DNA from: Oligoflexia bacterium
GTDB lineage: Bacteria; Bdellovibrionota; UBA1018
Direction: 5' to 3'
DNA: 64,000 nucleotides
Assembly (NCBI GenBank): GCA_963758495.1
Contig: CAVWVI010000003.1
Span: forward strand, 544,001-608,000
Shown here: positions 1 to 64,000 of the stretch, piece by piece
Numbering within the stretch: position 1 is the first letter of the stretch
Layout: each line of letters opens with the position of its first letter
Notes under the pieces: model-generated
Seen by the model: only the letters and a program-made list of their open reading frames with translations
Database searches by the model: none
What the model was told of the DNA's origin: nothing
Translations under genes and position numbers: made by a program

Positions 1-482
1 TAGAGTGAGTTAGAAAGCTCCTGAGATTTAAAGCTTTTAATTAAATGAATCGCCTGACTCTGCCAAGCCGCCAAAAAATCATCTGTGGGATGAATTCCTA
101 ATCCTGAAAATGCATAGAGTGAGTTAGAAAGCTCCTGAGCATTAAAACTATTCATCTGACCTAAGGCAGATTTCAGCCAAGATTGAATAAAAGAATCTGG
201 GATAGAATGAATGCGTCGAGCTTTCTTAAGCTTTGCTAAAGAATGTAAACTCATAGCTAGGTTAATTTTATTAAAACGAGGTAATAATGGAGTTACTCTG
301 CCAAACCAGGCCTGAACGTCCTGGTCCTTCACTCTCCATGGATTTTGAGACATTTCACGAATCTCATATGACACATCACTAGGCCGTTCAATACTCCAAG
401 CGGGTGTAAGTAAATTTAAGCCACTTCCCAGTGTAATACACAGAACCAGCAGGGAAATCATTTCCCTCATTAATTTCTTCAT
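1..482 (-). CDS. OPR-like repeat (RAP-family) protein, paralog 2; 5' part only, runs off the window edge
   Basis: ATG at 480-482 reads MKKLMREMISLLVLCITLGSGLNLLTPAWSIERP...FNAQELSNSLYAFSGLGIHPTDDFLAAWQSQ. It is near-identical to the N-terminus of 633..2243, and the upstream DNA is also duplicated. Confidence 0.85.
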   Translation of the reverse strand, partial: MKKLMREMISLLVLCITLGSGLNLLTPAWSIERPSDVSYEIREMSQNPWRVKDQDVQAWFGRVTPLLPRFNKINLAMSLHSLAKLKKARRIHSIPDSFIQSWLKSALGQMNSFNAQELSNSLYAFSGLGIHPTDDFLAAWQSQAIHLIKSFKSQELSNSL

Positions 483-632
483 ATTTTTCGATCTCCCTGA
501 TCTTTTTCTGAGCAATACCAGTGATAATGAAATTAAAGTCTACGCGGATAACGGGAATTTAACAAAAAAATTAAATAGTCTGCGGAATCAGACAAACTTA
601 AAAGCCTGTGTGAAAAAAACTCACAAATCCCA

Positions 633-2243
633 TCACACTCCGTTTTGAACTTGATCCAAAATGCTCTTGAACTCTTTCAGTCTCTCCGTTTGGGATCGAT
701 CCTTTATTCTCTCCCAGTCTCGGTAACTGATTCGTATGACCTTCCAGCCTTCATCACGAAGAATGAAATCAAGCATTTGATCTTGGGCACTCAAGATCTC
801 CTGGCCATTTCTTAGTTGGAAGTGATGCGGACCGTCAAATTGAATAATTAACTTGGAAGAAGGTACTGCAAAATCAACATAGCTCGCAATAGCGTCACTC
901 CAATACTCTTCTCGCAAGTCCTGAGGATAAAGAACTCGAATATCGTTACCAACGGCCTTCTGAGTTTTGGATATTGTGACTCCTTGGGCCTTAAACCTAG
1001 AAGAAGCCTCCTCCAAGCGACGAATGATCGGAAAAGGCATAAGAATTTTGAATCTTGCAAATAAAACTCTCCTAGCTAAAGAAAGCTGATGAAGCTCTGC
1101 AAGATTAAAATCTCCAATTATCTTTAGAGCGCTTTTCTTCCAGGCTTCTAAGTAATGCTCTGTAGGCTGAACACCTAAAACTGAAAATGCATAAATTGAA
1201 TTAGAAAGCTCCTGAGATGTAAAGCTTTCAATAGAATGGATTGCCTGCGTCTGCCAGACCTCTAGGAAGTGATCTTTAGGATGAGTGCCTAAAACTGAAA
1301 ATGCATAGAGTGAATTAGAAAGGCCCTGAGACTTAAAGCTTTCAATAGAATGGATTGCCTGCGTCTGCCAGACCTCTATGAAGTGATCTGTAGGATGAAT
1401 TCCTAATCCTGAAAATGCATAGAGTGAGTTAGAAAGCTCCTGAGAGTTAAAGCTTTTAATTAAATCAATCGCCTGACTCTGCCAAGCCGCTAAAAAATCA
1501 TCTGTGGGATGAATTCCTAATCCTGAAAATGCATAGAGGGAGTTAGAAAGCTCCTGAGAGTTAAAGCTTTTAAATAAATGAATCACCTGACTCTGCCAAG
1601 CCGCTAAAAAATCATCTGTGGGATGAATTCCTAATCCTGAAAATGCATAAATTGAATTAGAAAGCTCCTGAGATGTAAAGCTTTTAATGGAATGAATTGC
1701 CTGACTCTGCCAAGCCGCTAAAAAGTCATCTGCCGGCTGAATTTTTAATACTGAAAATGCATAAAGTGAGTTAGAAAGTCCCTGAGATGTAAAGCTTTTA
1801 ATGGAACGAATTGCCTGCGTCTGCCAGACCTCTAGGAAGTGATTTGTGGGATGAATTCCTAATCCTGAAAATGCATAAATTGAGTTAGAAAGCTCCTGAG
1901 AGTTAAAGCTATTGATTTGACTTAAGGCAGATTCCAGCCAAGATTGTATAAAAGAATCTGAGATGAAATGAATGCGTCTAGCTTTCTTAAGCTTTGCTAA
2001 AGAATGTAAACTCATAGCTAGATTCATTTTACTAAAACGAGGTAATAATGGCGTTGCTCTGCCAAACCAGGCCTGAACGTCCTGGTCCTTCACTCTCCCT
2101 GGATTTTGAGACATTTCGCGAATCTCGTGTGCCAAATTATTAGGCCGTTCAATGCTCCAAGCGGGTGTAAGTAAATTTAAGCTACTTCCCAGTATAATAC
2201 ACAGAACCAGCAGGGAAATCATTCCCCTCACTAATTTTTTCAT
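633..2243 (-). CDS. Secreted OPR-like (38-aa) repeat protein with C-terminal RAP domain
   Basis: Signal-peptide-like N-terminus (MKKLVRGMISLLVLCIILG...TPAWS), 7 near-identical 38-aa repeats, and a RAP-like C-terminus (YVDFAVP...IIQFDGPHHF...LRDEGWKVIRISYRDW). ATG 2243 is preferred over TTG 2276. Confidence 0.85.
   Translation of the reverse strand: MKKLVRGMISLLVLCIILGSSLNLLTPAWSIERPNNLAHEIREMSQNPGRVKDQDVQAWFGRATPLLPRFSKMNLAMSLHSLAKLKKARRIHFISDSFIQSWLESALSQINSFNSQELSNSIYAFSGLGIHPTNHFLEVWQTQAIRSIKSFTSQGLSNSLYAFSVLKIQPADDFLAAWQSQAIHSIKSFTSQELSNSIYAFSGLGIHPTDDFLAAWQSQVIHLFKSFNSQELSNSLYAFSGLGIHPTDDFLAAWQSQAIDLIKSFNSQELSNSLYAFSGLGIHPTDHFIEVWQTQAIHSIESFKSQGLSNSLYAFSVLGTHPKDHFLEVWQTQAIHSIESFTSQELSNSIYAFSVLGVQPTEHYLEAWKKSALKIIGDFNLAELHQLSLARRVLFARFKILMPFPIIRRLEEASSRFKAQGVTISKTQKAVGNDIRVLYPQDLREEYWSDAIASYVDFAVPSSKLIIQFDGPHHFQLRNGQEILSAQDQMLDFILRDEGWKVIRISYRDWERIKDRSQTERLKEFKSILDQVQNGV
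1110..1907 (-). repeat. Seven tandem 114-bp coding repeats (F[NTK]SQ[EG]LSNS[IL]YAFS[GV]L...)
   Basis: Read directly in DNA and protein; period 114 bp / 38 aa. Confidence 0.95.
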
Positions 2244-2420
2244 CTTTTTTGATCCCTCTGATCTTTTTCTGAGCAATACCAGTGATAATGAAATTAAAGT
2301 CTACGTAGATAGGAGAAATTTAGCAAATAATTGCTGAATAATATGCGAAGTTAAGATTCCGACCTATTGCTCTGTTCGCGGACGTCTAGATTGAAACAGT
2401 CCTAACTCTTTACTGAGAAT

Positions 2421-4320
2421 ATTTCAATCCACAGGCCCGCGAAGGGCGCGACCATGCAATTCAATTCGCGAAGCTGATATTAAAAAGTTTCAATCCACGC
2501 GCCCGTGAGGGGCGCGACCAGTCAGAGTAATAGACATCCACTTTTTTCATCGTTTCAATCCACGCGCCCGCGAGGGGCGCGACTTGCTTTAAAACATAGG
2601 CGTCAAGCTGATCAAATGTTTCAATCCACGCGCCCGCGAGGGGCGCGACCCGCTTGCATCAACCGCTTTTTCTCATTTTGAGGTTTCAATCCACGCGCCC
2701 GCGAGGGGCGCGACTCGATATTACTGATGGACATAGGATACATACAATGTTTCAATCCACGCGCCCGCGAGGGGCGCGACGTGTTCCTTCGGATCTTTGG
2801 GCGGGAGAAGCTGACGTTTCAATCCACGCGCCCGCGAGGGGCGCGACAGAGACGATGGCCGCATAGTGAGTTTTGATAATGGTTTCAATCCACGCGCCCG
2901 CGAGGGGCGCGACTCACTAACTCGGACGGGATACATTAACCATAAAGTTTCAATCCACGCGCCCGCGAGGGGCGCGACTTAGCGATGGTGAGCTAGGTGG
3001 ATATATTGAAAAAGTTTCAATCCACGCGCCCGCGAGGGGCGCGACCCGATCAACCCGATCAACTCGCCAATGCTATAAAGTTTCAATCCACGCGCCCGCG
3101 AGGGGCGCGACGTTACGGCGGGAATACTTCAGCTTCGATTGCATGGTTTCAATCCACGCGCCCGCGAGGGGCGCGACGTAGAACAACTGTTACCGGCGGA
3201 TTTTCAAGAGAGTTTCAATCCACGCGCCCGCGAGGGGCGCGACTTTCAGCACTCCTAGACTATTAACTAACTGACTAGTTTCAATCCACGCGCCCGCGAG
3301 GGGCGCGACAGATATAAAACCACGCATGAGCTTCGTAATAAGTGTTTCAATCCACGCGCCCGCGAGGGGCGCGACTCAATCATCTTGGGCAGCTTACGTT
3401 TCGTGAAAGTTTCAATCCACGCGCCCGCGAGGGGCGCGACTTGCCTAGTGACTTAACCCCTCCCCATACTTTAGGTTTCAATCCACGCGCCCGCGAGGGG
3501 CGCGACAGTTGCATAAAAATACGTCATACTGATCCTCGGTGTTTCAATCCACGCGCCCGCGAGGGGCGCGACTTAATTCCTTGGTCTGCCAAAGATTTAA
3601 GCTCAGGTTTCAATCCACGCGCCCGCGAGGGGCGCGACATCGAGTGCAGAACTCATTCAAGCAACCGCTCGAAAGTTTCAATCCACGCGCCCGCGAGGGG
3701 CGCGACCTTCGGGAGGAAATTTACAGGTCAGCGATATCATGTTTCAATCCACGCGCCCGCGAGGGGCGCGACCTCAAGCCGGAAGAGATATAGAAGCAGC
3801 TTGCTAGTTTCAATCCACGCGCCCGCGAGGGGCGCGACGTTTGGGATTTAACTTGCCTAAACTTAGTATCATTGTTTCAATCCACGCGCCCGCGAGGGGC
3901 GCGACCGGTGGAGATGGCGCAGGAGATGTCACCTACGTATGAGTTTCAATCCACGCGCCCGCGAGGGGCGCGACAGGACATCCCGCGTTTTATCTTGTGC
4001 CGCATTCCTGTTTCAATCCACGCGCCCGCGAGGGGCGCGACCGCCGACCATTATCAATGCTTGCGACTTCCGATGACATGTTTCAATCCACGCGCCCCGC
4101 GAGGGGCGCGACCTGAGCGGCGTCAGCGTTATCGTGAGTTAATCATTGCAGTTTCAATCCACGCGCCCCGCGAGGGGCGCGACCCATCGTGATTTACATA
4201 ATGAGCGTTGTAGATCCCAATGTTTCAATCCACGCGCCCGCGAGGGGCGCGACGAAATGAAGTACTGGTGTATGGGCAATTCATGATAGTTTCAATCCAC
4301 GCGCCCGCGAGGGGCGCGAC
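2421..4320 (-). CRISPR. Type I-C CRISPR array, 29 repeats / 28 spacers; repeat GTCGCGCCCCTCGCGGGCGCGTGGATTGAAAC
   Basis: 32-bp repeats counted from 2421 (degenerate trailer copy) to 4289, with spacers of about 33-38 nt. The ATTGAAAC 3' end, the degenerate left copy and the adjacent cas2/leader imply minus-strand transcription. Confidence 0.99.
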
Positions 4321-4490
4321 TCCTTAATGCTAAGATCATAAAATAACACAAAATTTCAAAGACCCATCGCTAATCGCGACTTCTATTTCAATAAAAAACA
4401 AAAAAGAACGACCACCGACGTATAAACTATTGAAATCATTAAAGCGCTAATCACTGGCACTAATGATGTCTCATTGAGGTTAGCGAAAAA
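4321..4490 (-). promoter_or_regulatory. CRISPR leader
   Basis: AT-rich non-coding stretch between cas2 and the first intact repeat, with repeated CGCTAA/TTAGCG motifs. Confidence 0.8.
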
Positions 4491-4781
4491 TTATAAAATT
4501 AACGTGTCCTGGAAATCTGTTGCTTTCTTGGTACCGAAATGCTCTACTTTTGACTTCCAATTGCTTCCAAGATAGTAAAAACGCAAACTGTCTTTTTCTA
4601 CGTCATATTCTTTGAGTAACCTTGATTTTAACATTTCCCATTGGGTTGGGTCCACTTCACATTCAAATACAGAACATTGAACCCTCTGACCGAAATCTTG
4701 ACATGCTCTAGCTATTCGCCTCAATCTGCGACTCCCTGCCAAGTTTTTTGTTTCTACATCATAAGTAATTAACATTAGCAT
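4491..4781 (-). CDS. cas2: CRISPR-associated Cas2
   Basis: MLMLITYDV...RLRRIARACQDFGQRVQCSVFECEV...DSLRFY. Confidence 0.98.
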   Translation of the reverse strand: MLMLITYDVETKNLAGSRRLRRIARACQDFGQRVQCSVFECEVDPTQWEMLKSRLLKEYDVEKDSLRFYYLGSNWKSKVEHFGTKKATDFQDTLIL

Positions 4782-4786
4782 AGGTA

Positions 4787-5818
4787 TTATTTAGATAAAA
4801 ATGCTGGATAATGATTTAAGTCGCCACGAATCGTCCGCGCTAACAGTAGAGCTTGCAAATGAATAACAATACCGATTGGTGCCTTTTCTCCGAGAAAAGG
4901 GTGGATTAATTCTTCCTTTTTTTTCTCTTGCCAAGCAACTAAAATTTCTCTTCTGACTTTATCATCAATTTGTACCGCACCCGTTTCAGAAATTTTAAAT
5001 CCTTCGGAACCAACCTGTTTAAGATTAATCAAACTCAGAACGAGACGATCTCCCAAGACTGCCCGAAATTCCTCCACCAAATCCAGCGCTAAACTAGGTC
5101 GACCTGGGCGGTCTCGATGCAGGAACCCTGCCTGAGGATCTAATCCAACCCCTTCAAGAGCCGAACGACAATCATGAGTAATTAAAGAATATACAAAAGA
5201 AAGCATAGCATTCAGTCTATCTAACGGTGGGCGACGACTACGAGTCTTAAACAAAAAATCTTCCTTTTGGCAGGTAATTAAATTGTTAAAACACGAAAAA
5301 TATTCGTCGGCTGCAGCCCCCTCTATTCCTCGTAATCGATCCAAATCAAATTCCATACCAGACTGCTCCTGCATTCGCCCCATTCGAAGCACAGTGCCCT
5401 TTAAAAGCTCCTTTGAATCACATTCAGAGTAATTTCTTAGATGCCTTTGTAATACCGATCGACTATTAGCAATTTTCGCAGCGACTATTGCTTTTGCAAT
5501 TAAAACAGACCGTTCCGTTAAATCAGATATTCGATATTGTTCCTTACGAAGGAGTATATTTCCAGAAACGGGTCCTTCTACTCGGGCTAAGAATTTACCA
5601 AATTCTGAAAAAAAACTGATCGATACACCACGTTCAGCACAAAAAGCCATCGCATATGGAGAAATCCATATAGGCCCAAATACCATCAACCCCTGAAACA
5701 TGTGAATTGGGAACTGTCCGAGTTTTTTTTCACCGGCCTCTACCACCAAAGTTTCATTTTCCTTACGTACACGTGAATTTTCAGTAGTGATATAGAGAAT
5801 ATTCAACAATTTCTTCAT
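4787..5818 (-). CDS. cas1: Type I-C Cas1
   Basis: MKKLLNILYIT; LRGIEG; RSRRPPLDRLNAMLSF; GFLHRDRPGRPSLALDLVEEFR. Confidence 0.98.
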   Translation of the reverse strand: MKKLLNILYITTENSRVRKENETLVVEAGEKKLGQFPIHMFQGLMVFGPIWISPYAMAFCAERGVSISFFSEFGKFLARVEGPVSGNILLRKEQYRISDLTERSVLIAKAIVAAKIANSRSVLQRHLRNYSECDSKELLKGTVLRMGRMQEQSGMEFDLDRLRGIEGAAADEYFSCFNNLITCQKEDFLFKTRSRRPPLDRLNAMLSFVYSLITHDCRSALEGVGLDPQAGFLHRDRPGRPSLALDLVEEFRAVLGDRLVLSLINLKQVGSEGFKISETGAVQIDDKVRREILVAWQEKKKEELIHPFLGEKAPIGIVIHLQALLLARTIRGDLNHYPAFLSK

Positions 5819-6474
5819 AAATCACCCGGTTTAAAAAGACTTTTAAAATAATGATCTGCTCTATTACTATCAGAATTAGGTTGACATAAATCCATCAAAG
5901 AACAATTGCGACATTTCTTTTCAAAAATTGGCAATGGGGTTCTCCCTGAATGAATCAGTTCATGTACATATTTTGCTACTGTTGCTGTCTCAGTGCGGAT
6001 AGCGTCATTCATCTGTACCCATTCACGACGATTTGGCTGGGCATAATAGAGAGCACCCTTAGAAATGGTAAGACCAAACATTTCTTCAAGACAGATTACT
6101 TGTGCACAAAGTTGAATTCTGTCTATATTAGTGCTTTTTTTTTGACCTCGCTTATATTCGATCGGACATGGTTGCCAAAGCCCCTCTCTTCCAGACAATG
6201 AAACTCCCTGTTGCGATCGAAAAAATTCAACAACATCGGCAATTCCACTTAAACCTAAACTATTTGATCTAATCCTCAAGCTCCGTGCAATAAATAGGTC
6301 TTTCCTTTGTTCAGATTGACCAGTATCTACCTTTTCGTGTAAAAGTTTACCTTGAGTCGTTAGAATATTTTCCGCCCAAACTTGCTCAATGTGAATCAAA
6401 GCACATTGCCTCTCACAAAAGGCGTAATGCTGAAGGGCTGAAATAGGTATAAAATCAACTTCAAAATAATTCAC
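5815..6474 (-). CDS. cas4: Cas4
   Basis: ISALQHYAFCERQCALIH; GIADVVEF; PIEYKRG; QLCAQ; CRNCSLMDLC. Confidence 0.97.
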   Translation of the reverse strand: MNYFEVDFIPISALQHYAFCERQCALIHIEQVWAENILTTQGKLLHEKVDTGQSEQRKDLFIARSLRIRSNSLGLSGIADVVEFFRSQQGVSLSGREGLWQPCPIEYKRGQKKSTNIDRIQLCAQVICLEEMFGLTISKGALYYAQPNRREWVQMNDAIRTETATVAKYVHELIHSGRTPLPIFEKKCRNCSLMDLCQPNSDSNRADHYFKSLFKPGDL

Positions 6475-6506
6475 ATCAGAGATGTTCTAAACAATGGAGT
6501 TAGATG

Positions 6507-7364
6507 TTAATAGCCATTAATCTCTTCAGGAATTAAACCGTCAATCTGATCTATTCTATAAGTACCATCTGTATCCACTTTCAGGCTTCCGTGCACTTTA
6601 GACGAGGCACATTTCCCTTCTTTAGAGGAATGCCTCCACCAAATAACTTTAAGTACTTCCATACTGCCTTCTGGGCGGGCAGAAGAGGCGTCATTTTCAA
6701 ATAACTTCGGAAGGATATTTTTTATGACTTCAGCATCTGTATCGCTGAAACCAGTTCGCACGGCAAGTTGCGGATTCATGCTTCCGTAGGTGAGATAGAC
6801 TCCATAATCAACTCGATGTTTCATACCCATAGTATCAGAAGCACGCTTAGATCCATCACCCTCGCCATTTACACTTTTGGTAATCTGAGTGCTGCTTGTG
6901 CTAATTGGTTCAAGGCTAAATGCGGATTGTATCGTTACGGGGCCACGAATTCCAATAGAGACTCCAGTATCTCCCTCAAAATTGGTTTCTTCTTCACTTT
7001 TATTAATTTTTTTTTCATTTTTTTTGAAGGCGAGCAATTGACCAAATGTTCGAACATCCAACCAATTTTCACATGCTAATTTTGCTGTCTCTATTGAACT
7101 TAATTTTCTTCCAAGTTTTTCTTCTACTCTTTGGCGAATACTTTTACAATCATCAACCTTGCGATCATCAGATTGAACTAAAATAGAATGTCCATTTTCA
7201 AGTAATCGATCACGAATTTTGCGTTTGAGGCACACATCGGTTATCTCACCGAATCCTTCGTAGTTCGTACGAGGACGATTACCATTTAAAGGGTCACCAT
7301 TGGGATTTGCGTTTTTTACTCTAAGAATAATCGCAAAATCAATTTTATTTTGTAACGAACCCAT
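6507..7364 (-). CDS. cas7: Cas7/Csd2 (type I-C)
   Basis: NANPNGDPLNGNRPR; TDVCLKRKIRD; DVRTFG; GIRGPV; DTMGMKH. Confidence 0.97.
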   Translation of the reverse strand: MGSLQNKIDFAIILRVKNANPNGDPLNGNRPRTNYEGFGEITDVCLKRKIRDRLLENGHSILVQSDDRKVDDCKSIRQRVEEKLGRKLSSIETAKLACENWLDVRTFGQLLAFKKNEKKINKSEEETNFEGDTGVSIGIRGPVTIQSAFSLEPISTSSTQITKSVNGEGDGSKRASDTMGMKHRVDYGVYLTYGSMNPQLAVRTGFSDTDAEVIKNILPKLFENDASSARPEGSMEVLKVIWWRHSSKEGKCASSKVHGSLKVDTDGTYRIDQIDGLIPEEINGY

Positions 7365-7765
7365 TATTGCTCTCCTTTTGTGTTTTCAGTCTGTAAGTCG
7401 GATTTTTTTCTGTTCAGGTCCTGTCGTTGACAGTGATATCCTAGAAGAAATTCACCATTCAAGCGGACATCGCTTTGATACTCATTTAATTGAAAGAGAC
7501 AGGTGACCTCAGTCAGAAGATTTTTCATTACCTGTAAAAAAGGAGCCCTCTTTGCTTTGAGTCTGGCTTGGTAGGGTACCAAGGAAGTTTCTATATTCTT
7601 CCAAGTTGAAAAAGGACGATCAGCAAATCGCTGCATCAACTTGAATGCAGTAGTGTCACGGCTCTCACCTCCTACATGGAGAGCCCTTTCCTCAAGATGA
7701 TCAGCAATAGCAAGTAGTCGCCCATAGAGGTAGTCTCGGCTTGTTCGATCTGGTTCAAGGGCCAT
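7364..7765 (-). CDS. cas11: Cas11c small subunit, internal in-frame translation from cas8c
   Basis: AAGGAG-7nt-ATG GCC CTT GAA (MALEPDRTSRDYLYGRLLA), in frame inside cas8c, 133 aa. Matches the known hidden-Cas11 arrangement of type I-C. Confidence 0.8.
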   Translation of the reverse strand: MALEPDRTSRDYLYGRLLAIADHLEERALHVGGESRDTTAFKLMQRFADRPFSTWKNIETSLVPYQARLKAKRAPFLQVMKNLLTEVTCLFQLNEYQSDVRLNGEFLLGYHCQRQDLNRKKSDLQTENTKGEQ

Positions 7766-9289
7766 TTGATAACTCCTTTTTTCTTTAGAATTGCGTTCAT
7801 AATAACCTTTGAAAAGTGCGCAAGCAATGCCAAGAGTTTGTTCCCATTCTCTAGGATCTTTTATTCCTACGCGATTACAAGCCCTTCGGAAGACAGACTC
7901 AACCAGATCACGTGGAATTGGGGCTGAATCTAAAATACAAGGCAAAATCCGTTGAATTGTATGTTTTTTTAATTTGTCATCAATACGTTTCGAGAAACAT
8001 GCCTCTGCAATACTACTTGGACTTGGAGCGAAAATTTGCCATAGAATACCTGTTTTCCCTTTTGCTTTCGGATCCAGGAGATGCCAGGAAAAATCAGAGT
8101 GCCAATTTTCGATCCGTCGAAGAAATTCCGAGCTTTGCAATTCCCGGTAATAAACGATAGCTATTCTACCATCACTTGCTGAATCAAGACCTATCACTAC
8201 GATATCCTGAAGCTCTCCTAGTTTCGCCTTATATCCAGCTATCTTCTTATTCAGTTTTAATGCGAAGGTTTGGCCAAAATCAGATTCATTTTTTGAATCG
8301 CTATCCAGTGATTCTCCAAAAAGAATGGAAGTATCAGCAAAGGGATCTGGGATATCTTGGCCACCAGTCGCCCATGAAACAAACACAAGATTCCCGAATC
8401 GCTGGGACTGGCGTTTAATAAGCCACTGAAGCGCATTGTGGATTTTTTGGGAGGCTTCGCTAGACATGCCTACAGCTTGGCTGGCAACACTAAATCTGCC
8501 TCTAAATGTATAGCCCGTACTATCATTAGAAGAGATAAGTTTAGCTCCATCACCACTATGCCGAATTCGACCGGGGTGTTTTGTCGCCAATACTCCCACA
8601 TTCCCAGTTACAAAGCATAAACCCTTCTCGACACACTCAAGCGTTGAGTTATATAGAGTCCAAGCGTCGAACAATGACGGATCTTCCCAGGTAGTAGAGT
8701 TTGGATTTCCTGGTTCCTCTACTCTCCATCTAACAAATGCATCCCCTTGATCCATAGAGGTGGGAAGGACGCTGAAAATTTCATTCTTAAAGACCGCTGG
8801 CTTTTCGCTTTTTGGATTCCACATACAAGCGAGGGTAGCAGGTGAGTCCGTATGAAGAACATTGCAGCCGATTAAGTCAGCTACAACCGTTCCCTTGCTA
8901 ATATATTTAAAAACAGCATTTACTTTGGGGTGATTCGCAACTGGCGAAGACGCCCAGGCTTGTAACTGCTTTGAATATGAGTCGAAGTAAGAATCCTTCC
9001 TTCCACCAAAAGTCTTGTAGTCCTTCGCTATGTATTGAATTTTATCAGAAAGAGGATATGGTGCGTCATTAGCAGTTCGAGTCGCAGACTTTTCTGTGGT
9101 TGGAATAATCGTCTCTATCTTGAGAATGACTTTAGCAGTGTTAAAATTGCCATCTAGATCAATAACAATCTCAATATGAGCATTCTGCAACTTATGGGCG
9201 ACAGGTACTAATATGTTCTTTCCTGTGCTTGTATGAGTAGTATTTGAAACTAAATTGAAGGTTTCATATAATTTTTGGCTCCAACTCAT
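7364..9289 (-). CDS. cas8c: Cas8c/Csd1 large subunit
   Basis: MSWSQKLYET; AKLISSND; SQKIHNALQWL; RDYLYGRLLAIA; FLLGYHCQR; position between cas5 and cas7. Confidence 0.96.
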   Translation of the reverse strand: MSWSQKLYETFNLVSNTTHTSTGKNILVPVAHKLQNAHIEIVIDLDGNFNTAKVILKIETIIPTTEKSATRTANDAPYPLSDKIQYIAKDYKTFGGRKDSYFDSYSKQLQAWASSPVANHPKVNAVFKYISKGTVVADLIGCNVLHTDSPATLACMWNPKSEKPAVFKNEIFSVLPTSMDQGDAFVRWRVEEPGNPNSTTWEDPSLFDAWTLYNSTLECVEKGLCFVTGNVGVLATKHPGRIRHSGDGAKLISSNDSTGYTFRGRFSVASQAVGMSSEASQKIHNALQWLIKRQSQRFGNLVFVSWATGGQDIPDPFADTSILFGESLDSDSKNESDFGQTFALKLNKKIAGYKAKLGELQDIVVIGLDSASDGRIAIVYYRELQSSEFLRRIENWHSDFSWHLLDPKAKGKTGILWQIFAPSPSSIAEACFSKRIDDKLKKHTIQRILPCILDSAPIPRDLVESVFRRACNRVGIKDPREWEQTLGIACALFKGYYERNSKEKRSYQMALEPDRTSRDYLYGRLLAIADHLEERALHVGGESRDTTAFKLMQRFADRPFSTWKNIETSLVPYQARLKAKRAPFLQVMKNLLTEVTCLFQLNEYQSDVRLNGEFLLGYHCQRQDLNRKKSDLQTENTKGEQ

Positions 9290-9996
9290 TCAACCACTCC
9301 GTCGTCAGAGGTGATTGAAAAATTACATCCAATTTCAAACTTTTTCGGCATCATCTCGCGTACCAGGTGACGAACTTTACACACTTCAGGACGATCAAAT
9401 TGAATAATCCCACTCTTCATCACAGGAGAGAAAAGGCGCTTATAGAGCTTATTTTCTCCGTTTTCATCAGGATAATCAAAACCGTGAAACATCAGACCAA
9501 ACCCGAGTTCATCCAAATCATCGTAATCACTCTTGCCGGTACCAAATTCACAAGGCTCCACATAAGCCTGACAGTCTCTTGTCCCCAGGTAAACGTCCAG
9601 GCTTCCACCTTTATCAAGCTTTCTTAAGGCAATCTGGTAGTGCTTACCATCGTTGCGATCTTTCTCCAATTCTGAACGAAAGAGATTCCATTCGAAGTGG
9701 GCTTGAACTTGGTATTCAACATCCGCCAAGAATGTATAAATAGATAACGAATTTCCCCCTCCATAGTTCAAAGGTTTAGTCCCTTTCGTTTGGGTTCGAA
9801 TTTTCTTCATCACGCGAACCTTATCAATGACCCAAATAAAAGTGGGTTTCCAATAGATAGATTTGGCTATGCCTTTTAAAGCTTCATAAGTAGGAATGTG
9901 GTAAGAGCACTTCTCTCCCCCAATTTTTGTCAAAGGATCTGTAAAAAGAGCATGAGGACCCCAAACTTTGAATTCAATACAATTTTTCGGTTTCAT
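9286..9996 (-). CDS. cas5: Cas5 (type I-C, Cas5d)
   Basis: ALFTDPLTKIGGEKCSYHIPTYEALKGI..SIYWKP; YLGTRDC. ATG at 9996 is preferred over TTG 10008. Confidence 0.96.
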   Translation of the reverse strand: MKPKNCIEFKVWGPHALFTDPLTKIGGEKCSYHIPTYEALKGIAKSIYWKPTFIWVIDKVRVMKKIRTQTKGTKPLNYGGGNSLSIYTFLADVEYQVQAHFEWNLFRSELEKDRNDGKHYQIALRKLDKGGSLDVYLGTRDCQAYVEPCEFGTGKSDYDDLDELGFGLMFHGFDYPDENGENKLYKRLFSPVMKSGIIQFDRPEVCKVRHLVREMMPKKFEIGCNFSITSDDGVVE

Positions 9997-10016
9997 AGGG
10001 TATTCCAAAGTCTACT

Positions 10017-12500
10017 TTAACAATTTATAAAACTCATTGAGTTGACCATTTCGAGACTAATGCCGAAATCATCACTATAGTACTGTTTATCCAAGTAATA
10101 GATACCTGTGCTTTTTTGAATTTCCTGCATAGCACCCTCCTGAGAAAATTTCAAAATTAAATTTGGATACAGATTTACAGTATAGCGCTGAGCTTTTCTA
10201 AGAAGCTCAAATTGTTTTTCTACTTGAAAGGCACCGCATAGTTCAGTTACAAGGGCTTCGCCTTCTTTGCCATACGGTACAATAACTCCTTGTGTGGAGA
10301 TATCCATGGCTTTGAATTCCTTTCCCGCAGACATGAAGGAATGTCTTAAAAAGATCGCAGGCGCACAGTCCTTTGTTCTCTTATGTTCTGAAACAGAAAT
10401 CGAATTTTCTCCCAATAAATTCAAGAGTCGATCGGAACGTCCGATATAACCTGAACTTTGATCTCCAATTGGGTAATCCATCTCTCCTCTTCGATCAAAA
10501 AAATTATACTGATAGTATCGTTGCATTGCACTTGGACTAAGAAGACTATTACCTAGTAGAGATGGGCTGCTCTCAAATTCACGTAAGATGCGATCAGTAT
10601 GCTTTTGTCCTGTAGAGATATCTTCAAGCGATTTAATATTCTCTTGAGCGGCGTTTACTACATAAACTCTGCCCACTTTTATTCGACCGTTTCGGTTACA
10701 GCGCCCAGCAGCTTGGGCTATGGAATCCAATCCTGCGCTACAGCGAATCACAGAATTAAAATCTAAATCCACCCCTGCTTCAATCAATTGTGTACTAATA
10801 CATAACACTGGATCTCCCCTTTCCAGCATTGCACGAATCTGATTCAGAATAACCAACCGGTGAGCTGGGCACATCGCTGTACTGAGATGAAAGACAGGAA
10901 ACATCGAAGGCGCTTTGCAGAGCTGAAAAAGGGCTTGCGCCATCTGTTTTGTATTTACAATGACAAGGCAACTATTCGCCTGGGAAATCTGATCCAAGGC
11001 CAATTTCGCAATTTCTTCATTGGTCCAACCTATAGACCTAGTGTAATTAAGAACTTCCACCCGTTTGAGGTCATCAAAAAGACTCCGGACATCTGACATT
11101 ATTTCGTTGCGATCGTCATATTTCATCATCCCTTTTGTGGGTTCAACTTGATTTAGAAGTGGTTGCGTCGCGGTACATAGTACAACCGTGCTCCCACATT
11201 GCTCCACGAGAAAATTCACGGCATTGTTAAACAAATGAATGCAGCGAATGGGCAGAGTCTGAATTTCATCAAAGATAATCAACGAATTGGCCAATTGATG
11301 TAGGCGTCGAGCCCCACGGGTACCACCACTAAATAGAGACTCGAGCAATTGAACGCTCGTGGTATAAATCACTGGAGCATCCCAGTTTTCAGTGAGGATC
11401 TTGGCCTTCCAGGTCTGCTCTTCGGGAGTCAGATTAGAATGATGTTCCAAAACAATCAAACTAGGTTCAACGTTGTCGGATGTTGGGTCCAAAATGTTAC
11501 GAACAGTTTCGGCATTTTGATCAATGATAGTGGTAAAAGGTATAACAAAAATGATGCGGTCAAGATGATGTTTTTTTGCGTGATGCAAGCCAAAGCGGAG
11601 GCTAGCAAGGGTTTTCCCTCCACCTGTAGGAACAGTCAGAGTAAAAATCCCTTTGCCCCTTTGAGCACTTTCGAAACAACCCTGTGAGATTTTTCGCCGA
11701 ATTTCATCAATTCTGTTTTGAATCGGAATATTCTCCAAATATTTTTCAAGTCGTTCAATCAAGAGATCCCACTGGGGATATGAGCCATTGTAGCACCTAA
11801 GTGCAGCCTTCGGATTTTCGAAGTCTGCACTATCAATTCGATCCCCGTCAATAAGACAACTGAAGAGAAAACGAACTAACAGACCTTCCTGAATTGCGCG
11901 GGTTTGGCGAGACTGGTTGTATTTTTGAATAGATGCAATGACCTTTTTTAAGGGAATTAATAAGTCTTCAGAGTCCAAAATACGCTGAACCTCTCGAAAT
12001 ATTTCTGGATCGGCTTTTTCAGTGACTTCTATTAAGTGCGTTTTTTTATCATCTTTCTGAATTCTGCGTTCCCAATTATTCTCTCCACTAGGCTTCAGAC
12101 AGTCAATAAGCCCAGAATGATGTGAGACAATACAGAGAGTGAGTATTTGCTCCAAAAATTTCTCGGCAGGGGTGTCTTTCCCCTTGAACTGCTGCCGTAT
12201 ATACTGAGCCCCAGCAGTGGAATGATCAATCTTGCCCTTCAGTCCTGAGGCATCAACATATTCCTCATCCTCATCAGGATTGAGTAAACCAACCGCAGAT
12301 TGGATATATGATTGGAATTCTTGACTGAATTTTCCAAGATCATGTAACAATCCAACCAGTGCGCCATAGTCGCCAAGGCCTATCTTGGCCCCGAATATCC
12401 GACTTTTTGCACTCACTCCTTGTAGGTGGCTAATGACAGATTGATTTGTCCCATCCTTGCGTGCATGCGCAATATAATTATCTTGGTTAGTCTTACTCAC
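10017..12500 (-). CDS. cas3: Cas3 HD nuclease-helicase
   Basis: HLQGV, LHDLGK, SHHSGL, IDGD HD motifs; VPTGGGKT, DEIQ, TATQP, QAAGRCNR helicase motifs. Confidence 0.98.
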   Translation of the reverse strand: MSKTNQDNYIAHARKDGTNQSVISHLQGVSAKSRIFGAKIGLGDYGALVGLLHDLGKFSQEFQSYIQSAVGLLNPDEDEEYVDASGLKGKIDHSTAGAQYIRQQFKGKDTPAEKFLEQILTLCIVSHHSGLIDCLKPSGENNWERRIQKDDKKTHLIEVTEKADPEIFREVQRILDSEDLLIPLKKVIASIQKYNQSRQTRAIQEGLLVRFLFSCLIDGDRIDSADFENPKAALRCYNGSYPQWDLLIERLEKYLENIPIQNRIDEIRRKISQGCFESAQRGKGIFTLTVPTGGGKTLASLRFGLHHAKKHHLDRIIFVIPFTTIIDQNAETVRNILDPTSDNVEPSLIVLEHHSNLTPEEQTWKAKILTENWDAPVIYTTSVQLLESLFSGGTRGARRLHQLANSLIIFDEIQTLPIRCIHLFNNAVNFLVEQCGSTVVLCTATQPLLNQVEPTKGMMKYDDRNEIMSDVRSLFDDLKRVEVLNYTRSIGWTNEEIAKLALDQISQANSCLVIVNTKQMAQALFQLCKAPSMFPVFHLSTAMCPAHRLVILNQIRAMLERGDPVLCISTQLIEAGVDLDFNSVIRCSAGLDSIAQAAGRCNRNGRIKVGRVYVVNAAQENIKSLEDISTGQKHTDRILREFESSPSLLGNSLLSPSAMQRYYQYNFFDRRGEMDYPIGDQSSGYIGRSDRLLNLLGENSISVSEHKRTKDCAPAIFLRHSFMSAGKEFKAMDISTQGVIVPYGKEGEALVTELCGAFQVEKQFELLRKAQRYTVNLYPNLILKFSQEGAMQEIQKSTGIYYLDKQYYSDDFGISLEMVNSMSFINC

Positions 12501-13101
12501 AGTAATTTACCCTCTCTTTTCAGTGATTTCAGAAGTGTCGCCATTACAATCAATGAGTCTGCCTTGTACTCTAATAACCTAATGACATAGCCGAAAAGCC
12601 GTTTCCGGCGATATGGGCCGTATCTGAGTAGATGAAGTTATTATTTTCTAGTGCTAGTCCGGCGATTACTGTCATATTGCTATCCTTATTCCAAGAATCA
12701 GGAAGATCCTGCATACAACAGTAGCGCTGATGCTCAAAACAAAAATATCTAAAGAAAGTTATCCGGAATATATGGTTTTCCAAAAATCCAGATCTCATAT
12801 TTTCCGGAAAGAAGTGCCATTACTGCGCAAGTGACTTGTCCGCGATCAGGATCGGTTGGCCATTATTCCTATGTGGGGTCAGGCATGATCGAAACTAGTA
12901 ACTCGGTTTTGCAAAGTCAGATCTAGTTTCTTACATTTTAAATTTCAACGTTTGATTGGCATTACCAGGACATGGCGCAAGAATTAATGGATCAAGGCGC
13001 CAGCAAATCGTTTTAACTTTAGACTTTTTTCTTGGGTGTTTGATGATTTTTTAGGAATGAAAAGGCAATACTCCTTTGCATAGAAGAGGCCAAAACGGTG
13101 A

Positions 13102-13197
13102 ACAATCCAACACATGCTCATGATCAGCCTGCCGATAAGGCTGGAACTTAGGGCATAGGTAACAAAAAAAGGGGGATCCAAATGACAGAGTGATTTT
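13102..13197 (-). pseudogene. Fragment of a second copy of recombinase-2 (ginB-like) gene
   Basis: ~96-bp near-identical copy of 17490..17586, with a few substitutions and a 1-nt deletion. Confidence 0.85.
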
Positions 13198-13276
13198 ATC
13201 TTTTACGCATTCACCTGGAGCTTTAAAAGTAAAAAAGGGCTCTCAAATCTTTACGATGATAAAATAACAAATAGCC

Positions 13277-13306
13277 AAAAAAAAGGAGCCTTAAAAGGCT
13301 CCTTTT
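13277..13306. terminator. Bidirectional intrinsic terminator
   Basis: AAAAGGAGCC-TTAAAA-GGCTCCTTTT hairpin flanked by A/T tracts. Confidence 0.75.
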
Positions 13307-13765
13307 AATAAATAATACTTTACAAATCTTTATGATTTTCAATTATTGCATGTCAAAATGGTAGTTTATATAAAACAAACAAAAACTATTCTTAAGTATC
13401 GATAACTATTTGAAATAATATGTAATTTTAGTACATCTGTAAAATCTTTGTCTAAAAAATGGTAAGAAACTATGCCTCCTAAGAAGAATAGCCACTTTCA
13501 GTTGAATGATTTTCTCATTCAGTTTGTAAAGTTTGTGATTAACACTTTTAAACGCGCCGGATTGGTCCCTAACTTCACTCAGTTTGGCAACTTAGGAGCG
13601 ACTGACCGTGTTACCGTTGAGAAATCCCGAAAATATACAGCCAGATGTCTCTGTCGTTGCAAAGCCAGGTCGACAATACAATATCCTACCCCAAGCGAGA
13701 GGTCTGCCACCTCTCACACTCTCTGGCCCCATGTGCTGTTAAGCACATGGGCTTTTTTAAAAGCC

Positions 13766-14443
13766 CTATCCCTTCATAGCATCTAAATTGTCTTCAATGC
13801 TCTTGTCTGGCCTTGTCCGTAAGTAGAGATTTCCAGATCTTGAATGCGCAATCACTGCGTCCACTCTTCCTTGACGAGTCAGTGCAATACCCTGAATTTT
13901 TGAAATCCATCCCATCGTTTCAATCTGATAGGAAACGATCGTTTTCTTTTTGTTTCTTTGAACCCCAATAATTTTAAGTTTATCCGTGCATTCTTCGATT
14001 ACGCCCTTTTGCTGGCCCTCCATTTGTTCAATGGCCTTCCAGAGCATTTCAAATTCATTAGGACTGAAATCTTTGATTTTTTTGTCTCCCTTGACTCCAA
14101 TCTTCCCACGTAAAAATCGCACGTAATTCTCTGGATCATTACCATCTTCTTTTGGAGCATACACTTTTATCAATGCTTTAAGATCTTTCGTTCCATGCTC
14201 ATTTTTCAAGCAATCAAGATGTGCCTGATGGCCCGTTTTATAATCTGGGAATACCGCAAATCCCCCTGCTTTCCCAATAGCACCATTTCTTTTACTGACT
14301 TTCCCTACAACAAGATTGCCAGGATTATTATTTCTCCAGGTCCAATTGCCTTTTGAAAAACAAAACTTCCTGCCATCTTCAGATTCGTAAATTACAGAGT
14401 GCCTAGGTCCAGGACCTGCTTTAACAAATTTGGGTTCACTCAT
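13766..14443 (-). CDS. Lysozyme-like (RNNNPGN motif) domain fused to DUF3892-like C-terminal domain
   Basis: WRNNNPGNL...GFAVFPD...YAPKEDGNDPENY resembles phage/lysozyme-like hydrolases. The C-terminus YLRTRPDKSIEDNL is DUF3892-like. Confidence 0.6.
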   Translation of the reverse strand: MSEPKFVKAGPGPRHSVIYESEDGRKFCFSKGNWTWRNNNPGNLVVGKVSKRNGAIGKAGGFAVFPDYKTGHQAHLDCLKNEHGTKDLKALIKVYAPKEDGNDPENYVRFLRGKIGVKGDKKIKDFSPNEFEMLWKAIEQMEGQQKGVIEECTDKLKIIGVQRNKKKTIVSYQIETMGWISKIQGIALTRQGRVDAVIAHSRSGNLYLRTRPDKSIEDNLDAMKG

Positions 14444-14883
14444 GATTTAATTACTTCCAGTTGATCAACTGACATTAAAACTCTAGAATGATGATGCCCT
14501 GACCATCGATGAAAAAAATACCCTTTCAAGTGGACTTTAATTTTTTTCTTCATTGTTTCTCTAATTTTTTTTTCAAGTTTATGGTTTTCATAATCCCAAG
14601 TTAACTGGATGATCCTAACATTTCTTTCGGTTTCAGATTCTGCCGAAGGAGCATCATTTTTGGTCTCTTCAACATCAACTGGCTCTAAAAATCTTAGGTA
14701 CCAACCTTTTTCAATCCTATCTCCTTTGGCAATACTTTCATATTCTGGAGGACCAGGAAACGTTTGTTGCTCGATTATTCCCGTTACCTCAACAATTGCT
14801 GGCTCATAATGCATGACTGGATTTGCGCCAAAACTCAGATTGATATCCAATAACAAGCTTATAAATAATAATATAATTTTCAT
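14440..14883 (-). CDS. Exported DUF4431-like protein
   Basis: Signal peptide; YEPAIVEVTG..TFPGPPEYESIAKGD...IQL...GHHHSRVLM; ATGA overlap with the downstream gene. Confidence 0.65.
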   Translation of the reverse strand: MKIILLFISLLLDINLSFGANPVMHYEPAIVEVTGIIEQQTFPGPPEYESIAKGDRIEKGWYLRFLEPVDVEETKNDAPSAESETERNVRIIQLTWDYENHKLEKKIRETMKKKIKVHLKGYFFHRWSGHHHSRVLMSVDQLEVIKS

Positions 14884-14895
14884 ACAAGAACTGCC

Positions 14896-15372
14896 CTAAA
14901 TTCGGCCGCTGAATGGAATTTCTTTGTCAAACACCGTCAAAACTTTGTTTATTTCCTTATCTGAGGGTAATTCGACACCCTTTGGAGCAGCAGCATCTAC
15001 CTGATGAACCTGTATTCCTTTTTGCCGAATGTGAAACGCAATTCGTTGCCATCGTTGTCTCCAAAGGCATTCTCGACGTTTGTATTCAGCCACCTCAAGC
15101 TTGAGCCTCTCAACCTCACCCGCGAGTTCCTGATTTTCTTGAGTAGCTTCTTGTTGGCTTTTAATGGCCCCCCTGCCCAGAGACTTCTTAGCATAATCGT
15201 AAGCTGCTTTAATTTCTGACTTAGCTTGAAGTGACTGTCGACTGAACCCGAACCTCTCTCCAAGGGCTTCCCAGGTTAGTTTCGATCCAAATTGTCCGGC
15301 TGCCCAACGGTCGAGATCAGAAACAATGGTAGAAACATCAGATTTGGTCATTTTGCGAAATCGTTTAGTCAT
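14896..15372 (-). CDS. Small HTH/coiled-coil recombination accessory protein (GinD/TnpC-like)
   Basis: KLTWEALGERFGFSRQSL HTH-like segment plus coiled coil; fourth gene of the recombinase operon. Confidence 0.65.
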   Translation of the reverse strand: MTKRFRKMTKSDVSTIVSDLDRWAAGQFGSKLTWEALGERFGFSRQSLQAKSEIKAAYDYAKKSLGRGAIKSQQEATQENQELAGEVERLKLEVAEYKRRECLWRQRWQRIAFHIRQKGIQVHQVDAAAPKGVELPSDKEINKVLTVFDKEIPFSGRI

Positions 15373-17368
15373 GGATAGAGTCCTCCAGATACTGATAAGG
15401 GCTGAAGTCTGAGATCCCGTTATCGATCAACTGTTGGGAAAGTACTTTGAACTTCTTATCGTTGTGAGCAATCCAATCGACGCTCTTTTTCGGCTTGTCG
15501 GTTTTTGCCTGTTTCTCTGCGGTTTCTCTTGCAATCAAAGTCATCGCGTATTGGCGCTTGAGTTCTTCAATACGGCCATCATCGTTCTTGACCCACACAT
15601 AGTCTTTACAATCCGCAGAGCACTGAAGATGCCTCTCACAAGGAGTTTGGGCAAAATTATGCACGCACATTCCAGTGCCAACATCATGGACGGCATTAAT
15701 CCGTGCCTTTAAAAAAGCATCCTGCACCTGAGCTGGGACATATTTCAGTTGTTCCGCAACTTGCCCTTGAACGAGCCCTTTCTTAATATCTTCTCGCAAC
15801 ATCAAAGCCCGCTTTTCTCGGCTCGTATGCTGATAGGCTTTAGTGTCTCTTGGATTTTTCCGGCCGAACCACTCAGTTTGCAGAAGGTCAGTCAACCCGC
15901 CTTCATCGAGTAAGGTATTGAGGGTATGACGAAAATGATGAGTTGTAAAATCAGCCTCCATAGAATACTCCGTATACTCTTTGGCCAAAGTCTCAAAAGA
16001 TCTCAAAAAAGTAGTCATCATGGAATGCGTACAAAAGGTAGCAATCCAGCGTTTTTCACGTCCAGTTGTTGAGAAACCAACAAATTTCAAAAGAAGAAGA
16101 TCTTTAAGAAAATAGTGGCGACCGCACTGATCGACGTGAACAGGCGCAATGAATTGGGGCGAAAAATCCTTTTCACAGTAGGCCGTTATCCCCTCCTTTG
16201 TAAGAAAATACTGTGACCTCTTCACACCTGAAACCGATGATAAGACCTCTTTGCCAAGATAACCATTTTGGCTAAACCATCCAGCTGTACTAATCGCCTT
16301 TAAGGGGAGACCTACCGCTTCAAGCTGGTGCCTATTAAATTTTTGGTCATCAGAGACGTCTGCGAGAAAAGTCAAATCAGGGCCTTTTACTTTTTCCATG
16401 ATAGCCGCTGTCTGCCTTGCAGGTGCACAAATCTGATCTAGCTCTGTGATGACATCACGTACAATTCCCACAACCTTTGTCGGCAAGAATAGACGTCGCC
16501 GAGGAGTAAATGTATCCCCAGAGGAACGCTTCCGAGGGAAATACTCAATATAAAATCTACCTTCGTTATCACATTCAACCTTTTGATAAGGAAGTAAAGC
16601 TATCTCACTAAAACGCCGCCCCAAACAGGCCAGGAGAACCAACACTAATACGTAGAAACGATACTTATGATCATGAGGTACTCGTTGGTAAAGTTGTCCT
16701 AAAATCCGAAATACGGCAGGCTCCACCAATTTCGATGACTTTGTTTCTGATGCTTCTGGATCGTCAAGGCGTTTATGAGCCAAGCCGCCTACGTTTTCGG
16801 GACGCTTCATTCCTGTAAATCTGTATCCTAAGTGAGTCTTGCAGAGACGATTTGCGTCGCAGTACCCCGCAAATTCATGAACTGCTTTGTGTAAATTGTA
16901 GCCGACTCCATCGCTATAGTGTGATGTAATCAGTCGACACGCGTAATCAAGATGCTCAGGCGTGAGTTGAAAAAAACCCTGACTCTGCTCAGAGCCAGCG
17001 AAAGCCACGTACCCTATTGCTGTAATAAAAAATCTCTGGCTGGTTGCAGTTTGATTTCCACGATGAAAACGAAGAACAAAGAGTGCCTTCGCCACTTCAA
17101 GCCATACCCCCGTTAGCTCAGCCCCTCCCAATTTTGGTGCGAATTGAAAATTGAGCGTCGTCGCTTTGCAGTTTTTGCCCGTAATCTTGACTAAGCGCCC
17201 CCTTGCAATCGTCCATAAGGAAGATTCCCAATTCACATCTTCAAATCCTTCCAGTTTAAGCATCTTTGCTCTTTCACACAGGGAGCGAAAATTTTCCGAA
17301 CAGTCTTTCTCTAAACGGCTTATAAATTGGACGACGTTAGTTCTTCCACTAGTAATTGGCCTATCCAT
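15365..17368 (-). CDS. Tyrosine recombinase 3 (GinC-like)
   Basis: LGRRFSEI, HHFRHTLNT, FGRKNPRDTKAY, and Cys-rich C-terminus (GMCVHNFAQTPC...C..C). ATG 17368 overlaps the upstream stop. Confidence 0.85.
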   Translation of the reverse strand: MDRPITSGRTNVVQFISRLEKDCSENFRSLCERAKMLKLEGFEDVNWESSLWTIARGRLVKITGKNCKATTLNFQFAPKLGGAELTGVWLEVAKALFVLRFHRGNQTATSQRFFITAIGYVAFAGSEQSQGFFQLTPEHLDYACRLITSHYSDGVGYNLHKAVHEFAGYCDANRLCKTHLGYRFTGMKRPENVGGLAHKRLDDPEASETKSSKLVEPAVFRILGQLYQRVPHDHKYRFYVLVLVLLACLGRRFSEIALLPYQKVECDNEGRFYIEYFPRKRSSGDTFTPRRRLFLPTKVVGIVRDVITELDQICAPARQTAAIMEKVKGPDLTFLADVSDDQKFNRHQLEAVGLPLKAISTAGWFSQNGYLGKEVLSSVSGVKRSQYFLTKEGITAYCEKDFSPQFIAPVHVDQCGRHYFLKDLLLLKFVGFSTTGREKRWIATFCTHSMMTTFLRSFETLAKEYTEYSMEADFTTHHFRHTLNTLLDEGGLTDLLQTEWFGRKNPRDTKAYQHTSREKRALMLREDIKKGLVQGQVAEQLKYVPAQVQDAFLKARINAVHDVGTGMCVHNFAQTPCERHLQCSADCKDYVWVKNDDGRIEELKRQYAMTLIARETAEKQAKTDKPKKSVDWIAHNDKKFKVLSQQLIDNGISDFSPYQYLEDSIHD

Positions 17369-18965
17369 GAACAACCCCCTCCTTACATTGTTCAATGACT
17401 TGAGCGACTGCTAGAATCACTTCATCCAATTGAATCCCCAAACGTCCCTGCTCGTATTTTTCTAACCTTTCCTTTCGGCCCATCAGGAGACAATCCAAAA
17501 CATGCTCATGATCAGCCTGCCGATACGGCTGGAACTTAGGGCATAGGTAACAAGAAAAAGGGGGATCTAAATGACAGAGTGATTTTTCACCGCAGATCCC
17601 GATATCAGTTTGATCTAAGGGATTTACTTCGCTCACAAACGCCAAGTGCTTGTCGTCTCGCTCTCCGTTGATGGCTTCGTGCTGGCTTTCAATTACTATC
17701 CCTCGGAATAATTGGAGGTATTTTGAAAAACCTTTCGCCATTGCTTTGTCCAAATGCTCAACAATGGTTCCGGCAAGTTCAAAATAGACTTGTACGTGCT
17801 GTGTGTCAGTATGGTCTAAAATCCGAGCCAACTCAGCTCTACTGATACCTTCCGCTGCAAGACCTGTCGCGAGAGTGTATCTCAAGCGACGAGTGCAGAT
17901 TTGGAGCAGCTCGCCTGTTAATGGTGAAATAATTTTATGACGGCGAACGAACCCAACTATTAGACGGGTAATATCAAAACTGGTCATATTGAAAATATCA
18001 CCAAAAGAACCAGCAGCAAGTGCAGAACGGTTTTTCTCAATATTGATAAAGATTGGTTTTTCTACTTCAATTGTATTCCCCTCATGTATGGCAACGGTAG
18101 AAATACTTTTGTTTGCTTCAATAAGTTCAAGCACATAATCTGCAAATTGGGGCTCTAAATATTCATCTAACAAGTCATCCCGAGGGTTGAGGCCACGCTT
18201 CTTAATTCGTGGCATGCGGATCACATAACAAGGCGGTTGCCCATCGAGAGCTAAATTCATCAAATCTGAAGCCTTAAGATAGGTCAAATTCGCTGGATTG
18301 CGACCCAATGCTATTGAAAGAGCAAGCGCCGCCTTTTGTTGCAAATGGGAAAGTTTGGAACTTTTATCCTGCCGAAGAGCGTCTAGAAGTAGAGGGAGTT
18401 CCAATGACCGATGAAGTGGGCCCTTATCTTTATCTTCTAAACGAACAGCCTCCCCTTTTGGATTTCCAGGAATAACCATTCCTTCAAGTTCCATTGCATA
18501 TGCTGGACAAAATCCTAGTTCGGGATAATTCTCTGCACACCAAAGATACCACTGTATTGGACGATATAAGGCCCATAAGCGGTGCTTTGAACGAGCTTGC
18601 GAAATGGAGTCCTCTACCAATCTTATAAGACTATTTTTTAGGACTTCGGTATCGAGAGAGTTCGATAGTTGATATCTTCCTTGAGCCTTTAGAAATTCAA
18701 ACCAAATCCCTCTATAGGCAATGAACCCAGCATGGGTTGAAGTAAATTGAATTCTATCTTGCACATACCTTTTTGCGCTCCACCGAAGGAAGGAGTTTTG
18801 AATATCAGAAAATACGACTGAGCCATTTGTCTCCGTGGGGCATGGCAGGTGCCATGTATCGGAGACACTATCAACTACGAGACCTTCCCTCGTTATGATC
18901 GTAGTAGGCAATTCAGCCCAGCCATTTCCGGTAATGAGTTGATTTAAGGTTTGATGAGCACTCAT
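17361..18965 (-). CDS. Tyrosine recombinase 2 (GinB-like)
   Basis: LGRNPANL, RRLRYTLAT, LDHTDTQHVQVY, and C-terminal GICG...C..PPFSCYLCPKF. Confidence 0.88.
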   Translation of the reverse strand: MSAHQTLNQLITGNGWAELPTTIITREGLVVDSVSDTWHLPCPTETNGSVVFSDIQNSFLRWSAKRYVQDRIQFTSTHAGFIAYRGIWFEFLKAQGRYQLSNSLDTEVLKNSLIRLVEDSISQARSKHRLWALYRPIQWYLWCAENYPELGFCPAYAMELEGMVIPGNPKGEAVRLEDKDKGPLHRSLELPLLLDALRQDKSSKLSHLQQKAALALSIALGRNPANLTYLKASDLMNLALDGQPPCYVIRMPRIKKRGLNPRDDLLDEYLEPQFADYVLELIEANKSISTVAIHEGNTIEVEKPIFINIEKNRSALAAGSFGDIFNMTSFDITRLIVGFVRRHKIISPLTGELLQICTRRLRYTLATGLAAEGISRAELARILDHTDTQHVQVYFELAGTIVEHLDKAMAKGFSKYLQLFRGIVIESQHEAINGERDDKHLAFVSEVNPLDQTDIGICGEKSLCHLDPPFSCYLCPKFQPYRQADHEHVLDCLLMGRKERLEKYEQGRLGIQLDEVILAVAQVIEQCKEGVVHG

Positions 18966-20152
18966 CCTTCGCTCCCCGACAGGAGTAATTTCTTTTGAAA
19001 GCTTTTCAGAGCATATTTAGCCTGCTCTTCAATCTCTTGAGCAATGTAGACTGACTGTGACTCTAAACTACTGTCACCCCTTAGAATTGCCAGAGCTTGT
19101 CTTCTGCGATCTTCGTTCAAACCAGATTCGCGAAGTGTTCGCTCTATTCTGCTTGAAAATGTATGTCGGAGAGCTTTTGCAGACAGATGCGGAGGCAATT
19201 GATCTGCAAACCGCCTTCTCAATCCTTCATACAGTTTATTTAAAGCTGATTGAGAGAGGGGGTCTCCCTCATCACTCAATATTAGATATTCGGAATCCTG
19301 TTTAGACTTGGCCTCAAGCTCGTCTCTCCATGTCATGATATATTCATTTAGTCTGCGAGCAAACTGAGGATCCTCGATAGGTAATATGCGGCCATTACGT
19401 TTTATTTTCGGACGGGGGCGGCGAGTATCGTTAGGATCCGGAGGTCTTCGTTTGACATGTATTCCAGACACTCCGCCCAACTCAATGTCTTCTACCTTTA
19501 GGCTTAAAAGCTCACCTGGGCGGAGGCCATAATAGAGCATGATCATAGTCGAGATATAATTTCTAAATTTTACAGCTGCGTTTCGTCCAACCGACTTCGG
19601 ATTGTTTGGATCAAGGCATTCAATCAAGTCTTTTACTTCCTGCTCTTTTAAGCCCTTAGGTTTGCGCGTATTGACTGGAGGAAGGCTTGTATAGGTAGTA
19701 TCTAGCCATTTCAAGTTTCTTAACTGTTGGTCTCTTATGCGCTCGTAGCGCATGTCTCCGAGAGCCAAGCTACTCAAATATAAATCGAAGCACCAACTAA
19801 AAAAGTTTCTTATAGTTGCTACCCGTAAATTAAAACTATGGGGAGAGACTGCAAGCTGAGTTACTCTTCTATCCATGCACTGATCACGTCTTAGAGCCTC
19901 TACTAAGCTTCCTCGTAGTTCGGCCTCTGAAAAAAACTTTCCTGACTCTATTCTTTCCCACAGATCAATCGAATGTTTATCTAGCCACCGATAAAGCACC
20001 ATCAATTCCCTAAGATTTCGTACTAAGGTCGAGGTACTCATTGATCTTCTTCCCAAGATAAACTCATTGGGAGTAGGTATCGGCAACCCGTTTATATCAA
20101 GGAGTATCGGAATTTGATCCCCGGAAGAATGAGAGATGATGTCAATACGCAC
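18962..20152 (-). CDS. Tyrosine recombinase 1 (GinA-like)
   Basis: YYGLRPGELLSL, SAKALRHTF, RGDSSLESQSVY. Confidence 0.88.
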   Translation of the reverse strand: MRIDIISHSSGDQIPILLDINGLPIPTPNEFILGRRSMSTSTLVRNLRELMVLYRWLDKHSIDLWERIESGKFFSEAELRGSLVEALRRDQCMDRRVTQLAVSPHSFNLRVATIRNFFSWCFDLYLSSLALGDMRYERIRDQQLRNLKWLDTTYTSLPPVNTRKPKGLKEQEVKDLIECLDPNNPKSVGRNAAVKFRNYISTMIMLYYGLRPGELLSLKVEDIELGGVSGIHVKRRPPDPNDTRRPRPKIKRNGRILPIEDPQFARRLNEYIMTWRDELEAKSKQDSEYLILSDEGDPLSQSALNKLYEGLRRRFADQLPPHLSAKALRHTFSSRIERTLRESGLNEDRRRQALAILRGDSSLESQSVYIAQEIEEQAKYALKSFQKKLLLSGSEG

Positions 20153-20257
20153 GTTGTAAGTCCTTTACAAAATGAATTAACTCTCAATTACTAAATTTAC
20201 AATTTAATTTTTATCCGTATTAGTAGATTACTTATTATTCTCTTAGCTTGAAAAATG

Positions 20258-20294
20258 AAAAAAAGCCTTTTGAATCTTTACAATCCAAAAGGCC
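20258..20294 (-). terminator. Intrinsic terminator downstream of ssb, lying inside the element end
   Basis: Minus strand GCCTTTTGGAT-TGTAAAG-ATTCAAAAGGC-TTTTTTT. Confidence 0.7.
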
Positions 20295-20377
20295 TTCTTA
20301 ATAACTTATTTTCTTATTTTTCAGTAGGTTAGCAAAAACAGCGTTGTCCTTGCTTTACAAAACCACTTTATTCCGAC

Positions 20378-20902
20378 CTAAAATGGAATGTCGTCTTCAG
20401 TAAAAGACGGCTCCATATTCATAGGTGAAGAATTTCCCTGAATTCCCTGAGATGGGTGCTGTTGAAATGAGCCGCCACCCATATTGGAATCATGGGCTTG
20501 CGTATCTCGCTGTGGACGATCGCCATAATGAGAGCCAGCTCCAGGCCCAGCAGCCGCGCCTGCACCCGCTCCTGCAGTAGCACCTAAGAACTGAACTGTT
20601 TGAGCCTGTACTTCCGTCGTGTATTTAGTCTGACCATCTTTATCCTGCCATTGGCGGGTCTGAAGACGTCCTTCTACATAAACTTGGCGGCCTTTTGTCA
20701 AAAACTGATTACAGTTTTCAGCGGTTTTTCCCCAAACAACAATTTTGTGCCATTCAGTTTTTTCCTGCTTTTGACCTGACTTATCGGTCCAAGACTCGTT
20801 CGTTGCTACACTAAAATTTGCGACAGCAGCCCCTGATGGCGTATAACGCACTTCTGGGTTTTGCCCTAAACGACCTACTAAAATCACTTTATTGACGGAC
20901 AT
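20378..20902 (-). CDS. ssb: Single-stranded DNA-binding protein
   Basis: [19 protein letters not shown]...EWH...[11 protein letters not shown]-terminal DDIPF. Confidence 0.99.
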
Positions 20903-20976
20903 GAAATGACAAATAGCTTCCCCGGAATGGGTCTGTCAAGGCAAAATCCCTCCGAGTCGCTATTCTAAATGGAGTT

Positions 20977-21495
20977 TTAAACCGGTGGAGCAGGAGACTG
21001 AGGAGATACAGGGGTTGTTTTAGGAGGAGATACAAGAGGAGCTTTAGCAACAGAGGGCCCTCCAGACTCTGGATAAGCAATACCTTTATCAGCGAATTTT
21101 TTGCGCCAATAAGCATCCACCTCTCGACGCGCCCATTTCTCATTGACTAAGAAAAGGTAAGGGTCAAAACCACATTGAGGACAACTTAATGCTGCACGTA
21201 TTTTCCATCGATAGACGGTTTCAAAAACCATCCAAAATGGAAAAAATGAGACGATCCCCTTCCAATTCATCCACTTCCAGGAGACCAGCATAAAAATAAT
21301 CGAGGTCAGCACCACTTGAAAAACCTGCCTAAATCCCTCGGGTTTAGGCCGAAAAGGCACCTTCCGAGTCGCTTCACAAAGAGGACAAATAAAACACCAA
21401 AGTGTGCTATATCTGTCCCGCCAAAAGGGGGATTTAATTTTTTCTTCAAGCTTTAGTCTTTGATTTAACCGTCGAGAGCCCATTCGATGATCCAT
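20977..21495 (-). CDS. Hypothetical membrane protein with two CxxC motifs
   Basis: CPLC, two hydrophobic helices, CPQCGFDPYL. Confidence 0.7.
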   Translation of the reverse strand: MDHRMGSRRLNQRLKLEEKIKSPFWRDRYSTLWCFICPLCEATRKVPFRPKPEGFRQVFQVVLTSIIFMLVSWKWMNWKGIVSFFPFWMVFETVYRWKIRAALSCPQCGFDPYLFLVNEKWARREVDAYWRKKFADKGIAYPESGGPSVAKAPLVSPPKTTPVSPQSPAPPV

Positions 21496-21536
21496 TCATT
21501 GCCTCTATAGCCAAAGTATAGCATATTAGGTCACAC

Positions 21537-22706
21537 ATGAATCCAATGAGAATAAATCAGTATATTAAGCCTACCACCCAATTTCCTCCCGCCTGGCTTT
21601 GGCTTGTCGATGAAGCTATCCCTAATTGGGTAAAGAAAGAGTATAGCCCTCGAGAAAGCTGGAAAAATAAGCCATTTTCGAAAGAGGATGCTCGATTTTT
21701 TTTCAAAGGGATCGAAGAACTTTCAGATCTCTTTACTGAAGAACGCCCCAAAGGGATGCCCAACTACTTCCAACATCCGAAATATCGTTCTTCCTACCTT
21801 CTTTACTTCCTCCCTCTTCAAGCTGCCAAGTTCTTGACTCTTTTTCAACTTTACCCTCACGCAATTGAAGCGGCACTCTCTCATGGACGAAAAACTGGCA
21901 CTCTCCGAATAGCAGACATTGGAGCGGGGCCAGGCACAGCTTCGCTGGCTTTATTGCTCCTTCTGATGAATTTAAAAATGGAGCCGGGTCAGGAAATTCC
22001 GCCTATTGAAATAACTTTGGTTGATACAAATCCAGATATCATGGCCGACGGAAAAGCTCTTATTGAACAACTCTCTAGCAGCTTCCCTAAGCTTCGCGGA
22101 CGGATCCAACTCAAAACTCATATTCTTCCTTGGTGGAAAGCAGCGTCTCACATCCCTGACGCTCAATCTTTAATACTCCTGGGGCACGTCTTGAACGAGG
22201 CTTCTGCTCCCCAGCGGGATTCTCATAGCTTTTGGGAACTACTACTTAAGAAAGCAGAGGGTGGCGGTGTTCTTATGGCTGAACCTGCCACAAGAAAATC
22301 GGGTCAGTTACTCTCTTCATTGCGAAACCATTTTTTTGAATCAGGTCTGATTGAAAATACTCCTTCTCAAATCTGGGGGCCTTGCCTCCATGCAGGTACA
22401 TGCCCCCTCACTCGAGGCCGAGATTGGTGCCATGCTTCTGTTCCCATTGATGTTCCTGGTAAATGGTTCAGAGATATTTCCGCGGCGTTAGGGTCTGAAA
22501 AACACTGGGTGAAGTTTACTTATCTTTGGCTCGCCTCTTCATCCTATCCTTCGCCAAAACCTTACCCTCAATTACGACGCGTCATTAGTGACCCCCTCAG
22601 TCAAGGCCCAAAATCTACCGTATTGATTTGCGAGCCTGAAGTTGCTGGTAGATTTCCAGTTTTAGAAAAACAAAGAGTGGGTCGAGGAGATATCGTTAAA
22701 ATTTAA
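21537..22706 (+). CDS. Rsm22/METTL17-family methyltransferase-like protein
   Basis: SYLLYFLP, DIGAGPGT SAM motif, EPAT, GPCLHAGTCPL..DWCH, KFTYL. Confidence 0.75.
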   Translation: MNPMRINQYIKPTTQFPPAWLWLVDEAIPNWVKKEYSPRESWKNKPFSKEDARFFFKGIEELSDLFTEERPKGMPNYFQHPKYRSSYLLYFLPLQAAKFLTLFQLYPHAIEAALSHGRKTGTLRIADIGAGPGTASLALLLLLMNLKMEPGQEIPPIEITLVDTNPDIMADGKALIEQLSSSFPKLRGRIQLKTHILPWWKAASHIPDAQSLILLGHVLNEASAPQRDSHSFWELLLKKAEGGGVLMAEPATRKSGQLLSSLRNHFFESGLIENTPSQIWGPCLHAGTCPLTRGRDWCHASVPIDVPGKWFRDISAALGSEKHWVKFTYLWLASSSYPSPKPYPQLRRVISDPLSQGPKSTVLICEPEVAGRFPVLEKQRVGRGDIVKI

Positions 22707-22733
22707 CAAATACGTAAAGATCTCTCATAACGA

Positions 22734-24128
22734 GTGCGAGGTAATTCGGTGTTGTCCTTTTCAAGCTTCTTTTCGTTTTTTTTGTTTTCTTTATTACTTT
22801 CTACTTCATCTTTTGCGGGTTCAAAAATATCAACTTTACAAACAGAATTAAGCCAAGCTTTAGACCCAACTCTACACATCAAAGATTTGCAGAATTTTAT
22901 TTTAGATTATGCCCGCCCCATTCAACCGCTATTCGCATCTTCTGATCACTCCTGCGCCTTATTCCAAAATAAAGTATTTTGCTGGGGTAGGAATCAGCAG
23001 AGTCAACTAGGAGACAGGACGAAAGATCCTCATCCGAAACCCACCTTGGTATTAGGACTTCGAGAGGTCACTGCCATTGCAGGGAGTGCTCAATCTTCTT
23101 GTGCAATCCATGGAAAAAATAGAAGAGTCAGTTGTTGGGGAACCTTAGATTACGGCGGACTCAAAACTTTGATTAAAAACAAAATCACTCCTCTCACTCC
23201 CATTCCAGGGATTGAAAATGCAACCTCTGTCGCTGTAGGTTATCTTCACGCCTGTGCCACACTCGACAATGGACATGGAGTTTGCTGGGGTAATAATAGT
23301 GATGGCCAGCTGGGGAATGGAAAACTGGATCAAGACTATGAGGAATATTCCTATTTCAAACAACCTACACCCGTCTCAAGGCTTAAAAATGCGATCTCAA
23401 TTGTAGCGGGACTCAATCACTCCTGTGCAATTTTAAAAGGAGGTCAAGTAGCGTGCTGGGGGGATAATCTTTACGGTCAATTAGGAGATGGAACCTCTAA
23501 GAATCGCCTTCGTCCTACTTTGGTTCTGGGACTCACGAATGTCACTTCTCTTTCAGCAGGTGCTTATTACACCTGCGCAGCAGGAGAAGATGGAAAAGCT
23601 TTTTGTTGGGGCCGCAATGATTCTGGTCAACTCGGCGATGGAACGAAAATCGATCATTCTACACCCACGCCTATTGCAGAACTTGAAAATGTTCTTTCTA
23701 TATCGGCTGGAAGTCACCACACTTGTGCAACAACGCAAGGGGGAAAAGGATTCTGCTGGGGTGCCAATATCTTTGGAGAGTTAGGCAATGGCTCCAAAAA
23801 TAAAAGCTTGATCCCGACTCCTATATTAGGATTTGAAAATATCCTCTCTATTGCAAATGGAGACTTTCATTCCTGTGCGAATTTAATGGACAACTCAATC
23901 GCCTGTTGGGGACGGAATCTTTTTGGAGAATTAGGAAACGGCCGTAGCACTGAAAATGCTACTTCGATAGCTGAGAAATGCTTTGATTCCCTGATCGAAA
24001 CCTTTCCTCTGAGTTCATCTTCCAAAAACTGGAACATTTCTTTTGAACCCAATGTCTACACCGGAAAATCTGCATGCAGTCAGATTGAAAGCAGCTCCAT
24101 CCCCATTTGTACTGAAGCTTTTCTTTGA
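22734..24128 (+). CDS. Exported RCC1-repeat beta-propeller protein
   Basis: Signal peptide; repeated CWGxNxxGQLGDG and HSCA motifs. Confidence 0.92.
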   Translation: MRGNSVLSFSSFFSFFLFSLLLSTSSFAGSKISTLQTELSQALDPTLHIKDLQNFILDYARPIQPLFASSDHSCALFQNKVFCWGRNQQSQLGDRTKDPHPKPTLVLGLREVTAIAGSAQSSCAIHGKNRRVSCWGTLDYGGLKTLIKNKITPLTPIPGIENATSVAVGYLHACATLDNGHGVCWGNNSDGQLGNGKLDQDYEEYSYFKQPTPVSRLKNAISIVAGLNHSCAILKGGQVACWGDNLYGQLGDGTSKNRLRPTLVLGLTNVTSLSAGAYYTCAAGEDGKAFCWGRNDSGQLGDGTKIDHSTPTPIAELENVLSISAGSHHTCATTQGGKGFCWGANIFGELGNGSKNKSLIPTPILGFENILSIANGDFHSCANLMDNSIACWGRNLFGELGNGRSTENATSIAEKCFDSLIETFPLSSSSKNWNISFEPNVYTGKSACSQIESSSIPICTEAFL

Positions 24129-24407
24129 GGATCCGGCTGGCCCCCTTTCGGGAGCCAGCGGAAGAGGTAGGCCAATTTGAATTCGAGCATTGAATTTTTT
24201 TGGATGACCACTCTCGCCCCCACAGCATACGTTCCGCAATAATCCGCAACCAGTGGCCTTATTTTGTACATATGCAGCGAACGTGCCAACGACCGACTTA
24301 AAATTTATGGGAAAATAAAACAAACAGTTCTATTGAAATCAAAATAGATCACGCATTATGCATTTCTACTTTAAAGATGACATTGCAAAAAAAGCACCGT
24401 CACAAAA

Positions 24408-25652
24408 TTAAACACGTTTGAGTAATGCTGCCCAAAAACCATCACCATAGGGAGCCTGATGAGGCGCAAGAAACCATTGATCTACCATGAACTCTTTTAA
24501 TCCAGCTTGGGTAATTGCTTGAGGACCTTCCTCTTTGAGCACTGAACAGACTGAATAAGCAAGGAAGCCCCCAGGTCTAACTTTCTCCCAGGCAGATTTT
24601 AAAACCTCTTGCTGAGCTTTCATGAGTCCCTGTAATTCTTTTTCCTGTCTGAGCCAACGAACATCAGGATGTCTCCGTAAAATACCCGTACCCGAACAAG
24701 GCGCATCTACCCAAACCAGATCCTTTGGCCCCTGATTGCTCAACTCTTCCCATGGGATCACTTGGATCTCAGGCGCAGCTCGCTGTACCGTTTGCACGAG
24801 AAGCGGAAGCCGAGTCGCAACTCGATCCGTTGCAACCCCCTGAATTCCATTCCATGCCATCCCTACCGATTTACCTCCAGGTGCAGCGCAGAGATCGAGA
24901 CCTAATATAACTTGATCTCCATAGTCTTGCCTGACTCGATTCACAATTTCATTCACTAAAAATTGACTCGAAATATCCTGAACAATCCATTCACCTTCAG
25001 CAAATCCTTTGCGATTAACAACTGATCCACCTTCAATGCTTTTCCAAGACCCTGGAACAGGGCCCGCTTGAGCCCAATCTGCCGTAAAATCTAATTTTCG
25101 AGATCGAATCCATAACGTAGGTCTCTCCAAACTTGCCTGCGCATAACCTTGGGCCCATTCTAAACCGTGCTGATGAAAAACTTTAAGCCAAAGCCACTCA
25201 GGTAAACTCGCCCAGGCAGCTACCACACGAGAGTCTTGATCAGCAGGAAATTTTTGATTTCGCCATTGAGATGCATATTCAGATATTTTTCTTAAACAAG
25301 CATTTGCGAACTTTGCAGGAGCTTCCCCTTCTTTAGAACGAACCTCAGTTACCGTTTCAGAGACGACAACTGCCGCAGGAGTGCGATCTTGAACGATGAT
25401 TTGATAACTCGCTAATAGCAAAATTTTCCTGAGCCACCCCGAAGGCTTTTTTCGCAGCGAAACCGAATCCAAGATAAAATCGAGACGCCCCTTCCATCGA
25501 AGGGTTCCTGAACACACATCCTGCAGCCAAGCCAAAGAAGGAGACTCCTTACTTAAGGCTGCCATCTCCTCATCTAGAGCACGATGCTCGCTCAAAACCC
25601 GGGTGAGAATTCGAACTGCCAAAGCTCTAGGGTACATCGTTTTTTCAGACAT
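24408..25652 (-). CDS. rsmB: 16S rRNA m5C methyltransferase RsmB/Sun family (NusB-like N-terminus)
   Basis: DLCAAPGGKS, VDAPCSGTGILRRHPD, YSVCS. Confidence 0.85.
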   Translation of the reverse strand: MSEKTMYPRALAVRILTRVLSEHRALDEEMAALSKESPSLAWLQDVCSGTLRWKGRLDFILDSVSLRKKPSGWLRKILLLASYQIIVQDRTPAAVVVSETVTEVRSKEGEAPAKFANACLRKISEYASQWRNQKFPADQDSRVVAAWASLPEWLWLKVFHQHGLEWAQGYAQASLERPTLWIRSRKLDFTADWAQAGPVPGSWKSIEGGSVVNRKGFAEGEWIVQDISSQFLVNEIVNRVRQDYGDQVILGLDLCAAPGGKSVGMAWNGIQGVATDRVATRLPLLVQTVQRAAPEIQVIPWEELSNQGPKDLVWVDAPCSGTGILRRHPDVRWLRQEKELQGLMKAQQEVLKSAWEKVRPGGFLAYSVCSVLKEEGPQAITQAGLKEFMVDQWFLAPHQAPYGDGFWAALLKRV

Positions 25653-26650
25653 TATTTAATACCACCCCACAATAAATAGGCTCCAGGTACAAAAGCAGAG
25701 TCTTCACGGGGATAGCCACTTAGTTTTTCTAAAAATGGAAATAACCATCTCAATAGACCTTCCCTGCCGCTGAGAAATTCCGTAGAGTCAGGTCCAGAGC
25801 CATCATCCATTACAAAATCCAATAGGCCTCGTTTCTGCTTATCGATATAAATAACTGAAGGTTTCCCTTTAATATTCGCAAGTCTTCCTGCTTCATGAAT
25901 AGCATCATTCAGAGATCCAAGTTCGTCTACTAAATGGGCTTGCTTAGCCTGATTACCTGAAAAAATCCGTCCATCAGCAATGGCGGTCACTTGATTCAGG
26001 GTGAGTTTACGACCTGTGGCTACGGCTTGCTTGAACTGCAATAAAATATCATCGACCATAGTTTGGAGTAATGCGCGCTCCTCTGAAGTCATCTTGCGAT
26101 ATTCCGCGCCCGAATCTTTAAACTTACCTGTCTTAATCGCAAAGCGTTCAATCTTTGCCCAATCATAGAGTTTTTCTAAGTTAGCAAACTCCATAATGAC
26201 TCCAATGGATCCAGTCATACTTCCAGGATTTGCGAAAACCTTCTTTGCACCACAAGCAATGTAATAAGCCCCACTTGCGGCTATTGATCCCATAGATACG
26301 ACTAGAGGCTTTTTATATTTTTTAACAGCTTCATAAATTTCTTGAGAAGGGGCTACAGATCCTCCTGGTGAATTCAATCTTAAAACAACTGCCTTCACCT
26401 GATCGTTGTCTTCAAGTTTTTCAAGTTTCGCCAAAGTTTTTTTGGAATCCAGAATAATTCCATTCATTTCAATGACCCCAACAGACTCTCCGCTAAAAAG
26501 CGCCAAACCGCTTCCACTTCGAGTTGAACTCACTGGAGATTTAGAAAGGAAAAAAATTCCGGATATTAAAAGGAATAAGGCGAAAAAAACACCAGAAAGG
26601 ATAAGAACGATAGATAATGGCCCCAGAGAACTTTTCTTCTGTTCAGTCAT
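25652..26650 (-). CDS. sppA: Signal peptide peptidase SppA
   Basis: LRLNSPGGSV, SMGSIAASGAYY, GSIGV, KTGKFKD. Start uncertain (26650 or 26719). Confidence 0.93.
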   Translation of the reverse strand: MTEQKKSSLGPLSIVLILSGVFFALFLLISGIFFLSKSPVSSTRSGSGLALFSGESVGVIEMNGIILDSKKTLAKLEKLEDNDQVKAVVLRLNSPGGSVAPSQEIYEAVKKYKKPLVVSMGSIAASGAYYIACGAKKVFANPGSMTGSIGVIMEFANLEKLYDWAKIERFAIKTGKFKDSGAEYRKMTSEERALLQTMVDDILLQFKQAVATGRKLTLNQVTAIADGRIFSGNQAKQAHLVDELGSLNDAIHEAGRLANIKGKPSVIYIDKQKRGLLDFVMDDGSGPDSTEFLSGREGLLRWLFPFLEKLSGYPREDSAFVPGAYLLWGGIK

Positions 26651-26792
26651 AGAAATAAAACTACCTCTAGAAGGCTTTGAGACACTAGAAAAAAGAACTA
26701 AAAAAAAGCGCCGTCTCAACTGCCCCCTGTTTATTGGAGACTTCTGAGATCGGCGCTTCTTTTACATTTTTAACTAAAAGCGAGTCAAGAAT

Positions 26793-28613
26793 TTATTCTT
26801 GCTCTTCTTTTCCACCCTTAAGTGCTGCTTTGAGTTTATCGCCCAAAATATCACCCATAGATGTTTTCTTAGAACGTTCTCCGACGTATTGGTCGTAATT
26901 TGCACGCTCTTCTGTTCTGCCCAGTTGCTTAATGGATAAGCCAATGCGACGTTCTTTCGGTTCAATCGAAAGAATTTCAGCACGAATCTTATCGTCTGGC
27001 TTCAGAATATCAGAAGGCTTCTCAATACGATGATCTGCAATCTCACTGACGTAGATCAGACCTTCAACGCCTTCTTCCAACTCAACAAAAGCACCGAAGT
27101 CAGTGAGTTTAGTCACTATACCGTCAACTGCTTGTCCTTGACGATAACGGGATTTAATATTCTCCCAAGGATCGCGCTCAAGTTGTTTGATACCCAAAGA
27201 GAACTTCTCAGATGGCTTATCAATGCCCAGAACAACCGCTCTGACATGATCGCCCTTCTTAAACTTCTCAGAAGGATGAGTGAACTTCTTAGTCCAAGCG
27301 ATATCACTAATATGAACGAGACCATCAATGCCCATTCCAATATCAATGAACACACCGAAATCGGTCACAGATTTTACATCGCCTTCAGCAATGGTACCCA
27401 CAGGGTATTTCAGCTCAAGAGCATCCCATGGATTCTCTTGAAGCTGTTTAAGTCCGAGGCTAATGCGCTTATTCTTAGAATCGACTTCAAGCACTTTGCA
27501 CTCGACTTCATCGCCCACATTGATGAGCTTAGAAGGATGCTTCACGCGTTCGGTCCACGACATTTCTGAAACGTGGATCAGACCTTCAATGCCATCCTCA
27601 AGCTCAACAAAGGCTCCGTAGTCTTTCAGACTGACAATCTTGCCTTTAACCTTAACTCCGACTGGGAACTTATATTCCGCATCATCCCAAGGATTAGGTG
27701 AAACTTGTTTTAAGCCTAATGAAACACGTTCTTTATCTCGATCATACTTGAGAATCTTAACTTTAATTTCATCGCTGACCGCAAACAATTCACTTGGGTG
27801 CTTAATACGCCCCCAAGACATATCGGTAATATGGAGTAATCCATCCATGCCACCGAGGTCAATGAACGCACCATATTCAGTGATATTCTTGACTGTACCG
27901 GTAACAATCGCACCTTCTTGAAGATTTGCTAATGTCTCTGCTCGTTGAAGCTCTCGCTCTTGAGCGACGACTGCACGACGAGAAAGAACGATATTGCCAC
28001 GTTTTTTATTAAACTTGATAATCTTGAACTTGAGCTTCTTACCTAGAAACTTGTCCAAATTCTTCACTGGCTTGGTATCGATCTGGCTTCCTGGTAAAAA
28101 GGCTTTTACGCCGATATCTACTGAAAGTCCACCCTTCACCTTAGCGATGACAGTACCTTCTACAAGCTGATCTTTTTCACATGCTTGAGAAATTTCATCC
28201 CAGGCGCGGATAATTTCTGCCTTGTCTTTGGAAAGCAGCATAAAGCCGTTTTCCATTTCCATACGTTCAAGATAAACGCTCACTACATCGCCCACACTGA
28301 CTTGGGCAACTCCGTGCGCATCTTTAAACTCTTGAATGGGAACTAAACCTTCACATTTGTAACCGATATCAACAGTTACATATTCAGAGCCAACAGAAAC
28401 GATGGTTCCGTCAACGACTTCCCCTTCTTTAATTTCTTGCTGTCTTTGAGAAGCTTCGAAAAGCTCTGCAAAGTTTTCTTCTTGATCATCTAAATTGATT
28501 AAGGATTCCTCAGGACCTAAATCTGATGAGAATTCGCTCATCCAATCTTGATTCTTTGGGAGAGGCTGGGACTTTTTGGAGGCCTCTACTCCACTGGTTT
28601 GCTTACCTACCAT
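26793..28613 (-). CDS. rpsA: 30S ribosomal protein S1
   Basis: Six S1 repeats (YGAFIDLGGMDGLLHITDMSW etc.). Confidence 0.99.
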   Translation of the reverse strand: MVGKQTSGVEASKKSQPLPKNQDWMSEFSSDLGPEESLINLDDQEENFAELFEASQRQQEIKEGEVVDGTIVSVGSEYVTVDIGYKCEGLVPIQEFKDAHGVAQVSVGDVVSVYLERMEMENGFMLLSKDKAEIIRAWDEISQACEKDQLVEGTVIAKVKGGLSVDIGVKAFLPGSQIDTKPVKNLDKFLGKKLKFKIIKFNKKRGNIVLSRRAVVAQERELQRAETLANLQEGAIVTGTVKNITEYGAFIDLGGMDGLLHITDMSWGRIKHPSELFAVSDEIKVKILKYDRDKERVSLGLKQVSPNPWDDAEYKFPVGVKVKGKIVSLKDYGAFVELEDGIEGLIHVSEMSWTERVKHPSKLINVGDEVECKVLEVDSKNKRISLGLKQLQENPWDALELKYPVGTIAEGDVKSVTDFGVFIDIGMGIDGLVHISDIAWTKKFTHPSEKFKKGDHVRAVVLGIDKPSEKFSLGIKQLERDPWENIKSRYRQGQAVDGIVTKLTDFGAFVELEEGVEGLIYVSEIADHRIEKPSDILKPDDKIRAEILSIEPKERRIGLSIKQLGRTEERANYDQYVGERSKKTSMGDILGDKLKAALKGGKEEQE

Positions 28614-28815
28614 AAATGATAAATGGCCTTTCTTTTACACACTTGAGGGCATTCAATACCGCAAAGCAGTACAAACGAACGCTCACTCACCGGGAACCGA
28701 AATTACGGAATCTCCGTTGTGGAGATTAGGTATAGAGAGGTAAACACCCTTTGTCAAGTTAGCGTTCAGGCTACAGACGGCCTGCGCCTCGAGGCGCAGA
28801 TTATAGGATACCAGA

Positions 28816-30048
28816 TTATAGGATACGACGACGCTTGAGTGCACGTTCATACACGCCCAGTGTCTTAATAATTCTTTTTTTGCCATCATAATGAGCTTTT
28901 ACGTGTTCTCGGGCTCTCAAACCCATTTTAACCCTCTCTAAGGGGTGATCTAATAAAAACCGTATTTGCCGCTGAAGATCAAATGGATCATTAGGCCGAA
29001 CGGTAAGGCCAAACTCCTCTTGACCAACAATTTCTTCTGCGCTTCCACCTCTAGAGATAATAATTGGACATTCCATCGCCATGGCTTCTATGGCTACCAA
29101 CCCAAAGGCTTCTTGCCTGGAAGGCATCACAAAAATATCTAAAGCCTTCATGACTTCTGGAATATTTTCTTGATATCCTGCAAATAGTACATGATCGTCC
29201 AACCGAAACTGTCCTATCATTTGCTTCAGTTCTTCGAAGTAATTATACTCTGCGCCTATAGTTTCTTCTCCTACAATAACAAATTTTACCTTTTCTCCTT
29301 CATTCAGGCTTTTGAGTAAGCCGGCAGCTGCCTTGATAAAAGTGGCCTGACCTTTGGCGGGATCTATCCGACCCACTAAGCCAATGACTACTGTATTTTT
29401 ATCTACTTGCCACAAAGCTCTCTGCTGTTGTTCATTGACACGTGCAGGATCAAATAGATCAAAATCAAGTCCCAAATTGACGACTTTAATATCCCTTTCC
29501 TTTATGGAATGAGTTTCTAGGACATTTTTAAGGAGAGTTTGACTCATCACTATCAATGAGTCTAATCGACTATAAATAGCCCGATGAAAGAAATCCTTTT
29601 TACTGTGATTATTCATGATGTGCCGAGTGGCCACGAGAGCAATTCTAGGCTTTTTCCACAACCATGGAACAATTGAACCCAAAAGTGAAGTTTGGTGGGT
29701 ATGAATGAGATTAACGCCGTCATTAATAAATAAATTCAGCTCATTTCTAATTTTTAAATCAAAATAATTGCTTGGCTGATAAGAAAAGGGTGAAACTATG
29801 ATTTCGGCACGGTTAGCCAATTCCTCATGAAGAGGACTCCCTTCCAAGCAAAACACCCGAACCTTCAATCCCAGACTTGCAAGACTCAAAGAATCACTTG
29901 CAGCCACTTGCTCTAAGCCCCCCCAAGAACGAGAAAGACAAATCACAAGACAATTGAGACGGGCTTTAAGAATATCAACTAAGGGTGTTAACTGCTGTAA
30001 ATCACCGCGAAGGGCGGATGCCGGTTTTAATTGAATTCCAGACTGCAT
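28816..30048 (-). CDS. Glycosyltransferase family 4
   Basis: WGGLEQ, GRIDPAKGQ, EAFGLVAIEAMA. True start probably downstream of 30048. Confidence 0.9.
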   Translation of the reverse strand: MQSGIQLKPASALRGDLQQLTPLVDILKARLNCLVICLSRSWGGLEQVAASDSLSLASLGLKVRVFCLEGSPLHEELANRAEIIVSPFSYQPSNYFDLKIRNELNLFINDGVNLIHTHQTSLLGSIVPWLWKKPRIALVATRHIMNNHSKKDFFHRAIYSRLDSLIVMSQTLLKNVLETHSIKERDIKVVNLGLDFDLFDPARVNEQQQRALWQVDKNTVVIGLVGRIDPAKGQATFIKAAAGLLKSLNEGEKVKFVIVGEETIGAEYNYFEELKQMIGQFRLDDHVLFAGYQENIPEVMKALDIFVMPSRQEAFGLVAIEAMAMECPIIISRGGSAEEIVGQEEFGLTVRPNDPFDLQRQIRFLLDHPLERVKMGLRAREHVKAHYDGKKRIIKTLGVYERALKRRRIL

Positions 30049-31093
30049 CAGAACTGATTCCTTTCAAACAATCTAACTTCTTTTCTGGCGGCTGCAAACA
30101 AGTGTTACGTTCACAGGGCCAACAATCTACTGGATTAAATATCACTTGAACTTTTCCGGGCCCCAAAGGCTCGGTTCTTTTCAAATCACCTGCACCCCAC
30201 ACCACTTGAACAGGAGATCCGCAAAGGGCCGCCACATGGGCTAAGCCAGAATCATTACAAACCGAAAACTTTGCCTTTCGGAACAGCTTCCAATAAGAAC
30301 TGACTGTTCCTCTTCCCGTCCAATCAGACAACCTTAAGGAAGGATTGTCCGCAAGCCTCATCGCTAAAGAAGACTCTGCCGCCCCACCGATAATGACTCC
30401 CTCCCACTGAGTTTCTTGAGAAATCTGATAGGCTAAAGCCGTAAATTGATCTTCTGACCATCGGCGTGATTCAGCAGTGGCACCCGGAGCCAAAATCCAA
30501 AACGGTTTTTCTGGTGGATCGAACGCTTCTGCATCTGGCCAAGCTCTCTCAGCATCAAACGAGCTTAACACACCCGCAATGCCTGGATCGAGGTCATTAT
30601 CGGCAGGAATTCCCCAAAACCCTTTGATAGATCTTTGCAGCTGCTTCAGTTCGGGTAAGAGCGCCACATAGGATTCCGACCGATGCTCAGTTTCTTTACT
30701 ATTCCAAGCAACGACTTGATTGAGTAAAAATCTTCGCCCATCCTTATTATAGCCGCGTCGCACTTGCACATGAGAGCGAAATAAAAACCAAGCAGATGAA
30801 AATGAATCAGGCAGACAGATCCCCAAGTCCCAACTCCCTGCCACGCGCATCATTCGTGCTCCTTTTTCAATCGCATCCCAACGATTAAAAAAAGAGGAGT
30901 TCATCGGCCGAGGTAAAATAAAAACTTCATCGATCAGGTTTCGAAATTGAATCGCTTGCACCCACGGCACACAAGCCACAGTTATTTTAGCTGAAGGATA
31001 CGCTTCTCTTAAGTAATGAAAAAAAGGATAGGCTAAAATTTGGTCCCCAATCCAATTAGGAGATCGGATTAAAATCTTTTTTGGAACTTTCAT
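30002..31093 (-). CDS. waaF: LPS heptosyltransferase (GT9, WaaF-like)
   Basis: KILIRSPNWIGD, APGA..RRW, NDSGLAHVAA, CWPC. Confidence 0.8.
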   Translation of the reverse strand: MKVPKKILIRSPNWIGDQILAYPFFHYLREAYPSAKITVACVPWVQAIQFRNLIDEVFILPRPMNSSFFNRWDAIEKGARMMRVAGSWDLGICLPDSFSSAWFLFRSHVQVRRGYNKDGRRFLLNQVVAWNSKETEHRSESYVALLPELKQLQRSIKGFWGIPADNDLDPGIAGVLSSFDAERAWPDAEAFDPPEKPFWILAPGATAESRRWSEDQFTALAYQISQETQWEGVIIGGAAESSLAMRLADNPSLRLSDWTGRGTVSSYWKLFRKAKFSVCNDSGLAHVAALCGSPVQVVWGAGDLKRTEPLGPGKVQVIFNPVDCWPCERNTCLQPPEKKLDCLKGISSDAVWNSIKTGIRPSR

Positions 31094-32128
31094 TTAAGGT
31101 GCCTCAGCGGACTTACCTAACTCCACTTGCTTCAAATTCGCAACCACAACTCCAATTTTGACTTTTGCCTCAAGTCGAAGCGGTATTCTACGATCATCAT
31201 CCGTTAACCACAGAAAACTATCACCATTTTTTCTTAACATACCCTGAAATTTTATTTCAGGTTTAATTACAATGGCCGCTACTCGCCCCAATGGTGAATC
31301 TACTTTTTCTCTACGAACCACTGTACATACCCCTTCCAAAATTTTTCCTTCAGATACAATAGGAAGTGTGATGACAGCTCCTGTGGGTAGAGGAATTGTT
31401 CTTAAATAATAGAGTGCGGAAACAGTGTCTTGTGAAAAGGGGGCTATAGGTGAATATACTTTTGTTTCAATATACCCTTGGGCTTTACGAGTCCATCGAT
31501 TCCAATAGAAAGTTTGTTTCTTCTTAGAATCATAGAGTTCAAGGGAATCCCGAGTCTGTTTCGTTTCATCTAAAACGAGGTGAAATCGGTGTGAAAAAAA
31601 TCCATTATAATCTATAAAACTCTCCAACACATCATTCAGCCTATAGAAGAGGCTGAAAATCGATGAGCTAACGGCGCTCCCTTTGATATGATAAACTTTT
31701 CGATTATCCATATATTTAAAAGGTAATACCTGCACCACCATCTCCCCGGCAGGTAATCCAAAGTATAAAATATTATAAGTGAATTGTTCATTAACCCAGA
31801 TCGGATCTTTTTTGGGCCGACGATTTGGATAAACAAAAATCTTTTCTCCAACTTTTTTTGGGCTTGAATATTTATGACTCTGAGAAAAGCGACGTAGGTG
31901 CCCATGTCTTTTCTTTTTATGAGATATTTTAATTAAAATAGGATCGACTGCACTGTCAGGAGTACGGGAGCCAGCTTCTTTAATATCAAATCTTTCTTTG
32001 TAATCAGAAGAAAGATCCGCTGGCAGCTCATGACTCACAGTTACAGGTTTTATGGGGCCACTTACACAAGCCCCCAAGAAGCTCAGCAAAATGATGAAGA
32101 TTGCTTTGAATCTATTTTTCAGAAACAT
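31094..32128 (-). CDS. DUF3108-like lipoprotein
   Basis: Lipobox LGAC; E-x-F-x-Y; C-terminal LWLTDDDRRIPLRLEAKVKIG. Confidence 0.75.
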   Translation of the reverse strand: MFLKNRFKAIFIILLSFLGACVSGPIKPVTVSHELPADLSSDYKERFDIKEAGSRTPDSAVDPILIKISHKKKRHGHLRRFSQSHKYSSPKKVGEKIFVYPNRRPKKDPIWVNEQFTYNILYFGLPAGEMVVQVLPFKYMDNRKVYHIKGSAVSSSIFSLFYRLNDVLESFIDYNGFFSHRFHLVLDETKQTRDSLELYDSKKKQTFYWNRWTRKAQGYIETKVYSPIAPFSQDTVSALYYLRTIPLPTGAVITLPIVSEGKILEGVCTVVRREKVDSPLGRVAAIVIKPEIKFQGMLRKNGDSFLWLTDDDRRIPLRLEAKVKIGVVVANLKQVELGKSAEAP

Positions 32129-32251
32129 ACAGAAAGTTTACAAGAATAATTTAAAATAGTCGAGCCAGCGACCGTCAAACTCATACCGCTTCTAGCTAGC
32201 TGACAGCGGATTTTGCTGTGACCTGTCGACTGTGGCCTGAACGCTTACATG

Positions 32252-33181
32252 TCATTTTCTGACTCTCGGCTCATTCCACTCCGCCTCTCGCAAGGGAGAA
32301 AGATCACCTTTAAATCGACGGTGTGTCCAAAGCCATTGTTCTGGGTGGGCCAAAATCATTTTCTCTATGACTGCAGCATATTCAGCGGTATTTGCCGCCA
32401 GTTCATAATGAGCATTGGAAAAGGATTTCCATTCTAAAGGAGGTTTTACATTGACTTGCCAACGACCATCCTCCTTTCGAAAATTTTCAACCGGCAGCAG
32501 GGTTGCACCCGTCCGCTTCGCTAGAGTTGCCACAATCAATGGAGTCCCTACAGGTATCCCAAATAAAGGAACGCGAACTCCAACAGGAGGGCCTGCATAT
32601 TGATCCAATACAAAACCCACCGCTCCATTTTTTTTGAGATGCGATAAAACGTCTCTTAGCGTTTTCGGCTCATAGGTTGCACGAATTTGGCATTGAAGTC
32701 TGCCGGCTTCGATCGACTCATGAACCCATTCTGGCTTAAGATGTTTAGTGACTAAAAGCAAATCGGAGTGAGTCAGCAATCCTCCTGAGGCTGCCATCAC
32801 TTCCCAGTTCCCCACATGACTAGAAAGAAAAACCAATCCTTTACCCCGTTTTTTTGCTGCCTCAATATGCTCTATACCCGTGATGTCCACATATTTAAGT
32901 ACGAATTTCTTTAAGGGCCCAACCACAAGGAGAATTTCCAAAATTAAATTTCCCAAATGCTGATAGCTAGCTCGTAAAATTTTTTTCTGTAACTCAACTT
33001 GACCGGGAAAGGCGATGGCAAGGTTTTGATTCACGACAGTGACACGAAAGCGCGCCCAATAGCCTAACATTCCCAAGCAATTTCCAAAAAATAATTGAAG
33101 TTTTCTGGGCTGAATCCAAAAAAGATAACTCATCATGCGAAGCAATAAGATCATTACTTGCCCCATAAAATCCGTGACCAC
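32252..33181 (-). CDS. Lipid A late acyltransferase (LpxL/HtrB family)
   Basis: HVGNWE, VLDQ, PEQWLWTHRRFK. Confidence 0.9.
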   Translation of the reverse strand: MVTDFMGQVMILLLRMMSYLFWIQPRKLQLFFGNCLGMLGYWARFRVTVVNQNLAIAFPGQVELQKKILRASYQHLGNLILEILLVVGPLKKFVLKYVDITGIEHIEAAKKRGKGLVFLSSHVGNWEVMAASGGLLTHSDLLLVTKHLKPEWVHESIEAGRLQCQIRATYEPKTLRDVLSHLKKNGAVGFVLDQYAGPPVGVRVPLFGIPVGTPLIVATLAKRTGATLLPVENFRKEDGRWQVNVKPPLEWKSFSNAHYELAANTAEYAAVIEKMILAHPEQWLWTHRRFKGDLSPLREAEWNEPRVRK

Positions 33182-34140
33182 ACTTCCTGTCCTTCAATAA
33201 AAACTAATTTGGGTTCAATCACAATCACTTCTGATTGTTGGATTCCCAAATCCCGCCACTTCACCCAATCTTTGCCAGTCAGAGCTATTTTAGAATGATT
33301 CAGGGAGGCTGCTTTAAGCGTCTCTTGAATCCAAATCTTTTCGTATCGAGTATGATCTTTGAGTGAAATATGTTGAGTCACTCGATATCCGGATTGACGT
33401 GCTAATAAGGCTGCCGATTGACTATCTGCAATTCCGGTGATCAACCAATGCGAATCCACAGTAGGCGCTGACGGGAGTTCGTATTTCACTCGAACCATGG
33501 GTTTGCCACAAGAATCAGGTCGTTGATTTCCCTTAGTCCATACAAGAAGATCGGCATATTTCAAAGATCGATAAAAATCACGAAAAGGAACCTGCCCAGG
33601 TTTTGCCGAAGTTAACGCTACTATTTCCAAATCCTTTTGAATTCGCCAATGTTGAAATCCATCATCTAAAATGACGAGATCCACCTTTGAAGGCGATTTT
33701 TTAGAAATATTCCGAAATTGTCGAACTCGATCTGAGCCTATTCCAATCCATGCGTAAGGACAAAGCTCCTGCAAAAGAGCCACCTCATCCCCACATTGCT
33801 CAGCCTTCACAGAGCCTTCTCCTGGCTCAATCAAGCCCCCCTGAGACTCCCACTGACTTTTATAGCCTCGAGATAAAATACAAACAATCAATCCTCTTTC
33901 ATGAGCCTCTCGAGCAATATGAGCTACTAATGGTGTCTTACCCGTGCCTCCAGCTTGAAGATTACCTACACTGATCACGCGAGCATCCAGCCTGGTTTTC
34001 TTCAATCCACCCCAATGGGCTCCCCATCGTGCTACCTGAGAAGCTCCAGACCAAAATACCGATGCAAGGCTGATCCAAACTCTATGCAAATTACTTTCCT
34101 CGGATGGTTTGCACAGCTTGAATAATTTCCTGTGCTGCAC
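33154..34140 (-). CDS. lpxK: Tetraacyldisaccharide 4'-kinase
   Basis: VISVGNLQAGGTGKTP, LSRGY, GDE, ILDDGFQH, TGKDWVK. Confidence 0.95.
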   Translation of the reverse strand: MQHRKLFKLCKPSEESNLHRVWISLASVFWSGASQVARWGAHWGGLKKTRLDARVISVGNLQAGGTGKTPLVAHIAREAHERGLIVCILSRGYKSQWESQGGLIEPGEGSVKAEQCGDEVALLQELCPYAWIGIGSDRVRQFRNISKKSPSKVDLVILDDGFQHWRIQKDLEIVALTSAKPGQVPFRDFYRSLKYADLLVWTKGNQRPDSCGKPMVRVKYELPSAPTVDSHWLITGIADSQSAALLARQSGYRVTQHISLKDHTRYEKIWIQETLKAASLNHSKIALTGKDWVKWRDLGIQQSEVIVIEPKLVFIEGQEVWSRILWGK

Positions 34141-35335
34141 AAAAACTAGGGCTCAGGGAACCCATCGAGCCACAAACTCGTTCATGAAGCCTTTCAAATC
34201 CTTCAAACATATTTTTTCGCTTCACTGGATCGGTCATCAAAGCGATCACTTCTTCGGACAAAGATTTTGGAGTCACTTCGTCACATAAAATTTCACGAAC
34301 GAGATAGTCTTTTCCTGGTATCCAACCTGCAATTAAATTGACAAGACCCACTGGCCCCCGATACCGAATCAAATGCTTAAAAATCCAGGCTGATGTTCGA
34401 TTGGGTTTATAAACTATGGCGTGCGGACATCTCAATAGACCCGCTTCCAAAGTAGATGTACCCGACTTCACCAGCCCCGCATCCGCCGCAACTAAACATT
34501 CAGCAGCATCCCCTTGAGATATTTTCACCTCTAAAACAGTCCCGCCCCCCCCCTGATCGTGTAGGCGCTGCTTGACGCGACTTCGTATAGCCTCCAAATC
34601 CTCTAAATTCGTGGTTACAGGAAAAGGCAGTAAAACTTTTAATGCCTCACGAGGAGCTAAAAATCCCTGCTTTTGTAACTGCGTCGCCGCAAGTAACGCT
34701 GAATCTAACATTAAATTTAAATGGACTTTAATCTCAGAAGCACGACTCCCCGGCATCATAATCAAGACTCGATCCGAGTCCAATAAAGAGAGTTTTTTAC
34801 GAGCATCCGATCGAGTCAGGTCCAGCGGAAGTTCATCCAATAAAGGATTTCCAACGTATTTTACAGAAATATTCAAATTACGATAAAAATCTTCTTCAAA
34901 TGGAAGTATACAGAGGATTTTTATAAAAAACCTTCTTAAGAACTCAACTCTTCTTTTTCTCCAAACCCATACCTTGGGTGGAATATAGAAGACCATAGGG
35001 ATTCCTAATTTTTTAAACCGTCGAGCCAGTCGAAAATGAAAGTCTGGATAATCAATCACTACCGCGATATCAGGCCTCATCTGTCTGGCCTCTGTCGTAA
35101 GCAGATTCAATGCTCGAAAAATCCTCGGTAAATGACGAAGGATTTCAATAAATCCCATTGCCAAAAGCTCACGCGCGTCTACTACCGCACGAAGCCCTGC
35201 TGCTTGAAGTTTTGGTCCACCCACTCCAAATGCTTCAACACTCTCAGCAGATGGAACTTGTGCTCGAATAGCCCTAAGAAGTTCGGCACCGTGAGCATCA
35301 GACGAAGTTTCTGCAGCTGATATTAAAATTCGCAA
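34091..35335 (-). CDS. lpxB: Lipid-A-disaccharide synthase
   Basis: ISAAETSSD, IDYPDF, PPKVWVW, LPFE, YVGNPL, PGSR, SGTSTLE. Confidence 0.96.
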   Translation of the reverse strand: MRILISAAETSSDAHGAELLRAIRAQVPSAESVEAFGVGGPKLQAAGLRAVVDARELLAMGFIEILRHLPRIFRALNLLTTEARQMRPDIAVVIDYPDFHFRLARRFKKLGIPMVFYIPPKVWVWRKRRVEFLRRFFIKILCILPFEEDFYRNLNISVKYVGNPLLDELPLDLTRSDARKKLSLLDSDRVLIMMPGSRASEIKVHLNLMLDSALLAATQLQKQGFLAPREALKVLLPFPVTTNLEDLEAIRSRVKQRLHDQGGGGTVLEVKISQGDAAECLVAADAGLVKSGTSTLEAGLLRCPHAIVYKPNRTSAWIFKHLIRYRGPVGLVNLIAGWIPGKDYLVREILCDEVTPKSLSEEVIALMTDPVKRKNMFEGFERLHERVCGSMGSLSPSFCAAQEIIQAVQTIRGK

Positions 35336-35383
35336 AGGTCGGTCTCCAGATGAGCGCCCGATCAGCGCTAAATTAGTACCCGA

Positions 35384-36160
35384 TTAGCGAACAACACCCG
35401 TTTCGCTTTTACGAATAAATGAAGTAAAAATCTGAATTTCTGGAATGTCACCATATTGAGATTCGATTTCGAGTAAACATTGCTCTTTTTGAATATCCGC
35501 TCGTGTCCAAAGCTTAATTGCTTCATTAATTTTTTGGATTTTCTCTGTAGGAAACCCACGACGCTTCAATCCCACAATATTAGTCCCTTTAACTGAACAA
35601 GGCCGAGAACCCACTGCGATCACGTAGGGCGGAACATCACGCTCCAAGCCAGATTGGCCCCCTATATAAGAATGCGCACCCACTCGTACAAACTGCGAAA
35701 CTCCTGTCATTCCACCAATCGTGACATAGTCTTCTAAAATGACATGTCCCGCTAGCCCACCATAATTCGCAATAATACAATGATTCCCCACAATACAATC
35801 ATGCCCTAAATGAGTATAGGCCATCAGTAAACTATGATTTCCAATACGAGTGACACCCCCACCTTGTGCTGTTCCAAGGTTCAAAGTCACTCCCTCACGA
35901 ATCGTATTATGATTACCAATGATCAGTTGCGTCGGCTCACCTTTGTATTTCAGATCTTGGGGAATAGCACCCAAAACACTGAATGGGAAAATAACATTAT
36001 CTTCGCCGATCTCTGTCCGCCCATCAATCACCACATGACTCATTAAGCGCGTTCCACGACCCAATTTAACCCGAGAACCGATGGTACACCAGGGTCCGAT
36101 TTCTACTGAAGGATCAATTTCAGCACCAGGAGAAATTTGTGAAGTGGGATGAATCATCAT
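35384..36160 (-). CDS. lpxA: UDP-GlcNAc O-acyltransferase
   Basis: Hexapeptide repeats, PQDLKYKGE, MAYTHLGHDC. Confidence 0.97.
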   Translation of the reverse strand: MMIHPTSQISPGAEIDPSVEIGPWCTIGSRVKLGRGTRLMSHVVIDGRTEIGEDNVIFPFSVLGAIPQDLKYKGEPTQLIIGNHNTIREGVTLNLGTAQGGGVTRIGNHSLLMAYTHLGHDCIVGNHCIIANYGGLAGHVILEDYVTIGGMTGVSQFVRVGAHSYIGGQSGLERDVPPYVIAVGSRPCSVKGTNIVGLKRRGFPTEKIQKINEAIKLWTRADIQKEQCLLEIESQYGDIPEIQIFTSFIRKSETGVVR

Positions 36161-36672
36161 GACTCCTTGTCAATATTTGTCGCCAAGTTCGCTAATATTT
36201 CTGCTTCAGCAACTTTCTGGCCCTCTACTGATACGGTACATTGAAATGCCCAAAGTTTTCCACGACGTTTACTCACGACCGTTTCAATTCTCATAGAATC
36301 TCCGGGCACCACTGGTTTACGAAATCGAGCGCCATCAATGCCTACTAGAATACACTGAAAATCGCGGGACAATCGATCAATATCTTTGCCAATACTGGGA
36401 TAAACAGAAAAACTGGCCACTTGGGCCATAGTTTCAATAATTAAAACCCCAGGGACAATTGAAAATCCTGGAAAATGCCCTTGGAAATAGGGTTCATTAA
36501 AAGTTACGTTCTTCAGTCCTACTACGCGGGTACCCACTTCAGCACTTGGAAAGGGCTGGTCGGTTCCTCCAGCTGGATGAATTTCCAGAATTCGATCCAC
36601 TAATAAAAAGGGGGTCCGATGAGGCAAAAATCTTTGAATTTGATTCACATTAAGGCGATAGGGGTTTTCCAT
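36157..36672 (-). CDS. fabZ: 3-hydroxyacyl-ACP dehydratase
   Basis: LPHRTPFLLVDR, NEPYFQGHFP, PGVLIIE. Confidence 0.97.
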   Translation of the reverse strand: MENPYRLNVNQIQRFLPHRTPFLLVDRILEIHPAGGTDQPFPSAEVGTRVVGLKNVTFNEPYFQGHFPGFSIVPGVLIIETMAQVASFSVYPSIGKDIDRLSRDFQCILVGIDGARFRKPVVPGDSMRIETVVSKRRGKLWAFQCTVSVEGQKVAEAEILANLATNIDKES

Positions 36673-37748
36673 TATTTTAATCTCCGTTTTTCAAGCAACT
36701 TACTCAGTAATGCGTGCGCGCGAAAGTGTTCTTTAGAATCTCGTTGCGGATTTCCAACTGCCGTCCCCCCCGGCGGCACATCTTTAGTCACTAAAGTCAA
36801 TGCGCCCACACTTCCGCCATCCCCCACATGCACATGATTTGTAATTCCTGTGAGACCGCCAATATAAGCATACTTGCCTACACTCGCATTCCCTGCCAAA
36901 CAAGTTCCCCCACAAATCACAGCCCCTTCGTCCAATCTAGAATTATGACCGATATGAACCAAATTATCGAGTTTGGAGTTTTTACCCACTCGAGTCTCAC
37001 CTAGAGTTCCACGGTCCACACAGCTATTAGCTCCGATTTCTACATCATCCTCCACAACGACATGACCTAAATGATAGATCTTCTGATGACCTAGAACCTG
37101 CTTTCCATTACGCTTCGGAGCATAGCCAAATCCATCTGCACCTAAAACACTTCCAGCATGAATCCGAACTCGATTTCCCAACCGAGTCCATTCATACAAG
37201 GTTACATTTGGAAACAAGGTACACTGTTCACCTAAAACACATCGAGGTCCCACATAGCAGCCGGGATATAAAACCGTCCCAGCTCCTATTTTGACACCCT
37301 CTTCAATTACGCAGTGCGGTCCTATCTTCACTCCAAGCGCTAACTCTGCTGATGCCGCTACCACTGCAGTAGGATGAATAGCCGCGACCTCACGACTCAA
37401 CAAAGGTGGAGCAACCGTAGATAATTGGGCAGCAAATTTTTCAGAGAGAAGAGCCATTGCTAAGTAAGGATCTTCACACGCTACCACTGCCGCTGAAGAC
37501 CAAAATGGGAGATTCGCTTTTTCTAGCGGTCTCACAAAGGCCTCTCCGGTAATCAGGACTCCAGGATGAGCCGTCGAAAGTTCATTTTCAAAAGCACGAG
37601 AAAAAAAGAATGCCAAATTCGAAAGGCCTGCCACTCCTAAGGGGGTGGGTCTATCTACTGAAATGGACTCTAAACGTGCGCCCAGAAGACTTGAATTCAC
37701 AACTCGGCCCGAAACACACTCAACAATCTCTTTTAACGAAAGTGGCAC
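36672..37748 (-). CDS. lpxD: UDP-3-O-acylglucosamine N-acyltransferase
   Basis: GADGFGY, DVEIGANSCVDRG, KLDNLVHIGHN. Confidence 0.97.
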   Translation of the reverse strand: MPLSLKEIVECVSGRVVNSSLLGARLESISVDRPTPLGVAGLSNLAFFFSRAFENELSTAHPGVLITGEAFVRPLEKANLPFWSSAAVVACEDPYLAMALLSEKFAAQLSTVAPPLLSREVAAIHPTAVVAASAELALGVKIGPHCVIEEGVKIGAGTVLYPGCYVGPRCVLGEQCTLFPNVTLYEWTRLGNRVRIHAGSVLGADGFGYAPKRNGKQVLGHQKIYHLGHVVVEDDVEIGANSCVDRGTLGETRVGKNSKLDNLVHIGHNSRLDEGAVICGGTCLAGNASVGKYAYIGGLTGITNHVHVGDGGSVGALTLVTKDVPPGGTAVGNPQRDSKEHFRAHALLSKLLEKRRLK

Positions 37749-37788
37749 TCTTATAAGACCTCGATGTCAGCTGAATATTGACTCTGAC

Positions 37789-38346
37789 TTACTCTTCTTT
37801 AGATTTTGATCCAGATTTTGACTGTTTATCAAAAAGTGAAATCACTTCTGCGGTTAAATCATCCTTATCCAAAGAATAGAGTACCGTATTTTCATTTTTT
37901 TCCAGAACAACCGTATAATCGCGCTTTTTTGCTGCTTCTGCAATCAATGTGCGAAGTTTTACAATAATGGGCTGTGTTAAGTCGCGTTCTTTTTGTTGAA
38001 TTTCTTGCTGAGAGCGTCCCGTGAGCTCTTGGAATTTCATGATTCTGTCTTGAAGCTCAGCTTGTTTCTTCGCACGTGCCTCATCACTCATCACAAGAGA
38101 TTGCTTCTTAAATTCTTCTGTCATTTTTTTGATCGAAGCTTCTTCTGTTTGAAGTTGTTTTCTTTTAGCATTGAACTCTTTTTCGAGCTGAATCTTTGCT
38201 TTTTTTCCAGAGTCTACGTTCTGCAAAGCCCTCTGCATGTCCACAGTACCAATTTTGACCTGCTCTTCAGCAGCAAAAGCAATTCCAGACATTCCCACTG
38301 ACACTACGAGTAAACTTAAAGCTTTTAAAACCGTACCTGTTTTCAT
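37789..38346 (-). CDS. skp: Skp/OmpH chaperone
   Basis: Signal peptide, KIGTVDMQ, coiled coil, DLTAEVI; upstream of lpxD. Confidence 0.93.
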   Translation of the reverse strand: MKTGTVLKALSLLVVSVGMSGIAFAAEEQVKIGTVDMQRALQNVDSGKKAKIQLEKEFNAKRKQLQTEEASIKKMTEEFKKQSLVMSDEARAKKQAELQDRIMKFQELTGRSQQEIQQKERDLTQPIIVKLRTLIAEAAKKRDYTVVLEKNENTVLYSLDKDDLTAEVISLFDKQSKSGSKSKEE

Positions 38347-38458
38347 GAAACTCTCCTGATGCCTAATCTGTCTAGGCCGATGTTATACCGATATAGGGAG
38401 CAGAAAATCACAACCTATCTCGAATTACAAGAGTGCAGGTCAATTACAAGAGCGAAGA

Positions 38459-39387
38459 TCAGCCTCTTAACATGCTTCTATTTTGAACCGCGATTTTTCT
38501 GAATTCACTCGATATTCTTGTGTCTTGACATACCTTCTCCCAGTATTGAATTGCGATCAAGAGCGCCTCTTTCCAGCTACCCAAAAGCGTGTGATCATAG
38601 GTAGGAAGACTCAATATTTTTCCTGTATCTTCGCCTCCAGCACTGGGTGCGTAGAGCATAGGAAGCATGTCATACACTGGAGTGAGTGCTACTTGACTAT
38701 CGCCAGGCTGCCAGAAAAATGAAAGGTTGCCTGGATGTCGATCAGAATTTGCAATCAATCTGCCGAAGCACTCTAGTTTCTGGATGGTTCTCAAATCATC
38801 TTCTGAGATTTTTTTCTCGCGTTCAAGTAATTTTCCAGACACTGCCCAGTTCTCTCCATGCCCAGTCCATTCGTTTTCAAGTGCTGACAGCGAAAGAACC
38901 CCTTTTCTTCCACTTAGCCCTACGCGATCGAAACGGATCGTTTCCAGGAAAGTTCGTCCCCTAGCCTCAATGATTCTAGCCTCTGCCGCGGTAACACCCT
39001 GGTCGCGCAAGGTCTCAAGTGCAAGTGCTTCACAGATCAAAAGGTCACGCCATCTTTGCGAAGCAAGCGTAGTTTGCATATGGATTTTCACATTTATGAG
39101 CGTCGATGATTTCAGCTTTGCTATGAATCAGGGATTGATAACGTTCAAATGATTGTGCTCCGACCAGAATGTTTCCTGTAAGGTCTTCGCCGCGATTTGC
39201 TATTGCTTCAAGAATGTCATCATTGTTCCAATCCAATATCCGCAATGGCAGTCTCAGGTCAGTATGTTTTTGGCTGAATGCTCTTCCTAAAAAACCTTGA
39301 GGTCGAATGTCATCCAGGTAGACTTGCGGGACTGAGAGGACCTTCGGTACGCAGAATAGATAAGAGTGGATCAGAGAACTGGCTCAT
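38459..39387 (-). pseudogene. yjjJ: HipA-family kinase YjjJ-like, broken by two deletions/frameshifts
   Basis: Fragments MSQFSDPLLSILRTEGPLS / YLDDIRPQGFLGRAF...GEDLTGNILVG / RWRDLLICE...RFDR...IANSDRHPGN...PVYDMLPM, joined by frameshifts. The GSSAGGEQPK-type P-loop segment is absent. Confidence 0.8.
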
Positions 39388-39607
39388 TTTTGAATGATTA
39401 AGTGACTGATAAAATGAAAATAAATACCTATAACTTCAAATAGTTACATTATAATTAGTCATATATAATGAATGATAAGTTTTAGATTTAAAATGCATTT
39501 ACATTGATAGAGGTGCTAAGCATTTTTTTCGCAATCAAGATTGCGAAGACTTTTTAAAACCATTTATTTTATTTTAACTATATGAAATTATATGGTAATT
39601 ATAATTA

Positions 39608-39636
39608 TTGCGACATTTTTAATTTTGTCGTAATAT
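39608..39636 (+). promoter_or_regulatory. Putative sigma70 promoter with overlapping inverted repeat
   Basis: TTGCGA-17-TAATAT, 5 nt before ATG 39642; overlapped by ATTGCGACA...TGTCGTAAT. Confidence 0.55.
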
Positions 39637-39641
39637 GAAGT

Positions 39642-40163
39642 ATGAACTTAACTTATGACCGCATGCTGGAAGCCTTGGGAAATTTAGATAAAAAACTCAA
39701 TCATCCTGTAACACTCATTGTAGGAGGAGGCGGGGCAATGATTTTAGCCTATCAGTTTCCCTTAGTCACTACAGATATTGACGCTGTGCCTGCACAAGGT
39801 ACAACTCCTTCAGAACTAGATCCTCTCATTAAGGCTGTAGCATTAGAGCTCAAGATCCCGCCAGATTGGTTGAATCCTTATTACTCGACATTTACTCACG
39901 TATTGCCGTCAAATTACGGGGATCGACTTCAACCTATTTCCAATTTTGAAAACCTTAAAGTTTGCGCGCTTTCCAAAGACGATCTCTTAATCATGAAGTG
40001 CTTTGCAGGAAGAACGAAAGATCGTCCTCATGCCCGAGCACTGATTCAAGGTGGAGCGAATACTCGTTTTGTAGAAGCCCACTTAGAGAGTTTAAAAAAT
40101 CGAGGAATTCCAAAATCGGAAAAGGCCCTGGATTTTTTAGATGAAGTTTTAAGTATGGAGTAA
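39642..40163 (+). CDS. DUF6036-like nucleotidyltransferase (putative toxin)
   Basis: IVGGGAM, TTDID, DWLN, DLLIMK..AGRTKD. Confidence 0.75.
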   Translation: MNLTYDRMLEALGNLDKKLNHPVTLIVGGGGAMILAYQFPLVTTDIDAVPAQGTTPSELDPLIKAVALELKIPPDWLNPYYSTFTHVLPSNYGDRLQPISNFENLKVCALSKDDLLIMKCFAGRTKDRPHARALIQGGANTRFVEAHLESLKNRGIPKSEKALDFLDEVLSME

Positions 40164-40167
40164 ATTT

Positions 40168-40899
40168 ATGAAAGGTGGCCTTCTCAATATTCCGCAATTG
40201 ACGGACCTAAAAGAGGCCTACGATTCTTTATTGCATTTAGAACCCAAAGATCCAGGGATTGATCAGATCGCGCTTTTCTCGCAATGGGCTCGCTTTGACG
40301 CGAGATTAGCTGAAATTTGGATTCACTATTTAGAGCCACATTGGGGTCTCCTCAATCCTCTTGACCTGAACACAACCCTACTTAAGCAGCCTTGGCCCGC
40401 CGCTGCGGGACTCCTTCTGGAGTTTGTTCAGACACTCATCGAAGCTAAGAGTAAAGAAAACAGAATAAATAAATCTGTGAACAGTCAGGATCTTGAAAAA
40501 TTTCGACTTTGGAAACGATTGGTAACTTATCAAATATCTCCTGCTGAGTGGGAGTTTTTCTTTATCGGTTTACATAAAATAGGTGGGAAAATAATGTTCG
40601 AAGATGCTTGTTTTTCTTTGAAGGAATACCGAGATTGGGGCTTTTTGGGGCGAGATATTTTAGTTCAGAAAACCAGCTCTTCTCATTTTAAAGTACAGGC
40701 TCATATCGAAAAAGAAGTACGCCTACAAATTCTTCAGCAGCTGCTTCGCGCTTCACCAAGAATAACTGTAAAAAAATATTGGGAAGCTATTGGTCAATGC
40801 ATTTCTTTGCGGCAAGCTGAGCGAGACTTGTCGAACTCCCCCATTCTTGAGGCAGTAGGCCAAACACAGGCGAGGTACTATCGAATGAAAAGTAAATGA
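40168..40899 (+). CDS. Hypothetical protein with C-terminal winged-HTH-like region (putative partner)
   Basis: Starts 4 nt after the NTase gene; RFDARLAE motif; C-terminal ITVKKYWEAIGQCISLRQAERDL...VGQTQARYY. Confidence 0.6.
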   Translation: MKGGLLNIPQLTDLKEAYDSLLHLEPKDPGIDQIALFSQWARFDARLAEIWIHYLEPHWGLLNPLDLNTTLLKQPWPAAAGLLLEFVQTLIEAKSKENRINKSVNSQDLEKFRLWKRLVTYQISPAEWEFFFIGLHKIGGKIMFEDACFSLKEYRDWGFLGRDILVQKTSSSHFKVQAHIEKEVRLQILQQLLRASPRITVKKYWEAIGQCISLRQAERDLSNSPILEAVGQTQARYYRMKSK

Positions 40900-41030
40900 T
40901 ATTTACAAAGACTTGTCTGTCATTCAGATCATTTAAACGAGCTGCCAAAATAGCGTAGTTCAACCCCTAAAGTCCACGACCTCCACCGGATCAATTCACA
41001 TTTTAAGTAGCTTCAACAATCTGCACAGCC

Positions 41031-41867
41031 TCATACGCTCTCAAACACAGGATGACTCAGCATACCGTCTAAACAAGGAACACCCACCTGGCCCACCGCT
41101 AATGAACCAAAGTAGTTCCCAAGCAAGACAGATTTTTCTAAGGAATACCCTCGTAGCAACCCTGCGGCAAATCCCGCAAAAAAGCAGTCTCCAGCTCCTG
41201 TCGGGTCCACTTCTTCGGTCTCAAATGCAGGTACCCGAAACTCACGATCATGGGTGTATACGGTACATCCCTCTTTGCCTTCGGTCACTAATACGCAGGT
41301 TTGCTGGCGGATTTGCTGAAGGTCCATTAATTCAGCTTCCTGGCGGTTCGCCTTTAAAAAGGTAATTTTATTCAAAAGATGAAAGTAGGGGGTTTCTTCC
41401 AGCCTTTGATAACCCACATTTTCTTGATCAATCTTGCGAACTAATCCCTGCATGTCACAAAGCACATAGCGGGCGGACTGAGAAAGCCGCTCTAAGGTCT
41501 CGGGGAGGACTTCCCCAACGATTCCAACTGCTAATCCCAATTCAAACTTTCCATTGTCCGGGATATCTTCTGGGTAGATGGGCTCACAAACTGCCCCTAC
41601 CTTTCCTATTCTTTCGCCTTGCCTAAAATCAGCAATGAAATGGGTTGTTGCGGAATTGGATATAATCTTGGGGGTATGGGTAATCTGTGAAAAATACGCA
41701 AAGTCAGGTCCTACCTTAGCAACTACTGAACAGTTCACCCCTAAGGCTTCAAAGACAGAAGAAATATACGACGCAGATCCCCCTAAGGTAGCGGAATGAT
41801 TCCCATTCGCTAAATACAAGGTATCGTGACAATAATGTCCAATAATCAAGGCGGAAGATGGCTGCAT
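41031..41867 (-). CDS. PfkB-family carbohydrate kinase
   Basis: LGGSASY, VTEGKEG, VDPTGAGDCFFAGF. Confidence 0.92.
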   Translation of the reverse strand: MQPSSALIIGHYCHDTLYLANGNHSATLGGSASYISSVFEALGVNCSVVAKVGPDFAYFSQITHTPKIISNSATTHFIADFRQGERIGKVGAVCEPIYPEDIPDNGKFELGLAVGIVGEVLPETLERLSQSARYVLCDMQGLVRKIDQENVGYQRLEETPYFHLLNKITFLKANRQEAELMDLQQIRQQTCVLVTEGKEGCTVYTHDREFRVPAFETEEVDPTGAGDCFFAGFAAGLLRGYSLEKSVLLGNYFGSLAVGQVGVPCLDGMLSHPVFESV

Positions 41868-41951
41868 AGCATGAATTTATACGCTAGAATTATGGGTTTT
41901 CAAGTCTAGACTGAGACCAAGAGAATTGAAGAAGAATTGAAGGAGAATAGG

Positions 41952-42737
41952 ATGAATACCGTCATTGTCATACCTGCTAGAAAGGGCTCAACTCGATTTC
42001 CTAATAAGCCCCTGGCGCTCATCCAAGGGAGACAACTCCTCTACCGAACCTGGCTCATCGCCAAAGCGGTTACAGGAGTAGATGAAACTTATATCGCAAC
42101 GGATGATGAAGAGATTCGAGAACAAGCGGAAAAATTTGGCGCAAAAGTCCTCATGACTGGAAGTCATTGTGAGAATGGAACTGAACGAGTCTATGATGCT
42201 GTTCAACAGCTCAAGAAAAAGCCAGAGATTGCGATCAATCTTCAAGGGGATGCAGTCTTAACCCCCCCCTGGGTGATCCAATCCATTGTGGAAACCCTGC
42301 AAAAGGATGCAACCGTTCCACTGGCAACTCCAGCAACACGACTCGATTGGAAGCGTTATGATGAATTTCTTCAATCTAAAGCGGGTGGGCGCGTGAGTGG
42401 AACACTCGTTGTTTTTGATTTAAATCATCGGGCTCTTTATTTCTCGAAAGGACTCATCCCCTTTGTTCGAGACCGCAAAATAGCAGAACCTCCCATTTAT
42501 CGTCATATTGGTCTTTATGGTTATCGCTACGAAACTCTGAAAAAATACATTGAACTCAAACCCACCCCTCTTGAAGGAATTGAGAAACTTGAACAACTCC
42601 GAGCCTTAGAAAATGGCATCCCTATTCGAATTGTTCTTGTTGATTATCGCGGAAGGACCCACTGGTCGGTCGATAACCCGGAAGACATCAAAATCGTCGA
42701 AGAAATTGTGAGACGAGAAGGTGAGCTGATCTCATGA
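41952..42737 (+). CDS. kdsB: CMP-Kdo synthetase
   Basis: IPARKGSTRFPNKPL, ATDD, NGTER, INLQGD, HIGLYGY, EKLEQLRALENG; AGGAG RBS before ATG 41952. Confidence 0.95.
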   Translation: MNTVIVIPARKGSTRFPNKPLALIQGRQLLYRTWLIAKAVTGVDETYIATDDEEIREQAEKFGAKVLMTGSHCENGTERVYDAVQQLKKKPEIAINLQGDAVLTPPWVIQSIVETLQKDATVPLATPATRLDWKRYDEFLQSKAGGRVSGTLVVFDLNHRALYFSKGLIPFVRDRKIAEPPIYRHIGLYGYRYETLKKYIELKPTPLEGIEKLEQLRALENGIPIRIVLVDYRGRTHWSVDNPEDIKIVEEIVRREGELIS

Positions 42738-43399
42738 ATATTTTATTATCACGCCACGGAAATACCTTTGGCCCACATGACCCAGTCGTCTGGACAGGAG
42801 CAACCAATGACCTCCCGTTAGTGGAAAAAGGAATTGCTCAAGCTGAAACGTTCGCGGAAGTACTTTTATCTCAAAAAATCAAACCATCCGCCATTTACTG
42901 TAGTCCACTCCAACGAACTTCAAAGTATGCTTCCATCTTGGTTCAAAAGTTAAACTTGCCGTTTAAAGCCACCGTCGATCCACGAATCAATGAAGTGGAT
43001 TATGGTGAGTGGACTGGACTCACAAATGAACAAGTCATTGCGCGCTTTGGAGAAGCAGCACTCAAAGCCTGGGATGAGAAAAGCCAATGGCCCACAGAAG
43101 GAAAATGGGGATCTTCAGAGTCCGCTGTAACGGCTGAGGTGAAATCGTTTGTTCACGACCTCCTCATCCAATATGAAAGCAATGAAACTGTAATTGTCAT
43201 CACGAGTAATGGCCGACTGAGGTATTTTTTAACCCTCGTTCCAGGTGAATTTGAGAAAAGAATTCAGAACAGCTCGTTTAAAGTAAAAACGGGAAATATT
43301 TGTAAGCTGAGCGTTCATAATGGCGGCATTTCAATTTCCTACTGGAATCAAGTTCCTGCTTCTTCCTACTTGGGGAGTCGCAACCTTCAAAAAGTCTGA
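42734..43399 (+). CDS. Histidine phosphatase family protein
   Basis: SRHGNT, SPLQR, EVDYGEW; ATGA overlap with kdsB. Confidence 0.9.
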   Translation: MNILLSRHGNTFGPHDPVVWTGATNDLPLVEKGIAQAETFAEVLLSQKIKPSAIYCSPLQRTSKYASILVQKLNLPFKATVDPRINEVDYGEWTGLTNEQVIARFGEAALKAWDEKSQWPTEGKWGSSESAVTAEVKSFVHDLLIQYESNETVIVITSNGRLRYFLTLVPGEFEKRIQNSSFKVKTGNICKLSVHNGGISISYWNQVPASSYLGSRNLQKV

Positions 43400-43466
43400 C
43401 ATACAGAAGCTACCTACCTAGCAGGTAGTCTGCGAGCTTCATGTATTCGGTAGCTCAAGTTCGTGC

Positions 43467-45878
43467 TTAAAACGGCGGTCCGATAAAGAATTGGAATACT
43501 GAAACGTCTTCACCCGGTTTTCTAGCCAATGGGAAGCCCCATTCGAAACGAAGTGGGCCAATAGGAGAAAACCACCGGAATCCAAATCCCGTATCGGTTC
43601 GAACTGTAAAAGGATCATCTAGCCCGCCCCCTGGAAAATGATCCCAGGTATTCCCTACATCAAAAAAGAGAACTAATTTGATGCCCGCTTCTTTCAGCAA
43701 GGGATACTCAAGCTCGACGAGGGAAAATGCTTCTGCACTTCCGCCCAAAGGTATGGGGTTTCCAGAAGAACTTAAAACTGGACTCCGAGGTCCCAATAAG
43801 AAAAGCGGAAAACCTTTCATATTATTAGGTCCACCTAGGTAAAATTTCTGAGAGGGAGGAACTGTAACTCCACCGACACTTGAAATTTGACCTACTTCAG
43901 TACTATTTCGAATGACTAAATCTCCAACAATTCGATGATAAATTCGATTATTGAGAACCCATTTTGTGAATTTGAAGTCACCTCCCAAGCCAGCAACCTC
44001 GAGCGAGGCAGACTGATAATTACCGGCTGAAGTTTCAAATCGATTGTTTCGTTTATCTCGAATCGTGCTCAAAACAACACTGGAGAGGATCCCTGAATCC
44101 GACGCAACAATCGACGGATCTAAATTTGCATCCGGGAACAGATCCTGAATCCCTTCGTATTTATAAGTAATAAACGCGTAAGTATACTCGATAATAGGAT
44201 GACCGAGTTTGAAGTCAAATCCCAGTTTCGATGTTGTATATTTATAAGGAATCGGAAATTTCACTGAATAGACATCAAAACCCGTACTCCAAAGAGAGTC
44301 AAAAGTATAGGGCTCAGTAAATCCTAAATTCAAGCTTCTAGAAAGCTGTTGAATCGAATATTGAGCAGAAAGGCTCAGATTTTGACCTCGACCCATGAGG
44401 TTGATCTCTGCAATTTGGGTTGTAAAAAAGAAACCCTGATTACTTCCGTAGCCAGCTCCTAAGGTGATCGTCCCCGTCGAGCGCTCTTTCACACTGATAT
44501 CGACGTTCAGAATGTCTGACTTACCTTTAGGCGTTACCGTATTAAAAATCACTTCACCGGGTGCAAAATACCCCAAACGTTCAACATTTTCTCGAGACAC
44601 CCTGAGCTTTGAACCACTATAGAGTTCACCTTCATGGATTTTAAGTTCGCGACGAATCACTTTGTCGTAAGTCTTACTGTTACCCACGACATTGATTTCA
44701 CCAAAATAGCAAAGATTTCCTTTTTCAAAGTCATACTCAATATCTATCGTTTTAGTGTCGTCATGAATATTCATCTTAGGAATCACATTGACGAACGCGT
44801 ATCCTAAATCTTGATATTTCTCTGTGAGGTGCTGAATATCAGCATTTCTTTTAGAAATACTAAATGTTTGATCCGAAGTCAGAGTGAGTTCGTCGCGAAG
44901 CTCTTCTTTTGAAAACAGAAGATCTCCCCCAAAATCAACAGTCCCCATTTTGTACTGAGAACCCTCATCCATATAGATGGAGATAAACACCCATTTTTTA
45001 TCATCACTGACCGTGACCACTGGGTTTTCAAATTTAAATTTGACATACCCATGATCCAGGTACCAATAAGTCAGTCTTTGTAAATCTTGCTTAAATGCAG
45101 ATTCTTTGAAGTTGCCTGAGCTCGAAAGAAAAGAGAAGAACCCTCCTTCACGGGTTTCGGCAAAAACACCCTTAAGCTGGGCATCTGTAAATTTTTTATT
45201 ATTGAGGAATGTGATTTTCTTAATCTGGACTTTATCATAGTCATTGATCTTGTAAGTGAGCTCCACTTCGCCTTGCTGAGTGGGCTTTATGTCATAAGTC
45301 ACTTTTGCTAAGTAAAACCCTTTTTCCTCATAATGCTTTTGGATCAAAGCAACATCTTCTTTAACTTTATTAATATCTTGAATGGACCATTCTTTTACTT
45401 TGATCACATCTTTTAAATCACTCGAACTGATGCGCTCATTGCCTTCAAAATTGAGCTTTGCAATCACCGGCCGCTCACGTACCACATAGGTCAATCCGAC
45501 TTGCTGATTACTTAAGAGCGTCCCCTCTACCGCAATGTCATCAAAGAAACCCATTTTAAAAATAGATTGAATATCAGAACGAACTTTTTCGGCTGTCAGC
45601 ACATCTCCTGGCTTAGTACTTAACTTAGCTAGAACAGCATCTTTTTCAATTCTTTTTAAGCCCTCAACATCAACAGATCCTACAACCTTTCCAAAGAACT
45701 CACCTGCGTGCTGAGTAGGTTGAAGCCGAGGCTGAGGCGTATTGATCTGAGCCAAAAGAGTTTCCTTCGCGGAAACAGAATGATCCATTCCGAGACTACC
45801 CAGTGTCGCGATAATCGCAAAAACGAAAATGCGTTGCCATACGAAATGAAATTTTGAAAATCGTCTAAGAGCAGTCAC
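43467..45878 (-). CDS. bamA: Outer membrane protein assembly factor BamA
   Basis: POTRA repeats, VIRRE, ERSTG, FYLGGPNNMKGF, RWFSPIGPLRFEWG, terminal F. Confidence 0.96.
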   Translation of the reverse strand: MTALRRFSKFHFVWQRIFVFAIIATLGSLGMDHSVSAKETLLAQINTPQPRLQPTQHAGEFFGKVVGSVDVEGLKRIEKDAVLAKLSTKPGDVLTAEKVRSDIQSIFKMGFFDDIAVEGTLLSNQQVGLTYVVRERPVIAKLNFEGNERISSSDLKDVIKVKEWSIQDINKVKEDVALIQKHYEEKGFYLAKVTYDIKPTQQGEVELTYKINDYDKVQIKKITFLNNKKFTDAQLKGVFAETREGGFFSFLSSSGNFKESAFKQDLQRLTYWYLDHGYVKFKFENPVVTVSDDKKWVFISIYMDEGSQYKMGTVDFGGDLLFSKEELRDELTLTSDQTFSISKRNADIQHLTEKYQDLGYAFVNVIPKMNIHDDTKTIDIEYDFEKGNLCYFGEINVVGNSKTYDKVIRRELKIHEGELYSGSKLRVSRENVERLGYFAPGEVIFNTVTPKGKSDILNVDISVKERSTGTITLGAGYGSNQGFFFTTQIAEINLMGRGQNLSLSAQYSIQQLSRSLNLGFTEPYTFDSLWSTGFDVYSVKFPIPYKYTTSKLGFDFKLGHPIIEYTYAFITYKYEGIQDLFPDANLDPSIVASDSGILSSVVLSTIRDKRNNRFETSAGNYQSASLEVAGLGGDFKFTKWVLNNRIYHRIVGDLVIRNSTEVGQISSVGGVTVPPSQKFYLGGPNNMKGFPLFLLGPRSPVLSSSGNPIPLGGSAEAFSLVELEYPLLKEAGIKLVLFFDVGNTWDHFPGGGLDDPFTVRTDTGFGFRWFSPIGPLRFEWGFPLARKPGEDVSVFQFFIGPPF

Positions 45879-45944
45879 TCATTATAATGTCTAGGTGGGC
45901 AAATCTCTGCTGTCAACAATAACAAGTTAAAAGATTGAAAATTA

Positions 45945-46664
45945 TTAATGGATAAAGGTTCCATCCTTCATAATTAGAATGCGGTGCATCCTTTTTGCCA
46001 ACTCTAAATCATGTGTAACGAGTAATACCGAAACACCTGTAGCTTCATTCAGTCGCACTAAAAGATCCATTACAATAGAACGATTTGCAGAGTCCAAATT
46101 TCCCGTCAGCTCGTCTGCTAAAAGAAGTTTGGGCCTAAGGATTACAGCACGTGCAATAGCCACACGTTGCTGCTCACCTCCAGAAAGCTCACTGGGGCGA
46201 TGATCTAGACGATGCTTCAATCCCACAAACTCAAGTAGATTTGTAGCCTGTGATTCTGAAGCTTGCCGTGCATGTCCAGCAATCAATGCCGGCATCATCA
46301 CGTTTTCAAGTGCCGAAAATTCAGGCAGAAGGTAATGAAATTGAAAGACAAAGCCCAAGGATCTATTTCGAAAAACAGACAGTGCTCTTTCAGAAAATCG
46401 AAAAATGTCTTGTTGTTTTTCTCCAAACAGAACCTGACCAGAACTCGGGGCTTCAAGTGTTCCTAAAATATGAAGTAATGTACTCTTGCCCACGCCTGAG
46501 GCACCCGTGATTGCAATCATTTCACCCGGCATAATCGTCAAGTCAACTCCCCGAACTACGGGAATCTCTTTTTTTCCTTTAAAAAAAGACTTTCGAATCT
46601 GTTCGGCTCGCAATAAGGGGTGCTGTGCACTCGCATGAACTCTTTGATCGGTTTCTTTATTCAT
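45945..46664 (-). CDS. lolD: Lipoprotein-releasing ABC ATPase
   Basis: GASGVGKST, GFVFQFHYLLPEFSALENV, LSGGEQQR. Confidence 0.92.
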   Translation of the reverse strand: MNKETDQRVHASAQHPLLRAEQIRKSFFKGKKEIPVVRGVDLTIMPGEMIAITGASGVGKSTLLHILGTLEAPSSGQVLFGEKQQDIFRFSERALSVFRNRSLGFVFQFHYLLPEFSALENVMMPALIAGHARQASESQATNLLEFVGLKHRLDHRPSELSGGEQQRVAIARAVILRPKLLLADELTGNLDSANRSIVMDLLVRLNEATGVSVLLVTHDLELAKRMHRILIMKDGTFIH

Positions 46665-47874
46665 ATCTTAAACCATCCAGAGGTGAACGGCGGGATACTT
46701 TCCAGGAGGGATAGATCGTCGCCAAAAACGATACCATTAAAGCTACAAAGGCTATCAGAGAAATATCTTTCCAAAGTACAACGACAGGCAAGAATCCAAT
46801 ATAATAAATATCTGCAGGTAAATTGATCCAGTGAGTTTTCTCCAGTAACCATCCCAATCCAAGACCCGATAAAATTCCCAGTCCAGTGCCAACTGCTCCA
46901 ATTCCAATACCAATCAGGCAAAACAATCGAAAGCTTTGTGCTGGCCGAAAGCCCATTGCCTTTAAAATAGAAATTTCTTTTGTCTTATCATGAATCATCA
47001 TCATCAGAGTGCTCACCACATTGAACGCCGCAACGATCACAATTACGGTTAAAATGATTGCGATGACCACTTTCTCTAATTTAATCGCATAAAATAGGTT
47101 TTTATTGAGCTGGCTCCAATCTTTTGCCCTAAAAGGATAATCAAATACTTCAGCCAATCGATCTGACACTCGACGAGTATCTGTACCTGGCTTCACTTTT
47201 ATATTAAAATTCGTAATTCCACCGGGATGGTCCAAAAACTTTTGAACGGTCTCTAAGGTCATAAAGGCAAATTTAGAATCGTAATCATACATCCCCATTT
47301 TTACGATACCCACGACATTGACTTTGAGTATCTTCGGAGTCGAACTGACCTCTCCCGTAAAGGGGGCAATTAAACGAATCTCAGTTCCCTCTGGAGCCCC
47401 CAACTTCTCTGAGATGGCAGAACCTAATAGGATTTCTCCATCCGCTTGTGGCATTCTTCCAGAGACAAGTCGTTCAGGGATAGCGGTCACTTGTCCGATA
47501 CTTTGGGAATCGATCCCCTCGAGAATTGCTCCTGAAACCCCGCTAGGTCCTGATGCCATCAGTTCGGTCACAAAGGAAGGGGTGATCGCTACCACTTGTG
47601 GAACTGTTTTTCGAATTTCAGCTTCAATCAAACTAGCGTCTCTGACAGGCTCTCCTCTGGAATACAAGACAATATCACCATTCATTCCTGTAATCACATG
47701 GGCCAATTCGCCTTCAAATCCATTGATGACACTTGTGACAACAGTTAGAGCCATTACACCTAAAGCAACACCCAACACAGATACCCAAGCAATGAAGGAT
47801 AGGAACCCATCAGAGGCTTTTGAGAGTAAAAACCGAAAAGCGAGGGTTGGAACAGATGATTGGAAGAGTGCCAT
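46657..47874 (-). CDS. Lipoprotein-releasing ABC permease LolC/E family
   Basis: FLSFIAWVSVLGVALGV, VINGF, KTKEISILKAMG, LATIYPSW. Confidence 0.92.
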   Translation of the reverse strand: MALFQSSVPTLAFRFLLSKASDGFLSFIAWVSVLGVALGVMALTVVTSVINGFEGELAHVITGMNGDIVLYSRGEPVRDASLIEAEIRKTVPQVVAITPSFVTELMASGPSGVSGAILEGIDSQSIGQVTAIPERLVSGRMPQADGEILLGSAISEKLGAPEGTEIRLIAPFTGEVSSTPKILKVNVVGIVKMGMYDYDSKFAFMTLETVQKFLDHPGGITNFNIKVKPGTDTRRVSDRLAEVFDYPFRAKDWSQLNKNLFYAIKLEKVVIAIILTVIVIVAAFNVVSTLMMMIHDKTKEISILKAMGFRPAQSFRLFCLIGIGIGAVGTGLGILSGLGLGWLLEKTHWINLPADIYYIGFLPVVVLWKDISLIAFVALMVSFLATIYPSWKVSRRSPLDGLRYE

Positions 47875-47876
47875 CC

Positions 47877-49400
47877 CTACGTCTTTGTAACCTCGGAATG
47901 GAGGGGTTTCATGAGAGGAAATAAGATCACATCTCGAATGCTAGGCGAATCTGTAAATAACATGACCAATCGATCAATCCCAATTCCAGCACCCGCAGTG
48001 GGTGGCATGCCATACTCAAGAGCGGTCACATAATCTAAATCCATATCGGATGCTTCCTCATTGCCCGCATTCTTTGCATCTACTTGTGATTCAAAACGAG
48101 CTTTTTGATCGATTGGATCATTCAACTCGGAAAATGCGTTCGCCATCTCTCGTCCGTAAATGAAAAGCTCAAATCGATCGACTAAAAATGGGTCTTTCTC
48201 ATTTTTTCTCGATAAAGGAGAAACATCCAACGGGTAGTGAGTGACAAAGGTGGGCTGAATGAGCTGTGATTCAACTTCTTCGTCAAAAATCACCATCAAT
48301 AATGCTCCCGTCGTTTCTTTTGGATTCATCGGGAAATTTTTCTTTTTGCCATACTCCAAAAGAGCGGCCTTATCACGAAGCCGAGAGCGATCTTTAAATT
48401 CAGAGTATTTTAAAATCGAATCTTCAACACTGATTCTCTGCCAAGGTGAGCTGAGGTGAATCGCTGTTCCCTGATAGGTCAGTTGCTGCCTTTGTAAAAC
48501 TTCCTCGCCGATTTTTTGAAAAAGTTTTTCATGGAGGTCCATTAAATCTTCATAGGTGGCATAAGCCTGATAGAACTCAAGCATTGTAAATTCAGGATTA
48601 TGTTTAATCGAAATTCCTTCGTTCCTAAAATTTCGATTAATTTCAAACACGCGCTCAAACCCCCCCACAACAAGCCTCTTTAAATAAAGCTCAGGGGCAA
48701 TCCTCATGAAAAGTTTCATGTCCAATGCATTATGATGAGTCGTAAAAGGTCTCGCGGTAGCCCCTCCTGCAATCGGATGCATCATCGGGGTTTCGACTTC
48801 CATAAATCCTTGATCCACAAAGAATCGACGTATCTCTTCAATGATTTTCGAACGCTTTCGAAAAGTATCTCGAGTGTCTTGATTCATAATTAAATCTAAG
48901 TAGCGTTGACGGTATTTAATCTCCACATCTGCCAGGCCATGAAATTTTTCTGCTAGCGGACGAAGGGATTTAGTCATTAAATCTATGGACTCACAACTGA
49001 CTGATAATTCTCCCGTTTTTGTTTTAAAAACGGTGCCATGTGCAAGAAGGATATCTCCAATATCGAGTTCTTTATAAAGCGCGTAAGCGTCAACTCCGAT
49101 TTTTTCCTTTTGCACATAGAGCTGTATAAGACCTGTTCTATCTTTCAAGCGAATAAAGGCAGCCTTACCAAAATCTCGAATCGCCATGATTCGACCCGCT
49201 ACTGAGCAGGAGATCGCCAAACCATCAAGCTCTTCTTTACTCTTTTCACCGTAAGCGTGATGAAGGTCCACTGCTATTGCAGACGGAGAAGCTCCATTTT
49301 TATAAGGATTCTCAGTTCTCTCTCTTAAACGAGTCAGTTTCTCATAACGGACTCTTACCTGCTCAGAATGATCATCTGCATTTAAGACATCCATCTTCAC
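47877..49400 (-). CDS. lysS: Lysine--tRNA ligase (class II)
   Basis: YRQRYLDL, RIAPELYLKRL, FRNEG, HNPEFT, EYGMPP. Confidence 0.99.
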   Translation of the reverse strand: MKMDVLNADDHSEQVRVRYEKLTRLRERTENPYKNGASPSAIAVDLHHAYGEKSKEELDGLAISCSVAGRIMAIRDFGKAAFIRLKDRTGLIQLYVQKEKIGVDAYALYKELDIGDILLAHGTVFKTKTGELSVSCESIDLMTKSLRPLAEKFHGLADVEIKYRQRYLDLIMNQDTRDTFRKRSKIIEEIRRFFVDQGFMEVETPMMHPIAGGATARPFTTHHNALDMKLFMRIAPELYLKRLVVGGFERVFEINRNFRNEGISIKHNPEFTMLEFYQAYATYEDLMDLHEKLFQKIGEEVLQRQQLTYQGTAIHLSSPWQRISVEDSILKYSEFKDRSRLRDKAALLEYGKKKNFPMNPKETTGALLMVIFDEEVESQLIQPTFVTHYPLDVSPLSRKNEKDPFLVDRFELFIYGREMANAFSELNDPIDQKARFESQVDAKNAGNEEASDMDLDYVTALEYGMPPTAGAGIGIDRLVMLFTDSPSIRDVILFPLMKPLHSEVTKT

Positions 49401-50348
49401 TTACTCCTGACTTTCTAAAAACCGTTCTGCATCGATCGCTGCCATACAACCTGTGCCAGCCGCAGTAATGGCTTGGCGATAAACATGATCAGCAACATCC
49501 CCTGCAGCAAATACACCGGGTACATTCGTACACGTTGATTTATGATCAGTCAAAATGTAGCCGGTCTCATCACATTTCAAATACTGCCTAAACAAAGCCG
49601 TATTGGGTTCATGCCCAATAGCCACAAAGACGCCATCCATTTTAAGCTCTTGAATCTCGTTTGTTTTGAGATTTTTTAATTCGATTCCAGTAACCGCATG
49701 ATCACCTAAAATTTCTTGAATTTCAGCATCCCAGATAAATTTGATTTTAGGATTTTTAGTCGCTTTATCTTGCATGATTTTGCTCGCACGCAACTTATCC
49801 CGTCGGTGAATAATCGTGACGGATTTTGCAAAGCGAGTCAAAAATGTCGCCTCTTCCATGGCCGTATCTCCACCCCCGACGACTGCAATATCTAAATTAC
49901 GAAAGAAAAAGCCATCACAGGTCGCACATGCAGATACGCCTTTACCCATCAATCTTTTTTCACTGGGTATACCGATCCATTTAGCAGAAGCTCCGGTAGA
50001 AATAATGAGAGTCTTGGTTTTAATTTGCTTACCGTTCGAAAACTCAATGGTAAATGGGCTTTTTGACAGATCCGCTCGAGTGATATTGCCTTGAAGAAAG
50101 CGTGTCCCAAACCGTTCTGCCTGTTTTCGAAAGGCCGTCATGAGATCTGGACCTAAAACAGGCTCCGCAAAGCCAGGGTAGTTCTCTACATCGCTCGTTA
50201 TAGTCAACTGCCCTCCAGGCTGGTCTCCTTCAACACACAGAGGGCGCAGGTTTGCCCTTGCACTGTAGATGGCTGCTGTCAGACCAGCCGGACCCGTTCC
50301 CAAGATGGTTATTGACTCTACATCACCCGAAGTCAGATTTGTTGTCAT
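49401..50348 (-). CDS. trxB: Thioredoxin reductase
   Basis: GTGPAG, CATCDG, GGGDTAMEEA, YRQAITAAG. Confidence 0.98.
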   Translation of the reverse strand: MTTNLTSGDVESITILGTGPAGLTAAIYSARANLRPLCVEGDQPGGQLTITSDVENYPGFAEPVLGPDLMTAFRKQAERFGTRFLQGNITRADLSKSPFTIEFSNGKQIKTKTLIISTGASAKWIGIPSEKRLMGKGVSACATCDGFFFRNLDIAVVGGGDTAMEEATFLTRFAKSVTIIHRRDKLRASKIMQDKATKNPKIKFIWDAEIQEILGDHAVTGIELKNLKTNEIQELKMDGVFVAIGHEPNTALFRQYLKCDETGYILTDHKSTCTNVPGVFAAGDVADHVYRQAITAAGTGCMAAIDAERFLESQE

Positions 50349-50357
50349 GAGGAACTC

Positions 50358-50576
50358 TTAATGCTGCTGATGAAGACCGCTACCGTTGGTTTCAGAGTCA
50401 TCCAAATCATGAGCCAGGGAGTCGATACTCACCCATTCAGCATTTTCTGAATCATCTGGGAGTTGAGAAACTGCTTTTTTGACGTCTTCAGCAGAAATCA
50501 CTCCACGAGCTACATTCCTCTCAACTAATCGGGTGTCTAATACCTTAAAATCTACAGAATCATGTAATAGTGCCAT
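50358..50576 (-). CDS. Small hypothetical protein
   Basis: DTRLVERN..G motif, in operon orientation ahead of trxB. Confidence 0.65.
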   Translation of the reverse strand: MALLHDSVDFKVLDTRLVERNVARGVISAEDVKKAVSQLPDDSENAEWVSIDSLAHDLDDSETNGSGLHQQH

Positions 50577-50640
50577 ATAAGATCATAGATAGATCGTCAG
50601 GTCTCTCTGTGTCAATAGAAGTAAGTCACAAGAAGTCACA

Positions 50641-51390
50641 TTAATGCCATGTCTTTGGGTCACGTTCTGAGTCTTTATCCAATTCATCTAGCTCTTGGTC
50701 ATTGTTTACAATTAACTTTAAATGTTTGGAACGACGCTTCTTGCTGCGATTTCCTGCCCATTTAGCAGTTGGGGATTTTTTTGCCAAAATCAGTGCCGTA
50801 CGTACCCATAGAAAACCAAATCCAGCTGCCATTCCCCCTAATTGAGCCAATCCCGCCCAGCGTCCACCCGATGAATAAAATGTTGTTAATAATTCAAGTA
50901 AAACAAGGATCCAGATGAAATGTTTCGCTTTTAACGGAAAAAGCATCATGAAATGTAATACTCGCTCCCCAAATAAAATCCCGTAGGCCAATAAAAGGCC
51001 ATAAATTGCTCCTGATGTTCCACTCATAGGAATTTGGGATGCCATGCCATGTAAAATGAGCGTCGTTAACAGGATATAAATGACACCACAGCTCGTTGCG
51101 CAAAAAAAGTAGTATTGTAAAAACCTCCGAGCCCCCCAAACAGCTTCTAACTCACTTCCGATAAAAGCGATCATCATTAAGTTAAAAAACACATGCATGA
51201 CATCGCTGTGCACAAAAGAATAAGTTAAAAGTTGCCAGAAGTGAAATTTATCAACAAAGTCATGAGGATTTAACGCAAACCACCTTGAAACGTGCATTCC
51301 CAAAAACTGGTCTGCAGTTTGCTGGATAAGAAAACTAACAAAATAGGTGATAATAAGAAATTTGACCGATTGAGTTAAACGAATTGGCAT
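50641..51390 (-). CDS. Rhomboid intramembrane serine protease family
   Basis: WQLLTYSFVH, HVFFN, GTSG. The catalytic His region reads LAQLGG instead of AHLGG. Confidence 0.85.
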   Translation of the reverse strand: MPIRLTQSVKFLIITYFVSFLIQQTADQFLGMHVSRWFALNPHDFVDKFHFWQLLTYSFVHSDVMHVFFNLMMIAFIGSELEAVWGARRFLQYYFFCATSCGVIYILLTTLILHGMASQIPMSGTSGAIYGLLLAYGILFGERVLHFMMLFPLKAKHFIWILVLLELLTTFYSSGGRWAGLAQLGGMAAGFGFLWVRTALILAKKSPTAKWAGNRSKKRRSKHLKLIVNNDQELDELDKDSERDPKTWH

Positions 51391-51408
51391 AAGATGTTTA
51401 ACTATATA

Positions 51409-51816
51409 CTAACCTGGCTCCATGACCTCAATGAGAATTCCTCCTGCGGAAGCAGGGTGAATAAAATTTATCTTCATTCCATGGGCACCCGCTTGAGGAT
51501 GCTCGTAAAGAAGTCGATATCCAGCTGATCGTAGCTTCTCACAAAGGGGCTCTAACTCGCCGGATTGAACTGAAAATGACAAATGATGCAATCCTGGGCC
51601 CCATTTTTTAAGAAAATGTGAAATCGGTCCATCTTCGCCCAGTGGCTCTAGAAGCTCAAGATGACTTTGTGTATTCGGAAAAGGAAGAAAATGAGTATTA
51701 ACGCCTTGCTGCAAAACACTTTCAACATGATTCACTTCTAAATCTAATAATGAAAACAGTTTCTTCATCCCAATTAAGTCTGAAACTGCGATTCCAATAT
51801 GATTTAAGTTGGCCAT
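51409..51816 (-). CDS. mce: Methylmalonyl-CoA epimerase / VOC family
   Basis: LNHIGIAV, LELLEP, GLHHL, GAHG..INFIHP..GGILIE. Confidence 0.85.
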   Translation of the reverse strand: MANLNHIGIAVSDLIGMKKLFSLLDLEVNHVESVLQQGVNTHFLPFPNTQSHLELLEPLGEDGPISHFLKKWGPGLHHLSFSVQSGELEPLCEKLRSAGYRLLYEHPQAGAHGMKINFIHPASAGGILIEVMEPG

Positions 51817-51829
51817 ATAAAAAGTAAAG

Positions 51830-51945
51830 CAGGTACTAAAATAGGACGAGGACCACCACCACTTGTTGCTGTACCCAAATTCGCCTCCTGAGACGCGAAC
51901 CTAGCAAATGATAGAGGTCCTCAGTCAAGTCGCCTAAGCATCGAT
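51830..51945. ncRNA. Putative structured non-coding RNA (family not identified)
   Basis: Nested inverted repeats (GAGGACC/GGTCCTC outer stem plus inner stems) in a GC-richer intergenic patch. Confidence 0.4.
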
Positions 51946-52057
51946 TACCCACCAAAGTCCTCTTAGCCTAGACATTAGACTCATCGACGCTTTTTGGATG
52001 AACTTAAATTTTTCTTTTAGTACTCAAACTGAATGTTGAGATAACTTGAACTTATTC

Positions 52058-52174
52058 TTAAGCAAGTCGAGATTTATGCACGGATTCACGACGCTTTTTG
52101 AGCATCACCTTCTTTGCAACCTGTCGTTTACGGTTCTTCATCTTCTGTGTTTTTTGTTTTCTGCCTCGTCCCAT
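52058..52174 (-). CDS. 38-aa highly basic small protein
   Basis: MGRGRKQKTQKMKNRKRQVAKKVMLKKRRESVHKSRLA*; below the ORF-track length cutoff. Confidence 0.6.
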   Translation of the reverse strand: MGRGRKQKTQKMKNRKRQVAKKVMLKKRRESVHKSRLA

Positions 52175-52444
52175 AGCGTAAAGGTTTCTGACACTTCGAA
52201 TAAATAATCAAGTAAATTCATCCGCACCTTGCTAAGAAAAATATTCCGTCAGTTACCTGACATGCAGACTCCTCTTTTAATGCATAGGGAAATTCATAAA
52301 TCATAGATTGCTCGCTTCTTTTGCTTCTGTTAGCCTTAAAAAAAGGGAATCATTGTACCACTTATGTAGATAGAATCATTCTAAAAATAGAAAATTTGGA
52401 CTTGAATAGCAAATACCTAGGAAAGGTATTCACAGGGAGAGAGC

Positions 52445-53011
52445 ATGGAAACGCAAAACCCAATTGAAATGCCACAAACCGAATTTCCTCCTGGCTCCTC
52501 TGTTATTTACGCCATGCATGGGAAATGCAACGTATTAGGAACAGAAACCCGCTCTTTAGGCGGTGAATCCATCCGATTTTATAAACTAGAGCTCAAAAAA
52601 TCGATGCTTTCGCGATCCTCTCGTCTGGAACCTGCAATTTGGGTCCCCGTGGCAACAGCTAAGAATCGAGGGCTTCGCGCGCCCATGACAAAGGCAGAAG
52701 CCGAAGCAGCACTAAAAATCCTCCAAAGTAGAGAATACTATTTTAGAGTCAATGAGCCATGGCTCACCATTCAACCCCAGCTAGAAGCATCTATCCGCTT
52801 AGAGGGTGGAGTTGGGTTAGCTAAAGTAGCAAGTTATCTTTTTGTCTTAAAACGCAAACAGATTGTGCCTTCATCTGAAATCATAAAACTCCAGGAAACT
52901 GTTCATAAGCTCCTCTTTAGAGAACTAGCGGATGCACTAGGAGAGTTCAGTAAAGTCCTCGAAGAAAGAGTCAGTAAAGGGTTCAAGTCAAAACTGATTC
53001 CTGATCTTTGA
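52445..53011 (+). CDS. CarD-like transcription factor
   Basis: FPPGSSVIYAMHGKCNV...FYKL...IWVPV...GLR, a CarD/TRCF RID-like pattern. Confidence 0.75.
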   Translation: METQNPIEMPQTEFPPGSSVIYAMHGKCNVLGTETRSLGGESIRFYKLELKKSMLSRSSRLEPAIWVPVATAKNRGLRAPMTKAEAEAALKILQSREYYFRVNEPWLTIQPQLEASIRLEGGVGLAKVASYLFVLKRKQIVPSSEIIKLQETVHKLLFRELADALGEFSKVLEERVSKGFKSKLIPDL

Positions 53012-53096
53012 TTATAATAGGATGGATCTTCTAAGATACCGTAATGGTATTGTTGATGATAAATATAATTAAACAGAATTAAGAAATAAAAAAAAA

Positions 53097-53213
53097 TGGG
53101 GGCATCGAGCTATGTTAGCGCCGAGCTACCTCGGTACTAGTTTCGCCGCGGGCAGGCTTAACTTCTGAGTTCGGGATGGGATCAGGTGTAACCCCGCCGC
53201 TATAGACACCCCC
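53097..53213 (-). rRNA. rrf: 5S rRNA
   Basis: Reverse complement contains CCTGATCCCATCCCGAACTCAGAAGTTAAG; ends approximate. Confidence 0.95.
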
Positions 53214-53395
53214 AAACTTGGGAGAGATCTCTGTGCGACAGAATGAAGCACAGTTAAAACTGTTTTTAGATAAAGGCTGAGTCCCTTCTCAGAAACCTGA
53301 GAATAGGGAAGAATAAAAAAAGAGATTTAACTCTTTGATTTTCGCATCAGAATTCATTTTAACTCGATACCTTTACAGGTATTTTATTAAAAATA

Positions 53396-56386
<2,991 letters not shown>

Positions 56387-56892
56387 TTTCTAGCTTCGAA
56401 TCAATGACCTAGTTGCCTAGCTCACTTTTTCTACTCTTCGCCTATTCGCAGATCTCTGAAATCTCCTCACTTCACTTTCGCTCCATTCAGATTTTTCAGT
56501 TCAAAGTCGTCTCGAATCCATCTATTCGGTTCGCTCGTTTCTTTGTTCAGATATTTTGTTCGTGTTCCTGATTTCCATCCATCTCGTGAACTCTTCCTAT
56601 TCCTTTTAAAAAATAAAAAACTTTCCTTCGACTTCCTTCTATCAGTATACATTTTAACTTCTTATGAAATTTAACTTCCATAAAAAGCTCCTTCAGCAAT
56701 TTCTTATTCATGAGAGCGTGATGCCACTTCATAAACTTTCGTTACAAAAGTCTAATCCATTCATCACACTATTATTTTAACTGTACTATTCTGTTGTCAA
56801 AGATCTCTCATCACTGACCCTCGGATAAATCCACTGCCCGTAGACCCAAAGAATTACTTCCTTGGCTAAACTTTATCTATTCTTAACAATCT

Positions 56893-56969
<77 letters not shown>

Positions 56970-57136
56970 GCTGGATCGCAGCCAGATTGCTAATTAAAAC
57001 TGATGTGGTGAATCTCTTGAAAGAGAAAATGGAGAAGAGAGGACTTTAAATCTCAATAAAATTTTTGGTCATCCTAAAACTTCCAAAAAGTAAATGAGAC
57101 TTGACCGGAATGTTTCGTCACTTGCGTGAGAAATGT

Positions 57137-58698
<1,562 letters not shown>

Positions 58699-58959
58699 TA
58701 CTTTTTGTGACTAGGTCTCTTACGCCTCGTTTCCTCAGCGTAGGTCCTAGTTAAAATCAAACAGTTTTTAATCCTTCGACTCAATTTCTCTATATATAAT
58801 GCCTAAGCATTACGCGCTCGTAAGTTATTATTTGCTTCAAAGATATTGATTCGGAGTTTTCGACATCACCCTATCTTGCTAATCCGCTCGCTTACGCTTG
58901 CCGATCAGGATAGAGCTGCCTGCCTACTCGCCCCCACTTTCTCTTTCAAAAAATTCATC

Positions 58960-59075
58960 ACATCTTGTCAAAGATCAACCGCATTTGTTTTTTTAAAACT
59001 CAGCGGCGAGGTCCGCTGTTAATAACCATAACGCATGTTAGACGCAACGTTTATTTTACAATTATTTCATTTTTT
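58960..59075 (-). promoter_or_regulatory. rrn promoter and boxA
   Basis: Minus strand: A/T tract, TTGCGT-17-TATTAA, GC-rich discriminator. BoxA-like GATCTTTGACAA near 58965-58976, with a second copy in the ITS near 56794-56805. Confidence 0.6.
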
Positions 59076-59095
59076 TTTTAAAAGACCATTTTTGA

Positions 59096-60061
59096 TCACC
59101 AAGCAGGGATTTGGTAAGCTCGCATTCGCCGGATAAGAGTTGTCTTGTTTATACCTATGGCTCGAGCTGTACGATTTACTCTGCCCCCATACTTTCCTAA
59201 AGCTCGCTGTAAGTACTCTTTTTCAAATCTTGCCAATGAATCTTGAAAATTTAGAGTAAGGGTCGTTTCGGCAACTCCTAATACTGAAGAATTTATCATA
59301 AGCTGATCTTGAATTAAGTTTGAACGATTCAGAATCAGCCATTGAGGCAAATCACCTAAGACGATTTGAGCACTTTCACTCGATAAAACAGCATATTCTA
59401 GGACATTTCGTAATTCTCGAATATTTCCGGGCCAATCATATGTTTCAAACTTCTCAGCAACACCAGGAGACAAACTTAAAATAGAACGACCCATTTTCGA
59501 GCAGATATCCTGAAGACATGAGTGTACGATCTCGTCGAATTCCTCATGCCTTTCGCACAGTGAAGCAAGAGGAATCGAAATAACTCTGAGTCGGTGGAAT
59601 AAGTCTTCTCGAAATTCTCCTTTCTTGACTGCACTCTGAAGATTTTTATGGGTAGCTGCGATAATTCGTACATTCAAATGCACTTCACGATTACTACCCA
59701 CAGGAGAGATGACTTGCGTTTGTAAAAACTCCAACAATCGTGCCTGTAGCCTAGGCGACAATTCCCCTATCTCATCTAGGAAGACCGTACCACCTTGAGC
59801 TAACTCAAGCTTACCCACTCTCTTCTGATCGGCTCCTGTAAACGATCCTTTTTCATGCCCAAAGAGCTCAGATTCAAGAGTACCTTCATGAAGTGTTGCT
59901 AGATTAACAGCGATAAAAGGGCGCGCCCTTCTAGAACTATGCTCATGTATTTTCCTTGCTAAAGAACTCTTCCCGGTTCCCGTATTCCCTGTGATCAGAA
60001 CGATCGTGTCACTTTCGCATGTAATTTTAAATAGTTTCCCTAAATTTTTAGAAATATTCAT
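59096..60061 (-). CDS. Sigma54 enhancer-binding protein lacking a sensory domain (AAA+ and Fis-type HTH)
   Basis: GNTGTGKS, ESELFGHEKGSFTGA, FLDEIG, WPGNIREL; GAGG RBS before ATG 60061. Confidence 0.9.
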   Translation of the reverse strand: MNISKNLGKLFKITCESDTIVLITGNTGTGKSSLARKIHEHSSRRARPFIAVNLATLHEGTLESELFGHEKGSFTGADQKRVGKLELAQGGTVFLDEIGELSPRLQARLLEFLQTQVISPVGSNREVHLNVRIIAATHKNLQSAVKKGEFREDLFHRLRVISIPLASLCERHEEFDEIVHSCLQDICSKMGRSILSLSPGVAEKFETYDWPGNIRELRNVLEYAVLSSESAQIVLGDLPQWLILNRSNLIQDQLMINSSVLGVAETTLTLNFQDSLARFEKEYLQRALGKYGGRVNRTARAIGINKTTLIRRMRAYQIPAW

Positions 60062-60109
60062 TTTCCTTACCTCAATAATAGAATCAATAATTTGTTCCCG
60101 TCCCCTAAA

Positions 60110-60126
60110 AGCAAATAACAAGCCAA
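60110..60126 (-). promoter_or_regulatory. Putative sigma54 -24/-12 promoter
   Basis: Minus strand TTGGCTTGTTATTTGCT (GG-N10-GC), about 50 nt upstream of ATG 60061. Confidence 0.6.
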
Positions 60127-60269
60127 CTCAGGCACTATTCTAAAGAGGTTAAATGCTAACTTTTTCTATATAAATGTAGGTTTTTTCCATCACATGCACA
60201 GAAAGTGTTGGGATAAACCTACAAAATAGTTTAATATACACCCACACTTGAACAAAGGACCTCTAGTCA

Positions 60270-61670
60270 ATGCGTAAGAAAAAAATCCTAATCTGTGATG
60301 ACGATTCATTATTTCACATCCATTTGAAGCATTCTTTATTAAAGGATCAGTTCGAATTGATCTCTGCCTTAAATGGTGATGAAGCAGTGGCAATCGTTAA
60401 AAGTCATTCAATTGATATCTTATTGCTTGATATTCAAATGAGGAGCCGTGATGAAGGATTTCACTTCATTCCTAAGTTTTTAGAGATTGATCCTCATCTT
60501 GCAATTGTCGTAACCAGTTCATTAGTTGACTTTATAGCAGTCAGAGAGGCGATTCAGCTCGGAGCAGCAGACTATATTGTAAAAGACTTGGATTTACCGC
60601 TCTTAATTCACACACTCAACCAAGTCCTTGAGCGTCGCTCCTCATTCAACCCACACCAGCCGAATCATTTTGATACTCTTTCGATCCATAAACAGAACAT
60701 CCTCATTGGAGAGAGTGCCCAAATCCAAGAGCTAAAGAAAAACATAGAAAAAATCCGACGGAGTCATGCAAACGTTATCATTACCGGAGAAACAGGGACA
60801 GGAAAGGAATTGGTCGCGCGTCAACTAAGAACGCCGCTACCTAATGGGACCTTGGCACCGTTTCTTTCAATAGATTCCTCTACCATTCAAAGCTCGATCG
60901 CTGAGAGTATTTTATTTGGACATGAAAAAGGTGCATTTACTGGAGCGGATAAATTAGTCAAAGGCCTCTTTGAAGAAGCCGACAATGGCATCGTCTATTT
61001 TGACGAAGTTTCAAATATGCCATTAGATATCCAAGCTAAGTTACTTCGTGTTCTGCAAGAAAGAGAAGTAACCCGAATCGGTTCATCAAAGGTGCTCAAG
61101 CTCAACTTTCGTGTTATCTGCGCAACGAATCAAAACTTAGAATGTATGGTACAAGCAGGGAAATTTAAAAATGACCTCCTCCAGCGCCTCAATGTAATCC
61201 CGATTTCCTTACCTCCGCTCCGAGAAAGACAGAATGATATTCCGTTACTTATTTCTCAGTTTATCTTAAAGCAACCCACACCTTTTGGAAGTCTGAAATT
61301 TACTGAACGCGCAATTGAGTTCCTTAAAACTTACAGTTGGCCAGGCAATGTACGTGAGCTGGCAAATACAATAACGTATTTGGCCACTATGATCGAAGGG
61401 AGTGAAGTAGATATTTCCGATTTGCCTGCTAAATTTTTGAAAATTGAAAAAGAAACTGATTATATAAATATAACTAAAGAAATTCCGCATAGTCAGGAAT
61501 CATTTTATTCGAGGATTTCGAATTTTGAAAAAACCTTACTCTCACAAGAATACTTACGTTTCGATGGAAATATCATGCAACTCGCTGCTTCATTAAAAAT
61601 GGACAGATCTCATCTTTACACAAAATTAAAAAAATTTGGGATACATAAAACAAGTTCATCGCTCAACTGA
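60270..61670 (+). CDS. NtrC-family sigma54 response regulator (REC-AAA+-HTH)
   Basis: ILICDDD, LLDIQM, GETGTGKE, LFGHEKGAFTGA, WPGNVREL, terminal HTH. Confidence 0.93.
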   Translation: MRKKKILICDDDSLFHIHLKHSLLKDQFELISALNGDEAVAIVKSHSIDILLLDIQMRSRDEGFHFIPKFLEIDPHLAIVVTSSLVDFIAVREAIQLGAADYIVKDLDLPLLIHTLNQVLERRSSFNPHQPNHFDTLSIHKQNILIGESAQIQELKKNIEKIRRSHANVIITGETGTGKELVARQLRTPLPNGTLAPFLSIDSSTIQSSIAESILFGHEKGAFTGADKLVKGLFEEADNGIVYFDEVSNMPLDIQAKLLRVLQEREVTRIGSSKVLKLNFRVICATNQNLECMVQAGKFKNDLLQRLNVIPISLPPLRERQNDIPLLISQFILKQPTPFGSLKFTERAIEFLKTYSWPGNVRELANTITYLATMIEGSEVDISDLPAKFLKIEKETDYINITKEIPHSQESFYSRISNFEKTLLSQEYLRFDGNIMQLAASLKMDRSHLYTKLKKFGIHKTSSSLN

Positions 61671-62664
61671 TTTTTTTGTCCATTTCAATTTTATGATGCA
61701 CTCCCTTTTTTAAATTATCTTTTTTCACAGCCTGTTTTTTCTTTTTAACCTTATGCTTTTTTAAGCTTGGAAGCAAAACACTGTTACGATCCATGTGTCT
61801 TGAATTACCTCTGGACATCCACAACAAAGAACCTAAAAGCAAGAGCCCTAATATTCCTATAAAAATACTCTTAATAGTATTTTCTAACGTCCATCCCATT
61901 TGTTCATCAATCACCGCTTCTGCAGAATGTTCAAATTTTGATATGACCGGAGGAAGTGGCACTAATACAGGAGCCGGCGGAGGAACGGGTGCAGGCACAA
62001 GATTAAGCACAGGTTGTGAATTGATCATCATCTGATTATCTATAATATTGGGTGATCCATTAGATACCTGAGGTTCCTGGCTAGATATTTGCCTAGATGT
62101 CTGAACCACTCCCTGAGCAACTTCCTGACCAGCCACGTGACTTGCCACCTGGCGCAATACGCCTACTCCTTGAATTAAAACTCTACCAGAAGTAGCCTGA
62201 CGAATTGTGCCATCCTCTTCCAGGATGAGTTTATCCCCCGTCTGAATTAAATTTGGCTTTGCAATATTTCGTGAATTTTTTCGCAGCAACTCATTAAAGG
62301 AATCTGTCTCTCCGTATTTCCATCTTAAAATTCGAACAAACCAATCATTTGGCTGCACGACATAAGTTGAAGTGATCTCAGGTATGCGATAATTTAAAAC
62401 AGTGTTTTCTTGAAGATGCTGATCGGGTTGAAGTTTTTGAACGGCTTGATTATCATCTTGCAACTTCGTCCACCAACTTCGGTGGCCATATAACAGATGG
62501 GCAACCTTTCTCAGAGTATCACCCCGACTTGTTCGATAAGTACTTGTAGTGACAAGTCGCTTTTCTAGGGGTGGATCAGGAGTTGCTTTCTCTCTCGCAG
62601 ATGCAATCGACCCCAATAATAGTAAATACAATAACATAACCTTAAATAAGCCCGTCATAGCCAT
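61663..62664 (-). CDS. Exported LysM-domain protein with Pro-rich linker and C-terminal membrane anchor
   Basis: YRTSRGDTLRKVA, YVVQPND...PNLIQTGDKL, PAPVPPPAP, TM helix plus basic tail. Confidence 0.8.
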   Translation of the reverse strand: MAMTGLFKVMLLYLLLLGSIASAREKATPDPPLEKRLVTTSTYRTSRGDTLRKVAHLLYGHRSWWTKLQDDNQAVQKLQPDQHLQENTVLNYRIPEITSTYVVQPNDWFVRILRWKYGETDSFNELLRKNSRNIAKPNLIQTGDKLILEEDGTIRQATSGRVLIQGVGVLRQVASHVAGQEVAQGVVQTSRQISSQEPQVSNGSPNIIDNQMMINSQPVLNLVPAPVPPPAPVLVPLPPVISKFEHSAEAVIDEQMGWTLENTIKSIFIGILGLLLLGSLLWMSRGNSRHMDRNSVLLPSLKKHKVKKKKQAVKKDNLKKGVHHKIEMDKKIS

Positions 62665-62805
62665 CTTTTCGACAAAGAAGGGAAGAATATTTAAAGTTCT
62701 GTTAAAAAAAATAGATTTTGATGCATGTAGTTACAAGAATTAAGTCATTTCCTTAAACATTCCGTGGACCTCAGCAGCTCAATATCGAACCTGGTTCCAA
62801 GCCAA

Positions 62806-62848
62806 CAAAAAACAGATGGGTGAACACGTTCACCAGTATTCACCCATC
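62806..62848 (-). terminator. Intrinsic terminator
   Basis: Minus strand GATGGGTGAATAC-loop-GTGTTCACCCATC-TGTTTTTT. Confidence 0.7.
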
Positions 62849-62916
62849 ACGGATAACAAAATAGCTCAATGAGCTATAAGATTAGATAAGGAAAGGCGAG
62901 CTCGAAACCCTTCTTT

Positions 62917-63879
62917 TTACCAGCATAGGCACAGGTATGGATAAGTTCCATAACCAGTCGAACAGGTCGATTCATCTCCCCAACTGTCGTTGAGCGAATT
63001 GAGAAATTGAGCGGCTTCGCCACCAAAACCGGATGATGCCCAATCATTACAGTTTCCATTATTTGAGCCACCCGGAAGAGCTCCGCCTGAAACGAATCCA
63101 GTCCAAGCCTGGGTGGATGCAAAACCGGTTCCGGTCATTTCCGCATAGGGAGGGGCGCTTAAAGCTATAAAAGCACTAATGCTTGAGGAGATTTGAGTTC
63201 CACTTATATTGAGGATGGGCAGTGATGTGGGTACACTGAAGGTGGCAGCCAAAGTCGTTACCCCAGCAGTTGCAGAATACCCCAGTAAGGCGACAAAATT
63301 ACTACAAGTGATTGATCCAGAATAGGTACTCGTATAATCGGTGTGGCACTGATTCGTGGTAGTTGTCCTTGAACCCACATTTTGGCCCGAATAAGACGAA
63401 TTGGACTCGTACATATAAATAGGCGTACTAGCACTAAATGAAAGAGTGCACGACGAAGTGATGGCCCCTGTTGTATAGGTAGAGCCACTCCAACTTCCTG
63501 CTGGACAAGTTCCTCCTACAGTATTTGATAGAGAGTAACCTGTGCTAGCCGTTACTGTAAAAGATTGAGTGGAGTTATAATTTACTGTTTGAGCCGTACT
63601 AGGGCTTAGAGTGACATGACTCCCGGATGGAGTGACTGTTGATGTCATCAGAGTAGCACTAAACGTAACCGTACAGTCTGCGGTAATGGCGCCGGTTGTA
63701 TAAGTAGTACCGCTCCAGGTTCCTCCTGCACAGCTTCCACCTACCGTGACTGGGGTTGCGTAGCCACTATTAGCAGTCACTACGAAAGTAATGAAGGGGT
63801 AACAGCTATTTTTATAATAATTTAAGAATAATAATATTATAAATTCAAGTGAAATTATTATCTTCACTCGAAAGATCAA
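62917..63879 (-). CDS. Ser/Thr-rich beta-repeat surface protein with Cys-containing C-terminal domain, probably 5'-truncated
   Basis: Two copies of FxVTAxxGY...VGGxC.AGxWSGxTYTTGAITxxCTxxFSA; the first copy begins mid-repeat. The C-terminus ends YLCLCW. Confidence 0.65.
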   Translation of the reverse strand: MIFRVKIIISLEFIILLFLNYYKNSCYPFITFVVTANSGYATPVTVGGSCAGGTWSGTTYTTGAITADCTVTFSATLMTSTVTPSGSHVTLSPSTAQTVNYNSTQSFTVTASTGYSLSNTVGGTCPAGSWSGSTYTTGAITSSCTLSFSASTPIYMYESNSSYSGQNVGSRTTTTNQCHTDYTSTYSGSITCSNFVALLGYSATAGVTTLAATFSVPTSLPILNISGTQISSSISAFIALSAPPYAEMTGTGFASTQAWTGFVSGGALPGGSNNGNCNDWASSGFGGEAAQFLNSLNDSWGDESTCSTGYGTYPYLCLCW

Positions 63880-63922
63880 GGCAAAAGACTTTCCAACACA
63901 TTGGGATTGCGAGGCGGGTCTT

Positions 63923-64000
63923 CGGATATTGAAAAGAAGAGCTTACGGATATAGAAGCTATGAAAACTATCGGCTCCAAGTCTTGAATGCTTGCTCCTGA
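63923..64000 (+). mobile_element. ISL3-family transposase C-terminal remnant
   Basis: Reads ILKRRAYGYRSYENYRLQVLNACS*, the typical ISL3 C-terminal motif; no in-frame ATG or transposase body upstream. Confidence 0.7.

Follow-up and report, generated by a model that had tools for sequence, protein, structure and literature searches.

The locus raises the question of what a bacterial protein that joins a signal-peptide-like N-terminus, an array of near-identical repeats, and a RAP domain might do, and in whose cells. It lies at the start of the window, by which we mean the whole analyzed stretch of 64,000 nucleotides from an Oligoflexia bacterium (assembly GCA_963758495.1, here genome G000). A sequence-only reading had proposed a TALEN-like, exported binder or nuclease aimed at host or prey RNA; it mentioned neither the tandem paralog, gene B, which begins at window position 482, nor the adjacent type I-C CRISPR-Cas locus. 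We see about an even chance that genes A and B encode exported, repeat-coded RNA binders, and probable nucleases, that act against a eukaryotic host. The parts of gene A and the portion of gene B inside the window are as follows.

633..2243, minus strand: gene A, with predicted signal peptide, cap, seven OPR-type repeats, cap, and RAP domain (Pfam, AlphaFold2)
2154..2243, minus strand: predicted Sec signal peptide, residues 1 to 30 (hydropathy heuristic; matched in gene B and in the L009 relative)
1908..2153, minus strand: N-terminal helical cap with one degenerate repeat, residues 31 to 112, net basic (12 K/R, 7 D/E)
1110..1907, minus strand: seven 38-residue (114-nt) two-helix repeats, residues 113 to 378, net acidic (11 K/R, 22 D/E)
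984..1109, minus strand: C-terminal degenerate repeat and linker helices, residues 379 to 420, net basic (8 K/R, 3 D/E)
636..983, minus strand: RAP or Vsr-like alpha-beta domain, residues 421 to 536 (Pfam RAP at 684-845)
1..482, minus strand: 5' part of the tandem paralog, gene B (P0002), 458 residues in all, continuing to G000:C3:543106

Gene A (P0001) is read as an open reading frame of 536 residues with its ATG at 2243, and the place of this start codon is matched by the relative in locus L009, which is labelled Bdellovibrionia and comes from the same family as G000. The Pfam RAP family (PF08373) matches gene A with 41.3 bits against a cut-off of 24.2 (E 1.5e-10) and gene B with 44.0 bits, confirming the RAP domain proposed earlier, and FAST_1 matches gene A with 34.2 bits against 27.4 (E 2.4e-8); a DUF559 match lies slightly below its Pfam cut-off. 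Compared by eye, the gene A repeats agree with 7 of the 10 named residues of the Paulinella OPR motif; in gene A the PPPEW element is present only as P-x-x-x-F, a common variant of it (PMC12691811). Gene A encodes a genuine member of the RAP-domain proteins, whose repeats are of OPR type in their length and two-helix form.

Several family assignments were tried and rejected. FAST_1 and RAP are matched but FAST_2 is absent among the gene A Pfam matches at E<=1, and the product may be said to resemble FASTK proteins in its working without being classed in that family. The proposed profile check for RAP and for OPR/DUF1601 succeeded for RAP but not for DUF1601 (PF07671), which gives no match at E<=1 in gene A and none in gene B, while the relatives P0005 and P0091 do match it. 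The XopAD/SKWP effector profile is hit weakly, with 27 bits against a cut-off of 2000, and the repeat is 38 residues long versus 42 in that family. Pfam finds no TALE repeat in gene A, and the sole FHIPEP gene of the genome belongs to a flagellar cluster, which leaves the TALEN comparison as a functional analogy rather than a family relation.

The AlphaFold2 model of the gene A product, built on a 20-row alignment, has a pLDDT of 93 and folds into a helix-pair solenoid through the array, followed by an alpha-beta tail. The top Foldseek matches are RESC6, mitoribosomal RAP/HPR proteins, an algal ATP synthase subunit (6rd4_2), and FASTKD4, with RESC6 being the sole significant PDB match by sequence (E 2e-11). 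The RAP domain alone superposes with a T. gondii RAP protein (Z 13.4, rmsd 2.5, 113 residues aligned) and with FASTKD4 (Z 13.0, rmsd 2.1, 109 aligned), followed by Vsr (Z 9.9, rmsd 2.7, 102 aligned) and I-Bth0305I (Z 9.4); NGO0050 could also be aligned. By structure alignment of the model, the domain has a Vsr-like alpha-beta nuclease fold; the earlier reading had given RAP a PD-(D/E)xK-like fold.

Residues D457 and H474 are invariant in the aligned relatives, 20 of 20 in one alignment and 15 of 15 in another, and we take them, from motif spacing, to correspond to D51/H69, the Vsr pair named in PMC11879112. Gene A carries Q468 at a site that is occupied by Glu in 71 of 138 RAP domains and by Gln in 25. 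FASTKD4, in which Asn replaces the His of the Vsr pair, is inactive (PMC11879112), whereas FASTKD5 cleaves RNA in vitro, possibly with a key residue, D429, outside its RAP domain (PMC12242768). Catalysis by RAP proteins is real in FASTKD5, absent in FASTKD4, and unsettled overall (PMC5449608, PMC11879112, PMC12242768, PMC12687428). Judging from the kept Asp/His pair, the gene A product is probably a nuclease; the net acidic repeats, Q468, the inactivity of FASTKD4, the possible location of the FASTKD5 key residue outside RAP, and the presence of the fold in an ATP synthase subunit count against A and B as exported RNA binders and nucleases.

The alternative that survives best is an exported RNA binder without nuclease activity, which would mask, stabilize, or remodel a host RNA in the manner of FASTKD4 and many algal OPR proteins. 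It could appeal to FASTKD4, which shares the fold and is inactive (PMC11879112, PMC12687428), to the Gln in place of the usual Glu, and to the characterized OPR proteins, most of which stabilize or translate RNAs according to the available text of PMC8635915. However, the Asp and His are invariant in gene A's group while inactive FASTKD4 has lost the His, and we regard this alternative as unlikely.

Export of the gene A product is probable, judging from its N-terminus. The signal-peptide-like start claimed earlier was found again by a hydropathy heuristic: residues 1 to 30 comprise a basic start (+3), a hydrophobic core with a best 10-residue Kyte-Doolittle mean of 3.5, and an A-W-S motif at 28-30, with cleavage predicted after S30. 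The N-terminal length and the W-S end are kept in gene B and in the L009 relative while the core has diverged, and the c-region is conserved in A, B, L009, and P0003, all with signal-like starts by the same heuristic. The hydropathy filter flagged 21 starts among 232 proteins, of which several resemble bacterial signals (P0001-3, P0005, P0121, P0139, P0143) and others resemble algal presequences.

G000 has four secretins, one of them within a cluster that reads as type II secretion from its gene order and ORF sequences. Neither a T6SS marker nor an injectisome was found in G000, its single FHIPEP gene being flagellar, and this counts against host-cell delivery. The sole TrbI of the genome sits in an integrase-bounded element of conjugative look at G000:C3:296000-306500; further along the same contig, tandem near-identical transposase-like genes lie at C3:402196-405356.

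Whether the recipient would be a eukaryotic host or bacterial prey, which the earlier reading had left as either, can be approached through the rest of the genome. G000 has 14 RING matches, the most of the 127 genomes of its class, and its family relative G117, the other carrier of this subfamily, has 8; any RING match occurs in 10 of the 127, and RING proteins occur in 9 of the 75 genomes of the G000 family, a spread which suggests a eukaryote-directed lineage within the Bdellovibrionota. Ankyrin candidates number 94 in G000, the class maximum, and 57 in G117, with only 37 scored for each; the 85 ankyrin matches of G000 are spread over at least 32 genes, and the majority of these genes have a signal-like start. 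As G000 and G117 are kin, their shared richness in RING and ankyrin proteins is not independent. A scan of 20 chosen G000 proteins returned one RING-IBR and one WWE-RING-Deltex-PARP protein. The gene content of G000, with RING, IBR, and Deltex-PARP proteins that carry signal-like starts, favors a eukaryotic host over bacterial prey. ATP/ADP translocase and ubiquitin gave no match in G000, and the positive controls gave none either.

The signal-bearing, eukaryote-like set of G000 also includes ankyrin-RING proteins that carry Cys/His motifs at the C-terminus, and the PARP protein is in full a WWE-RING-Deltex-RWD-PARP protein; examples of the set lie at C1:146136-148730 (L097), C4:41195-42997 (L105), C3:745315-747771 (L102), and C2:78015-80531 (L100). 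Two near-identical secreted proteins combine ankyrin repeats, a Cys-rich region, and an FGE-sulfatase domain (G000:C3:532533-534155 and C2:113049-114671), the first of them encoded 10 kb from gene A. An RCC1-repeat protein with a predicted signal peptide, encoded at window 22734-24128, is a further eukaryote-like export candidate.

The gene might instead encode a predation enzyme that is exported into bacterial prey and cuts prey RNA, a reading for which the Bdellovibrionota lineage and the type IV, Tad, and flagellar genes present in G000 can be cited, as well as genome G048, with three copies of the gene, one ankyrin match, and no RING match. More generally, G048, G031, and G029, whose OPR-RAP genes are more distant, lack RING matches (ankyrin matches 1, 6, and 1) and eight RING-positive genomes of the class lack the OPR-RAP gene, both of which count against the link to eukaryotes. 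However, OPR-RAP matches occur in only 5 of the 127 class genomes, in 1 of the 74 other genomes of the family, and in 4 of the 401 phylum genomes sampled, and this rarity argues against a predation enzyme. RING-type proteins indicate a eukaryotic partner, albeit with ubiquitin unmatched, as was its control, and relatives of the gene are found in Rickettsiaceae, which live intracellularly in eukaryotes. We find predation, too, unlikely, and place it below the nonnuclease binder.

The reading of an RNA binder directed at a eukaryotic host depends further on the repeats. The gene A array consists of seven repeats of exactly 38 residues (residues 113-378, window 1907-1110), without indels, in agreement with the seven repeats of about 38 residues reported from the sequence; degenerate units flank it at residues 70-112 and 379-420, as had also been noted. 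Tandem Repeats Finder gives a period of 114 nt, 6.6 copies, 86% matches, and a score of 928. Pairwise identity between repeats is 21 to 33 of 38 residues, with a mean of 26.6. The repeats had been described as varying at only a few positions, namely 2, 5, 10, and 15, and these are indeed the sole variable columns within positions 1-16 (helix A); over the full repeat, however, 24 of the 38 columns vary. In the AlphaFold2 model, the two helices span positions 3-16 and 22-38. Read in order, the residues at positions 2 and 5 are NE, TG, TE, NE, NE, KG, and TE in gene A, and NE, KE, TG, KE, and KG in the five repeats of gene B.

The comparison of the two paralogs, with repeats paired from the C-terminal end and the pairing of B1 and B4 ambiguous, shows that 7 of 10 sites at positions 2 and 5 differ versus 13 of 180 elsewhere (Fisher p 5e-6), and that all five repeat pairs differ at position 2 or 5. 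Repeats A5 and B3 are identical in all 108 nt outside codons 2 and 5, and A4 and B2 in 107. Together with the difference in repeat number, seven against five, this bears out the modular variation between paralogs that had been foreseen.

The same positions stand out in homologues. From 245 sequences, with 9 left out as close kin, 12 proteins had enough near-identical repeats, and position 5, the most variable position across them, differs in 59% of near-identical repeat pairs (seen in 11 of the 12 proteins), followed by position 2 with 47% and position 37 with 42%; the comparison set of 18 comparably variable positions has a mean of 27% (permutation P 2.8e-4), the repeat pairs not being independent in these statistics. 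An earlier motif-anchored pass, in which 13 of 232 proteins were used, also picked positions 5 and 2. Position 3 was rejected as a hypervariable site, having reached 0.37 in the motif-anchored alignment but only 0.24 with a profile that ignores position 3. Positions 10 and 15 are not raised across homologues (0.12 and 0.25 versus 0.59 at position 5), so of the positions originally put forward only 5 and 2 are kept as candidate specificity sites, candidates by their variation. The draft code of the algal OPR proteins reportedly depends on the residue that follows the conserved Gln, which would correspond to position 5 here. A pooled test at the DNA level, with groups that hold one pair only, serves as support alone. 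Variability at 2 and 5 on a homogenized backbone is the pattern that would be expected of specificity residues, a pattern that does not indicate the bound ligand, and the net acidic repeats between basic caps count somewhat against simple RNA binding.

The ligand could thus also be DNA, making the protein a truly TALEN-like binder or nickase. The matches to the DNA enzymes Vsr and I-Bth0305I and the weak XopAD/SKWP match point that way, but the nearest folds are the RNA-associated RAP and FASTK proteins, with Z of 13 and above, and HPR proteins bound RNA and not DNA in the available part of PMC12691811; we judge a DNA target improbable. Equally improbable is a protein-binding scaffold in which the variation at positions 2 and 5 follows a protein partner or host recognition. 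Its acidic repeats and the ATP synthase subunit with the same fold would suit such a role, whereas the conserved nuclease-type residues and the basic caps flanking the array would not.

The genome, 3.66 Mb long and 92% complete, contains no copy besides A and B, and both are intact. Local alignments of both ends delimit the duplication as follows.

627..2347, minus strand: duplicated unit, gene A with about 100 bp upstream

On the gene B side, the corresponding upstream segment starts at about 584. Both an assembly artefact and eukaryotic contamination were rejected, the copies differing throughout (94 of 112 and 136 of 156 residues identical) and sitting on a 1.68-Mb contig with bacterial genes around them. 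Among sequencing runs, no RNA run was listed as containing the genes, and one DNA run (share 0.09) was uninformative, yielding a single 170-nt contig on the repeats plus CRISPR fragments, and a promoter scan gave 1 site versus 4.6 expected.

The variation might also be drift and gene conversion in a recent acquisition that serves no selected function, as its patchy distribution and the different locus of the G117 copy would allow; with both copies intact, and with amino acid changes clustering in two codons while adjacent codons are identical, we consider this very improbable. The G117 gene (L009/L089), the closest relative with context, is split over two contig ends. In its short flanks of 3 kb and 1.5 kb, the neighbors are, as judged from their sequences, an M3 peptidase on one side and a DTW-type gene on the other. 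The glycosyltransferases that flank this block in G117 adjoin each other in G000, far from the window.

Upstream of gene A follows the CRISPR array.

2487..4320, minus strand: type I-C CRISPR array, 28 copies of the repeat motif and 27 spacers of 33-39 nt

The array is followed by cas2, cas1, cas4, cas7, cas8c, cas5, and cas3 up to window position 12500, so that the type I-C locus is complete at 2487-12500, and degenerate CRISPR repeats are seen at about 2420-2480. The spacers have no full-length match elsewhere in G000, with two matches of 16-17 nt. Beyond the cas genes, a 225-residue ORF at 13766-14443 ends in a DUF3892 domain, and its N-terminal part may resemble a phage-type lysozyme motif. 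Three consecutive tyrosine-integrase-family genes and a small ORF occupy 14896-20152, immediately before ssb; together they look like the border of a mobile island, one that could have brought in the cas genes. The array beside gene A is probably incidental and without a functional part, and the G117 relative has other neighbors, so the link to CRISPR is not conserved in G117, the only close relative open to this check. Least probable of all is a CRISPR accessory acting on crRNA or invader RNA, for which gene A lies suitably near, 140-240 bp from the array end and on the strand of the cas genes, but against which stand its signal-like start, the lack of an array in the available flanks of the G117 gene, a PADLOC search with nothing better than E 0.01, and a crude array test on 55 loci, which flagged three, none of them shown to be CRISPR.

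The reading that we prefer would place A and B, as OPR/HPR-RAP (FASTK-like) proteins, in a secreted arsenal directed at eukaryotes. They would be exported by Sec, cleaved after S30, and released by type II secretion, the use of both systems being our supposition, and would then have to reach host RNA, the weakest step. By analogy with OPR and FASTK biology, the repeat superhelix would bind single-stranded RNA, each repeat taking up roughly one base that is chosen by positions 5 and 2 where helix A begins, and the RAP domain may use its Vsr-type Asp/His pair to cut or destabilize the bound RNA. Organellar or other host RNAs would be the likeliest substrates. Duplication, gain or loss of repeats, and change at positions 2 and 5 could have given A and B differing specificities. 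If the proteins are exported to a eukaryote, they would represent a class of bacterial effectors in which organelle-type repeats are turned on host RNA, and they would speak for a eukaryote-directed way of life in a lineage of the Bdellovibrionota.

A phmmer search with gene A gave 3455 representatives at E<=0.001, and the closest relatives are P0003 (44-53%, with a signal-like start), the G117 gene, Rickettsiaceae-like proteins, Orientia RAP proteins, and many algal proteins. In the FastTree phylogeny, A, B, P0003, and P0109 group together (SH 99) within a 41-row group that holds all named Rickettsiaceae and most Bdellovibrionota rows (SH 90), a grouping with long branches that is too weak for naming a donor. 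Tandem OPR-RAP pairs recur in L008, labelled Bdellovibrionales and of the same class as G000, and in L010. Other Bdellovibrionota genes of this type are L008/L093 (G048, where a tandem pair is joined by one additional copy and a short RAP remnant, with positions 2 and 5 variable), L085 (G031, an 856-residue signal-bearing form with degenerate repeats), L086 (G029), and L121 (G214). Homogeneous OPR arrays with variable positions 2 and 5 are also seen in L010-L014 and L017, from a Rickettsiaceae genome with 13 matches, Orientia, and a Kistimonas genome; as repeats often break assemblies, these copy numbers are likely undercounts. A single-protein scan confirmed 0 of 53 candidates on genome contigs and 0 of 38 on viral contigs.

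Among known proteins, the Orientia RAP proteins (OtRAP of PMC7729196; P0013, P0022, P0101) and Rickettsiaceae L010 are alike in their near-identical 38-residue repeats followed by RAP, in the Q-x-D-G-x-x-H motif, and in variable positions 2 and 5, at 33-37% identity to gene A; they differ in having no Sec-type signal by our heuristic and in belonging to another phylum. An Orientia OPR-RAP protein is shown in the available part of PMC7729196, where its architecture is compared with bacterial effectors, and the searchable papers yielded no characterization of these proteins. The Coxiella OPR / DUF1601-RAP proteins (PMC8635915) share bacterial OPR-type repeats, but gene A has no DUF1601 match; an Atlas cluster carrying RAP and DUF1601 is 99% bacterial. 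The bacterial OPR-RAP architecture is thus already known from Orientia and Coxiella (PMC7729196, PMC8635915). RAP was found in few prokaryotes (PMC8190603). The literature search, from which most subscription journals fell outside, returned nothing on signal-peptide-bearing bacterial OPR-RAP proteins or Bdellovibrionota copies; the main text of the Legionella effector atlas, as far as available, does not mention RAP or OPR (PMC11696984), and the accessible portions of PMC13126933, PMC5541062, and PMC11652630 give no repeat positions. The predicted signal peptide together with paralogs that differ in their variable residues is new within the literature searched.

The Chlamydomonas NCL proteins NCC1 and NCC2 likewise have 7-12 OPR repeats, RAP, and tandem paralogs, and a single substitution switches the RNA target of an NCL protein (PMC8635915), but they are nuclear encoded and chloroplast targeted, with degenerate repeats. 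Human FASTKD4 and FASTKD5, the apicomplexan RAP/HPR proteins, and trypanosome RESC6 share the helical repeats and RAP fold, and differ as eukaryotic organelle proteins of 13-17% structural identity that lack homogeneous repeats. According to PMC12691811, neither the HPR code nor the role of the OPR motifs is established. Part of the reason is that the eukaryotic repeats are degenerate; A and B, which share backbones and differ mainly at positions 2 and 5, would permit a direct test of a code. They could also test the RNase role of a RAP domain with an intact Asp/His pair, a point open for the FASTK family (PMC12687428).

TAL effectors and TALENs are alike by functional analogy, with homogeneous repeats, two variable residues, and, in TALENs, a nuclease-fold tail. 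TALE repeats are 33-35 residues long, vary at the adjacent residues 12-13, target DNA, and belong to proteins delivered by type III secretion; the gene A product differs from them in repeat length and fold. Tentatively, and as a lesser possibility than the general reading, A and B might form a natural programmable bacterial ribonuclease in which positions 5 and 2 of the homogeneous repeats recognize the host RNA that the RAP domain then cuts, re-aimed in an arms race through changes in two codons of each repeat. If so, TAL effectors would have a counterpart that acts on RNA, work on the OPR code would gain a ready scaffold, and the Bdellovibrionota lineage would be one that attacks eukaryotic cells or lives in them.
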